A stretch of DNA of 64,000 nt from Welwitschia mirabilis (lineage: Eukaryota). Each line of letters opens with the position of its first letter. Position 1 is the stretch's first letter. Under the pieces are notes generated by a model that was given only the letters and a program-made list of their open reading frames with translations, ran no database searches and was not told where the DNA came from. The stretch covers positions 3,138,870 through 3,202,869 of the forward strand of contig JBOZIK010000001.1 of NCBI GenBank assembly GCA_051453625.1. The letters are read 5' to 3'. Made by a program: the position numbers and the translations under genes. Shown piece after piece: positions 1-64,000 of the stretch.

Positions 1-169
1 GTTCACAGGTGGGACATCCCGGGTTCACATTTTCTCAGATTTTCACCTCTTAACCTTGATCGTTCTAAAGTCCCATTACTTAGTGACATCATTGAAACTC
101 TTCATTTTCCCAATAGGTGATTCCAGATATTATCTCCTTCTTGTCCTTGAGCTAGCTTGGATCCAATGA

Positions 170-500
170 CGTAACAGCACTTGGAAGATTGAAAAAGCAG
201 TGATGAGATGTCTGGCTAGTCTTTGATGGTGCCAGAGTGGATCATTACACCAAAATAGTGGTCACCTCATTGGTCATGAGGTTGGTATTCACCTCATGGT
301 GTAGTGTCGTGGGCAAGCTCATTTGATTTTGGCACATGTTAAGGATTTGATGCAAGCTTAGGACTCTTCTAGACTTGAAATAATGATGTGAATCCGAGGC
401 TCATGCCCTCTATGGAATAAGCTGAGCGAAGAGTTGAAGCAGCTTGACATCAACTAGAGAATTGAGTTTTTGAATGACTTGCAGACAGAGTGTAACAGGT
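170..500 (+). mobile_element. Possible decayed LINE-type RNase H-like fragment in the TMEM120 intron
   Basis: Broken frames read WLVFDGA and NN...EAHALYGI, resembling plant L1 RNase H motifs (FDGA; NNxAEAxAL). There are many stops and frameshifts. Confidence 0.3.
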
Positions 501-1809
501 TTTTGTTAAAAAAATGGCATTGTGTGCCTCACATGTGACTTCTTCTTCCTTTGTTCCCCTTAAAGCAGGAAACTAGTCACAAAAAGACGACAATTAAAGG
601 TGCGTTGACTAATCACCGTCACTCGTTTAATCACTATTGGATTCAAAACTCTATTGCTCTTTTTCTCTCGTTGACACTAACATTGCAATCTTAATTCATA
701 TTCAAAAGAGAATAATAGTCTTAGAGGGGGAAAAGAGGCCTCACCAATGCAAGAGCTCTCCTAGCAACCTCTGAAATTCAACAAATGAGGTTTGAATTGA
801 AATAGACCTCGCTTATATATCGATTTGAGGTATAGTTAAGAAATATGGGTAAGCAAATAGTATGATTCTGTATGTTCTTATTCAAAAATCACTTTTTCGC
901 ATTTCAAAAGCGCTGTCATTGTTTTTTTTTAATCAACATTGAACAAGTCTAGGAGTTGTGGACTTACCAAACTCACTGACTTTGGTGAATTCTTGGAGTT
1001 TGGTGAGTCCAAAAATCCTGGATTTCTCTTGGTGAGTTTGTCATTTTAAATTTACACAACATTTTGCAACTCATCTAGATCACCACGAGTCTAGTGAGCC
1101 TGCCAACATTGGTTACAACTAAGGGAGATGGCTTAAGCCTTGATAGTTAACGGAAGTATAAGGCGGGGTAAGAATTCTTTTGTGTGACTAAAGGTCTAGG
1201 TATTAGATTTTAGTATGCAATGTTGAGCATGTGGGATATCATTATTGCTTTGGTCTTTGTGACAATGCAATTGGGAGACCTATAGAGTGTCAAAGAAAGG
1301 GATTGTTGCCACATGTCAATGAGAGCAAGTGGGAAATAAGGAGAAATGGCATTAAGAGTTAGAGTCCTAAGAATGAAATCAGGAGTATGTGGGAAAATAC
1401 AGGTGGATTGGTAACCTATAACGAGGACAAGCAGGAGGGAGAATGAAATAGTTTGGGAGGATAAGGTGAGATAAGGAAGAGAATGCAACCTCATGAGGTG
1501 TTGAAGGTTTGGTAGGTAATATTGTTGTAGAGAAAGGAAAATACCATTTGGGAGGCAATGAAAGCTGAATGACAAATCAAGTTAATAATCGTTAATTAGC
1601 TAGTATCTATCATCAAGGCCTCAAATAGTCGAACATCTAATGCTGATGTGTAAGATGAAAATAAGGGAAGGCTTATGAGTGGAGTCAACGGATGAAAAGT
1701 TTCTTGCAATCCAATATACATGTTGGATGTTTGGGTGCTAACACATGTTGAGACACTTGGATGCCTCATGCATGGTTGTATGCCTAGGTATAGTCAAATA
1801 CAAGAAGAG

Positions 1810-2185
1810 GATTAGGCATCCACCACGAAGTTGGGTACATGTGTGTCCATGCATCTATTGAACACCCCAAGCTTGGGCATCCAATGGTGATGTTGGGCAC
1901 CAAAAGAATTGTTCCAGCTTGGGAAGAAAAGATGTGAAATTTAGAAGGGGCGAAGCTTGGAGTGTTGGATGTCTTTGCATCCAACGCTGATGTTGCACGC
2001 CCAAAGAATTGTTATGGCATCAAAAGAAAAGAGGGGAATATCGGAATGTGGATAAGATAAGAGGTTTGGATGAGATGCTTTTGGTGAGAGACAAAAGATT
2101 AAAGCGAGTCTTGGATGCCTAGGTGTCCAATGTTGGTGTTGGATGCCCACAGAATTGTCTTGGCCTAGGAGGAAAAAGGGCAATA
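1810..2185. repeat. Degenerate ~100-145 bp tandem repeat (core CATCCAAnGnTGATGTTGGnnnCCnAAAGAATTGT)
   Basis: The core recurs near 1877, 1977 and 2123, with a partial copy near 1815. Confidence 0.6.
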
Positions 2186-3010
2186 TTGGAATAGGGATGA
2201 GACATTTTTGGTAAGGGGCACAAGCTTGAAGGAGGTGTCACAGTGTTACAGGGATTCAATTTCTCTTTGTAGTGTCAATATTCTAACGCTGACCCCTCTT
2301 CCATTTTGTGAAAGGTGGTTATGTTATGATTTTCTTGTTGACATAGGTCAGAAAGGAGCCAAATCACATAAAATCTTTGTGTTCTTATTGCTTTGTTGAT
2401 TCATTGCTATTGTTCTTTGTAGTACAGTGACATTTTTTCATTTGGATATCTTTTATGCACCCTTTTTGTTCCTATGCTACAAAGATATCTTTGAAGAAAC
2501 CATTGAGTTTTAGTTTCTTTTCCTCATTTCCCAAGTCCATGTCATTACTGCATTTTAGAGACTCTTGCCTCACTAGAGGAGGACATTTGTCAAGAGGATG
2601 ATATTTGTTGGAGTGAATAACACTTCTTCCTTTAGCTCCTCCTAGGCCATATTTGAATCTGGAAACTTCACCTCGACAATCTTTGTGGCATAAGGCCCAT
2701 ACATCTTTGTGAACATGAGAGATCTCTCTTTCCAACCAATCCCATCCAAAAGTTCTTGTTTGAGTCCATGACCTTCACTGTATAAAGCCCTAATAAAAAT
2801 AGAACTGAGAGAAGATTAAAAAAATGTCATTTAGCTACTTTAAAACACACCTTACCATATGTGTAATTTTGTAAATCATGATTCTGGGACTATGCCTTGC
2901 AATTGGAAGTACAGACATACTTGCATTGCGAAGTGATGTGGAATACTGATTCTGCATTGATCATCTGTGTTTCTTGTTTGAAATCACATCCTTGAATCAT
3001 GATTTTTGCA

Positions 3011-3076
3011 ATTATGCATAGTGTTCCTCAAAAGTATGGTTCCATTATGCACAGTGTTCCTCAAAAGTATGGTTCC
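3011..3076. repeat. 33-bp tandem duplication
   Basis: ATTATGCA(T/C)AGTGTTCCTCAAAAGTATGGTTCC occurs twice, head to tail. Confidence 0.9.
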
Positions 3077-4082
3077 ATTGATTCCTAATAGTTCTCTTCA
3101 TTGCTTCTAGAAACACTTATATTGCTAGAAGGTTTCGAAGATACTTGTAAAATTATTGTACTATTATTGATTATTGAAGAAAATTACATGCCAATGTTGA
3201 TGGAATAATTTCTTGATTACATTGAATCTGAGTTTCTCTATTGTTTGTGTATTTTCACATTTTCAAACGACCCATACATTCTTTTAGCCCTCTATAGCTT
3301 TTTATATTTGTTTTATACACGATGCCTTAAGAAGGTAACTGCAAGAGCAGTATGAAACATATATAATAATTTGGCGTCAGGCTTCTTCATAGTAATGAAG
3401 CACAGAAAATATTGCCATTATAGATTTGGTATAATACATATATCTTGAGATCTCAATGAATTCTCTGTTTTTGCATTTTGACATGGCATTTTCATAAGGA
3501 GTTTCAGATGTGAACATAGTTCAAGAAGTTTAGAGAAGTGGACAAGCAGGTTATGTCAAAATATATTCTTTGTAAGCTCAGTTATTTCCTTAGTTCATGG
3601 TTTATACTCATTTCATTTCTACCAAGTATGTTGTTCAAATTTTCACTGTTCAAATGTCATGCGTTCATTTGATTTACTTTGCATTATCTATATAGTGTCC
3701 CCTTCTTGGAGAATAAACACAGATGCAGTGTTTCTCCTTCAAGATGATATTTACATTCAGTGGCCATTGGATTAGATTTTTTATCTCCATTCAAAATGAA
3801 CTTTGTGTGATATCTATTATATGTGAAATCACTAATCACAACTTGTAGCTTGGGTCTGCTAGACAAAATTAAATACATGCACATGGAGACTTGTATAAGC
3901 TACATGGGGTGAAATACTCCTGTCAAACTTTTTTTCACATGTTTAAGTCATGTAGTTTTGATAGAACTATTCAACTTCTTTCTACATGGATTCAAAATTT
4001 TCTTGCATTATGTCTTCTCTAACTACAGCATCCCCTGAAATTCTTTTTTTGTCATCCTTAACAAAATATGCTGACATCACAG

Positions 4083-4169
4083 GCACGGAGAATGGATGTC
4101 GTCTGGGGTGAAACTGCTGGTGTGGAAGGTCAGCTCTGGTTGCTGTACCCAATTCTATTTATTTTACAG
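4083..4169 (+). CDS. TMEM120: TMEM120/TMPIT-family transmembrane protein, internal coding exon (third from last; upstream exons lie outside the window)
   Basis: Acceptor cacAG ends at 4082. The exon translates ARRMDVVWGETAGVEGQLWLLYPILFILQ, matching the conserved plant TMEM120 segment A(K/R)RMDVVWGETAGV(D/E)GQLWLLxPILFILQ. Length 87 nt, phase 0, followed by a non-canonical donor CAG|GCAAGT. Confidence 0.92.
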
Positions 4170-7100
4170 GCAAGTCCATATGCTATAGTGCATTCACTTT
4201 TAGTGATCGGTTGCTCAACAAATCAAAGGAAATTGTATCAGCAAGTGATAAAAATATTTATCAAAAATGTAGTGTTATAATTTATAAGTAGTCACCTATG
4301 CTGATATCCAGACGAGATCACTTATATAGTTCTACCATGACACAGTGTTCACACACTTCATGCTTATTTTTGGTGTGTAGATCATCAGAAGGTTAATTGA
4401 ATTGCATTTCTCCACAGGTTGAATTGTTGTTTTGTGAAACAATATCATGTGCATGCAGAATGAAAGCCTACTCCTTACAGGCAAATCACAGATGGAAGAC
4501 CTCAAATAATTCAAGTGGCATACGCATCCACATTTTGTTTATGATGAAAGAAAGATTTTAAAGCTCCAATGAATTGGCATGCACACAAGGACAGATATGA
4601 TAGCTTTGTTTCCATTTCAATCAGGCAGGCTGGAAAAGGATAAAATTTTAGGGCTTTTCCACCTCAAATAAATAGGAAAAAGGCCAGAGTGTGGAGTTTT
4701 ACACGCACAAAGGTAAAGGAGACCTTGAGGACACAAAAGGACTCATGAATCTCTTTGATTGATTGTTGGCTGAAATGAAGTTCAGGATTTGAGGGCTTGA
4801 AGGCAAGTTCAATACATGATGATTGATCACAAAACATGGCTGGTTTTGGATGGCTTGTTTTTAGTCAGATCTTTCGCAAGGTCAAATCTGGGGCTTCTGG
4901 AACCCTTGCTGCATATCTGTAGGCCAAGAGAATAGGTTCTCTCCATTGATTTTCTCTAGGAGTGTCAAAAGGCATGCCTGGTGCAGTAAAGAGGCCACAA
5001 TCGCAGCCCTGGAAGGGATGGCCGTGATCATGCTTAGGTGGAGTAAAAATGACATTTTGATGCTTCTAGCACATATCATAGGCTTCAAGTGGGATTTTGA
5101 TGACTCTGGAATTGAAAAGAGCTACTGAGAGATGGCTTATAATAGATTTAAACACATGATTACAGGACTCATCTATTAGTTTGTACGTCAAATGAAGAAT
5201 ACTTAATACATAACTATTTCAAAGCATACATTCAAGTTAAAAATTTTTAAATTCAAGTGTCAACAAAACTTTCTAGTTCTGAAGCCTTAATATGAAGCAG
5301 TGAGTGTGTGCAGTTCACACAACTTTTGGGTTCTTCTTGATTTCATTATCAACGTCAGTTGAAAAATTGGTGAACATGATAATAGAAGTTGTTTGAGGTC
5401 TTTTCTATTATTCTTGTCAGCCCAAGGCACAGCTGGAAGAGAATCCACCAAGAAAACTATTAATGACTTGATCCTGGATATTTACTTTATTTGGATATTT
5501 CATAGGTGCCACACTCATCTTCTCTAGGAAGCTTTCTTGGGCTTCTTTAGGAATTCGGTTATCTTTTATTAGTTTTTCCAGTTGTCAAGACCTTTTCGCT
5601 GCTTGACAGATTCCTTTTCATTTTTACTATACCACACTCTTAGTTGCAAAGCATACTGAATTACTCCATGCACCGTCTGTTATATGTGAAGACAAATTGC
5701 CTTTACAGCCTTGATTTACCCTCTTGTCATATTTTAATATTAGGTGGCCATCTTGTGAGTGTTAATGGTATAAAACAACATCAAGGAGCCCTTTATTTTA
5801 ACATGCTAAAGGTAAGTAGACTTTAAGACCCCTATGTGCATGCACCCACACAGGCGCACAGAAGAACAGTCTCATGAACCCCCCATATTGTTGAGTGTTC
5901 TTGGTTTCACTCATCGGCAGATCTAGGGGCTGTTAGATCATATAGGTGGTTTGGGTGTGGATAAGCAGCCTTTGGTCTTACCCAGAGTGATGTGGCTATT
6001 GCTATGGTTTCTTGTCCTTTTAGGGTTTGGGGCTAGGGGGAGTTTATTTAAAACCCTTGTTTTAGGGTTAGGGATATAAAGACTTACTCTTGTGAAGGTG
6101 GTTTTGGAATGCTTGTGTTACTGTTTCTGCTTGAGATTTAACAAGAACTTTTCACTTGTGTCCCATGGGTGTTTCCCTTTGCATTAGAGGTCTTGCCATG
6201 TAAATCTCTCTGTGTTTGGTTTGTTGTTATGTGCCCTTTTTTGTTGTTTACCTTTCTGCTCTCATTTATAACAAATATGCAATTTGCCAAAAACAGGTGT
6301 GTTTGCACAATGGAGCATCTGCAGATAATAAATCGACTGACAGGCCTTGATACTCTGGGTGTTTAGAGAAGACCTCCATGAAAGATATTCTGTAACACAA
6401 GGATTGCAATGTGGCCTTAGGAGAAAAGACAAGGGTTAAGCTTCGTTTGCTTGTGTCTCAGCAATAGCATTTTACAGTCATGTGAAAGAGGAGACAACCC
6501 ATAAGCTGTGAGAGAAATTTACGCAGTATTTCAACCAACTCACTGATATGAATATCTATTATATGGTGAATAAGGTTTATAAAATCAGGGTGAAGGGAGG
6601 CTGATCTCTGCGATCCCTCTTGAATGAGAGAATGAATTCTTCATGCAGTATAAAAATGTGCAGGTTACGTTTTTAGAAAACTTACGTGTAACAACTATTC
6701 TCAGTTCCTTGCCTGATAGCTGGGAGACTCTGCAAATGATGCTAACCACTATGTCGACTAGGTTTCCTGACCTGAACATTGTTTATAAGCCCTAACACAA
6801 AAGAAAGTAAAAGAATTCCTGCACATGAATATGTGTATGCTTAAACAGGAAATGTTGAAAAGGAAATATAACTTTTCACACATCAATACACAATGAAGTA
6901 CTAACAATGATTTGTTGTCTACAAGATCTGAAAATTTTAGAGTGGCACCAGTAAATCAAAATAATGCTTCGAAAAATTGATTGCAAGTATAAAAAAGAGA
7001 TTGAATCATCTAGCCATTAAATTGCAAAGAATAAATTAAGAAACAAAGGAAATCCCCACTTCAAGCCAAACTGGGGCAAAAGATAAGGCAACATTTTATT

Positions 7101-7379
7101 AACCTTTCTTGCTTTTTATGCAAATGTTTAATTCAAACAACTCACAACAAACATACAACCAATTTATTGTTAATTACACTGTCACATGTTATTTTGCTTT
7201 CTCTCCTTATTTTTAGCCTTTAATTTATGACCCTTTAGAAGGTCGACATTATCCATGCCAAAATACTCCAACAGGATCATGCAATACCATTCACTGCCAT
7301 TTTAAAGGTTCTTTTGTGGTGAGTGGTGTGTTTTGGGGCTGTTCTCTTGGTGCCTTCTTATGCTGGTGAGCAAAACTTC

Positions 7380-7450
7380 AAACAAAAAAAAAAAAAGAAA
7401 AAGAAAATAAAGAAAAAAAAGAAAAAAGATAAAAGAAAAAAAGAAAGAAC
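7380..7450 (+). repeat. A-rich / (A)nG low-complexity tract in the intron
   Basis: Directly visible poly-purine run. Confidence 0.85.
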
Positions 7451-9049
7451 ACTTGGCAGCAGTTGCAAATTTAGGCATATTGCTTTTAAGTGTCTTCAAG
7501 CTGCATGATTAGACATCTGCCTTGGAAGTGAACATGAGATAAATAAATTCTTACATACCAGTGAGGTTCTTTGTGGGAGTTCAACACAAAAGGGAAGCAG
7601 GAAATTTGGAATGCAGCCTTATAATTTCTAGGGATGTGAAAGAAAGAAGTTATGTTTTTAATTACAGTAGTTGGGCAGTAAACTTCTAGATAGCATATTT
7701 AAGTAAATGCAGACACCACTAGAGTTATCCTTTAGTTTTTTAGAAGTGCATTTCGTTTTGACGCACATTTGGATGGGTTGAAATTTGAAATGGATTGCTG
7801 AAGTGGCTCCTAGGGATCTTTACGTTGATCACATGCCAACTAGAGATGCTGACTCGATAGTATGCTAACTAGGATTTGAAATTATTCATATCATCTTCAA
7901 TTTTGTCAATGTTTGAGCAACTTTTGTACACTTGAGTGCTGGAAATTTCTTTGATTATTAGCATAAATGAAAGATTCGAGGATGAACCTGATGCTAGAGA
8001 TTCTCAAAGCCAAATTCATAAGAATATTCTGATTCAGTCATACTAAAGCTGGTGATCATGAAGCACTTCATTTTTTAATGATCTGGCAACAGAACATTGG
8101 TTTTGATGATGTATTCCATTGCAAGGAAGAGGGAATTTTATTGGATTAAATGCCTTTATTCAGGTCAATGTTTGAAGGGTAAGGGTGATGAAATAGTAGG
8201 AAAATCCTTGTAACCAGGCATGGTTTTAAGACTTGGAAGAAGATTTAGGCACATATTTGTCAATTGGGGATTGCTCTTGATCATGATGGTAGCTGTGCAA
8301 CTGAAGATACAAGATTATGGGGGTAAAATTTTAGGCCAAACACAGCCCAGGAGGTTGTGATCATCAGCATTGCAGAGATCCTTATGGGTTGGCCAGTTTT
8401 TTTTGCAGGGTGGTGGAGTTAAGATGGGAATTTGGCAAGGTGACTTGATGCAGGGCAGAAATTTGGGACGTATAACAGCAGATGGTAGCATTTATGAAGG
8501 CATGAAGCAAAGTCACAGAGTTGGTTGATTGATTCTTAAATGAAATTGACACACATTTACATCACATAGGAGAAACTTTGCATGCACATTACCTGCTGTT
8601 GATGATTAGCTTGATTTGAAGTTTAGTCACCTTACATCTGAAAGTAGTCTTGGACTTGGTTTCAGTAGTTGGTTTCTATATATAACACATTTGAGAAGAT
8701 TCAGTTGTATGTCATCTAATTTTGATTGCAAGTAACATGTAGAAGCTGCTTATTTTTTTGCTTATTTTCATTTGTTTTCCCGTGGCAGCTGGTCAAAATG
8801 CTTTAAGGGGTCCCTTGAAAATGTAGGGAATACGTGAATCATGTCTCTTCTTAAGCTTTTTGTCTAAGAAACTCATGTCACTATATCGAATTTCCTATTA
8901 TAAGCCTTCAGTAATTGCATCAAAACTCATAGATGCCGAGTCGTATTTCAACATGCCTGTGACTATTTGCTTGACTTTTAAAATATTAAATTCAGACTAA
9001 CATAGAAATTAAAGCATGATATAGTGCCTTGACATACTTTGATTTTCAG

Positions 9050-9118
9050 ATATTTGAAGGATATATAGGCCTTCTTTTGCTTCGGACAGTTTTTGTTCAG
9101 GGTGTCTCAGACTGGCAG
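9050..9118 (+). CDS. TMEM120: TMEM120/TMPIT-family protein, penultimate coding exon
   Basis: ttttcAG acceptor and GT donor at 9119. The 69 nt translate IFEGYIGLLLLRTVFVQGVSDWQ, continuing the family sequence (xFEAYVGLLLL...WQ) in frame. Confidence 0.92.
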
Positions 9119-9265
9119 GTTGGTTAATTTTGTTATACTGATTTTTTATTGCTTATGTAAAATCAACGTCAGATAGGCTGTGTTTCTCTCTATTTGTTGA
9201 TGGATGAATGCATTACGTGTTAAAAACAGAGTGATGACTTTCATAAATTTACTGAGATATTGCAG

Positions 9266-9436
9266 GTGGTTGTGTGTGGGATGTTACTGTTGATTATGGC
9301 CATTGGCAATTTTCTAAATACGGTTGAGACTCTGGTGGCAAAGTCCAGAGTAAAGGCAAAAATGAAGAAAACCAAAAGCAAACTAAATATGGAGCGGTCA
9401 ACATCAGACAGTTCAAGCTTAAGCAAAAGTTCATAG
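9266..9436 (+). CDS. TMEM120: TMEM120/TMPIT-family protein, last coding exon
   Basis: ttgcAG acceptor. Translates VVVCGMLLLIMAIGNFLNTVETLVAKSRVKAKMKKTKSKLNMERSTSDSSSLSKSS*, with TAG at 9434-9436, matching the plant TMEM120 C-terminus (MAxGNFxNTVxTLxAKSRxKAKM). Confidence 0.93.
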   Translation: MVVCGMLLLIMAIGNFLNTVETLVAKSRVKAKMKKTKSKLNMERSTSDSSSLSKSS

Positions 9437-11280
9437 TTTGTCGCTTGTGCTTGCTACCAGAGAGAGTGTACGCCCTGCTACAAAACAGATATTTGGATTT
9501 CTCAACAAGGCGAGCATGATCATTTTGCAGTCTCTAATTTTGTAATGATTATTCTAAGAACCAGAAAGAAGTTTCTTTTTCATATGGTGATATGCTACCA
9601 AATACTTTGATCCAAGACACGATGATATGCTTGTAGATTCCTAGTTTCAATTGAAAATATCTTGTAGCATACAGCATTTTTGCTTTGCATCCTAGTTTTC
9701 AATGGAATTGCCTTATTCAAGGCCATAGAATGCGAGCATCACATTCTATTCTAAGAGAAGTCTACTGATTTTGTGATGATTTCTCTGTCAAAAAGAATCA
9801 GAAACAGTTTTGTCGTTTTTTTCCGCTTCTTTGTTCTTTTCCTGCTCTCAATCATTAGCAAGTGCTTGTGGCATAATAAAGTTGCTCACTAGTAAGCACT
9901 ATTCCAAGGTATGACCTTTAAGGTTCCTTCACAATAGAAACATCGGTTATGGTGGGTACACTTGTCTATGATCACAAAGGTAAGGACCATTCCTTAAGCC
10001 TGTTGTTCGCTTTTCTAGATTATTGTTAGGCCTTGGAATTTATGCTTCTTAGAATCCCTGCACATTATAGTTTTCATTTGTTAAGAGCCGAATATCTTTG
10101 AATTGTTATGTATTTCCTGATATGGAGGGTAAAATTTTTTTCCTGCTTGAAATGAGGTATAGAATACCTCTTGCTTGTTTCATATGGTGAATATCTGGTG
10201 ACTAATCTTCACCATATTCTATTTTATATGCAGAACTGGGGCAACTTTGTTTGCAACCTTTTTTCTGAGATGGTGGGATCATAACACTTCTTGTCTGTTT
10301 TCCCTCTACCCCTCATTGTGTGTGTGCCTGCTCATGTGCATGCAACATCACAGTCCCTCGTGCTTCTTGTAGCACGCACTTAATGGATGCTTGTTTAAGA
10401 TATACACACGGCGTTTATAATGCAACTATTGAAGCAGTAGAGGACATTAGAAATCAGAGTGAACTAAGCTGATGGTGTTGCGTAAGCATGTTGAATGTCG
10501 TGAAGTTACATGTAACGAAATGGGTAACTGTGAAAGCAATTAATAACCTATGTAATACATTAGTTAAGTCATGATGTAACTACTGATTGTGATTGACGTA
10601 AATTTCTTATTGTTAAGAAGAGTAATGACAGTTACAAGACCAATTTTGTTAACTGAGGTTGAGTCTGGGACACATGATTCAGTAGATTAAGTCTTCAGCT
10701 ATGTACAGGTATTCCTTTCATTGTGCTTCATTTGAAGAGTATAAAGTGTATCAACCTTAAAGATAGAAAATGTATTGAGAAGGTAGAGAGGGATAATTTT
10801 GAATAGTCAGTAAAAAAGTGACTCCTTGAATTTTAATAGCTTTTTAAAACTTGTTTTAAAGGTTTATATTCCCTTTCACAAGAAGCTAAAAACAATGACT
10901 TGGATACTAGTGAAACTTAGAGCAATAAACTCACTCTCACAAAGAGGGATTAGGATAAAGTTTAGGTGAATTCTAGGCCGTATACATACTAATATCAAAG
11001 ATGGTATTCTGTAGGCTAGGTGGGTTAATTTACTGAGGGAGTGTTATTGGATTTTCAAATGTCTCGAAAATGATATATAGAACATGGATTACGAGTGTCT
11101 AGAAATGAATGATAATAAATATAGGATACAAATAAGAAAATCGTAACAGTATACCATGAGTCCACTATAAAATTATTAAGACAATCGTTTTCAAACTGAT
11201 GCCTGTTGAACAATGAAAAGTATTGAATGATGTCAATATTAATTATTATGCATTAAAATGTATTACAAAGACTTTACAAG

Positions 11281-11562
11281 TATTACGATATTAAACAAGC
11301 AAGCATAAAAGAAAACATCATGAGGCAAATAGGGGGACAATGATATACGTGGAACACCTAAAGTAGCAAAATCACTTGAACGTAGTGTGGAGCTTTCATT
11401 ATTTTCCATGAGTGAAATTCAAAAAAATTATAACAAATAATGCTTTAGTGCTTTTGAAAGCTTTTTTTCTTTAATTTTTCCTCTTTTTTTCTTTTTTCTT
11501 TTTTAATTGTAGACTTATAATGTTACAACATTAAATAACAAATTGGGCTTTACATATCAAGC
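11281..11562 (-). repeat. 3' LTR of the copia element (strongly diverged from the 5' LTR)
   Basis: Colinear similarity to 15535-15835 at both ends, adjacent to the PPT. Confidence 0.7.
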
Positions 11563-14500
11563 CTCTCCCACTTAGGGACAAATTTGGCATGTCTTCAAGA
11601 AAATCTTTTTATGCAACTTGAAAGATGCATTGCCTTTTGAGGCCTCTAAATTAGATAAAGGCCTCTAATTCAGATGCCAGACTCTAATACCTTGCTTGCA
11701 GGTGTTATGTTTATAGTTGTTTAGAATCTTAGTTAGGAAGTCAATAGATTGCCTTTATTTTAACTTTGGCAAGATCAATTCTCCACCATGTCTTGATTGA
11801 AGTGATACTCCACATCTTTGTGCTTCGTATAAATGTGATATGTTGCATTCTTTGCTAATTGTATTGCACTTTGGCTCTCACAACAAACTACATATTTGTT
11901 TTAAGGAAGACCAAAGCATTTCAAGAATGTGTCTTATCCAAATCATCTCCTTAACTCTCTTTGTTAAAGCAATATATTCTACTTTTGTGGCAGAAAATGC
12001 TCCATCACGTAAAAAATGAGACATCCAATGGACTACACCACCTCCAAGAATAGACACATAACCTATTGTTGAGTTCTAGAATATTCATAATCAACAAAAT
12101 CTGCATCTAAAAAATCAACAGTCTTCAAACTTAAACCTCCAAAGCACAGAGAATAATTTTGAGTGCTTCTTTAAGTATTACAATATCATATCGACTACTT
12201 CCCCATCTATTCTTCCAGGGTTATCCCATGTACTTGGAAATAACTCCCATTCCATGGGCAATACTTGTTATAGTACAAATCATGGCATACATGAGACTAT
12301 CTATTGTAGACTGTAAGAAAGATTAGCCATGCCTTTCTTCTCCTAACTAGAAGTAGGGCAATCCCTTTTAGACAACTTAAAATGTTCTGCGAATGTAGTT
12401 ATCTGAACTTAGCCAAAGTTTCTTGTTCTTTTTGTCACGTTGAATCCCCACTCCAAGGATTCGCTTTGCTTGTGCAACATCCTTAGAAGCAAACTTCTTT
12501 GCCATCTACGATTTCAATCTACTAATTTTATGTGGATCATTTTCAACTATCAACATATCATCCACATACAACAAAAGCATTGTGATTTTACTAGTTGTTG
12601 GTCTTTGTAAGTACACGTAGTGATCTTCCTTACACCTTTTGTATTTTTCTTTCATTATGAAAGCATCAAATTTCTTGTACCATTGCTTGAATGCTTGTTT
12701 TAAGCTATATAAGCTTCTTTTCAACTTGCACACAAAGCTTGTTCCATTTTCAAAATCTTTAGGGTGCTCCATGTAAATTCCTTCTTGCTGGTCTCCATGC
12801 AAAAATGCAGTTTTAATTTCCAACTATTCTAGTTGCAAATTCATGCAAGCTATCCGAGCTAAAATGATGTGAATATAAATAGGTTTTAGCTTCCTACTTC
12901 AACATGTAGCTCCACATGTTTTTGAATGCCTTCTTCCCATATGGCAAAGGAACAACCTCCCAAGTATAATTTTGTTCAAGGGATTTCATTTCTTTATTTA
13001 TGGCTTCTAGCCATTTTCTAGCATTAGGACTAGAGACAACTCTTTGGTATGATTTTGGTTTACCTACATTTGGTTACAGAATGTAATCCAAAGATGGACA
13101 ATGTCTAGAGGGAGGCATGCTAGGCCTTGTAGAATGCCTAGCCCAATGATCTAGAGTCTGGAAGTTTTCTAGTTTTTGTTCTAGTTCAAACGCATGTTAA
13201 GGTTCATGCTTTTATTCCACTCTTTCTTCATCCTCAATGGCATTGTTTTAAGAAAAATTCATCTAAAATTCCACCATTTTTTTGCTTGATCTGGAATGTT
13301 AACAAAATAAGGGTGTAAGATCAGAAATTCCATCACTGTAATTCCTTTCTTGTGATTTGTAAACATGACATTTTCATTAACGATCACATCTTGCGATGTA
13401 ATCACCTTCCTTGCCACAAGGTTGCATAGTTTGTAGTCATGGCTATCACCTTTGTAACTAGGAAAAACACATTTTCTAGTTGTTCCCTAGCTTTGATACA
13501 CTTTGTTAATGAACATAAGCCTCATGTCAAATTGTGATAAGATGTGAGTAAGAAACAAAGTTCCCACTCCAACAACATTCTTGTAGTTTTCATCTATTCA
13601 ATAATGCGGATCCTATTTGAAAAGAAAAGCCACTGTGGTGGCCATGTCAATCCAAAAATGTTTGGACATTCCAAACTATGCAAATATTGCTCTAACTCTC
13701 TCTCTAATTGTTCTATTTTGCCTTTTAACAACTCCATTTTGCTACGGATTTCCAAACGCTTTTGTAATGAATGATCCTTGATGCCCTACAAAAGTTTTTC
13801 AAACTTTTTACAATTGTAATCCTTTGCAATATGTATCAATATCTCTTGAATTCTCTAGTCAGTTTCATTCTCTATTCTTGCCTTGAAGTTTTTAAAGATT
13901 TTAAAGGCTTCATCTTTGGATTGCAAATGACATAGCTAGATTTTCTTCGAAAAATCGACAAGAAAAGTGATGAAATACAAAACACCTCCTAACGAGGTAT
14001 GTACAATGGGCTAAACAAATCAAGATGTATTAACTCCAACCCCTGGCCTTTCAAATGATTATTGTTCCTTTTAAAATTAACTCTTCTATATTTACCAACC
14101 ATATAATCAGAACAAAATTCAAAAAAGACACAAACTTTCATAAAAATCCTTTATGAGCAAGTACCTGCAATCCTTCTTCACTTGGGTGTCCTAGAGGTGT
14201 ATGCCAAGTTCTAGCAACTATGTCTTTATTTATAACATATTTCATGCTAATAGGTAGTTGAATGCAAAACCTACATAGTGCCTTCTCTACTACCTTGAGC
14301 TATCACCAAAGCTCCCTTATTAATTTTCCAAGAATTGCTAACAAAAGTGGTGGTGAAACCACTATCACCTTGTTGTCTTGTAGAGACCTACTTTGTAGCT
14401 AAACTTGGAACGTCTCAAATTTGTTAAAGTAAATTTCTAATCATTTTGTTTCCTCAAGATCACTACTCCTTTTCCTTCGATCTCATATCTACGATCATCT

Positions 14501-15534
14501 ACTAACTAGACACATGAACCATTTGTAACAAGTTCATAAGTAGAAAACAAAGTTTTACATGTAAAGACATGAAACATGGCACATGTATCTATAATACATA
14601 CTTTTAGAAAAGACTATTCAGAAATATTGACATCACCTCCCTATGTTAATAAAGTAGTATGAGCTTCTCCCTCTGAAAGTGGGACAAGCCTAGAGGCTTC
14701 ATCCTTCTTTTCATCCTTCTATTTATGCTTTTTCCTAAGCTTTCAACATTCTCTTCTCAAGTGCCTTTTCTTTTATAGTAATAACAGTCAATGTCCCTTC
14801 CCTGGGATATTTCTCTACTCTTGCTATGTTCATGTCCTCCTTTGTTTTAAGAATGTCCTCTGTTAGTTGCAATGGCTACCTTGGTTGTCATTGTTATTAG
14901 TACTCATTATGTTCTTGGTTTTTGCACCTAATAGAGTGGAAATAAGATCATTCAGAATCATATTAGATTTTCTAGTGGAGGTCAGCATGGGTTTACAACA
15001 GATTCCCAACTTAAAGGTGATGAAATCAATGTGGTTTTAATGTGCAATTCCTTTGTCAACTCTATGCATAAATCACCTATTGTTGAGAAGACATGTTGCA
15101 TCTCATGCAGATGACTTATTTTCTTGTTATGTTCTTCATCTTAGGAGTGAATGCCTGATGGTTGGTCATCCCTCTTTTTAAGTTTATACTAAAGTTCATG
15201 GGCTGTGTTTTATCTTTGAATGTGCTTTTAAAATAGCATCGCTTAGGCATGGCCCAATCAAGCACAAGACATTTAAGATTCATTTCCTTTGAATCAACCA
15301 TATGCTTCAACTAGTTAGCATTAGGCATCCTAGATTTAGTCTTACTTGATCTTTCATTTTCAACACAATCTATTTTTGAAACACCGTTGTTTTTAAGATC
15401 TGTTGGTTTGTTAATAATCATGCTATCTAGAAACTAATCACTTATTCGCTCACTTGTCAATGTGTGGGACTATTAACAAACCCTCGCATAGGACATCCTT
15501 GCGCTTCAATCCACAACAATGCTCTGATACCACT

Positions 15535-15835
15535 TGTTGTGGATTTAAACAAACAAGTTTAGATAAAACATAACAAGGGAAAAGAGAACATAGTGATTTA
15601 CATGGAAGTCCCAAAGTGAAAAAAACTACAGGAAGTTAGTGTAGAGCTCTTATTATCTTCAAGAAGCAGAAAACTAAAAAATAACCTTCTAAGCAACCTT
15701 TTTAAGTTTAGGTTTTCAATCTAATGCTTTCCAGAAACGTCTCTTCTCCACTTTTTCCTTTTTTTAAATTTTTTTTAGTTTTTAAATTTGAAACAATACA
15801 ACATTAAATAATAAACATAGCTTTACATATCAACA
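15535..15835 (-). repeat. 5' LTR of the copia element
   Basis: TG...CA termini and an adjacent PBS. It shares the block TACAACATTAAATAA...GCTTTACATATCAA with 11525-11560. Confidence 0.8.
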
Positions 15836-17675
15836 ATAAGAGTCTCTTTTGATACTATGAACTTGATGCATAGTGATTTTGATAATCAAGTGGGTATTCT
15901 TTAACTCTGTAAAATCAAGAGAAGGCAAGAAATGGAACTTGAGATTATATTGATTGCAAAAATTCCTAAGGATTTATCATGAACCTTGATGTTTTCAAAA
16001 TTGAAAAGAACCAAATCATTTGGTTCAAAATGCTGGATTTCAGTAATTAATAGGTGGATCATGAGTAATTAAGGTAAGAAGATGAAAAAAAAAAAAGAAG
16101 TTTGATAATGAATTGAAATAGCTTTATGAATAACTTCGTTCATAGTATGGTCTTTATGTGTCTTCTCTTTGTGTATCAAAAATGTATTGTTAAATAAGCA
16201 ATATACATAAGCTGGTTGTTGAAATATTATTTCATGAGGATATTTCTATCTAAACATTGATATTAGGAATACTGAACATGTACAAGTTTCTACGCTTTTT
16301 CGTCACCTTAATATCATTAAAATCTTAGACTTGTAATTTCATGATTGATGCTTGAATTTGTGAATCTCTTTTATTCGTTATTAGTATTCTTAATTTTCTT
16401 GTTAAAAATATGATTATAACTAAGAATATGTTATAATATAAAATCCTTCATGAGACATTAAAAACGACTATATAGTAGTAGGTTATAGTTGTTTTATTCT
16501 TATTTTTTTCAGTTTATATCAAATTGAGGTAAGTTGGTTTTCGTTTTGTTGCCCAACAAATTTTAAGACTTCTCAATTTTGGATGATATGCCTAGGAAGA
16601 GTAACTCTTTAATGAAAATTAAAGAGAATATGTACGTAAAAGGAAAGGAGTCAAAACAACAAAAATAAATGAGAAAAATTTAGAATAGTTTGGCCAAGCC
16701 AACTCCACTCTCAAGGGGAAAAATTTGTGGCCACCACCTTACTTCCATTTAAGAGTTAACACATAAATGATCTTTGTTTTTAGGGTGATCAACAAATCAA
16801 CAATCCCATTGTCTTTGTTTTCAAAGTGATCATTAAACCCTTTTGTGATGACAATGGTAACTTTAAGAATGAGATTGAACTATACCTAAAAATGCTAGAG
16901 ATGGAGGATGATGAATAGCTCAAAATTGAAGATCATCAGAAGAGTTCCTTTTGTAATGGACAAGGTTCCTTTTACATGATGTCTAAAGAGAATGTTGTTG
17001 TTAAAGAAGTCAAGTCATCCTTTGCTTTGATTACTTGAATATAACACCTAAGCTCCAATCAAATCTCTAACTTTTAATGACTTGGAGCATGCAGCTAACC
17101 AATGATTAATTGTTGACTAAGTAAAGACTGACTAGGTTTAAACTAGAGTGATCCAGCATTCATATCACTCTAAACTTAATTGCAAAGAACGTGGGTACCT
17201 GCACAAATGGGCTAGCACTACATATCAAATTTTGACTTTTCAAGTTCTAAAGAAGGCTAGATGACTAAACAATTTGGCTCAATGATTAGTGACTAATATG
17301 GCTTATAGACCTAAAATCTATTTTGAGAATAGGGGGCTTGCCACATGAAGTTGTTCGAGGATTAAACACTTCCAAGAAATAAATAGTGATCCATAACAAT
17401 TCTTAATACCTTTTGATCTAAATGTTTTTAAAACTTCAATTTATCATGATATTATTTTGTAGATTCAACTTAAGAAAGTTTAGCCAAAGGCTAGTGATAT
17501 ATTTCTTAAGCCTTTATTAAAATATAGGACTTTGGTGTGTATTAATATACAATATGTATTACTAGTCACATACTATAGACACATACATACAAATCATAAG
17601 TAAATTACATATCTTGTATTTTATATTACAAATTTTAATTTAACTAATATGTATTCAATAACCATAGTTGCCAAT

Positions 17676-17745
17676 AGGATGACATTTCACTTGGTGGCAT
17701 GCTCATACTCAGTTTAGGAGGTCATGGGTTTGAATCTTTGAATGA
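17676..17745 (+). mobile_element. Possible tRNA-derived SINE head remnant
   Basis: A-box-like TTTCACTTGGT and B-box-like GGTTTGAATC with tRNA-like spacing (GAGGTCATGGGTTTGAATC). No intact cloverleaf. Confidence 0.35.
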
Positions 17746-17813
17746 CACAATTCACATATTATAAAGCCTTAAGCTTAATTATATTATTCATTCCATTGAT
17801 TGTCACCACTCTG

Positions 17814-20800
17814 TGTCATGACCCTGTTTTTAGGTTGGACTTATAAGGCACTATAAAGCACCATTTTTTATCCCTAATTAACTAAATTACATTATGTTAT
17901 ATTAGTAACATTACATAATTCGATAAACATTGCAGTGGATTAATTAGGTTGTGACTAAAAGACTTACCTCTCAATTACCCATAGGATTCATGTCAAGTGA
18001 ACTATGTGATGATAGCCCACCTGCCAAATATCATAACCAACCTTAAGGTTAATCAGAAATCTCAATTAGGAGCATAGATAAGAAGTGTGTAAGTTGCGGT
18101 CAAGTGGTTGGTTGCACCGACAACAAAGCAACCATGCCTATGTAATCCTCATCTGGAGGAGTTCAGACCACACGTAGTTCTATCTTGGAGCTCGTTCTAA
18201 TCTCCACCAATAGGCATGAGCGTAAGATAGATCAAAGTGATCCGTATCAGTGGCATGTGGCAATCCTAAGCATGAAAGAGTGCAAGGAATAATGCGATAA
18301 CTTAATATTCAAACCAACATCAATAGATATCGCACACGAATATATATACATATGCATAGTAGCTATGTGTAAAAGTATAGAAGGCATCCAGTCAAGAACT
18401 CTGGAGGTTATAACATCCAATCCTATTAAGGAATTTCAATGCATGAATGATAATAATACATGTATATTAATATAAATCAGATATATGGGTACCGGAGTAT
18501 GTATATATAGTGAGCCATCTGGTCACTTAACCAAAATATCCATTAGTAATCCTCCATCACCAAGCATAAGAGACTCCCTCATATCTCACTATAACATCTT
18601 AGTGGGAGCCAATGGGAGGGAATATATTATAATAAAGTGTCATTATAATAAACTCATGCAAAAATATGATTAACACACACACATGCATATACAAACCTAC
18701 ACATATGTCATTTTGACAGGGTACCTCTTAGCTGTTCCTTTTATAACATATCATAATGAATCTAATAATATGTAAATATTAAATGCCAAAGAGACTAGCC
18801 TATATGCCACTGATTAAGTCTTTAGTCTCAATAGACTTAGATCAATAGAAGTCAAAGGATAAGGGTTGCTAATTAAGTGCCTAACTTTTTTTCAATGAGC
18901 ATTAAAGAATAACTATTATTATATCAATTTATGCATAAGATAACAACTAATTATATAGAATATTTAACTCATATTTATGAACATGTAAGAAAGTATATTC
19001 AAGGATACACACCTGGATAGCATTGAGATTACTAAAAGTAACCATGACCATTGGAGATCGTGCTAAAACCTGCATCATTTTATAACTATACTATGTGTAC
19101 TATAACTATATTAAANNNNNNNNNNNNNNNNNNNNNNNNNNNNNNNNNNNNNNNNNNNNNNNNNNNNNNNNNNNNNNNNNNNNNNNNNNNNNNNNNNNNN
19201 NNNNNNNNNNNNNNNTTCATATCTTACTATAATGTCTTGGTGGGTGATAATGGAAGGGAATATATTATAATAGAGTCTCATTATAGTAAACTCATGCAAA
19301 AATATGATTAACACAAACATATACAGATACACACATACATAGACTCCATTTTGGTAGAGTACCTATTAGCTACTCCTTTTATAACATCTCATAATAAGTT
19401 TAGTAACATATAAATATTAAATGACAATGAGAATAACCTATACGCCACCGATTAAGTTTTTAGTCTTAATAGACTTAAGTTAATGGAAGTCAAAGGATAA
19501 AGGTCACTAATTAAATGCCTAATTATTTCAATACACATCATAAATTAATCATTACTATTATATCATTTTATGCATAAGATAATAAGTAACTACTTAGAAT
19601 ATTTAACTCATATGCATGAACATGAAAATAACATACACATGATAGTACATACTTAAAAAGTGTGAAGCAATACTAGAAATAACCATGTTCATTGGAGGAT
19701 GTGCTTAAACCTGCATCATTTTATAACTATACTATGTGTACTATAACTATATTAAATCATACTAAAAACAACATAAATGTTATTCAATACATCCAACAAT
19801 ATATAACATTCATTATAAATTAATTACTAAGTGTAAGAATGTATTCTGTTAAAATAATTATAATAACATCTTTATCTAAGAAGTTAAACATGAGTATTCA
19901 ATCTTTTCTAAGCGTTTCTTTCATCATGAATCTATTCCTAACATTAACCTATACTCAAGAATACAACACGTTTTCCCTTATGATACATATACATGTAATG
20001 CTATATGTATGAAATAGTGTAATATCAAATAATACAATATAATAAATATAATATAATATAAAATACTACTATGTATGTCATATAATGTAATTTAATATAT
20101 AAGCAATATAAATTATTATGATATATAATATAATATAATATAATATAATATAATAGAGTATAGAATAATATAATACAATAAAATTTAATATAATATTTAA
20201 TTTATGAAAAATATAAATATTATAATATAATATAATACAACATAACGTAATATAATGTTATAATATAACATACTATATTACATATGTTTTAAATGTAGTG
20301 TATTAATATAATATTAATGAATAAAAACATAGCATAAAGAGAAGAGCATATAATAAAATAATGTGTATAGATAAAGAGAGAAGATAGATGTGTAAAGTAT
20401 ATTAAGCAATAATAATGTAGTATAATAAGGAACATATATAGGAAAGGAGAAAATATATACATAATATAGAAAGTATAATAAATATATGAAGTGAACACAC
20501 AAATAATAAGATGAAAGTCAAATATTAGATAAATAATAATAAGTTTGGCTTAATCTCTCTAAATATCTAGTGGTTTACATTTTTGCATTAAGACAACTTC
20601 CTTGAGTTATACGATGTAGTTCATACACAAGAGATGCATATAATAAAATGATATTTGTAGATTCTATAAGATGTTATTATTACCAATGCGAGGTAGGATA
20701 TACCGATAACAATTGCGTTCATTTAGAGATCATCTAAACTTTGATAGCAAACCATCTCCCCTTACCTTTTATTTTTCATAATGAAACCAACGTTTTAAAG

Positions 20801-22929
20801 AATTGTCAAATGTATCTAAATAATACTAAGAATAGAAAGATAATAAGGAGGAAAATGGAGAAAACCTGATCGCCTATCAAGAAACTTAATTCAAGGAATG
20901 CACTCCAAGTGTTGCTCCTTTTCCATGTCATTTTGTGGATGCACCAGAGTCTTTGCAATTTTCTTGCAAAATGAAGAACTATAACTGTGGCCTTTAATAG
21001 CTCAATCACCTTCAAGATGACATCTTCAAGATTTTTGTTATGGTTGCTAGCTATTGCAAAAGCCTGCCATGATGATGAATGACTCCACTTCTCAGATTTT
21101 TCTCGAAATGGGCATTGCACAAAAATTCACTAGTGTATGCCCATACTGACACACATGCTATCTGTAAATTCTACAATGGAAATTTTTATGGAAATGGCAT
21201 CTTCACCGTTCCTTTGCTTGTAGACCATTTCTCGTGTGCCTTCTTGTAGGGTACAAAACAATTGATTCTAATTTCTCTGTTGCCATAAAAACTGGTAAGA
21301 ACTTTGATCTAGCTCATTTTGATTGCATATTCAATGAACTGTATCAGAAACACATGGTTTTCTTAGCTGAAAGGTCGAACAATTTTCTTGAGTATGGCGT
21401 TGTCGAACAGGTCCACACTAGACACCACAAGTGTCTGATTCTCTGTCAAATCCTTCAAATATTTCTTGTCAAACTTGTTTGGAGTGCGTTTATCCACTGG
21501 ACGCCCTCCATCATCTTGTCTTCATCTTCGTCATCCACGTCCCCATCTTTGTTTTCGTGGGTCGTTGAAAATGCAGAGAGATTTCCAAAAGCATGAATGA
21601 TATGCATTTTTTTTTTCCTGGCTTGCACTGAACCACAATGAAATAGACTCTGTGAGGTTAAAAGTCGTAATGTTGTGGGTCAATGTTGTAGATAACAGTG
21701 GTCCAATTACAGAAATAAGCGTCCATTTGTGGGGGAGATACATTTCAGACAAGGCACCCTCCCCCACAACCAAGAGAATCACGTTGAATATATGCCCTAG
21801 CATGCCTCTGCTTCTGCTGTGACTCTGTGATGAGAAACAACAATAAGATTCAACATTTTGGAGTTATCTCGCCATCCCTTACTTTACTCACGGTTAGTTT
21901 GCCTTGATATCATCGATAATTCCTTAGAGTTTAGGTCCCCATGTGCTTGTGCAGAAGCAGTGAGAAGCACGGATGAGACATAGCCGTTGAAGAAACAGGC
22001 TTCGAAAAGGAGCTTGAGAAGCGCTAAAGTGCTTCTAAGATGGGCTTTCAACCTTCACCTTCGCCATTTCTCGGTCATGAGATATTGGTTGACAGAGTGT
22101 TCTTACATTGGCAGTGGGCTCCCCCTCCTTACCATGAAATGCATGCATATAGTCATACAAGAAATAGCAATGTTCAAATGGAGATTGCAAAATGTTTGGC
22201 TCATCAAACACCGCACAGATGGCACACACTTCAAAGTGGTGGGTATTACATTCTCTTCTCCTTAAGAAGTTTCCGCCCTCGGAAACTACTTAAGCTATTT
22301 AATACTTTAGCAAGAGCCATTAGGAAATTGATCAAGCAATGGATCCAAACCTAGCTATGATACCAAAATGTCATGACCCGGTTTTTAGTTTGGGCTTATG
22401 AGGCACTAAAAGTCATCATTTTCCCCCTTATTAACTAAATTACATTATGTTACATTAGTAACATTGCATAATTCGATTAAACATTACAACGGATTAATTA
22501 GGTTGCAACTGAAAGACTTACCTCTCAGTTACCCACAGGATTTATGTCAAGTAAACTATGTGATGATAGTCCACTGACTAATATCACAACCAACCTTAAT
22601 CAGAAATCTCAATTAGGAGCACAGATAAGAAGTGTGTAACTTGCGGTTGAGTGGTTNNNNNNNNNNAACCACACCTATGTAATCGTCTTTTGAAGGAGTT
22701 CAGACCACACAGTTTTATCTTGGACCTCGTTCTAATCTCCACCAATACGCATGAGTGTAAGATAAATCAAAATGATCCATATCAGTGGCATCTGGCAATC
22801 CCAGGTATGAAAAAATGCAAGAAATAATGTGACAATTTAATATTCAAACCAACATCAATAGATATTGCACACGAATATATATACATATGCATAGTAACTA
22901 TGTGTAAAAGCATAGGAGACAACCAGTCA
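17814..22929 (-). mobile_element. Non-autonomous LTR retroelement carrying a captured class III peroxidase-like sequence, copy 1
   Basis: The 5' LTR starts at 22369 on the plus strand (tgtcatgaccc...) and runs into the gap at 22930. PBS TGGTATCATAGC is at 22354-22365. The internal region spans 20754-22368. PPT AAAAGGTAAGGGGAGA is at about 20755-20770. LTR sequence at 17814-20753 begins with the same tgtcatgaccc end and contains a 100-N gap. No gag/pol motifs were found internally. Confidence 0.85.
21245..22035 (-). pseudogene. Class III (secretory) peroxidase-like pseudogene inside the LTR element, copy 1
   Basis: Minus strand reads ALLKLLFEACFFNGYVSSVLL (cf. [20 protein letters not shown]), GIIDDIKA and RDSLGCGGG. 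One frame reads VDKRTPNKFDKKYLKDLTENQTLVVSSVDLFDNAILKKIVRPFS*ENHVFLIQFIEYAIKMS*IKVLTSFYGNREIRINCFV (cf. [30 protein letters not shown]...MIKMSQLSVLTGxxGEIRxNCS). Stops and frameshifts are present. Confidence 0.85.
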
Positions 22930-23029
22930 NNNNNNNNNNNNNNNNNNNNNNNNNNNNNNNNNNNNNNNNNNNNNNNNNNNNNNNNNNNNNNNNNNNNNNN
23001 NNNNNNNNNNNNNNNNNNNNNNNNNNNNN

Positions 23030-23300
23030 TCAGCATTGCAAAGTAGATTAATCATTATTAAAAAAGCTAAAGGAGCCAAAACCATATCCAGATAGGAAAA
23101 GAGGTATAGATTCTAAAGTGTGAAGGTCTTCTTCTTAATTGCAAGGGAAAAAAGCTAAAGAAAAACTTGATAAAAAGGAGAAAAGAGACAAGGCCTTGAA
23201 ATTTCAACATATGTATAGAAAACATTGATGAGGTGTTAAGTTTTTAAGATATTACTTGGCTTTTTCTAAATCCCCTCCTTCATACTTTGCCTATTGAAGG
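23030..23300. repeat. ~270-bp diverged direct repeat, copy A (copy B about 24305-24575)
   Basis: Colinear blocks CAGCATTnnAAAGTAGATTAATCA, ATTCTAAAnTGnGAAGGTCTT, AAGGCCTT, TATAGAAAACATT and CCTCCTTCAnACTT occur in both copies. Confidence 0.75.
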
Positions 23301-24304
23301 GGGAAAGTGGGAGAGGGCATAGGCGAGGAAGGGGGAGGAGGAATGGAGGGAGGTGAAGGCCAGGATGGGTTGATGGGGAAGGAGGGGAAATGGTTAAGAA
23401 CATAAAAATAGGTGAAAAACAAATTTAGTTAACTACAAATCTACTCCCCACTATTTCCATGAAGTAATAAAAATTTCTAAAAAATGGAAAATACATAGGT
23501 ATGCATTCCAAGCAAGAGAGAAAATAAATTTTTCCATTATATCACATTATAACAAGAATCTACAAAATGCTTCTCAAGTTAACTTTTTTTTATGAACAAG
23601 TTATACAAGGACAGGGCATTACAAGATTAGCCCAAAGGATAATTTTTTATTTTAACCAAAACACTACATTATGTTTATAACACTTTACATTATTGGACCT
23701 TAAAAATTTAGGAAGATGATAACAATTTCTGACTTAGAATTCTACCATTACTACTTGATGGTCAACTCGCTAAGTAGCCTTTGTACTTGTCAAAAAATGA
23801 TATGGATGTGAACTATGAAAAACATAGTTCTTAGTATGGCTTAAGCGAGGGGAAGAGGCTTTCAAGAAGAATGAAAGGTACTCAAATAAAACAAGAGGAG
23901 GAAAACTCAAAAATTTACAGGATGTAAATGTAATCATTTGATTATATTAATTTATGTTTAGAAAAATTCATAGTTTTAACAACACAAGTATGCCTTGACT
24001 AGAAGTGATTTCATTTATTTTTGTACATTTTCCCCTACTCTCACTAGTAGTTTACTTCCATGACTATAAAAGCCTAATAAAGGGTAACCCCTTTGAAGTT
24101 TGCATCACCTAGTTACCCTAGTAAGATTTAATTTTTATTATTTAACAAGTAAAGTATAAAAGATTATCTTTATCTGAAGGTCCAAGAGTTATTGCCTTAA
24201 AATTTTTAAATTTAAAAAAATAAGAAGTTCTTTAGAATTAACAATAAGCTAAGACAAAAAAAGATTGAAGAAAATAGACAATAATTGCACAAAGAAAAAG
24301 AATT

Positions 24305-24575
24305 TCAGCATTTAAAAGTAGATTAATCACTATCAATGAAGCTAAAGCAGCTAAAATCATGCCTAAAGAGGTTAAAAAAGTATATATTCTAAAATGGGAA
24401 GGTCTTTTTCTTAGCTTACAAGGGTAAAAAACTACAAATAAACTTGAGAAGAATAAGAAAAGAAATAAGGCCTTCAAGTTTTAGCTTATTTATAGAAAAC
24501 ATTAGTGATGGGGTTAAGTTTTCAAAACAACACTGGCTTTTTCATAAGAAACCTCCTTCACACTTGTCCTTTTGA
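24305..24575. repeat. ~270-bp diverged direct repeat, copy B
   Basis: Matches 23030-23300. Confidence 0.75.
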
Positions 24576-26029
24576 AAAAAAACAATAATAAAAGAATTCT
24601 CTTGTTAATTAAAGAAAAAGAATGACTTTAAGTAAGCATTTAAAACCTTAACATATTTTTAAAGTAACTAATCTCACTTAGAAAATAATCATCTTTCAAA
24701 ATTAATAAAACATTCTTGTGTAGGAACAAATTATGTTAAATTCAATTTTTCTTAACTGTGAGTTTGAGGACGAGACATAGGACTCATTTAATCTTAGCTA
24801 GAAATAGGTAGTATTCACATTTAAAATTTATGAAAAATTAAGCAAGATTACTTTTGGAAGTTATACTCCACCCCCTTCCTAAGATTTGCAACTCTCATGG
24901 TAAATGATTAGTTTAGAAAGCTAATAAGAAAATATCTCAATAAATGAATATTACTATAAAAAACCTAAACAAAATACTTTATGGTTAAAAGTGATAATGT
25001 AGATGGTAGGGGTGGTATAGAAAATAGATGAATTTTCTAAATACCCATAAGTTATGTGTATGAGAATGCATGAAACCAATTAGAAATATAATTATACATT
25101 CATCAACTCTTTTAATGTTAACCAAATCATCTTTCAAGACATCAATTTTGAATTATTTAGTAAAAATGAGGAATCTTCATACTGATCTAGAGCGTGATAG
25201 AATAATTAGGTCATTTCCTACTTACATATGCCCTTTGGAACTATTATAGTAATGCCTTCATAGCATAAAAGTTCATCAAAGTTTTAGGGTCTAGATTTTA
25301 ATAGTGAATTAGATAAGAACAACACAACACACTATAGTATACAATTCTAAGGATGAGATGAGAAAATTTACTACATAAAATAAAGAGTAGTTTTACTAGA
25401 GTATAAAGCATATAGTATAAGATTTTGCATCATGATAATCTTATACCTAATCGTTCTTCTCTTCTACTTATTTTCTCTCTCTCTCTCTTCACCCCTTAAA
25501 ATTAGAATAAAAATTCCATTTATTTTTTCTTAGATTGAGTATAATTTCATAAAGTAGGTTATTGTGAAAACTTCTACTGCTTTAACATAAAATTATTTCA
25601 TGTAGTAATGGCTATGAAGAAGGAAAATAATAAAGGGAAAATAAGGTTGGGAAAACAATAACATATAGTAACTAATTTTGTTATGATTCAAGAACATGAA
25701 AAAATTGAACATGAAAGGTGTGGTAAAAATTCATAATAACATGCTTCATAATTCCAATACATTAAAAAGATTAAAAAATGACATTATTTCTACTCACCAA
25801 GCTAACATAAGAAAGTGATTACAAGGTAATTCCTTTGTTTATTTTTTAAAATTTTTTAACCCTTTAAGAATAATTAAAACATAGTAAAAAAATACTTTTT
25901 GAAATCTAGAAAGTATGCATAAGAACTTATTTATTTATGGGCTAAGTAGTATATGGCATAATCATAGTTTATATTATCCAATGCTATTGGATTAAAGGTA
26001 AAAGTAATTAGGTTGGAGTTAGGAGGTTT

Positions 26030-26624
26030 TTTAGAATTAATAGTAATGCATGTTAGCTTTTTCCTCATGATAGATTTTTAGTCATTGGCCATTTATAATG
26101 AACTGACTATAGTTGGTTAGTTTTTAGTTATAATGCCCACACTACAATTTATTTTTGAAAGTCCTTCTTACTTGGTAACTAGTTTTTTAAGAGACTTATG
26201 TAATCTCATGCTGTATAATAAAGCTTTATCAATATCGTTGAAAATATTTCTTTTAATTTTTTTAATCATGATAATACTTCATATGTTTATTCATAATTTA
26301 TTATAGATTTACTACATAGTATATTATCTTATCTAATTTTTCTAGTTATAATATTCCTTTTGGGATGTTATCTTGATTATTAAGATTCAGTTTCTACCTT
26401 AACATCCACTACTTATTTTGAATATTTACTACTAATAAGAATTTTTTTTCATAGATGAGTTGATATGGAGTATAGCCTAACAAATTTTTTCATGTTATTA
26501 TCTAAGCCCATAATGCATCATTTAACTTATTATATCACTTCTTATTAAAATGAACTATTTTGACTAATATTCTTATAACCTCTCAATTATACTAGATCAT
26601 TTATTTGTGGATGATAAAAAGTAA
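26030..26624 (-). mobile_element. Ty3/gypsy (Athila/Tat-like) integrase C-terminal remnant, truncated by the SIRE-like insertion
   Basis: Minus strand reads TFYHPQIND, KLNDALWA*, LLGYTPYQLIY, KLNL and MKYYHD*, matching the Athila integrase motifs TPYHPQTNG / KLDDALWAYRT / GMSPYRLVYG / KxWHDK. Confidence 0.75.
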
Positions 26625-28446
26625 TGTTGACAAAATACAAATTTTGATGATTTCACTTCTCAAATGTAATGTGTTTAGTATGTAAATAGGGTGTTAAAAA
26701 TATTTTTTAAGTTAACAAGATAGTTTATAAGATTCACACAAAAGACTCAAGGCCATAGATTATTCCATTTAGAATTCATAAAGCTTAGACATGTTTGACT
26801 ATAGACATATGTGGTGTAAAAGACATCTATGAGAAAGATGTCTATAAGATGGAAGATATCTATACTAAAACTAAATTAAAAATAGGAGAAAGATATCTAT
26901 AGGATAAAAGATGTCCATACTAAAACTTAACGTGAAACTAATGAAATAAGACTATGATATAAAAGACATCTATACTAAACTGAAGTAGGTGATAAAAAAC
27001 AATCTATGTGAACATGATGATAGTGATGATCTATTTATTTTCTAAGGATCTAAGTGGATTATGCATGATAAATTATTAATATCAAAAGGTTATAGAAATA
27101 GTAGTTTAAAGATTTTTCAATTCTTAACAAATTTACTAAAAACATCTCTCATGTCGAATACATTTGCGTAAAAGATGTCTATCAACATTAAAGATATTTT
27201 CTTGAAAGACATCTATGAGATTAAATATGTCTATTTTAAATTTGGTATAAAATAAATATAGCCATTAAATGATGGAAATTAGCCATTTATAATCATTGAA
27301 GAATAGTCAAACTAATTCAAATGGTCATCTTCCTAGGTAAATGGACTATATTGCTTTAAAAGGATAAAAAGCACAAAGAAACATGATTGAAGAACTTTTT
27401 AGGAAAAAGCATTTTTGAAACTACATAAGATGTAATCTTTTAAAATTGAATAAAGGATACTATCACTAAAAAACATCCTGAATTTCTATGTTCATCCACT
27501 AATTCATCTCTGATATTTGAATCCTGAAAGTAACTTCATCAAAGAAGAACTAAAACAACTACACTTGACATATCATTTTAGTCTTTTTTTATTTCATTCT
27601 AGTTTTGGCATTTTTTTTGTTGAAATATTTTATTTGTTAAATATTTTATTTATAATTCAAAATCATTTTATCTATCTCTCTTTTTAGGATCCCTTTCTTA
27701 AGAATTCCAAAGTCTAAGACAATCATTACATGGATGTCCTTCTTGAGATTGGCCAAGTTCTTAAGAGCATTTTTGAATATTAATTTGATGTAATTGTTGA
27801 GGAGAAGAGAGTTCTATCTTAAGAGGAGCATTTCATTTGATTGTAAGATTGGTGATACTCCAAAATGATTATTTTTATAGGTTAAATATATTTAGAGGTA
27901 TGAAGAAAAGCTACTTTCTACATGTTGACATATCTAAGTTGGGGAACCACGTAAATTAGTAAGATTTCCTTTTATACTTTTTATTAGTTCATTAGTTAAA
28001 TTTTATTTGATGGAACTCATTCATACTTCCCCTCTAAGTTTTATGATCTTTGAATAATATCAGAGTAAGTACTCACAAAAAGAAGTAATACCCTGAACAA
28101 TGAAAAGGATGCCATCTATCAGAGCTCTTATTTTTGATGGATCAAACTATGCCTATTAGAAGATAAGGATGTGGTTATACTTATACCCTTTCAAATTTTA
28201 GGTTGAAATAACATTGAAGATGGATACACAGAGCTAACAAAAACCTTCATAGATGTTGTAGAAAACACCCTTACATATGTCAAGTTTAGGTGGAAATGGA
28301 AAGACCAAGACAAAATAGACTTTACATATGATTCAAAGATAAAGAATGATCTCTATTTAGTCCTTACTATGAAAGAGTTTAACCAAATAGTTAGATGCAA
28401 AACTATCAAAGAGATATGGAATGTCTTAAAAGAGATGTACCTAATC

Positions 28447-28610
28447 ATCATACAAAACCTTGACTGATGCACTAGAACTAACAACATGGGTGTGCAGTCC
28501 TGTCACATAGAACCTTGACTGATGTACTGGAATCAATAACATGGGTCATGGGTATGTGGTCCCTTGGGACAGGTGTGGGAAAACCAACAACGTGAGTGTG
28601 TAGTCCTAGG
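28447..28610. repeat. Degenerate tandem repeat (~55-bp unit AACCTTGACTGATGnACTnGAAnnAAnAACATGGGT) at the start of an unclassified ~1.3-kb insert in gag
   Basis: Two clear units near 28457 and 28511, plus a partial unit near 28582. Confidence 0.6.
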
Positions 28611-29772
28611 AAAAGCCTAGTGTGACATCGGCCTTCACACCACACCGCTAGGTATGGGTTGTGAATTATGTGGTGGAGAGGCTAGGTAGAAATCAACTAT
28701 AGGATTGAGGTAGAACTAGCCAAGTAACGAATCAAGACAAATAGCTTTATGAGTTATAACTAGACTATAAGAAATCTTGCTAGCCATAGACAAATGTTAT
28801 AATTGATGCCTCCCTTCTGAATCTGTTCTTGCTGATCCAACAACTAATATTCTATTACAGTGTGCATGTAGTAGGTAATTAAATAATAGAATCCAACAAC
28901 TACCTTATCCCCGTTATGTACAATGCCATCTCACAAATATGGCAACAAACTTGTACATAAGCTTCATAGGATAGTGTGTTTGAAAAGGATTTACATATAA
29001 CAATCTTGCACTTTCTAGGCTAGAAAATGTAGCCCTCCCTATTGCTCCAAGAATTCTGCACCATTCTGCAATTCCTTTGGACTATAAAAACTCTAGTCAT
29101 AATGCTCCTATAACACTTATGCACACATTACTACAGGAAGGATAATAATAGTTATATATGTGGTGTGGGATCATCTCATGTCTGTTAGATAACTGATCGT
29201 ATGAACTTTATCCACTGTAATGTCTCCATGTTCTAGGGCCAACCAAATATCCATACCACATATCTATGTGAAAGGTGTTGGATAAATATGCATGCTACCT
29301 GTACATAAGGAAGATGAATTGTTAAGTAATTAAAATTCTTGATTTGGATTGATGAAATGTAATATCATAGAATACAAGTTAAATAAATATTCTTTATGGT
29401 TTGACATTGTCTCAATGTTTACAATCATTGTAAATAAAATGCTTGAAAGCTTTATATTATTAGGTTGTTTAAATACCAATGATAATAATATTTTGATACT
29501 CTTTAGTTTCTCTAAATTTTTGCATTTCAAATAATGAAATGGGCTTTTTATTACAAAATGTAAACTTTTAAAAGAAACTTTTACAATGGCATAAATACGA
29601 GAAGGATTCACTTTTATGTGCTATCATGATTTGAAAATTTGGTCTCAGTTAAAATGATTACAAAGATAAAAAAAAACAATATAGATAAATCAACTTTTCA
29701 CTACAAAGTTTTAAGTTTGTTAACTATTCTTTAACAATAATTTTAGAAAAGATCCAAAATCAGTAACTAATT

Positions 29773-32184
29773 TGTAGGAATTTAGACCCCATCAAGTGTA
29801 GTAAAGGACTAAAACTAAGAAGAATCTAGGGAGCAATTTTGGTATTCAATGGAAACAACTCATTCAATTTTATTACTAAGAAGGGATTTAAATATCCTAA
29901 TAGTACAATGAAAAATAGACATGTTGAATAGTAGGAGAGAAAAATTAGGAGGTGGTTTTAACTGCCATTTAAAAAAGAAATATGAGAGTTAATTACCCAA
30001 ATAAAATCCAACAAATCCTTCCTTGATGACAAATATAAGAATTAGACTGTTATCATATTCAAAGTGCTAGAAATGCCTTTAGCATAACAATTCATATAAA
30101 ATTTATCACATAAGTATGGATTGACCACGACAATGTGGACTAACCACAAAAATGTGAATTAAGCATGACAATATGGACTAATCATAAAAATGTGGACTAA
30201 CCATGACATTATAAACTAACCATGATAATGTGTACTAACTACAATAATACGGACTAATCATAATAAAGAACAAATTCAAGCAAATTTTATCTTAAAAAAT
30301 ATCAAAAAAAGTATCTCAGACCACTTCTCACAATATCATCTTTATATGAAATTGCAATATTTATTGGTTGTGACAAGCACACAATCTAGCCTTTACTAAA
30401 ATTTCAAGTACTTAGCAAATGAGGGCGGGGGGAGGGGGAGGAACTAAAAGGAGAATAAATCCCATTTACTTTAACTTTTTTACCTCTATTCATCTCTCAA
30501 CATACAAAAAAAGGTATCTTTCTTTATTTTGTGTATTTTGCAAGTAATAACAAAGGCAAGTAAACTTGCTCAAAAGCTAATGTAGGGATAGAAAGAACAT
30601 GTCTACTAAATTATAATAGGAGGATGTGACAAAATATTTTTTAGATAGTAAAATAATACAACACATGGTTCCTGAAGCCCTTAAAGTTCTATCATGCATA
30701 GAGCTCCATTGGTTAAGACTTAAAGAAAACATGTTACTTAATCTTATTTTAAAAAAATTTTAAATTCACAAACAGAGGCCTAAAATTACTAGAAAGAGGA
30801 AGTGTAAAAATCTAGTGAACATCATGCTTACATATACTAATTCTATTAAACTTATACATAAACTTAATAAATCTAAATTATTCCCTTCTATCTACATCAT
30901 TGTGCCATTGAGCTTGGAGTACTGCATGGTGAAAATTGTTAATAAGAAAGAAAGATATAGGTCCAAAATCTAAAATACCCAAGAAATTTAGAAATATAAT
31001 AGCACCAAACAAATTCAGATAAGCAACATGGCTAATGATTTTGCTGACCTTGCTGGGCATGAACTCCATTCTACTCCTTGAAGAAAACACACCAGAGTTT
31101 TATTCTACAACTTCAAATTTCATTTCTGTCATGAAAAAAGGCCAACAACATACCTATATCTCTCCATTAAAATATTTGTCCAAAATGAAAATTTTCTTTG
31201 AAAATAATCTTTAATCATTCAATATCAAAAAACCTTGCATGGTGAGGGAAATAAAAAATGAATTTGATTCATGAAATTCCAATTTAAGCTAGAGTCTTTA
31301 ATTGATAATCTAAGATAATAACCCCTACAACTAGCATCAATTCCCCAACTAGGAAAACACATGATCAAATTTTTACAAAGGAATCATAAGGAAGTCCTAA
31401 TCTAGATAAAGATGCGAATGCTGCTCATTCCTGCTTGCAGAATAAGTCTACCAAAATGTTCCTTTTAGAGTGTAAAAAAATCTATAAAAATATCAACTAC
31501 AAGTTTTTTTATAAAAGTGTTTGCAACATGGATAGTCTTCTGACCTCCTTGGAAACTAGTATGGAGAGCTTATTGTTCTTCAAGTAGAACTGGAATTGGA
31601 CCTTTGATCTCAGAGTTTTTCTTAACAATATGAGCTTCGAAGCTTAGAAGTAATAAAGGTCTATAGAAATGCACCACACATTCTCAAATGCTAATTTCTT
31701 AAAATGGTTGCATTCTCTACATCTTGAAAGTAGCAATAGTAGTGAGAACCTATTGGATCTAAAGCAAAAAACTTACATCTCTTGCTATTTTCTTTGGATT
31801 GCTACTTTCTTGCTCTTTTCTTTGGATTGCTACTTTCTTTCATTGAATCCAAAGCATGAATAAGCACTACCATAGAGAAGGAATTTATAGGATTTGAAGG
31901 AAGTGTGATTAAGCATAAAGTCTTTCTACTAGCTTTGATACCAATTTTAGGGATTTAGATCCTATTAAGCATAGTGGAGACCAAGAACTAGAAATAACCC
32001 AGCGAGTAATTTTGATATTTAATGGAAATAACTCACTTAATTTTACTAATAATGAGGATTTAAATACCCTGACAGTACAACAAAAAAGGACATGTTGGAT
32101 AGCAGAAGAGAGAAATCAAGAGGTAGCTTTAACAATCATTTAAAAAATGAATTTGAGAGTGGACTATATAAATAAAATCCAATA
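29773..32184 (-). mobile_element. Small non-autonomous LTR element (~240-bp LTRs) nested in the SIRE-like gag
   Basis: Direct repeats at 29773-30013 and 31946-32184 (TGTAGGAATTTAGAnCC...ATAAAATCCAAnA). PBS TGGTATCAAAGC is at 31932-31943 and a PPT-like CAAGGAAGGA at about 30016-30025. No gag/pol was recognised in the ~1.9-kb interior, and the TSD is not clean. Confidence 0.8.
30112..30265. repeat. ~19-bp minisatellite (TGGACTAACCATGACAATG-like), about 8 units
   Basis: Directly visible degenerate tandem units next to the PPT of the nested element. Confidence 0.8.
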
Positions 32185-35100
32185 ATAAATCAGTTGAAAT
32201 CCTTGAAGATGAATGATGGAAAGAGTGCAAGAATAATTCACAAGGGTTAACAACATTATGAATGTCATTCATGGGATTGATGAAGATCATTCAAAGGCTA
32301 AGATGATTTAGAAAGTAATTAGATCTTCGACTCCAAAATATAGAATAAAAGCAATAATAATGAAATAATTAACATATTTTAATACTATAAAGATTAAAGA
32401 ACTACAAAGTGCTTTTATAGCTTACAAGATGAAATTCATTTAAGATGGTGTAGTAAAAGAGAAGTTAATTGTTTTTAAGATAAGTAAAATATCAAAACAA
32501 GTATCTAAAGGGAAAGCAAAAGAAGCTTCAAATGCAAATGATTTAGAAGATGATGTAGATGAAGAGCTTGCTTTAATCATAAGGCATTTTAAGATACTTC
32601 TCTCATAAAAGAACAAAATAAATGAGGACTATAACAAGTTATCAGGATTTCAAACTAAATATAGGTCCAATGGTACATCTTTTTTTAGTTCTAGTTCTTC
32701 TTCTAAGAATGATATCTCTAGATTAGAATGTTGGATTTATGAAGGATAAGAAGATTTATCTCTAAAATTTTCTAGCTCTAATTGTTTATATAAAAAAGAA
32801 TGAATAAAAAAAGAAAGAAGAGAAAAAGAAAGCCCAAGGAAAATAAATCCTTCTTCACATATTAAGATTAAGATGAAGATGTCACAAAAGTAGATACATT
32901 AGATAGGGAGAGAGTTTACCTATCTTACATGACCATCATCCATACCTAAAGTGATAAAAAAGAGAAAAGAAATGATCAAGAATTAGAAAGTAAAGATGAA
33001 ATAGGTATGAAACTTTAAGAAAGATATGATTTAATTTCTATAGAAATTATTAAGTTACAAAAAAGTTTATTCTAAGATTAAGTTACTTCATAATCATGAA
33101 TTATATTATGAGTAAAAAAGGGTTATAATAATAGATTTGCAAATGAAAACTTAGCACTTAATACTAATATTATTAAACTAACATGTGAGTTGGAGAATAT
33201 TAGATAGAAACTTATAGATGCAAAGATAATTCATAAGAAATTCATCTAATGAAAGGAGACATTAAAGATCATGCTTAGATAATGTAGAAGTACCAGTGAA
33301 AAAAGTAGCCTAGGATATCCTAGGATACAATGAGGCTTTCACAAGTACTTCAACCTCACTTTTTAATAGGAAGAACTATAAGCCAATGCATGAGCATTTA
33401 ACTTTCATAAAGAACATTACTTGTTATTACTATTATAAATGTGATCATTATTAATTAAATTATCCATACATGTTTGATAGAAGATACTATGCTAACAATG
33501 CTAAGAAGCCCAAGAGAATGGTATAATAGTTTATGTAGGAAAAACCAAAGTAGAAGCAAATTCCTAAATCAAGGTCAGTTCTCATAGTACAAATTGCCTT
33601 ATAGATCGTAAAGAGACATGCTTAGTATGATGAAAGTAAATGCTCTAAATACATAATAGATGATAAAACTAGTTTTACTTCCTTGATTGAGTAAGACAAA
33701 GGTATGGTCACATTTGATGATAACATAAAAGCATCAATCAGAGGTATTGGAACCATTAGTGGAGGTAGTTTACTTAAGGTAAAAGATGTGTTTTATATTG
33801 AAGGTTTACAACATAATTTAATTAGTATAAGTTATCTATGTGATGTAAATGTTTCTATGATTTTTATCAAAATTATCATGTTATAAAGGAATGTAAGTCA
33901 ACTAAAGTTCTATTTTCTAGGCTTAGAAAATCAAAGATTCATATCACCACATTGTAAGATACTTCTAAAAAAAGTATGAAGTGATTATTAAGTGCTATAA
34001 GCAATGAAAATATGTGGTAAAATAAGCTTGGACATATAACAAGAATCTACTAAAGACCCTCTATTCAAAGGACATGTTAAGATGACTTTTCAAATTGCAA
34101 AATTTTGATGATGAGATTAGTGAAACTTGTCAAAAGGAAAAGAAAATAAGGGTAAGGTTTGTAAGGAAAGTTATATCTCCATAAAACATCCTTTGGATTT
34201 TCTACATGTTAATAGTATTAGACTGTCTCCTATTGAAAGTCTTATTAAGAAAAGATATCTATTCTCGATGATTTTTCCCATATACATGGGTGGCCTTCCT
34301 TACACACAAGAATGGAACCTTTGACATCTTTCTTGTGTTGTGTATTAGATTATAGAACTTAAAAAATTATAGGATTAAAACAATAAGAAATGAAATTGGT
34401 ACAAAATTCAAGAATGCAAGGATCAAGAAATTTTATGAGTATTTTAACATATTTCATTAATTATTAGCTCTAAGAACACCATAAAAATGGAAAAGTTGAA
34501 AAGAAAAACTAGATACTAAATGAGATGGTAAGGACAATGATGCACAATCAACAAATTCCTTACCATTTTTGGGTAAAAGCCATTAACATAGCTTGTTATG
34601 TCTCAAATAGAGTTTTGATAAGAGATTTTATGTTTAAAACTCCATATGAGCTATGGTGTGGTAAGAAATTTTTAGTAAGTTACTTTCATGATTTTGGTTT
34701 AAAATGTTTTATCTTAAATGAAAAATTTTTCTTAGAAAATTTGATTCTAAGGTTGATGAAGCTATTTTTCTAAGATAGTAAATGGCTAGTAAAGCTTCTT
34801 AAGTGTTCAACAAGAGAATGTAAGTGATAGAGAAAACTATAAATGTTAAAATTGATGATACTAACTTAACATCTATTTAGGTATAGGATGATTATGTGCC
34901 TATATGACTTAAAAAAACTAATAATAATCCACTTATGCAACTAGATAGTGATGAGAAGAAAGAAGATAAACCTAAAAAATAAACCTACTTACAAATGATC
35001 CTATTGAAAAACAATTACTTAACTAGCAACATAATTGGTAGTCCATATGATAATGTAAAAATAAGAAGCATACTAAGGATTTTTATGGATTCACAAGTTA

Positions 35101-38100
35101 CATCTCTTAAGTAAAACCCAAGAACTTTAATAAGGTATCAAAAGTTGATTATTCTATTTGACATAAGGCTACTTCTATCTAGTATTGGTTAGTGCATTTT
35201 CAACTTTAATATCTTCATGCTAATTCTAATTAAGATGATCAACATTAGATGATAGCTATTTAAGAAGAGTTAAACTAGTTTGAAATATATGATGTTTGGA
35301 AACTTACTCCAAGGCCATTAGGTAGATGAGTAATAGAAATAAAATGGGTGTTTATAAAGATGATAGAAGAAAATGGAAATGCCATGATAAACAAAGTAAT
35401 ATTGGTAATAAAAGAATACAACCAATAAAAAGGAATTAACTTTAAAGAGACCTTTCCATGGGTAGTATATGTAAAATCAATCAAGATGCTTCTAGCTTTT
35501 GCATGTGTCAAGAGATTTAAGCTCTACTAGTGGATGTCAAGAGTTCCTTCTTAAATAGAGTACTATAAGTAGAGGTATATGTTGAAAAACCTAAGGTTTT
35601 TTACTAATTATCATAGCTTAGATCATGTTTACAAGTTGAAAAAGGATTACTATGGATTTAAGCCGGCTCTTAGAGCTTAGTATGAAATTCTTTAAGATCA
35701 TCTAATAGAGAATGGATTTAAGGGAGGTACATTTGATATCACCTTATTTATAAAAATGAATAGTAAAAACTTTAATACTATAAAAAGTTACATAGATTAC
35801 ATTATATTTAGTACTACCAATGAATTTTTATGTAAGAAGTTTGTCAAGATCATGCAAGATGAACTTGAAATAAATTTCATTAAAGAAATGAGAAACTTCT
35901 TTAGTCTACAAGTTATGCAATATAGATGAGATATATCCATTTTTCATACTAAGAATATTAAGAGTTTATTATCCAAATACATGTTGCAAGATTATAAGGC
36001 AAAAGAGATATCTATAAACCAAGGCATAAAATTAGATAAAGATGAACATGGTAAGAAGATTGGTCAAAATCTATCTAGAGGTAAGATTCATAGTCCAATT
36101 TATCTTACTGCTAATAGACCAAATATTTTATTGAGTGTAAAAATTTATTCTTATGATCAAAGTAATCATAAAGAATAAAATATTAGGACTATTAAAAGAA
36201 TATTTTATTATTTAGAAGGTGCTACTAACTAAAACCTTTAGTACTTGAAGGAATCCTACCTTAATCTAGCTAGATATTATAAAGCAGATTGGGTAGGTTG
36301 TAAGATTGATAGGAGAAGCACAAGTGAAGGTTACTACTTCTTTGGATAATATTTGGTCTCATGCAGTAGTAAGAAGTAGAATTAAACTACTCTCCTGACT
36401 ATTGAATCCGAGTACATTACTGTTAAAAGTTGTTATGTAGAAGTGCATTAAATAATTCAAGTCTTGATTAATTTTAAACTCAAAATGGAGAACATTCTAA
36501 TCTATTTTAACAACAAAAATGCAATGAACTATCTAAGAATCCTATTCAACATTTTAGAATAAAGCACATTTATATTATACATCATTTTGTTTGAGAACAC
36601 GTATAAAATAGGAATATTACATTAGAATAAATAAAGATAGAAGATTAACTAGATGATGTATTTACTAAGTCATTGAGTGTAAATAAGTTCTTCAAGCTTT
36701 GAAACATCATGGGAATTGGGTCTTGACTAATTAAGTAAACTAGCATGTAATTTTTTTCTTATCTCAACTTAACACATTAGTTATATTATATTTTGTGAGT
36801 TTAGATAATAGTAGTAGGTATTTAAAGTTTATCTTGTGTTAGCATTTTAATTTTAAAGAATCTTTTTGGTTAATAGAATTAGGTTATACTTCTTTTAATA
36901 TTATCTTTTTAGGTTAAAAATTTCTAATAATGAGATTAGTAGTAGAAAATTTATAAGGTTTTAGGAATGCAAGGTCAATTTATTTTATATCTATAGATGT
37001 ATTTAATTCATAGACATCAATTATAAAGACATCTTTTATGATGTAGATGCCTTTAGCTATCAACAGTTAGCTAAGAAAAACAAGCATTTCTTTAATAGGT
37101 AGACATCTTATTTTTTCATTTTAAACATCTTTGAGGTAGTAGAAATATTTCTTGTATTTAAGTAATATTATAAATTTTAATAGGTAAACATATTTCTAAG
37201 TTGTAAACATCTATTATTTCCATTTTAAGTTTAAACATCTTTTAAGGCATAGATTTCTTTAACATTATGATTTTGAAAATAAAAATCCACATCAAAACTA
37301 GGTTTGACCCCTTTTGAGATGAGAAAGAGATTAGCAACTCTTATCTTTACTCCTCCACATAGCAAGTATCCTTATTAGTGTGCCCAAGAGCTCTCTTTAA
37401 CTTATTTTTCTCTAGTTAGATGTCTTTATTTTAGTAGAACTTCATAATAAGCAAGAATAGATGGACATCTTTCATAGGTGAATATTTTTTAGTATTTCTA
37501 TTATTTTTACTTAGAGCTGTAGTTTATTCTTATTATATTCCTCAAGAGTGATGAGAAGAAAGGCCTCTAGCTCAACCAAAGATAAGGGAACTACTTAAGA
37601 ATCAAAGTACCTTAGTATCATCCTTATTTCTATCATGAATTAGTAGAGAGAATATTTAATTAATGGATTATAAATTCTATTATCATAGATTAAATATTAG
37701 ATTTGCAAAAAAATAAAAAGGATTATATTCTAGTCTAATTCTCTTATCTTAGAGTGAAAATGATAGTCTAATTAGTGCAAAGCCTTTTAGATTAAGTGAT
37801 GCATGAGTTCTATGTGAACATTCATGAAACTAATGACTCTATAGGAAACATTTAGAAATAATTCAAAGGTACTTCTTTATTTTATCTTAGTATCATTAAT
37901 AGTCTACTTAGCATAGATGATTATAATCTCCCTCACTTATTCATGCATATATTTCAAAAAATATTTAAATGTAAAATAGCTAGAGTAACACATACAACTT
38001 AAGTACTATTATATTTGACAATTTAAAAATGGGTTTTTATGAAAATGTTGAGTGAAAATACATCGTTTCTAATGCCTCTATTTTAATCTTGATTACTTTT

Positions 38101-38933
38101 TCCATATTTTAATTAGAGAATAAAACTACAACTATTGTAATCCTATGTAGATATTTATTGTATATTGCTTACTTATAGGATTTAATATTGACCTTGGATT
38201 TATGCTCTGCATGAATGTTATCACATTGTTTTATAAAGGTCAAACTTTAGGTCACTCATGTATAATTAGCCTTATTATTAGAAATGATAATATTATAGTA
38301 CCTCACGTAAATTTAGTACAATCAAAGAAGCCTCAAAGTTTAATGAAAATGGACATGTGCTAGTTCAGCTAGGGGAGGGCATAGGTAGAAGGCCTATAAA
38401 GAGATAACTTCCTAGATCGAAACCTCAATGATTACATAGTTCTTCCTCTATGATCTGTGCCATGATAAAAATGGTTATGAAGACTAGTAGGAATTCAGTA
38501 TAGTTAAAAACACATAGAAATATAGCTAGTAAGAGGAAGGAACTAGCTAGTAGTTAGAAGACTATGGGGACTCCTACATGATCAAATTAAAATGATAAAT
38601 TATAGATAAGTAAGACTGTAACACCTAATAGCATAACTCATACAAGGTAGAGGAGTAAGAGGAATTATTTGCATCTAAGTCAGATGAGGAGCAAGAATTA
38701 GTTTAAGAGGAGGACAAGTCTCTAACATAGCAGCACCATCGTGAGTTAGATTATTTAGATGGTAAGCTACTTATCTTTTATATATCCTATGAAAAACTTG
38801 TTATTCACTATATTACATAGCCTTCTTTACCATTACCAACTCCATCACAACTGTCTATTCCCTTATCATCTTATTTTCCATTTCCACCACCATTATTACC
38901 TCCCATTCATGCTTTACCAAGTAGTTTTACTAT

Positions 38934-41900
38934 TGTCATGACTTGGTTTTTAGGTTGGACTTAAAAGGTAATAAAATTTTATTTTTTAATTAACTTTATT
39001 ACATTATAGCAAATCAATTTACGTGAAATGATTAAACATTGCAATAGATTAATTAGGTTACAATTAAGAGGATTACCTCTTAGTTACCCATAGGATTCAT
39101 GCCAAGTAAACTATGTGAGGATAGATCATCTGATTAATACTATAACCAACCTTAAGATTACTGAGAAACATTGATTTGGAGCACATCTAAGACATGTGTA
39201 GGTTATGGTTGAGTGATTGGTTACACCAATAGCTAAGCAACCATGCCTATGTAATCCTCATCTAGAAGAGTTTAGATCACACATAGTTTTATCTTAGATC
39301 TCATTCTAATCTTCACCAATATGCATGAGTGTAAGATAGATCAAAGTGGTTTGTATTAGTGACATGTTGAAATTCTAGGCAAAAGACAATGTAAGGAATA
39401 ATACAAGAACTCAACATTCAAACCCACATGAACAAATACTACACATGAATATATGTACATATGCATAATAACTATATGTAAAAGTATAGGATGCAGTTGA
39501 TCAAGAACTATCGAGGTTACAACATTCAACCCTAATAAGGAATTATAATGCATGAATGATAATAATACACATTTATATTAATATAAATCAGATATATGGG
39601 TATCTGAGTATGGATATATAGTGAACCCCTTGGTTACTTGGTCAAAATATCCATTAGTAATCCTCCATCATCAAGCATAAGAGACTGCCTCATACCTCAC
39701 TATAACATCTTGGTGGGAGCCAATGGGAGGGAATATCTTATAATAGAGTTGTCATTATAGTAAACTCAAGCAAAAATATGCTTAACACACACATGCATGT
39801 GCACACATACACACACGCCATTTCGATAAGGTACCTCTTAATTGCTCCTTTTATAACATATCATAATGAATTTAATAATATATAACCGTAAAATGCCAAA
39901 CAAAATAGCCTATATGCCACTGGTTAAGTTTCTAGTCTCAGTAGACTTAGATTAATAGAAGTCAAAGGCTAAAGGTCACTAATTAAATGCTTAGGATTTT
40001 TCAATGACCATTACAGAATAATCACTATTATTGTATTATTTTATGCATAAGATAACAAGTAACTATTTGGAATATTTAACTCATATTCATGAACATGTAA
40101 GAAAGTATATTTAAGGATACACACCTGGAAAGCGTTAAGATTACTAGAAGTAAACATGATCATTAGAGATTGTGCTAAACTTGCATCATTTTATAATTAT
40201 ACTATGCGTACTATAACTATATTAAATCATACTAAAAACAACATGAATGTTAGCCAATACATCCAACAATACCTAACATTCATTATAAGTTAATTACTAA
40301 GTGTAAGAATGCATTCTGTTGAAATAATTATAATAACATCTTTATCTAAGGAGTCAAACATGAGNNNNNNNNNNTAAACGTTTGTTTCATCATGAATCTA
40401 TTCCTAACATTAACCTATACTCAAAAATACATGTTTTCTCTTATGATATACATACATGTAATGTTGTATGTACGAAATAGCATAATATAAAATAATACAA
40501 TATTTATGCATATGAGATAACATAATATAAAATACTATTATGCATGTCATATAATGTAATTTAATATCTAAACAGTATAAATTATTATGATATATAATAT
40601 AATGTAATATAATAGAGTATAGTATAATATAATACAATAAAATTTAATATAATATTTAATTTATAGTAAAATATAAGTATTATGATATAATATAATATAA
40701 TATAATATAATATAACATACTATATTACATATATTTTAAATGTAGTATATTAATATAATATTAATGAAAAGAAACATAGCAAAAAGAGAAAAGTATATAA
40801 TAAAATAATGTGTATAGATAAAGAGAGTAGATAGATGTCTAAAATATATTAAGTAATAATAATGTAATAAGGAACATATATAGGAAAGGAGAAGATATAT
40901 ATATATATATATATACATAGTATAGAAAGTATAATAAATATATGAAGTAAATACAAATAATAAGATGAGAGTCAAATATTACATAAATAATAATAAGGTT
41001 TGCTTAATCTCTCTAAATATCTAGTGGTTTACATTTTTGCAATAAGACTACTTCCTTAAGCTATACGATGTAGTTCATACACAGGAGGTGCATCTAGTAA
41101 AATGATATTTATAGATTCTATAAGTGTGTTATTATTACCAAGGCTAAATAGGACACATTGATAACAATAGCATTCATTTAGAGACCATCTAAACTTTGAT
41201 AGCAAACAATCTCCCCCCTACTTTTCTTTTTCATAAGGAAACCAAGGTTTTAAAGAATTATCAAATGTATCTAAATAATATTAAGAATAGAAAATAAAGG
41301 GGGAAATAGAGAAAACCTGATCGCCTATCAAGAAACTTGATTCGAGTAATGCACTCCAAGAGTTGCTCCTTTCCCGTGTCATTCTGTGGGTGCACTAGAG
41401 TCTTTGCAATTTCCTCGAGTTGCTCCTTTTCCATGTCATTTTGTGGTGCACTCGAGTCTTTGCAATTTTCTCGTGAAGCGAAAAACTAACCATGGCCTGT
41501 AATAGCTCAATCACCTTCGAGATGGCATTTTCAAAAGCTTGCCATGATGAAGAATGACTCCATTTCTCAGATTTTTCTCGAAACGGGCATTGCATAGAAA
41601 TTTACAAGTGTATGCCCACGCTGATGCACACGCCATCTGAAAATTCTACAATGGAAATTTTTATGAAAATGTCATCTTCGCCATTCCTTTGCTTGTAGAC
41701 CATTTCTCGTGTGCCTTCTTCTAGGGTACAGAACAGTTGATTCTAATTTCTCCGTTGCCATAAAAACTGGTAAGAACTCTGATCTGGCTCATTTTGATTG
41801 CATATTCAATGAACTGTTTATCAGAAACACATCGTTTTCTTAGCTGAGAGATCGAACAATTTCTCGAGTATGGCGTTGTTGAACAGGTCCAGATCAGACA

Positions 41901-42742
41901 CCAGAAGTGCTTGATTCTCTGTCAAATCCTTGAAATACTTCTAGTCAAACTTGTTGGAGTGCGTTTATCCACCGGACGCTCTCCATCATCTTCATCTGCG
42001 TCATCGTCATCCACGTCCTCGTCTTCGTTTTCGTGGGCCGTTGAAAATGCAGAGAGATTTCCACAAGGACGAATGATACGCCTTCTTTTTTCCCCTTTTT
42101 TTCGCTGGCTTGAACTGAACCGCGATGAAATGGACTCTCTGAGGTTAAAAGCCGTAACGTTGTGGCTCAAGGTTGCAGACAACAGTAATCCAATTACAGA
42201 AATAAGCTTTCGTTTTTTGGGGGAGAGACGTTTCAGAGAAAGGACCCCCCACCACAACCCAGAGAATCACGTTGAATATATGCCCCAGCACACTTCTGCT
42301 TCCGCTGTGATCCTGTCATGAGAAATAAGAAGATTCAATATTTTGGAGTCGCCTCCCCATCCCTTGCTTTACTCACGGTTAATTTGCCTTGATATCATCG
42401 ATAATTCCTTGGAGTTTAGTCCCCCACGCGCTTGTGCAGAAGCAGTGAGAAGCACGAATGAGACATAGCCGTTGAAGAAACAGGCTTCGTAAAGGAGCTT
42501 GAGAGGCGCTGGAGCGCTTCTAAGATGGGCCTTCAACCTTCCCCTTCGCCATTTCTGGGTCTTGAGATATTTTTTAACAGAGTGTTCTTACAACATTGGC
42601 AGTGGGCTCCCCCTCCTCACCATGAAATGCATGCATATAGTCACCTAAGAAATAGCGTAGTGTTTCAATGGACATTGCAATATGTTTGGGTCATCACACA
42701 CCACACCGATGGCACACACTTCGAACTGGTGGGATATTACAC
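38934..42742 (-). mobile_element. Peroxidase-carrying non-autonomous LTR element, copy 2 (3' LTR plus internal region; PBS and 5' LTR absent)
   Basis: The LTR spans 38934-41208 (2275 bp, TGT...ACA) and is colinear with 17814-20753 and 22369-22929. PPT GTAGGGGGGAGAT is at about 41209-41221. The internal region aligns with 20754-22250 until similarity stops near 42742. Confidence 0.85.
41720..42520 (-). pseudogene. Class III peroxidase-like pseudogene inside the LTR element, copy 2
   Basis: Minus strand, across several frames, reads APAPLKLLYEACFFNGYVSFVLL, GIIDDIKAN*, RDSLGCGGGSF...TVVCNLEP, PVDKRTP / NKFD*KYFKDLTENQALLVSDLDLFNN and QFIEYAIKMSQIRVLTSFYGNGEIRINCSVP*. Confidence 0.85.
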
Positions 42743-43669
42743 TATACCTCAAAAGAAATATGGTAGCTAAAACTTTTATTCAACATCCCCCATAAAAATA
42801 ATAGTTTATTGTTATACCACTATAAGTTATGAGCTTATAAAATAGGGATTACTTAGTATTTGGATGTAGCATACTCTTTTAATAGAGTATTGTTTTTATT
42901 AAACCATGAGAATTTTTTTAATAGTTAAAGACAATGTTAAATTTTTTATCAATAATTCTTTTCGCTTAAAAGTACAGTTACCACGATCGCCCAAATAAAT
43001 AATTTAATTATGCCCAAGGTTTTATAGTATGTGAATCAGATAATCGAAACGTTGAAACCAATAACCTCTTAAATGGAAGACAGTGTCCCACTATTTGAAC
43101 TGCAATCTCATTAACCTAAATAAATAATTATTAATACCAATATAAACTGATAACATACAATTTCATCTATATATTCACTTTTGATTGTATTATTTGGTGA
43201 GTTACACTATTATGTGTTCACTAATGTAACATCTTATCTGTAAGAAGTAAACTTGAACTGTTTGCAAAGGTACATAACTGTTGACGTACATAAGCAACAT
43301 AGCATTATGCATTACGCCTGTGCACAGGGAAGGGTAAGAAAATCTACAACTGTAATCCAACAATGTGTAAAAAGGAAAATCCAACAACTAATCTGTAAAA
43401 CGTCATCTACAAAAACTTTTTATTGAAGCATGCAACGTGTCCTGAAATATTATTAACCAATAACAATGATTCAGATGTGAGATTCGATTTGTTTTCTGGT
43501 CCAAAAGTTTAGGAAATCGTCTTGTTTCCTTGCAATATTTTAGAAGTTTTTCAAATGTCTGATATTCACGAAAAAGCATAATATTTTCTTTGTGACCATA
43601 TGCATCAGAGTCACTTATGTATAGAATCCTTCAATCACAGAGAAAGCCACAACTGTGGAGTCATTGATC

Positions 43670-43835
43670 TTATTGTGTTTGCCATTGTTCTGGTGTGCAT
43701 GCCTTCTTTATTGAAAGAGCGTGAATATCTTTTAGCTCTTTAGAGAGTGCTGAATTCACCATGCGATGACGCTCCAAGAGTCTCTTTCCTTCAAACTTGG
43801 ACGATGCTATCTCAATCTCAAAGCTTGCTCCGCAT
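43670..43835 (-). CDS. BOLA2: BolA2 (cytosolic BolA-family Fe-S/glutaredoxin partner), exon 3
   Basis: ttttAG acceptor at 43837-43836. Translates (G)CGASFEIEIASSKFEGKRLLERHRMVNSALSKELKDIHALSIKKACTPEQWQTQ*, the conserved plant BolA2 core. Confidence 0.95.
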
Positions 43836-44102
43836 CTAAAATTTTTAAAAGAGCACATCACATTAGATATTAGTGTTGAAAGTAATAGTAGGCTTGGAAT
43901 ATTTTTGACTTTCACAATCTCATTCTTCCTAATATATTTTGTCTCAAAATTGAAAAAAATGGAGTATGCTGTGAATCCTTATATCAGTGAAGATGCCATA
44001 TATTAGAGAATATAACAAAACAGTGAGAAAACAATAACAGCAATGCATATAGTTGTCGAAACAACTGGATACAATAACCAAAATCAAAGTCCAGAATGGT
44101 AC

Positions 44103-44125
44103 CCTCCAGAAGTGTCTACGACATT
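44103..44125 (-). CDS. BOLA2: BolA2 exon 2 (23-nt micro-exon)
   Basis: tgcAG|AATGTCGTAGACACTTCTGGAGG|GTacc encodes NVVDTSG(G). Phases join exons 1 and 3 in frame and complete the DTSGGCG motif. Confidence 0.9.
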
Positions 44126-47100
44126 CTGCATCACATTAAAGTGGCAAGTTGTCAGAATATTGCATGACATCAACGATTTAAAGGAAATTTTAATGCTAAA
44201 AAAACATCTTGCATAGTTTCAAATTTAAAATCAATATATTCATGGATTAAAACATAGGTAAAGCTTCAAAAAGATGGTTTAAACTTAATTTTCAATAGGA
44301 CAGATCAGGACACACCACAGTCTGACAAGATATGCTTAAATATATTTGTTAATTATCAAAGAAATTGTTCAGTGTTCATTCAAAATTCAGAATTTAATCA
44401 TATTGCTGGAATCCACCACACTCATAACTGAAAAAGGAAAGAGAATGAAACTGCAACCTAAATAGCCCAGTAACTCTAACAGCCATGAGAGAGAATTTAA
44501 ATGGTTGGAGGCAGAAAATTGTCATCTTCAAGTCAAAATGACAAAATCTATTCAATACACATATAAAAAGGGAAAAAAGGGAAAGAAAAGATAAGGCTGT
44601 ACTTTTCAGCATAACAAAGTGGATAAAGGAACACACTTCCAATTCGAAGACAAGTCACTGTAATAAATTTAGGGGTATTAAAAAATAAACACCCATCTGG
44701 TTTTCCATGACCTATTCCTGCAGTGTCTTCTCTGTAATAATGAAGGCCACATGACTGATGCAGGGATATCCAGACCAACACATAAAGATGCTACTATGTT
44801 ACAAGTACCAGCTTTAGGTAAATATTTTGCAGTCTCATTGAACATGCAAGAATAATATAAAAGCTGAAATAAGAAAAATCATACAGCCCCTTCTTAGCCT
44901 ACATCCACGTGAACCACAAAATATACAACTCTTGCTAATCATTCAAACACAGAAGATTACACTCCAGACAAATGCAGGCTATGTCCTTAAATCCAACACT
45001 CACACAAATCGACAAATGCGTGCCATTTTTATCTAACATCCAAGAGAACATACAAGTATTGGTTGCCAGATCNNNNNNNNNNGTGTGCATCACTTGCACA
45101 CAGCAGAACACCTTGCACCAGATATGACACTGCCCTAACTAGTATACCTTCTGCCACATGAACAACATTCAAGAATACATGCAAGCATAACAAGATTCAA
45201 CAATACATGCAAACATGCAAGATACCCTGTAAGCATAAAATAACCAACTAGATGTGAGAACACCCTTATATAGGGGCTCTGAATTCAACATGAAACTCTT
45301 CTACTCACACATGCAACTAACAGAAGACAGATATGTGACACTTCACCATAGATTTAGAGCTGTATTCATAGTTGCAATTACTTGATAATGTACTTGTGAT
45401 TCCCCTTTCACGGTCATAATATGTGCATTACTGATGAGAAGAAAACTGCAATTACAATATTTGTAATATCACTATGCACATAATCCTAATGGCATGAGTT
45501 TTTGTATGACCTAATTGCTACAGCAATTAAAAGGAAAATAAAACAACAGAACAAACTTATTTCAGGCCTCTACCAAATGACATTCTTCACTAAGAACCTC
45601 TTTCCAATCTCCAAAAGAGGATTTTTTGAAGATTTTTCAAAGAATTTTGCAAGGTTTTTTGGAGAATATGAAGGTATGTCTCAGTTTCTGTGTCTTTTTG
45701 CAATTTTTTAGTGTGTTTATCATTTTTTGTAATGGGATGCTGGACTTCCTTTCCTAACTCTCTCCATGTGGTCACTAGCAAGCGATGAACTAATACCCAA
45801 TGTAAATGGACTACCAACAGCTACCCTCTGTTTACAACATTACATTATCTAAATAACATAATGTAAGAATTCCTAACACAAGATTTGGCTTCACATCTGA
45901 ACAAACCATCATTTGTATGGTTTCTTTTCCTCTTCTTTTATTTTTTCATCCCTTCTTTTTTTTTTTTTTTTTCGCCTTTTTCTTGTTTCCCCCTTTTGGG
46001 AAGAAGTTAATTCACGGGAAACTTGTACCTTGTTAGATTAATTGTCATTGATGTCAAATTATTATGAAAAATGCGAAGTATGATTGTTGCCAATTAGGCA
46101 AACTTGTTTCAGGTTCAAAGAATGGGCAAGACAACTCTGGAGGTTGCCAAGAATCCAGTGTTTGTTTCAATTAGTGATTTAAAAAGTGCAACATGTCTCC
46201 AAAGTTGGGCGACATGTAGCCGAAAAGACCTCCAAGGTTTAGGTCTTTTGCAGGGTGACATTTTTAGAATACCGGCAATATGTAGCCATGACTAAAAGTA
46301 TGTGACATGCTGCCACTTAAGGCATTCACATGATAGTTGGCTTCCCACTCATTTATGCACATCAGATATTTTTTTAATTGCATAATTTTAGTTCTTTTAA
46401 GCTTATACTATTTATAACTCTTATGAAATTAATAAATTCTCACATTTTTTTAAAAAAAGTATTTGCTGCTAGTTTGTACAAAGCCAACAAGACATCATGC
46501 CTCCTCGACACGACTTTTTCAAGCTGCTGAAATAAATCAATTGCTAACATTTACATCATTGGATCCAATCTTGTTTTCGTAGATTCAATATTCTTGTTTC
46601 TTGGCATTGTGTCTACTGAAGAGTTGTTATGCACGCAAATTATAAGTTTGTTTTAACAGCTTTAACTCGGGTCAATTGGATCCCACATACGGTGGATCAA
46701 ATTGTTTGCAGCTTGTACCAAAGCATTAGGTTGACTCGAATGCATGACCATTGGGTCAATCAGACTTGCCCAACAGTCAATTTTTAAATTGAAAATCTTG
46801 CTCATTTCAAATTTGAGGTGAGCTGTGGGTTTCTTGACTTCAAGAACTCATCTCTCTACTTCGCCAACTATTTTTTAAAGCAAACCTATTGATTCTGTCC
46901 CTTTTCAATGTAAAAGGGTTACTGACTTGCTACAGCTCTCTTCCAAGATCATTTTTTTTTTTTTTTTTTTGTATCATTCTGTTGAAAAGCTATTATTATT
47001 CTTACCTAATTTTTATCAGAACATCAAGGCTCCTCTGTGTACTTCCTAGAGTGAATTACAGCTTTGGGACTTAGCCTTCGAAAGTCCAATTGTAAGAGTT

Positions 47101-47223
47101 GGTAATGAAAATGTAAAAACTTTGGATTAGTGATAACAAAGATTCAGAATAGTTTGGGTTCTTGATTATCTTTCAAGAGTGGAGTAGGTTTTTACCCAAA
47201 GCACTATAAAATAATGTTCTTTT

Positions 47224-47559
47224 TGTTGGAAAGTGAAGCCAAATCTGTCTTGTTTATATTGTACTGTTATGTTTTAATATTGACCCCTTCTTGTAATATT
47301 GTAAAAGGAGGTTATGTTTAAATAAAAGGAAAAGGGGAGGAAGTTTCTAGACTATCTTGGCTTGAAACCCTAAACCTATTTAAAGGTTGCTTGGGGGTTT
47401 GTTTTGTATTGTGATTCCTTTTTCTCCTTGAATAAGATTAAGAGCTCTGCCTGCTTCCCATGGTTTTCCCCGCAAGGGTTTTCCACGTAAATCTGTGTGC
47501 TGATCTTGTGCTCCTTGTTTTATTTCTTTAGCATAGATTTCCAGTAAAGATTCGTAACA
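47224..47559 (+). mobile_element. Copia solo-LTR (336 bp) with perfect 5-bp TSD in BolA2 intron 1
   Basis: TGTTGG...TAACA termini with CTTTT on both sides (47219-47223 and 47560-47564). Internal TATTTAAA and the copia-LTR-type motif GGTTTTCCCnnnAAGGGTTTTCCACGTAAA are present. Confidence 0.88.
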
Positions 47560-47564
47560 CTTTT

Positions 47565-47734
47565 GTCTTTTTAACTATTGTGCTCATTTGTGGATGTCTA
47601 TCAGTTGCATAGATATGTAAACTCTTAGCATAAAAAATTAATTTTATTATAATAAATAATTAATATTTTTAAGAAAGTGAGATGAATTCAACAAAACTTA
47701 TTCACCCCTCCTCTGAGATTATCTCAATCCAACA
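47565..47734 (+). mobile_element. 3' end of an older SIRE-like LTR remnant that hosts the solo-LTR
   Basis: Ends ATTCACCCCTCCTCT...CCAACA, typical of SIRE LTR 3' termini. The 5' boundary could not be determined. Confidence 0.45.
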
Positions 47735-47799
47735 TACTTCACTGCCAATATCACTGGTTTGCATGGTCCAATGAAAACCCATGGATGCTCACTGTCAAC

Positions 47800-50700
47800 C
47801 AGGAAGATGGCCACCAAATGTCTAAGTCTCACATGTGATTTATATCCAAGATGTTGTAACTCGCGCCAGGTGCAGCTTCAATACATGAGTAGAACCACAA
47901 GCTAGCTCACACACCCTAAAACTCAAACCAAAAACATTGAAGCTCTAACCTTACAAACATGAGTTGAACCAACATGTTATGCATTGGACTTCATTCTAAT
48001 CAAATTTTCTAAAATACAAGAGATGCCATCAAGTTTCTTATTGGAGATTTTGAGGGTAAGATAAGGAATAAGTCTATAGAGAAAAAATTGGTACTCACAA
48101 TCAATGTATAATTGAGCTTCATTTTCTTTATGTGAAATATTGTGCTTTCTCTAGTTGGTAACGGATTAGACCTTCTATTCTTACATTTCCAATCTTTGAA
48201 TTAGTGCTACTTCACAATTCCAATTATATATCTCAAAAAGTCTAGAGGATTTCTTTCTCTATACCTACTACTAAAGTTGATAAGTAATCAATCAAAACTA
48301 CATTTCTAAATCTAATGTAATTGTTATTTCCTTAATCATTGTCATCATCTAAGTTTTATCTTTTCTATAAAAAGATAGGTTTATTGGTAGCCCATTTTCA
48401 CTCACTTCTCTCAAGGGCCAGAGGACATCATATCTTATTACATCCCTCCTAACTCCTTCACTTCACATTTTGTTGTTCTTCCTCTTTTCTGTATGCACTA
48501 CCTTTGAACTAATGCGATGCTCCTACTTGTTCTTTTCTTTGTCATCATCACCAACCAAGCCCTATAGCCTCTACTTATAAGGAATTAGCTTTATGAATAT
48601 TCTGTTTTCACTCATTTCTCTCAAGGGTCAAAGGACATCATATCTTGTTACATCACTACTAGCTACTTCACTCCATGTTTTCTTGAACCTCCTCTTCTTT
48701 ATATGCCTTGAATTAAAACAAATGCAACACTCCTGTCAGGTGATACATGTAGTTGAAATAGCATATGCCCAAAATAGCTCAATCATTTTCTCCTACTAAG
48801 ACTATCCTTTGGCTTCCTCTAATAAACTCATTTGTAGTATTATGTTTTCTTGGTCGACAAGACGCCCATCCAAGCATATCCATCTTTGTTGAATGTACCT
48901 TTCTTTTTTCTTTGGCAATTAATTCATGGCAATCTATATCACACTTGCTAACCGGTTTCCTTGATTAGATACAAATAGATGGGTGGCATTTGTTGCCCTA
49001 GAAGTTGGTCACCAAATGTTGAGGTCTTAGTCATGACTCGCATCCAAGAAGTTGAAGCCTATGTCAAGTATCCCTTGAATACATGGGCAAAACCACAATC
49101 CAACTAGCATTGCATAGGACTTGAAGCCAATGTGTTGAAAGCTCACAACTTATAGACATGTATCAAACAACTACAACTACACTATGTACAAGGCTCATCA
49201 AATGCCCCATCTAGTCTTGTATATTTTTATTAACCAAAGATTAATTTATGTAACATTGTAAATCTCAATTGTTTCATCAAATTATCTCTTACATTCAGTA
49301 AGTCTCCTTTATCAAACAATGCCCTCTAATATAGCTCCACTTTCCCTATCTAATGTAGCATTAAATTTATGCTAATGTTTCAGCACCCTATTGGATATAG
49401 TGAGACTTACCATGTTGGATTTCACTTCAACAAAAGCATCCTTCCTATGTGTTTGCTCACTACAGTTTCTTTCCATATATTCCCTCTTGGTTCTATGCTA
49501 TTTTATCCCTTCAATAATAAAGCCTTCACTCATAATCCTAATTTTATCTTTCACCCTTCTTGAATCACATTGTTGGGTGCGAAATCTTATGATAGATATC
49601 CAATGTCAACTTGTCCATCAAGCCATCACACTTGGGTGGAGGGAGAAGCGCCTAGCCAGGCTTTATGGTCAGGTGAGCCAGATATAGGCCTAGGTATGGT
49701 ATGGCCATGTGTCGCTCGTGTGTGGCATGCCGCCCCTCTATTAGGAGAGGAATGAATGGGCTTCATGAGCTCTTGCCAAGCAGCTATATATGAATGGGGG
49801 AGGGGTGAGCATTTGGGTTGTGCTTTTATGTGCAAATAGTTGTGGACTTGATAAGGCTAATGTATATCTTTCACCGCTAGGAACATTTCACTCTTGAAAG
49901 GAAATGCTAATACTAATCATCATGCTTTCATGTACATCTTGAATTTATACCAATATTCCTACTTGAAATGCTTTTCCTACATGATACCTTCTTAGATTAA
50001 ATCTCTCACAATTCTCTTAAACATCCCCTCTAAGTCCATACAACCTCTGTGCCACTTGTTTCTACTTTGTCTATACTTCTTAGTTAATTGCAATAGACAA
50101 AGACTAGTGCTAATTCAACAATTGATTTCCCTATCATGAACCTAGATCAATCTTTAAACATCACTTTGCTTCTTTTACACATTTCTCCAATACTCGTTCC
50201 TAAAGTTTCGTGAATGAATCATGAATTTTCTTTCTTGAAAATTGACAGCTTTTGGATCTCTCCATTTTATTATATAGATACCATGATATGAATCCCAGAT
50301 GAGACCTGGACATTTGGGAGCTAGATCCTAGATCAGCAAAGGCAACCCATTGATTTTCATCCAACCAAGCAAATCGATGGCCCTTGTGAGTGTAGTATAG
50401 TTTTCCATGAATTAACTCCTAGGGGAAAAATTTCATAATGGTTAATGGTATATTTTCCTGTGAATATACATTGTCTCTAATATGAATCTCTAAACATCTA
50501 TATGCCCTACCGATTTCCCCAACAATGAAGGAATTTCTTAGAGCCATCAAGCACGTGAAAATAACCAAATTGGAAGTCAATTCCCGCACCCTAACAGAGA
50601 AAGATCCTTAAAAATAGATAATGAAGCTCCTTGTATCTTGAACATCTACACAGAAGATGAAATGGCAACCTCAAGCTACATCAAAAGGAGTCCTTGCACT

Positions 50701-51610
50701 ACACAACGACTAGTCATCACAAAGCAAGAAGGCTACTTGTGTTGATTGCACAGTAGCAAGGAGTAGATGAAGAAGCTTCACCAGCAACAACAATAAGGAT
50801 AACCACAATAACATAGTGACTTTAGAAAGGATATGGGTTGCAAATGAAAGGCTCACAAGGAAACAAAGAAGAGACATCGTGGAGGAAGTAATTGTTACTG
50901 CCGAAGCAAACTCCCAAGAAGACAGTACATCTAGGATATTGAGCAAACCAATAGTGATCATTATGGCAGATCAAACAACCAATAGAAGCATCACATCAAT
51001 CAAACAAGAGGCATGCTAGACATTACTAGCTTTCTACCCGACTAAGTAGTGGGCTACTAGCTAAGGCATGGATAGCAAGCTGAGAGTGGATTTTTGTTAA
51101 TGAAAAATTTGGTTGAAACTTGATCTAAATTATGACACAAAAACGTTCATTTTTGTGAGAGATAACCAACATAGCACACACAAAGATGAAACGCTATTAT
51201 AAAAATGAATCAAATGTCTATTGATGAATATGACAATAAAGGTGACTTTGATCTCTTCCTCACAGACATCTAGCTAAATGAAATGAACACAGACATGGAA
51301 ACATAGAGAGAAATGATGGTTTTTACAGCTTGTACATCTAGGACATGACAAAGTAATTGTTCTCATTGCCTTCCGCCCCTCCCTTTTTAATGTAAGAAGT
51401 AAATTCATGGGAAACTGTACCCCCTTGTCAAGCTCACCGATCTACTTAGCTGGATGAAAACCTTTACACAGTCCCTCCCAACCAAAAAGTTGGCCACCAA
51501 ATGTATGGCTCTTGACTATGAATCCTACTCAAAGCGTTGGAGCACATGCCAAGAGTGCCTTCAATACAAGGGTAGAACCACAGGCCAATGTTATGTGGAT
51601 TTCATTTTAA
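47800..51610 (-). repeat. Three dispersed copies of a ~120-200 bp repeat (about 47800-48000, 49000-49200, 51485-51610), possibly a SINE
   Basis: Shared blocks GGnCACCAAATGT and TnAATACAnGnGnAnAACCACA. The minus strand of the 49000 copy has box-B-like GGCTTCAAGTCC. Confidence 0.5.
48390..48740. repeat. ~210-bp-period tandem duplication (second unit partial)
   Basis: TTTTCACTCAnTTCTCTCAAGGGnCAnAGGACATCATATCTTnTTACATC occurs near 48395 and 48605. Confidence 0.8.
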
Positions 51611-52622
51611 AATCTTGTTGAAAAGATCCCCAAGAAAAGAAACAGCCTAAACTCACTAAGGTCAGCTGCTTGCTTGACTAGATTAAAGGCTATAATATAT
51701 CCTAAAATATTAAACCAAAAAGAAATATATCCCTCTATTTGCTATAAAAGTACAGCATTCAGCAAATTTACTTGTTTGCTTCGCCAGATGAAGAGGCACA
51801 GCATATTCTAATATATTAAACAAAAAAGAGAAATAAATCCACTTGCTCGCTATATAAATGTATATTACAAAGTTTCTATAATATTTTTTCCCAGGCCCAA
51901 TATTTTTTCGCGGCGTATAGCTGTTCAGTAGTGACATACTAGCACCAAGCAGAAAGTTGAGGATCATAGCTAAAAGGAAAATAATTAAAAAGTAGGACAT
52001 TAATAACGCTAAGATGACGATGACGAAAATGAAGATCGTAATGACTTTTTTCGTGAACTCACAACTTAGGACAATCTTTAGCACACTGAGGCATCAAATC
52101 TACTAATTACAAGCTGTCGACCTCACATCCATGTTCATTGATGAAATGCTATACCAGATTCCGATGAGGCTATAACCAGTTGCTTCCATGACTCATGACA
52201 TAACTCAAGTCTCTGGACAACACAAGGAATTAAACTGCCGCAATCTCCACCCAAAACACTTACAAAAACAAACATAGCTTTAACAATAAGACAAAGTCAA
52301 ACAAACAAATAAGTGGCATATCATGATTCAAATATCTGCCGAGATTTCTACTCGAGAATCACTCAAGCAAGCCAAGCATAATTTGAATAACTCCCTTGTA
52401 ACAGGCAAATTATTATAAGCCTATGGAGAACTTATAAGATAGAAAACTCAAACCCTAGTTTTGGGAATTGTTAACAAACGGCAACGATATCCATTTAGTG
52501 ATACAAGCAAGCAAAGACGAATGCTCCGCTAAATCGCAGAAAGAATATGAGCAATTACTTAGCAGAGGATACATTACATAAAACAATAAGCTAACTTACA
52601 ACAGGAAAGTGTAGAGAATTAC

Positions 52623-52685
52623 CAGATTAGTAGGCTCTAAAACTGCGGTTAAAGCCGCCTCGACAGTTTCTTTTGTGACTCCCAT
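52623..52685 (-). CDS. BOLA2: BolA2 exon 1
   Basis: ATG at 52685-52683, translating MGVTKETVEAALTAVLEPTNL, then a GTAATT donor. It matches the BolA2 N-terminus (MxVTKExVEAxL). The total CDS is 63+23+166 = 252 nt, or 83 aa plus stop. Confidence 0.92.
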
Positions 52686-55199
52686 GCCTTCTGCTTACTG
52701 ACTTGCCAACGATGCGCAAAGGCTGCTTCAGACTTTAGGTCGTGGAAAAGAGATACTTAATGCTATTCAAAAGGAATAAGACTGTCATAATTGTCATATT
52801 AGGGCACCAGAATATCCCGCCGAAAGGTCTGACGGAAAATCTGAGCATTGTTGTCATAAAAGAGTTTATAGAATATCCTGCAAAAAGCTCTGTAACTATT
52901 TTTTTGGGTTTAAACATATATGTATATTTTTTTGTGAATAAGAAACTTTTAGTGATTGTATGGTCACTATGATGAATGATTTAATTATATGCTTTATAGT
53001 GTGTTGAGTATAGCATTGAAAAATTGAAACTCATGATTTTTTTGAAGAAAGGATGAGTGTCCCACGAGTTAGACTACCACCCATTAGATGAAAGTTGTAA
53101 TGTTTTTATGATGGAGTATTATATCATCTAGATTTTTATTAAACTGGATTAGTATTTAGAGCAGTAATATAAATGTCGGCAATTAGTTTATGTTGACAGC
53201 TTGAAAAAGTTGTGTCAAACAGACACGTTGTCATCTTAATGTACAACATTGGTGTAAAATTTTGGTAATTATTTTACTTTTAAAATTTAAGGAAGTTTAA
53301 ACTTTACAAAATTTATAAACAATATAAGCTAAAAACAATTAAAAATAAGCATTTCAAAAGAATTCAAAGTACATAGACAATTAAAAACTCAAATATTATG
53401 TGGAAATGTTATTCATCACACAAAATTTGTTGAATACTATTGTATTTATTAATTTATCCAAAAAAGTAGAATTTGTGGAAAAAACATGCAACATTAAAAT
53501 GTTCAAACCATAATAACACTGGTTGTTCATTACATGCAGAAGTTTGGTAACCTTGTAAATATTGCTTTATTTACATTGCATTTTTATTTTGAGTGTTTTA
53601 TGATTATATTATAGGTAGAAAATATTTATAATGTGAATATAAAAATATCTGCATTAACTTTTGAGAAAAGACATTTTAAAGGTTAAAAATATGTCCCTAT
53701 TGTATTGTACATTCAAACACAATATTATGTGCATTGCTTTTTTTTGTTTCCCTCCAAATAGGAACATACAAAAAGATTTTTTGGGAGTAATACTAGTGAT
53801 CGCTTCTTAGTGCACTACATAGCCTTCAGTACTAAGCTATGGAAAGCTTGTGAGAAATTGCCAAAGATAATAGAACCTCTTCTTTGGCAAAATGGCAGTG
53901 AAGACTATAGTAGACAAGCCTTGCTGCTAGCTTCAAATTCATTGCTAGATAGGTTGGCTAAAAGTTAATCCTACTAGCTAGCTGCCAATAAAGAGTATAC
54001 TAGCAACCCCCTATTATATGGTTTTAAATATGCAATCTCCACCTTAAAAGGAAATTGACTTAACCATTTGGGTAGGACATAATGTAGATATGAAGAATAT
54101 AGATGAAGTATAACATGAACTAAAGTTTTACAAAAAGTGTTTTTCTAACATTTATGGTTTGATCTTCATATATCTTTTGCCTTGTTTATTGCTTCTTATT
54201 CCATTTTTTATTGTTTAAATACAAATGCTTTATATTCTTTTCTACTATCATTTAATAGTTAATTGAATAAGTTGATGATGTTTCATATGGATAATTAGTA
54301 TGTAGGGTTTGTTAAAGAATATATATATATGTTATTGGAGGCATTGAATTTATTGTTTGTCTTCCTTCTTTCATTGATAGTTTCTTAAAAATATTTAGTT
54401 AATTAGTGCTTTCATCATAGGTTTAAATAAGTTTTAACATTCATGGTATGATTTCTTATCATAGAGTATTTTGAATGTCATATATTGCAAGCACAACAAA
54501 ATGTGGAGGAGTTGCATGATTTCTTTCATCTATTTTCCTAAAAGCAGTATTAGTTTAGTGGATTTGACGAAGAAACTTGCTATGAGAAAATGTAATAGAT
54601 AATTTAAAAAAATATATTTATAATTATTTATCCATATATCAGTTTATATAAATAATGCTAAGGACATAAGAAAAGTAATATCAAGCACACGAGGAGTTGG
54701 CTCTTAAACGTCCAAGCCTCCTTGTGATTCATTTCTAAGACATCGAAGTTCACATCTTGGTTCATGTTACATACATGAATAAAATTAGAACTCAATCCAC
54801 ACAACATTAGAGTAAAACCTAAGACATTAAAGTTCATAACTTATTATAAAACATACTTATAAGAATTAACAAATGTAAATGTAAATGATCAGATGAGAAG
54901 CTTTATGATCTTATCCCTCCCTTTTCCTAAATTTCATGTTACCTTTGTGAGTTCAAAGAAGAAAAGTAATTCACAAGGAAAAAATCTAAACTAGATATAT
55001 GAAATAAAATATTTAATAATTGGTTATAAATTTATGAAATTATATAAATTATTTAATAAAATACATCAATGACGCTAGAGTTACGTACAATATTATGCAA
55101 CATCTTTATCAATAGTTGCAAACATAAGTGTAAATGATCACTTGAAGAAAGAAATTAACAAGATATAAGTAGGAAGAATTTTATTCATATAATATATTA

Positions 55200-58100
55200 C
55201 TTATTTAAATTTGATGGGTATACAAAGCATATATATGTGAATGATAATATGAATAGAGATTTAAATGTTAAATCAGTAAGAATTAAGACATAAATTTTAT
55301 ATATGTTTACCCCTTAATTATGCTTATTTTGACATTTGATATTTTTATTTATCATATTTTATATATGCGTTTACATTATGATCCAAAATCACCAAAAGTA
55401 TAGTTTGTGCTACTCTACATATTATTTTCATCAACATATCTATGCCAAAAAGTAGGACCTCTCAAACCCACTTAGATCAAGCCAAAAATCTTAGTTGTCA
55501 TGCTACAAGAATTCAATTCCTTATGTTGGAGTTATATAAAGTTTGAATCTAAGATTTTGATGGATTCTTTTTACTGTCTGTTGGGCTAGACTTTCATTTT
55601 AAGATAACTGATAAGATACATTTAATGATATATTTGTATTGTGACCTTGTTAACACATGTTACTACCCATGTACTATACCTATGATTTCATAAGCCATTT
55701 TTCTAGGACGGTGGTGTGCTTCAACTTGTAGTTATATATTCTTATAATCGTGTTTATAATGAAACCAACTGATATATTTGATGATTTTTCTTTATCATAT
55801 TGTTATTCTTTACTAAGGGTTTGCATGATTATTTAAGCCCTTAAGGGATTAGTTCTTTGATATATGAAGACCTACATTTATTAATCTTTTATCATTTATG
55901 CATTATTGTAATAATTGATACTATTCATCTTCAATAGGAAATTGATCTCTAATTGTGATCAATTGATGTTTATTTGCATGATCTAATATTTTATTTCTTT
56001 TCTTACTTATGCATTTAACATTTAATAAGTAATTTTATTTTTTTATAGTAGTTCATCTTTCCAATAAAAATAAATTATAAACATCACATAATTGTCATAG
56101 TTATTGAGGAATGAATAAAAAATTGATTTATTGTAGTATACAAAACTAATTGTAAGCTCTATCTAACATTTTGATTACTCTATATTACCAGTAAATGGAC
56201 ACCTTACCACGATTATAACATTGAATTATACCTTTACTTCTTTTACTTCTATAATCATTAATTCAACAATTAAATTTTGAGCATTATATTCTCTTTATAG
56301 AGGAACAACATTCTCACTATTATTAATTTGGCTCTACTACACTATAGTTATAAAATTTGGCATTGTTGTTGGGAAGTATTTGGTAATACATCCCTTTAAT
56401 TATCATACTTTATAATTTTATTAATTTTTTAAATATTATTGCATTCTAAAATCACATGTACATATTAACACTAATGACTCAAGAGAATGAATCTATATAT
56501 AGACATGAAGATATATTTTATTTTTTTTACTATAATTCTAAAATTTAAGGTTTTGAATTCATCATCAAACCTTGATGTACTATTTTTTGAATCCTAACCC
56601 TTTGTTTCACATGTTGTGTGTCCTAATATGATATTTATTTGATATTAAATCAGTACTTTTTTGAAAATTTCTATAAATTGTACATTAAATTTGTGATATT
56701 TGTAATTCTCTGATGTTGTTAGATATTAGATTTAGAGTTTGGATTTTTCTCTTTTACACATGCTTAGTTTTCTAAAACTTTTCTATATCTGTTATTAGAA
56801 AATCTTTGAAATCTTATTTTCTTTAAGCAATTATGTTTTGTTTGTATTTTTCATTTTCAAATAAATTACTCTACTTCTTTCTTTGTGATAGTAATCTTTT
56901 TGATCTTAATGTTTTTATATCATCACATTTGTTCATCTATTAATATCATTAATTGTAATAAAGATGATTATGAATTATCAATTGTAATCATGGCTTCCTT
57001 TTCTAAAAACCATATGGTTTAAAATAAATATACAAACATTAATATTTAGAAACCTCAAATTCATGTAAAACTTATGTTTTGAAACCTAAATCAATCTTGA
57101 ACTTGCATAACCATATCAAATAATGTGAGAAGTCATTAGTTTAAACCTTTCTTGATTAATTCTCTTTCAACATATGGAAGTTTAAAGCATGAATATCACC
57201 ACTCGTACATTCAAGAATATGAAATTCTTATCCTTGCATTTGAAAACTATGTACTTCAGTAAATTGAAGATGCAAAATTAGTACTTTTCAATAAGAGACT
57301 TATGAAAAAGGTTAAATAAGAGTATATATCTTTAAAACCTTGAATAAAACTTGGGATATGTAAAACATGATTTTTCTTGAAACATTTCTTTCATACATAT
57401 AAGACATAAACACTTAGAAGAGATATCATGTATTAAAGAGGTATTAAAAAATACTTTTTATAATACATTTAATGAATTTAGAAAAAAACCTTTTATAATG
57501 CACTTAATACATTAAAAGATATAGTGATAAAATCTCCAAAACATAATTATGAGTACTTCTAGAATTTGTTAATCTCACATGCTAGGCAATTCTTAAAAAT
57601 TATAATGATAAGTAAATTTGTAGGAAAGATTGTATATAAATCTTGAAAATTCATAGAAAACTTCAATGAAAATTTTGGAAAGTAGAAAACACCAAATGTA
57701 GTCATAAATAAAAATAAAAAATGAAAATATTATAGTATTTTTAATATAGGTAATATTCCTAGAATTAGTTAAAATTTTAAGAAAATGTTCCCAAAAATTA
57801 AAAGTTCAAAACTTAGTACTTCAAATCCAAGCAAGGTATGTGTTACATCTATGAGTGATATGCATAACATTAAATAATGTCCCTTAATTCCATATTTCCA
57901 AGATGTTGTAGCTAAAGAAGTTAAAGTAATTAACATATTTAAAAAAGAATCCCATTTACTTTAGCAGATAATCCCAATTGAAGAAAACATTCTAACTTAT
58001 TGTAAATCAACAAAGTGTGACTAATTTTTTAACAACCCACATGATCAAAAATATAACTCTCATAGTGACCTATGCAAAAAGAACCATAGCTACACCAACA

Positions 58101-58420
58101 AATAAATGGAAATAACATAGAAAACATCTTTATTAAATTCATGACATTATAAAATAAAATTTAAAAACTAATATACTAGATTTTTTAGCATAGAATAGAG
58201 AATGTAATAATTTCTTAATTATTATCCACATATAAAGGAAATCAAAGAAATAATCAAAATCAACATGGAAGTTAAGTAAGAATTATAGAAACACAAGGGG
58301 AAAATAACTAATACAAACTAATTCTATTACAATTAAAAGTGAAAAATAATATATAAAAGGTAAAAGCTTCAAACTTAGTAAAATCAAAAGAAGTTTCTCT
58401 ACTAATCAAAGTTTAGTTTC
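55200..58420 (+). mobile_element. Athila-like Ty3/gypsy 5' half (LTR, PBS, decayed gag), extremely AT-shifted
   Basis: PBS TGGCATTGTTGTTGGGAA at 56358-56375 is a deaminated form of the Athila-type TGGCGCCGTTGCCGGGGA. Gag-like PHSYIQEYE...DAKLVLF...ISLKP lies at about 57195-57400. The 5' boundary is approximate. Confidence 0.65.
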
Positions 58421-58429
58421 ATTGGAAGT

Positions 58430-61400
58430 TAAATAATGAAGGTAGATGCAGAAAGCAAGAGAAGTGCATAATTAAGATCAAGAAGAATAGGCTTGGATAG
58501 AGCAATAGTGGCTTGCAGGGAGGGTTGCAAGGCATACAGAGCATTTTCGGCATCAGATGGATTGTTATTACGAAAGAGGGAATTTACAATTAAGGTTTTA
58601 CTTTGGTGTTTTGACGATTTATTTCTTTATAAACAGAGCTCCGTAAAAAGGGATAAAGTGAAGTTCTCCAAGGATGGTAGCATGTTGGTATTAGATGTAG
58701 ATGACAATGATGATGTCTAAATAGGGAAAAAATTCTAGTTTAGCCATATACGTAAGTTTATTTCTTCAGGACTTGGTCAATATTGGACCTTATTAGAGAT
58801 TAGGTAGTCACGCAATGGATAAGAGTTAGTAGACTCCAAGATATTATCCTACTAGAGGGCCTAGTGCTATTTCAATTTGATAATGAAAAGTACAGAGATA
58901 AAGTGATAGCAAGAAGCCCACGATTCTTTGTAGTAAGAGGACTTGCTTTATCTAAATGGATACTAGAGGCACAATTAAACCTAATCTATTCCAAAACCTT
59001 TCAATTTGGATTAGGATCTTCAAGTTCCTAGTGGAATTCTAGGATAAGAAGTTACTATAAACTATAGCCTTCTAATTCAAAGAACTCATTACGCTTGACT
59101 GAATCACTATAAAGAAAACAAGGTTATTCCTTGTTAGGTTTTATGTTTGGATTTTGAGATAGCTAAATAAACTTAATCCATCAGATTCTAATCTAAATGG
59201 GTGAATGCATACTAAGCATTGGATATGAAAAACTTACCATTAGTATGTGGATCAAGTAGGAAGTTAGGGAATCCACTTGGTAGGTGCNNNNNNNNNNNNN
59301 NNNNNNNNNNNNNNNNNNNNNNNNNNNNNNNNNNNNNNNNNNNNNNNNNNNNNNNNNNNNNNNNNNNNNNNNNNNNNNNNNNNNNNNNNNNNNNNNNNNN
59401 NNNNNNNNNNNNNNNNNNNNNNNNNNNNNNNNNNNNNNNNNNNNNNNNNNNNNNNNNNNNNNNNNNNNNNNNNNNNNNNNNNNNNNNNNNNNNNNNNNNN
59501 NNNNNNNNNNNNNNNNNNNNNNNNNNNNNNNNNNNNNNNNNNNNNNNNNNNNNNNNNNNNNNNNNNNNNNNNNNNNNNNNNNNNNNNNNNNNNNNNNNNN
59601 NNNNNNNNNNNNNNNNNNNNNNNNNNNNNNNNNNNNNNNNNNNNNNNNNNNNNNNNNNNNNNNNNNNNNNNNNNNNNNNNNNNNNNNNNNNNNNNNNNNN
59701 NNNNNNNNNNNNNNNNNNNNNNNNNNNNNNNNNNNNNNNNNNNNNNNNNNNNNNNNNNNNNNNNNNNNNNNNNNNNNNNNNNNNNNNNNNNNNNNNNNNN
59801 NNNNNNNNNNNNNNNNNNNNNNNNNNNNNNNNNNNNNNNNNNNNNNNNNNNNNNNNNNNNNNNNNNNNNNNNNNNNNNNNNNNNNNNNNNNNNNNNNNNN
59901 NNNNNNNNNNNNNNNNNNNNNNNNNNNNNNNNNNNNNNNNNNNNNNNNNNNNNNNNNNNNNNNNNNNNNNNNNNNNNNNNNNNNNNNNNNNNNNNNNNNN
60001 NNNNNNNNNNNNNNNNNNNNNNNNNNNNNNNNNNNNNNNNNNNNNNNNNNNNNNNNNNNNNNNNNNNNNNNNNNNNNNNNNNNNNNNNNNNNNNNNNNNN
60101 NNNNNNNNNNNNNNNNNNNNNNNNNNNNNNNNNNNNNNNNNNNNNNNNNNNNNNNNNNNNNNNNNNNNNNNNNNNNNNNNNNNNNNNNNNNNNNNNNNNN
60201 NNNNNNNNNNNNNNNNNNNNNNNNNNNNNNNNNNNNNNNNNNNNNNNNNNNNNNNNNNNNNNNNNNNNNNNNNNNNNNNAGAAAACATGTTCATACTACA
60301 GGAAGAAGGGTTACTCTAGGAAGGAATTAAGGAAAATATAGGTTAAGGTAGAGAACAAAAAAAGATCCACATACCTTCTATAGAAAATCCAAATACAAGC
60401 TCAAAGAATGGAAAAAGAGGATAACCAAAACTATAACCCATTTCAACCCTTAAAAACTGACAAGAAAGAGAAAGAACAACCATTAAGAAATCATAAGGAT
60501 AATATTTAAGTGAGTGACATTGAGAAGCACACTAAGAGGATACCAAGTAACAAAGTCTTGAGGGATAGTTAAATATCTCAGAAAATGTGGTGAATAATGC
60601 TCATGCAATGATTGAAAATACATTAAAAAAGAAGTTGGAGCATCAAATAACAGATGAAAATCAACTTAAGGGATTGTCTCACATGGAATTGTAGGGATCT
60701 AGGATTCCTCTATAAAAAATAGACCCTAGTTATTATTATCATAAATAATAATATTAATTTCACTTATTTTCAAGAAACCAAGATAAACTATTACAAAGAT
60801 ATAAGAAGGTTTTGGTAGGACTAGAATATTTTCACTATGAATATGAAAGGGATATTAAGAGGGGTTATGATTCTAACTAGGAAAGAAGCAAATCTGATTT
60901 ACAGTGACTAACATGATATATCCATTTATCTTAGGGAAGAGGATTGGGTCATAATAAATATCTATGACTTACAAACTCATATAAATAAGTCTTTAATAAA
61001 CTACCAAATGCAATCACAAATAAGAAAAGATGAATGGTGGTATCAAACTTCAATTAGAGGCTACATAGATGGGAAAAGATAGAAGGGAATAATTAGAAAA
61101 AATAAGGGAAAAGATAGATGAAGAGAGCTAACCTGGTCATGTTCATAATAGATAGAATTATGATATGAAGAGAGATTACAAGTAAAATATTAATCAAAGC
61201 ATGAGATCTTAATAGAATCACTTCAGATCATAAACCCATTATATTTTGAATTGGAATGATTTAACCCACTCTAAATACTTCTTCAAGATGGAAAGGTATT
61301 AGATTGGAAGAGAAGACATAAGAATTTTAATAAAAAGAATCTAAAAGAGTAAGATAAAGCTAGATCTATTATGTTTATATATAGAGGATTGCACATGCTC

Positions 61401-64000
61401 AAAAACTTCTTGGAAGATGGAAAAAGATAAATATTCAGATCCCATAAAGAGCATGAAAAGAAGCTATAAGAGGCTTAGGATGAACAAGAACAATGAGGAG
61501 ATCAGTATAATCTCAGAAAATATAGTTTCCTCCAGAAACTTTGGGAGATTCTTTCAAACGAAAAGAAATATTGAAAAGAAAGATCTATAATTAAATGCTT
61601 ATAGAAGAAAGATAAGTACATCATTTTTTTTTTTTCATTAGGCGAATCAGCACAAAATTATTAATAAGATAAGGAAACTCAGGTTAGGAAACAAAATGGT
61701 AGACAAGGAAGAAGTCATTAAGATGAAAATGAAAAAGCACCTTAAGACTATCTAAGAAAGAAAGGATGTCATCCTAGAGTTGCTAGTCATCAAAAGTAAT
61801 ATTATTAAAGAGGAAAATAAGGGTCTAGATAAACCTATTAATAGGGAAGAGGTAAGAAAAGCTATTAAGTATATAAAAGATAAAACATCCCTAAGGCTAA
61901 ATGATTGGCCCATTGAACTATTTAGAGATTACTTTTCCATTCTAGATGAATACATCCAAGATGTTATATAAGACGTATTTAATAATAATTAAATTTCAAT
62001 GGAGATCAATAAGACAAGAACAGACCATATATCAAATAATATTAAGGCCAATACCCTAGGAGATTAAAAACTAGTTGGAATATGTAATGTACTTTACTGG
62101 ATCTTTGCTAAAAATTATAGTTAACTGTAGCATCCCCTACTTTCCCAAGTTATCTCTTTATACCAACATGGCTTCATTTATTTTAGGAATATCCAAGACT
62201 AAATTTTACTCACTCATGAAATTACTCATTTTAAAAAAAAAAACATATATTCTCTTTGATGCTCACTAAAATTGATATAGCTAAGGCATATGATAGAGTT
62301 AGTTAAAGAGCCTTGGACACCATTTCCAAGAAAATAGGATATAATAAAGACTTCATTAATTTATGGATGAACATATGGGCCTTAGTCAAGTTCTGCCTAG
62401 AGATGAACAATAATAGGTTAGAATACTTTACAGTAGGATAAGGTTTAAGACAAGTAGATCCCTTGTCTTCTTACTTATTTTTGTTTGTTATAGATGTATT
62501 ACAGGAAATGCTATAAAAAATGGAGTTAGAGGAATTAAGATTAGTCAAAAAATTTTTGTAAATAACCACTATGTAGATGATACTATAATCATGATTTAAG
62601 CCTCTTGTCAGGAAGCCAAGGCCAATAGAAATACCATGAAACTATTTATCAGAGTTAGTAGTCTTAAAGCTAATAGGAGCAAAACAAAACTTTACTTTAT
62701 TAGTCAAAATGTTAAATGAAGAGCTAATATCATTCAAATTTATAAGCAAGGAGAAGAGATTAATGATATTGACCTAGAAGATTCTCCTAAAGAATTAGCA
62801 TAAAATATAAACTTGGCAGTACATTCTCAAAAGCATTCAAAGGCAATATGGTACTTGGACCAATACATTTCCATCCTTAAAAGCAAAAGTTATCCTAGAT
62901 AATTTTTACCTTATTTCTTCTATTAGATATATATAACATTCGTTATTATCCCTCCCCTCCCACCAAATTCATCATTGAAAAATTTAATAGAATTCTCAAA
63001 GACTTCATATAGTTAAGGGAAAAGGAGAGAAGTAGAATTCTCCTGTGTAAATGAGACTTCATTGCCCATTCAAATGATTCAGGAGGATGGGGTATTAGAA
63101 TATTATTTATTGATATGTTCTTACCATATTATTAGGAGATTGCAAAAAGGGGAACTATCATGGAGTGAATTAATCAAATATAAGTACAACCTATGGGACA
63201 AAAAGATAGGCAAATCATGCTTATGAAGTCACTTATGTCAGAAGAGCTTTATATCTTAAGAATTACATAGGAAGCATTAATAAAAAGTATAAGTTAGGAA
63301 GAATGTAATATTTTTAGAAAGGATTAAGTATTGATAAAAGCAAGATATTCTTGTGGTTGAAAAAACATGACAAGATTCTAACTGGAGATAATTTAAATAA
63401 AAGAGAGATGTTAGGTCTTCCAAGTATCCCATATGTCAATCCACATCAGATTCTATTAGACACTTGTTTAATGAGTTTACTTTAGAGTTAGTACATTACT
63501 ATCATAATGACAAGTTTATAAAAAGTAAGAAGGAAGTACTATCTTTAACAGAAGAAGGAATTTCACATAACCTCATGGAAGATATGAATGGCTCAAAATC
63601 ACATAATATTTACTAATGTATCACTATTCATCCCAATATATTTAGTTAGAAACCTTAAATGCCACTTTTTTAGAATCAGAGTAGTAAAGTAATGCCTTTA
63701 CATGAGTTAGAGATTCTAGATCTTTATGAGGGGTGCCTAGAGTTATGGACCAAGAAATGGGATGGTAAACACTTTTTTATAAGTTAAAGTGAGAGTCAAA
63801 GGTGGATATCACCTCTTTCTATAGAAGATGGAGGACAATTCCATCAGGTGTAAAAGAACATAAATAGATCTCATGGAAGAATCCCTAGCTAGTTACTTGA
63901 AGGTTCCAACTAAAGAAGAGAAGATTTCCTTGGAAACCAAGGGTAAAGGGAAGTCGATTATTTCTTCATAGATGGTAATCCAAAGCTGTCTAATGGTCAT
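58430..64000 (+). mobile_element. Decayed L1-clade LINE (ORF1 DUF4283-like, endonuclease, RT, zf-RVT), spanning a ~1-kb gap and running off the window
   Basis: ORF1-like LFQFDNEKYRDKVIARSP...LALSKW...IWIRI at about 58860-59160. RT motifs KIDIAKAYDRV (about 62268), GLRQVDPLSSYLF (about 62442) and YVDD (about 62570). zf-RVT-like PICQSTSDSIRHLF at about 63428. Frequent stops. Confidence 0.85.
59288..60279. other. Assembly gap (N run); further gaps at 19116-19215, 22930-23029 and three 10-N runs
   Basis: Runs of n in the sequence. ORF-track entries spanning them are artefacts. Confidence 0.99.

Follow-up and report, generated by a model that had tools for sequence, protein, structure and literature searches.

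Two decayed copies of a probable non-autonomous LTR retrotransposon with a class III peroxidase-derived interior in Welwitschia mirabilis

Introduction

The maize element Bs1 is a gene-capturing LTR retrotransposon that keeps gag and part of pol together with fragments of several genes. LARDs (large retrotransposon derivatives) are a non-autonomous class of elements marked by long LTRs; their interiors are conserved non-coding domains and are not known to be recognizably gene-derived. A PBS of the tRNA-Met type is known from Ty1/copia elements, and this tRNA also serves some of the gypsy lineages. According to PMC3726574, rice has 672 LTR-retrotransposon-captured genes and sorghum 1,343. The paper also reports a higher percentage of pseudogenes under neutral selection for the rice captured genes; the word 'peroxidase' does not occur in its main text.

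The window analyzed here is the whole stretch of 64,000 nucleotides taken from W. mirabilis contig JBOZIK010000001.1 (assembly GCA_051453625.1, positions 3,138,870 to 3,202,869 of the forward strand). The original prediction had placed in it a LARD/Bs1-like element with a peroxidase-derived interior, and our analysis supports this description in every part that could be tested. The element resembles Bs1 in that host gene sequence lies inside an LTR element whose movement would depend on other elements. It differs from Bs1 in that gag and pol are undetectable and in carrying a single coding sequence of near full length as its passenger. With LARDs it shares long LTRs (about 2.3-2.9 kb), an interior without coding capacity and presumed mobilization in trans, but the interior is mostly peroxidase coding sequence. 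The captured genes of rice and sorghum likewise represent host genes between retrotransposon LTRs, and the pseudogene fate described for those of rice matches that of the peroxidase passenger (PMC3726574). A PBS matching at 11 of 12 positions and a similar purine-tract end are reminiscent of Ty1/copia elements with a tRNA-Met PBS (PMC3852365, PMC2576258); however, the element lacks gag-pol and is therefore not assignable to a superfamily.

The element illustrates a familiar process neatly and does not represent a new kind. Since PMC3726574 documents host gene capture by LTR retrotransposons in hundreds to thousands of cases per genome, no new question is opened. What the locus offers is a clean case, open to annotation, of an LTR retrotransposon in which a whole coding sequence has taken the place of gag-pol. 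Repeat libraries would benefit from it, since annotators might otherwise take the interior for a pseudogene or gene fragment of a peroxidase, inflating the peroxidase gene count. Among the papers listed in our search of the main texts of openly available articles, none described an LTR element that carries a peroxidase.

Results

The element has the structure of an LTR retrotransposon, with terminal repeats, PBS and purine tract all rightly placed (Table 1). On the minus strand, copy 1 consists of a partial 5' LTR, a 3-nt spacer, the PBS, a 1.6-kb interior, the purine tract and the 3' LTR. The repeats and the positions of the PBS and purine tract confirm the predicted LTR-PBS-interior-PPT-LTR layout. 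The PPT itself had been predicted at about 20755-20770; a tract does lie directly before the LTR, and its extent is 20755-20777.

Table 1. Coordinates of the two copies and their parts within the window
Feature	Position	Strand	Remarks
Copy 1 5' LTR	22369-22929	minus	only inner (3') 561 bp; end ...GTCATGACA
PBS TGGTATCATAGC	22354-22365	minus	3 nt past LTR end ...GTCATGACA; tRNA-Met type
Copy 1 interior	20778-22353	minus	1576 bp, without gag or pol signal
Peroxidase-derived intron-free pseudo-CDS	21240-22094	minus	profile-supported blocks 22030-21920 (N-terminal, distal-His region) and 21500-21240 (C-terminal)
Copy 1 polypurine tract GAAAAATAAAAGGTAAGGGGAGA	20755-20777	minus	immediately precedes TGGTTTGC
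Copy 1 3' LTR	17814-20754	minus	inner boundary inferred: purine tract, then TG
Copy 2 interior	41233-42741	minus	5'-truncated; peroxidase blocks 42521-42423, 41964-41824, 41819-41712
Copy 2 polypurine tract GAAAAAGAAAAGTAGGGGGGAGA	41210-41232	minus	conserved between the copies
Copy 2 3' LTR	38934-41209	minus	2276 bp; 10-N gap 40365-40374

The 5' LTR of copy 1 is interrupted by a 10-N gap (22657-22666), and its outer part is missing in a 100-N gap (22930-23029). What is left of it matches 17814-18394 at 84.7% over 583 bp in BLAST and is identical at 89.1% of 550 ungapped sites, corresponding to a K2P distance of 0.120. Within a single element, these 561 bp are the only LTR sequence seen twice; the LTR lengths (2941 bp including the gap in copy 1, 2276 bp in copy 2) are set by the purine tract rather than confirmed by a second LTR. 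In the 3' LTR of copy 1, a 100-N gap spans 19116-19215 and a (TAATA)n array spans 20020-20277; in addition, the segments 18579-19115 and 19217-19756 form an internal duplication that has diverged. The duplicated segment to the left of the gap shows a K2P distance of 0.135 to copy 2 and of 0.218 to its partner on the right. Because this segment is nearer to copy 2 and K2P values along the element are uneven (0.094-0.26), the 100-N gap may conceal a more complex structure. At all three junctions the LTR ends in CA, and its putative 5' start reads TG in copy 1 and TT in copy 2.

The PBS agrees at 11 of 12 positions with the tRNA-Met PBS motif TGGTATCAGAGC, which we took from PMC3852365. The motif by itself was not enriched in our scan, with 3 matches at no more than two mismatches against 3.62 expected, so that only the position of the PBS carries weight. 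The purine tract of copy 1 ends in GGGGAGA, resembling the PPTs of Jatropha copia elements, AGGGGGAGA, given in the same source (PMC3852365).

The interior had been predicted to lack gag and pol. Consistent with this, when the three sense frames of each copy were scanned against Pfam with stops read as X, none of the six translations matched a retroelement family at E<=1, the only family at this level being PF00141. None of the seven ORFs in the LTRs had a Pfam match at E<=0.001. Some 730 bp of interior sequence, about 250 bp on the 5' side and 480 bp on the 3' side, does not derive from the peroxidase. Searches of the window detected neither tRNA genes nor, at the gathering score, any Rfam family. 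For a neighbouring BOLA2 exon, the best matches reach no more than 81% identity and are spread over conifers, lycophytes and many angiosperms.

We next turn to the peroxidase-derived part of the interior. Its C-terminal stretch (21500-21240) had been aligned by eye to class III peroxidases, and this alignment proved to be well founded. In a phmmer search of 1.8 billion proteins, the stretch matched the true peroxidase P0002, the nearest one and derived from transcript-sized contigs, with E=3.7e-11 and 45% identity. The search yielded 55 proteins at E<=1e-3, and PF00141 was above its cut-off in 14 of 15 tested matches; P0024, without PF00141, was set aside. This exhaustive search ranked P0001 first; the protein, 6660 aa long and matched in 20 stretches, is repetitive and looks cadherin-like, and we discarded it as off-target. 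In the reverse direction, tblastn matched 8 of 9 peroxidases to 21500-21231 with E-values from 6.5e-16 to 6.2e-7. The nearest named relatives carry the source-given name 'peroxidase 12' or 'peroxidase 12-like'.

Taken by itself, LLKLLFEACFFNGYVSSVLL, the N-terminal motif at 22021-21962, gives a weak signal, with tblastn E-values of 0.008-0.16. In a frameshift-aware test of this part, the real score was above all 60 shuffles for three of five peroxidases, and the best shuffle exceeded the real score for P0002 (57 vs 59) and P0028 (44 vs 53). A peroxidase profile gave 74.2 bits for the C-terminal and 12.9 bits for the N-terminal part of copy 1. The corresponding values for copy 2 were 26.7 and 21.7 bits (C-terminal, spread over two frames) and 3.4 bits (N-terminal); among the controls, 300 shuffled frames reached at most 0.5 bits and the best antisense frame -3.5. 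In both copies the two matches stand in the correct order and in the same sense as the element, as had been predicted from the motifs. The check with Pfam PF00141 that had been suggested for the prediction gave sub-threshold matches: the copies score 20.2 and 19.6 bits, below the gathering score of 27. Between the two matched parts, the pseudo-CDS has kept its length, and its middle is unrecognizable: 145 middle profile positions are undetectable, and local frameshift-aware alignment did not bridge this region. For the upper limit of the pseudo-CDS in Table 1, 22094, we took a Cys that stands where the spacing would place the first conserved one, a reading of our own without statistical support. 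The peroxidase homology of the interior is real but degraded. Outside the two copies, the window has no peroxidase-like sequence at tblastn E<0.4.

Both copies retain the order and spacing of the class III peroxidase N-terminal motif and of the C-terminal block TPxxFDxxY...IKMS...VLTG..GEIRxNC. Unlike class III peroxidase genes, they have many stops and frameshifts, replacements of the distal His and Arg and of the third Cys, and no introns. The peroxidase-derived sequence is a pseudogene, not a gene, with 28 stops in one frame of the peroxidase region. Lesions common to the two copies include F-E-A-C for F-H-D-C, K for R, and Y for the third conserved Cys. Furthermore, the same -1 frame change occurs in both between the N-terminal motif and GIIDDIKAN, and both have the stops in AN*P*VK. 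The frameshift, the stops and the missing distal His and Arg in both copies point to a passenger that was dead in their common ancestor; to judge from these lesions, it was already non-functional before the copies separated.

The first-intron site had been predicted to be contiguous, and it is. In copy 1, profile positions 66-248 correspond to 546 nt and span 530 nt of DNA; in copy 2, positions 64-252 correspond to 564 nt and span 557 nt. Since the spacing in DNA equals that in cDNA, none of the three conserved introns could fit in; their canonical positions, in the interval from the distal to the proximal His, we took from bioRxiv 10.1101/2024.01.25.577222. On the other hand, class III peroxidases often lose introns: according to the same preprint, 27 of 49 moss genes have lost at least one. 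Therefore, the absence of introns is no proof of an RNA intermediate at capture.

The second copy had been reported at 38934-42742. It is indeed a copy with an LTR, a purine tract and most of the interior, but its end lies at 42741. It is 5'-truncated: 118 bp at that end of the interior are missing, as are the PBS and the whole 5' LTR. Similarity to copy 1 falls into three matching blocks (38934-40226, 39690-41412 and 41529-42741) at 82.7-87.2%. At three junctions, 17814, 22369 and 38934, homology stops at the same nucleotide (...GTCATGACA), and the sequences beyond them are three unrelated flanks. Shared flanks had been named as an alternative to the original prediction; the flank of copy 2 is unrelated and starts at the exact LTR terminus, and self-BLAST of the whole window revealed no flank similarity between the copies. 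The same comparison showed no third copy or other related LTR within the window. The LTR ends of copy 1 are mutually closest, with a K2P distance of 0.120 compared to 0.258 and 0.288 to copy 2, as expected if they derive from one insertion. The common end of homology, coupled with unrelated flanks, favours transposition over segmental duplication as the apparent origin of the two copies.

We also looked for relatives by word-index protein searches. The C-terminal stretch, searched against longer proteins, produced 32 candidates and the longest interior ORF (antisense, 21168-21593) produced 82, none of which scored in either case. Thus, no other family member was seen in these protein collections.

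Discussion

We consider it likely, with a probability of roughly 0.75, that the two loci represent aged and decayed copies of a non-autonomous LTR retrotransposon. Between its PBS and purine tract would lie a class III peroxidase coding sequence of almost full length, in sense orientation and free of introns, together with the non-peroxidase sequence on either side. This reading builds on the observed anatomy, peroxidase homology, lack of introns, shared lesions and distinct flanks; as to the capture route, mobilization in trans and family size, we infer the following. A peroxidase mRNA, or a sense gene later spliced in the element's transcript, would have replaced gag-pol, probably by way of a template switch while co-packaged RNAs were being reverse-transcribed. 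The resulting RNA would have retained the LTR, PBS and purine tract and could then have been copied in trans by the proteins of an autonomous element. At least two insertions would have landed in the region, and the passenger would have lost its function before the two copies split.

A different history would start from one ancestral peroxidase-bearing element, with copy 2 produced by local segmental duplication and truncation and with no mobile family involved. The two copies are 21 kb apart in the same orientation, the window lacks a third one, the protein collection searches found no relatives, and copy 2, having neither PBS nor 5' LTR, is not demonstrable as a complete insertion, all of which would agree with such a duplication. 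However, a random breakpoint would rarely fall exactly on the LTR terminus ...GTCATGACA, where the homology of copy 2 ends. Moreover, the copy 1 LTR ends are closer to each other than to copy 2, suggesting that copy 2 had split off before copy 1 inserted. We therefore regard local duplication as unlikely. The element could also have been an already non-coding LTR element (LARD) into which a LINE-mediated processed peroxidase pseudogene inserted secondarily, without template switching. The intron-free, near full-length sequence would suit this scenario, and the roughly 730 bp of non-peroxidase interior could be remains of the host element. Yet downstream of the pseudo-CDS neither copy has an A-run of at least 6 or an A-rich 20-mer, so that a LINE-type retrocopy is not indicated, and flanking direct repeats were not noticed on unsystematic inspection. 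Erosion could have removed part of such marks at a divergence of 13-16%; even so, we find a secondary insertion decidedly improbable.

Finally, the LTRs might have come to flank a resident, naturally intron-free peroxidase pseudogene through insertions, deletions or recombination, in which case the pseudogene was never carried in a transposing unit. The commonness of intron loss in class III peroxidase genes (bioRxiv 10.1101/2024.01.25.577222) is compatible with this, as are the retroelement debris that fills the region and the gaps that conceal part of the structure. It is difficult to reconcile with a PBS 3 nt from one LTR, a purine tract abutting the other and a same-sense pseudogene between them, the more so as copy 2 repeats the arrangement of LTR, purine tract and pseudogene beside another outer flank. 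The absence of any other peroxidase-like sequence in the window at the tblastn level given above also speaks against a resident pseudogene, which we judge very improbable.

Returning to the proposed peroxidase-filled element, one may ask about its wider consequences. [quoted passage not shown] A sizeable lineage-specific non-autonomous family might have spread the peroxidase sequence genome-wide, with LTR-driven transcripts, sense or antisense, feeding small RNAs that dampen peroxidase-12-like genes; we consider this extended scenario extremely doubtful, and cross-silencing unlikely. Nothing suggests a present function of the element. As for its surroundings, retroelement debris is abundant in the region, and a BOLA2 exon is located in the neighbourhood of the element.

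Element structure

The minus-strand order of long terminal repeat (LTR), primer binding site (PBS), interior, purine tract and LTR that had been proposed for the element held up in copy 1. Repeats were identified by BLAST of the element region against the window and of the window against itself, the self-comparison giving eight pairs of at least 150 bp, and the repeat structure of the element is real. From the three junction sequences (see the table), the repeat ends at the identical nucleotide each time, in CA, followed once by the PBS after 3 nt. The second copy (copy 2), placed originally at 38934-42742, is present, with homology stopping at 42741.

The PBS of copy 1 agrees with TGGTATCAGAGC at 11 of 12 positions, a sequence given as complementary to tRNA-Met in a Jatropha copia study (PMC3852365) and, in a grapevine copia study (PMC2576258), as the Noble family's PBS. 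By itself the motif is not significant (3 matches in the window at up to 2 mismatches vs 3.62 expected), and the weight of the PBS evidence rests on position, not motif; the two other matches likewise lie at retroelement 5' ends. Both purine tracts end in GGGGAGA, resembling copia tracts tabulated in PMC3852365. Measured from the purine-tract boundary, the copy 1 LTR is 2941 bp long, its 100-N gap counted in, and that of copy 2 is 2276 bp; we infer this inner boundary, because no start of a second LTR is visible. Arrays of (TAATA)n type (~51 and ~56 units, 20020-20277 and 40482-40761) occupy the matching LTR place in both copies. Relative to copy 1, copy 2 has a ~60-bp tandem duplication in the 3' part of the interior (41355-41475), and copy 1 20911-21029 also matches 41419-41534 by BLAST.

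Features of the element and its surroundings (window coordinates)
Feature	Position	Strand	Details
Repeat within copy 1	22369-22929 vs 17814-18394		84.7% over 583 bp (BLAST)
Copy 1 vs copy 2	17814-19115 vs 38934-40226		82.7% (BLAST)
Copy 1 vs copy 2	19217-20961 vs 39690-41412		84.8% (BLAST)
Copy 1 vs copy 2	21054-22250 vs 41529-42741		87.2% (BLAST)
Copy 1 outer end junction		minus (as read)	...GGGTCATGACA then CAGAGTGG
Copy 2 outer end junction		minus (as read)	...AAGTCATGACA then ATAGTAAA
Copy 1, inner end of 5' LTR		minus (as read)	...GGGTCATGACA then TTT then TGGTATCATAGCTAGG
Copy 1 purine tract	20777-20755	minus	directly before TGGTTTGC
Copy 2 purine tract	41232-41210	minus	directly before TTGTTTGC
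Copy 1, profile 66-102	22030-21920		12.9 bits
Copy 1, profile 248-332	21500-21240		74.2 bits
Copy 2, profile 64-96	42521-42423		3.4 bits
Copy 2, profile 252-298	41964-41824		26.7 bits
Copy 2, profile 300-333	41819-41712		21.7 bits
TMEM120-like ORF fragment	9224-9433	plus	C-terminal end of TMEM120A/B, E=1.4e-6, just under Pfam cut-off; probably a host-gene exon
RVT_2	12509-12823	minus	E=1.1e-21
Retroviral SH3-like domain	13262-13486	minus	degenerate copia element, 12509-15532
Exact TGGTATCAGAGC	15521-15532	minus	strand of degenerate copia element 12509-15532; probably its PBS
Copia gag, Pol_BBD and RVT_2 fragments	28207-35926	plus	degenerate copia element (gag 28207-28464; pol pieces 33695-35926)
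BOLA2-type host-gene exon	43673-43978	minus	BolA E=3.1e-16

Peroxidase origin of the interior

When the three sense frames of each copy were scanned against Pfam, X standing for stops, PF00141 was the sole match of the interior; a single frame of each copy matched, at E=5.6e-4 (20.2 bits) and E=8.8e-4 (19.6 bits). The anticipated PF00141 match was thus the only family found, with scores in both copies under its cut-off, 27 bits. At E<=1 neither interior matched a gag or pol family, in agreement with what had been seen at first.

A search of 1.84 billion representative proteins with the C-terminal part of copy 1, 107 residues long and with X for its 2 stops, found 55 at E<=1e-3. The best-scoring of them, the repetitive 6660-residue P0001, was rejected as off-target. 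The next match, P0002, reached E=3.7e-11 at 45% identity, and a frameshift-aware alignment with this protein had 37 identities over 81 aligned residues. PF00141 scored well above its cut-off in 14 of 15 tested matches, and of four clusters checked for a name, two are called "peroxidase 12" and "peroxidase 12-like" by the sources. When nine of these peroxidases were compared with the window by tblastn, eight matched 21500-21231 of copy 1 (E 6.5e-16 to 6.2e-7) and eight the corresponding site of copy 2; the remaining one, P0046, matched neither copy. In the region of the N-terminal motif, 22051-21899, four of the nine had matches (E 0.008-0.16). The interior is peroxidase-derived, as had been proposed, and contains nothing else recognisable.

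For the N-terminal half, the best local alignment fell on 22021-21962 with all five peroxidases, pairing LLKLLFEACFFNGYVSSVLL with a conserved peroxidase motif. Sixty shuffles per peroxidase gave z-scores of 3.6, 5.0, 4.3, 3.9 and 1.4, and the real score lay above all shuffles in only three of the five. Results were clearer with a profile of 25 fetched peroxidases, a redundant set since 15 came from the P0002 cluster, and one picked entirely via the C-terminal query. Among 300 shuffled frames the maximum was 0.5, and no antisense frame exceeded -3.5. Between the N- and C-terminal blocks, ~145 profile positions had no detectable match in this search.

Absence of introns and shared lesions

In the canonical class III peroxidase gene plan, intron 2 lies between introns 1 and 3. 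The conserved plan comprises four exons and three introns, with intron 1 directly past the distal His and flanked by the second and third conserved Cys, and intron 3 just ahead of the proximal His (bioRxiv 10.1101/2024.01.25.577222). All three are therefore expected between the two profile-supported blocks, where neither copy has room for an intron: 182 profile positions (546 nt) fall within 530 nt of DNA in copy 1, and 188 (564 nt) within 557 nt in copy 2. EACFFNGY runs uninterrupted across the intron-1 site, as first noticed. Intron loss is frequent in class III peroxidases (27 of 49 moss genes; bioRxiv 10.1101/2024.01.25.577222). RNA-mediated capture is compatible with the intron-free state, not proven by it.

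Frame translations revealed lesions common to both copies: a shift of -1 in frame after the N-terminal motif and before GIIDDIKAN, stop codons within AN*P*VK, Y for the third Cys, K for the catalytic Arg, and F-E-A-C for F-H-D-C, with loss of the distal His, which like that Arg has a catalytic role in peroxidases. The peroxidase passenger was dead before copies 1 and 2 separated.

Origin and history of the element

The simplest reading, to which we assign a probability of about 0.75, is a non-autonomous LTR retrotransposon whose gag-pol would have given way to a peroxidase coding sequence, sense-oriented and free of introns; the element would have been copied at least twice via the enzymes of another element, and both copies would have decayed since. 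Two copies might also stem from segmental duplication of a single such element, which we regard as unlikely; BLAST within the window found no similarity left of 17814 or 38934 or right of 42741, so that the shared flanks envisaged for this case did not appear. Kimura two-parameter distance (K2P) is 0.120 between the two LTR ends of copy 1 (550 sites), and 0.258 and 0.288 from these to copy 2, a pattern that fits a single copy 1 insertion with LTRs diverged since and a copy 2 from an earlier-split lineage.

It is very improbable that LTRs later came to frame a resident pseudogene; the nine peroxidases matched nothing else in the window at E<0.4 (tblastn), so there is no resident peroxidase gene nearby. 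A LINE-type retrocopy landing in a pre-existing non-coding LTR element would likewise be intron-free; neither copy retains a poly(A) remnant 3' of the dead coding sequence, and we consider this route rather improbable. Capture by a non-autonomous LTR retrotransposon would place the element in a well-known class. Maize Bs1, the classic case, keeps gag and part of pol, and the interiors of large retrotransposon derivatives are non-coding and not known to be gene-derived. A survey counted 672 rice and 1,343 sorghum genes captured by LTR retrotransposons, pseudogenes making up a higher percentage of the captures in rice (PMC3726574). No description of a peroxidase-carrying LTR element was found in the body text of open-access papers. 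Overall, the original observation is confirmed, and its interpretation is supported where testable.

If substitutions accrued at ~1.3e-8 per site per year, a neutral rate for another plant species, copy 1 would be roughly 4-5 million years old, an order of magnitude only. Divergence is uneven along the element (K2P 0.157 in the interior, 0.094 in the inner LTR). A duplication in the copy 1 LTR (18579-19115 / 19217-19756; 81.4%, K2P 0.218) has the 100-N gap between its halves, the left half being nearer to copy 2 (K2P 0.135) than to the right half (0.218); it may have arisen long ago within the LTR, or the gap may conceal a more complex arrangement.

Genomic neighbourhood

The window, AT-rich at 20-40% G+C per 2-kb bin, resembles plant nuclear DNA. 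It has six N runs and degenerate retroelement pieces scattered throughout, and yielded no ORF >160 aa outside gaps, no tRNA genes and no Rfam match at gathering score. The gap cutting the 5' LTR of copy 1 is immediately followed by a direct repeat, 23030-23298 / 24305-24576 (77.7% over 273 bp), which has no relation to the peroxidase element. A second small LTR-type element on the minus strand (29766-32182), with direct repeats 29766-30011 and 31940-32182 (76.9% identical), seems to be nested in the degenerate plus-strand copia element. Its PBS-like TGGTATCAAAGC at 31932-31943 adjoins the right-hand repeat and AAGGAAGGA precedes the other; ORFs inside it had no retroelement Pfam match. The BOLA2 exon and the truncated end of copy 2 are 930 bp apart; the best database protein relatives of the exon, at most 81% identical, belong to conifers, lycophytes and angiosperms.
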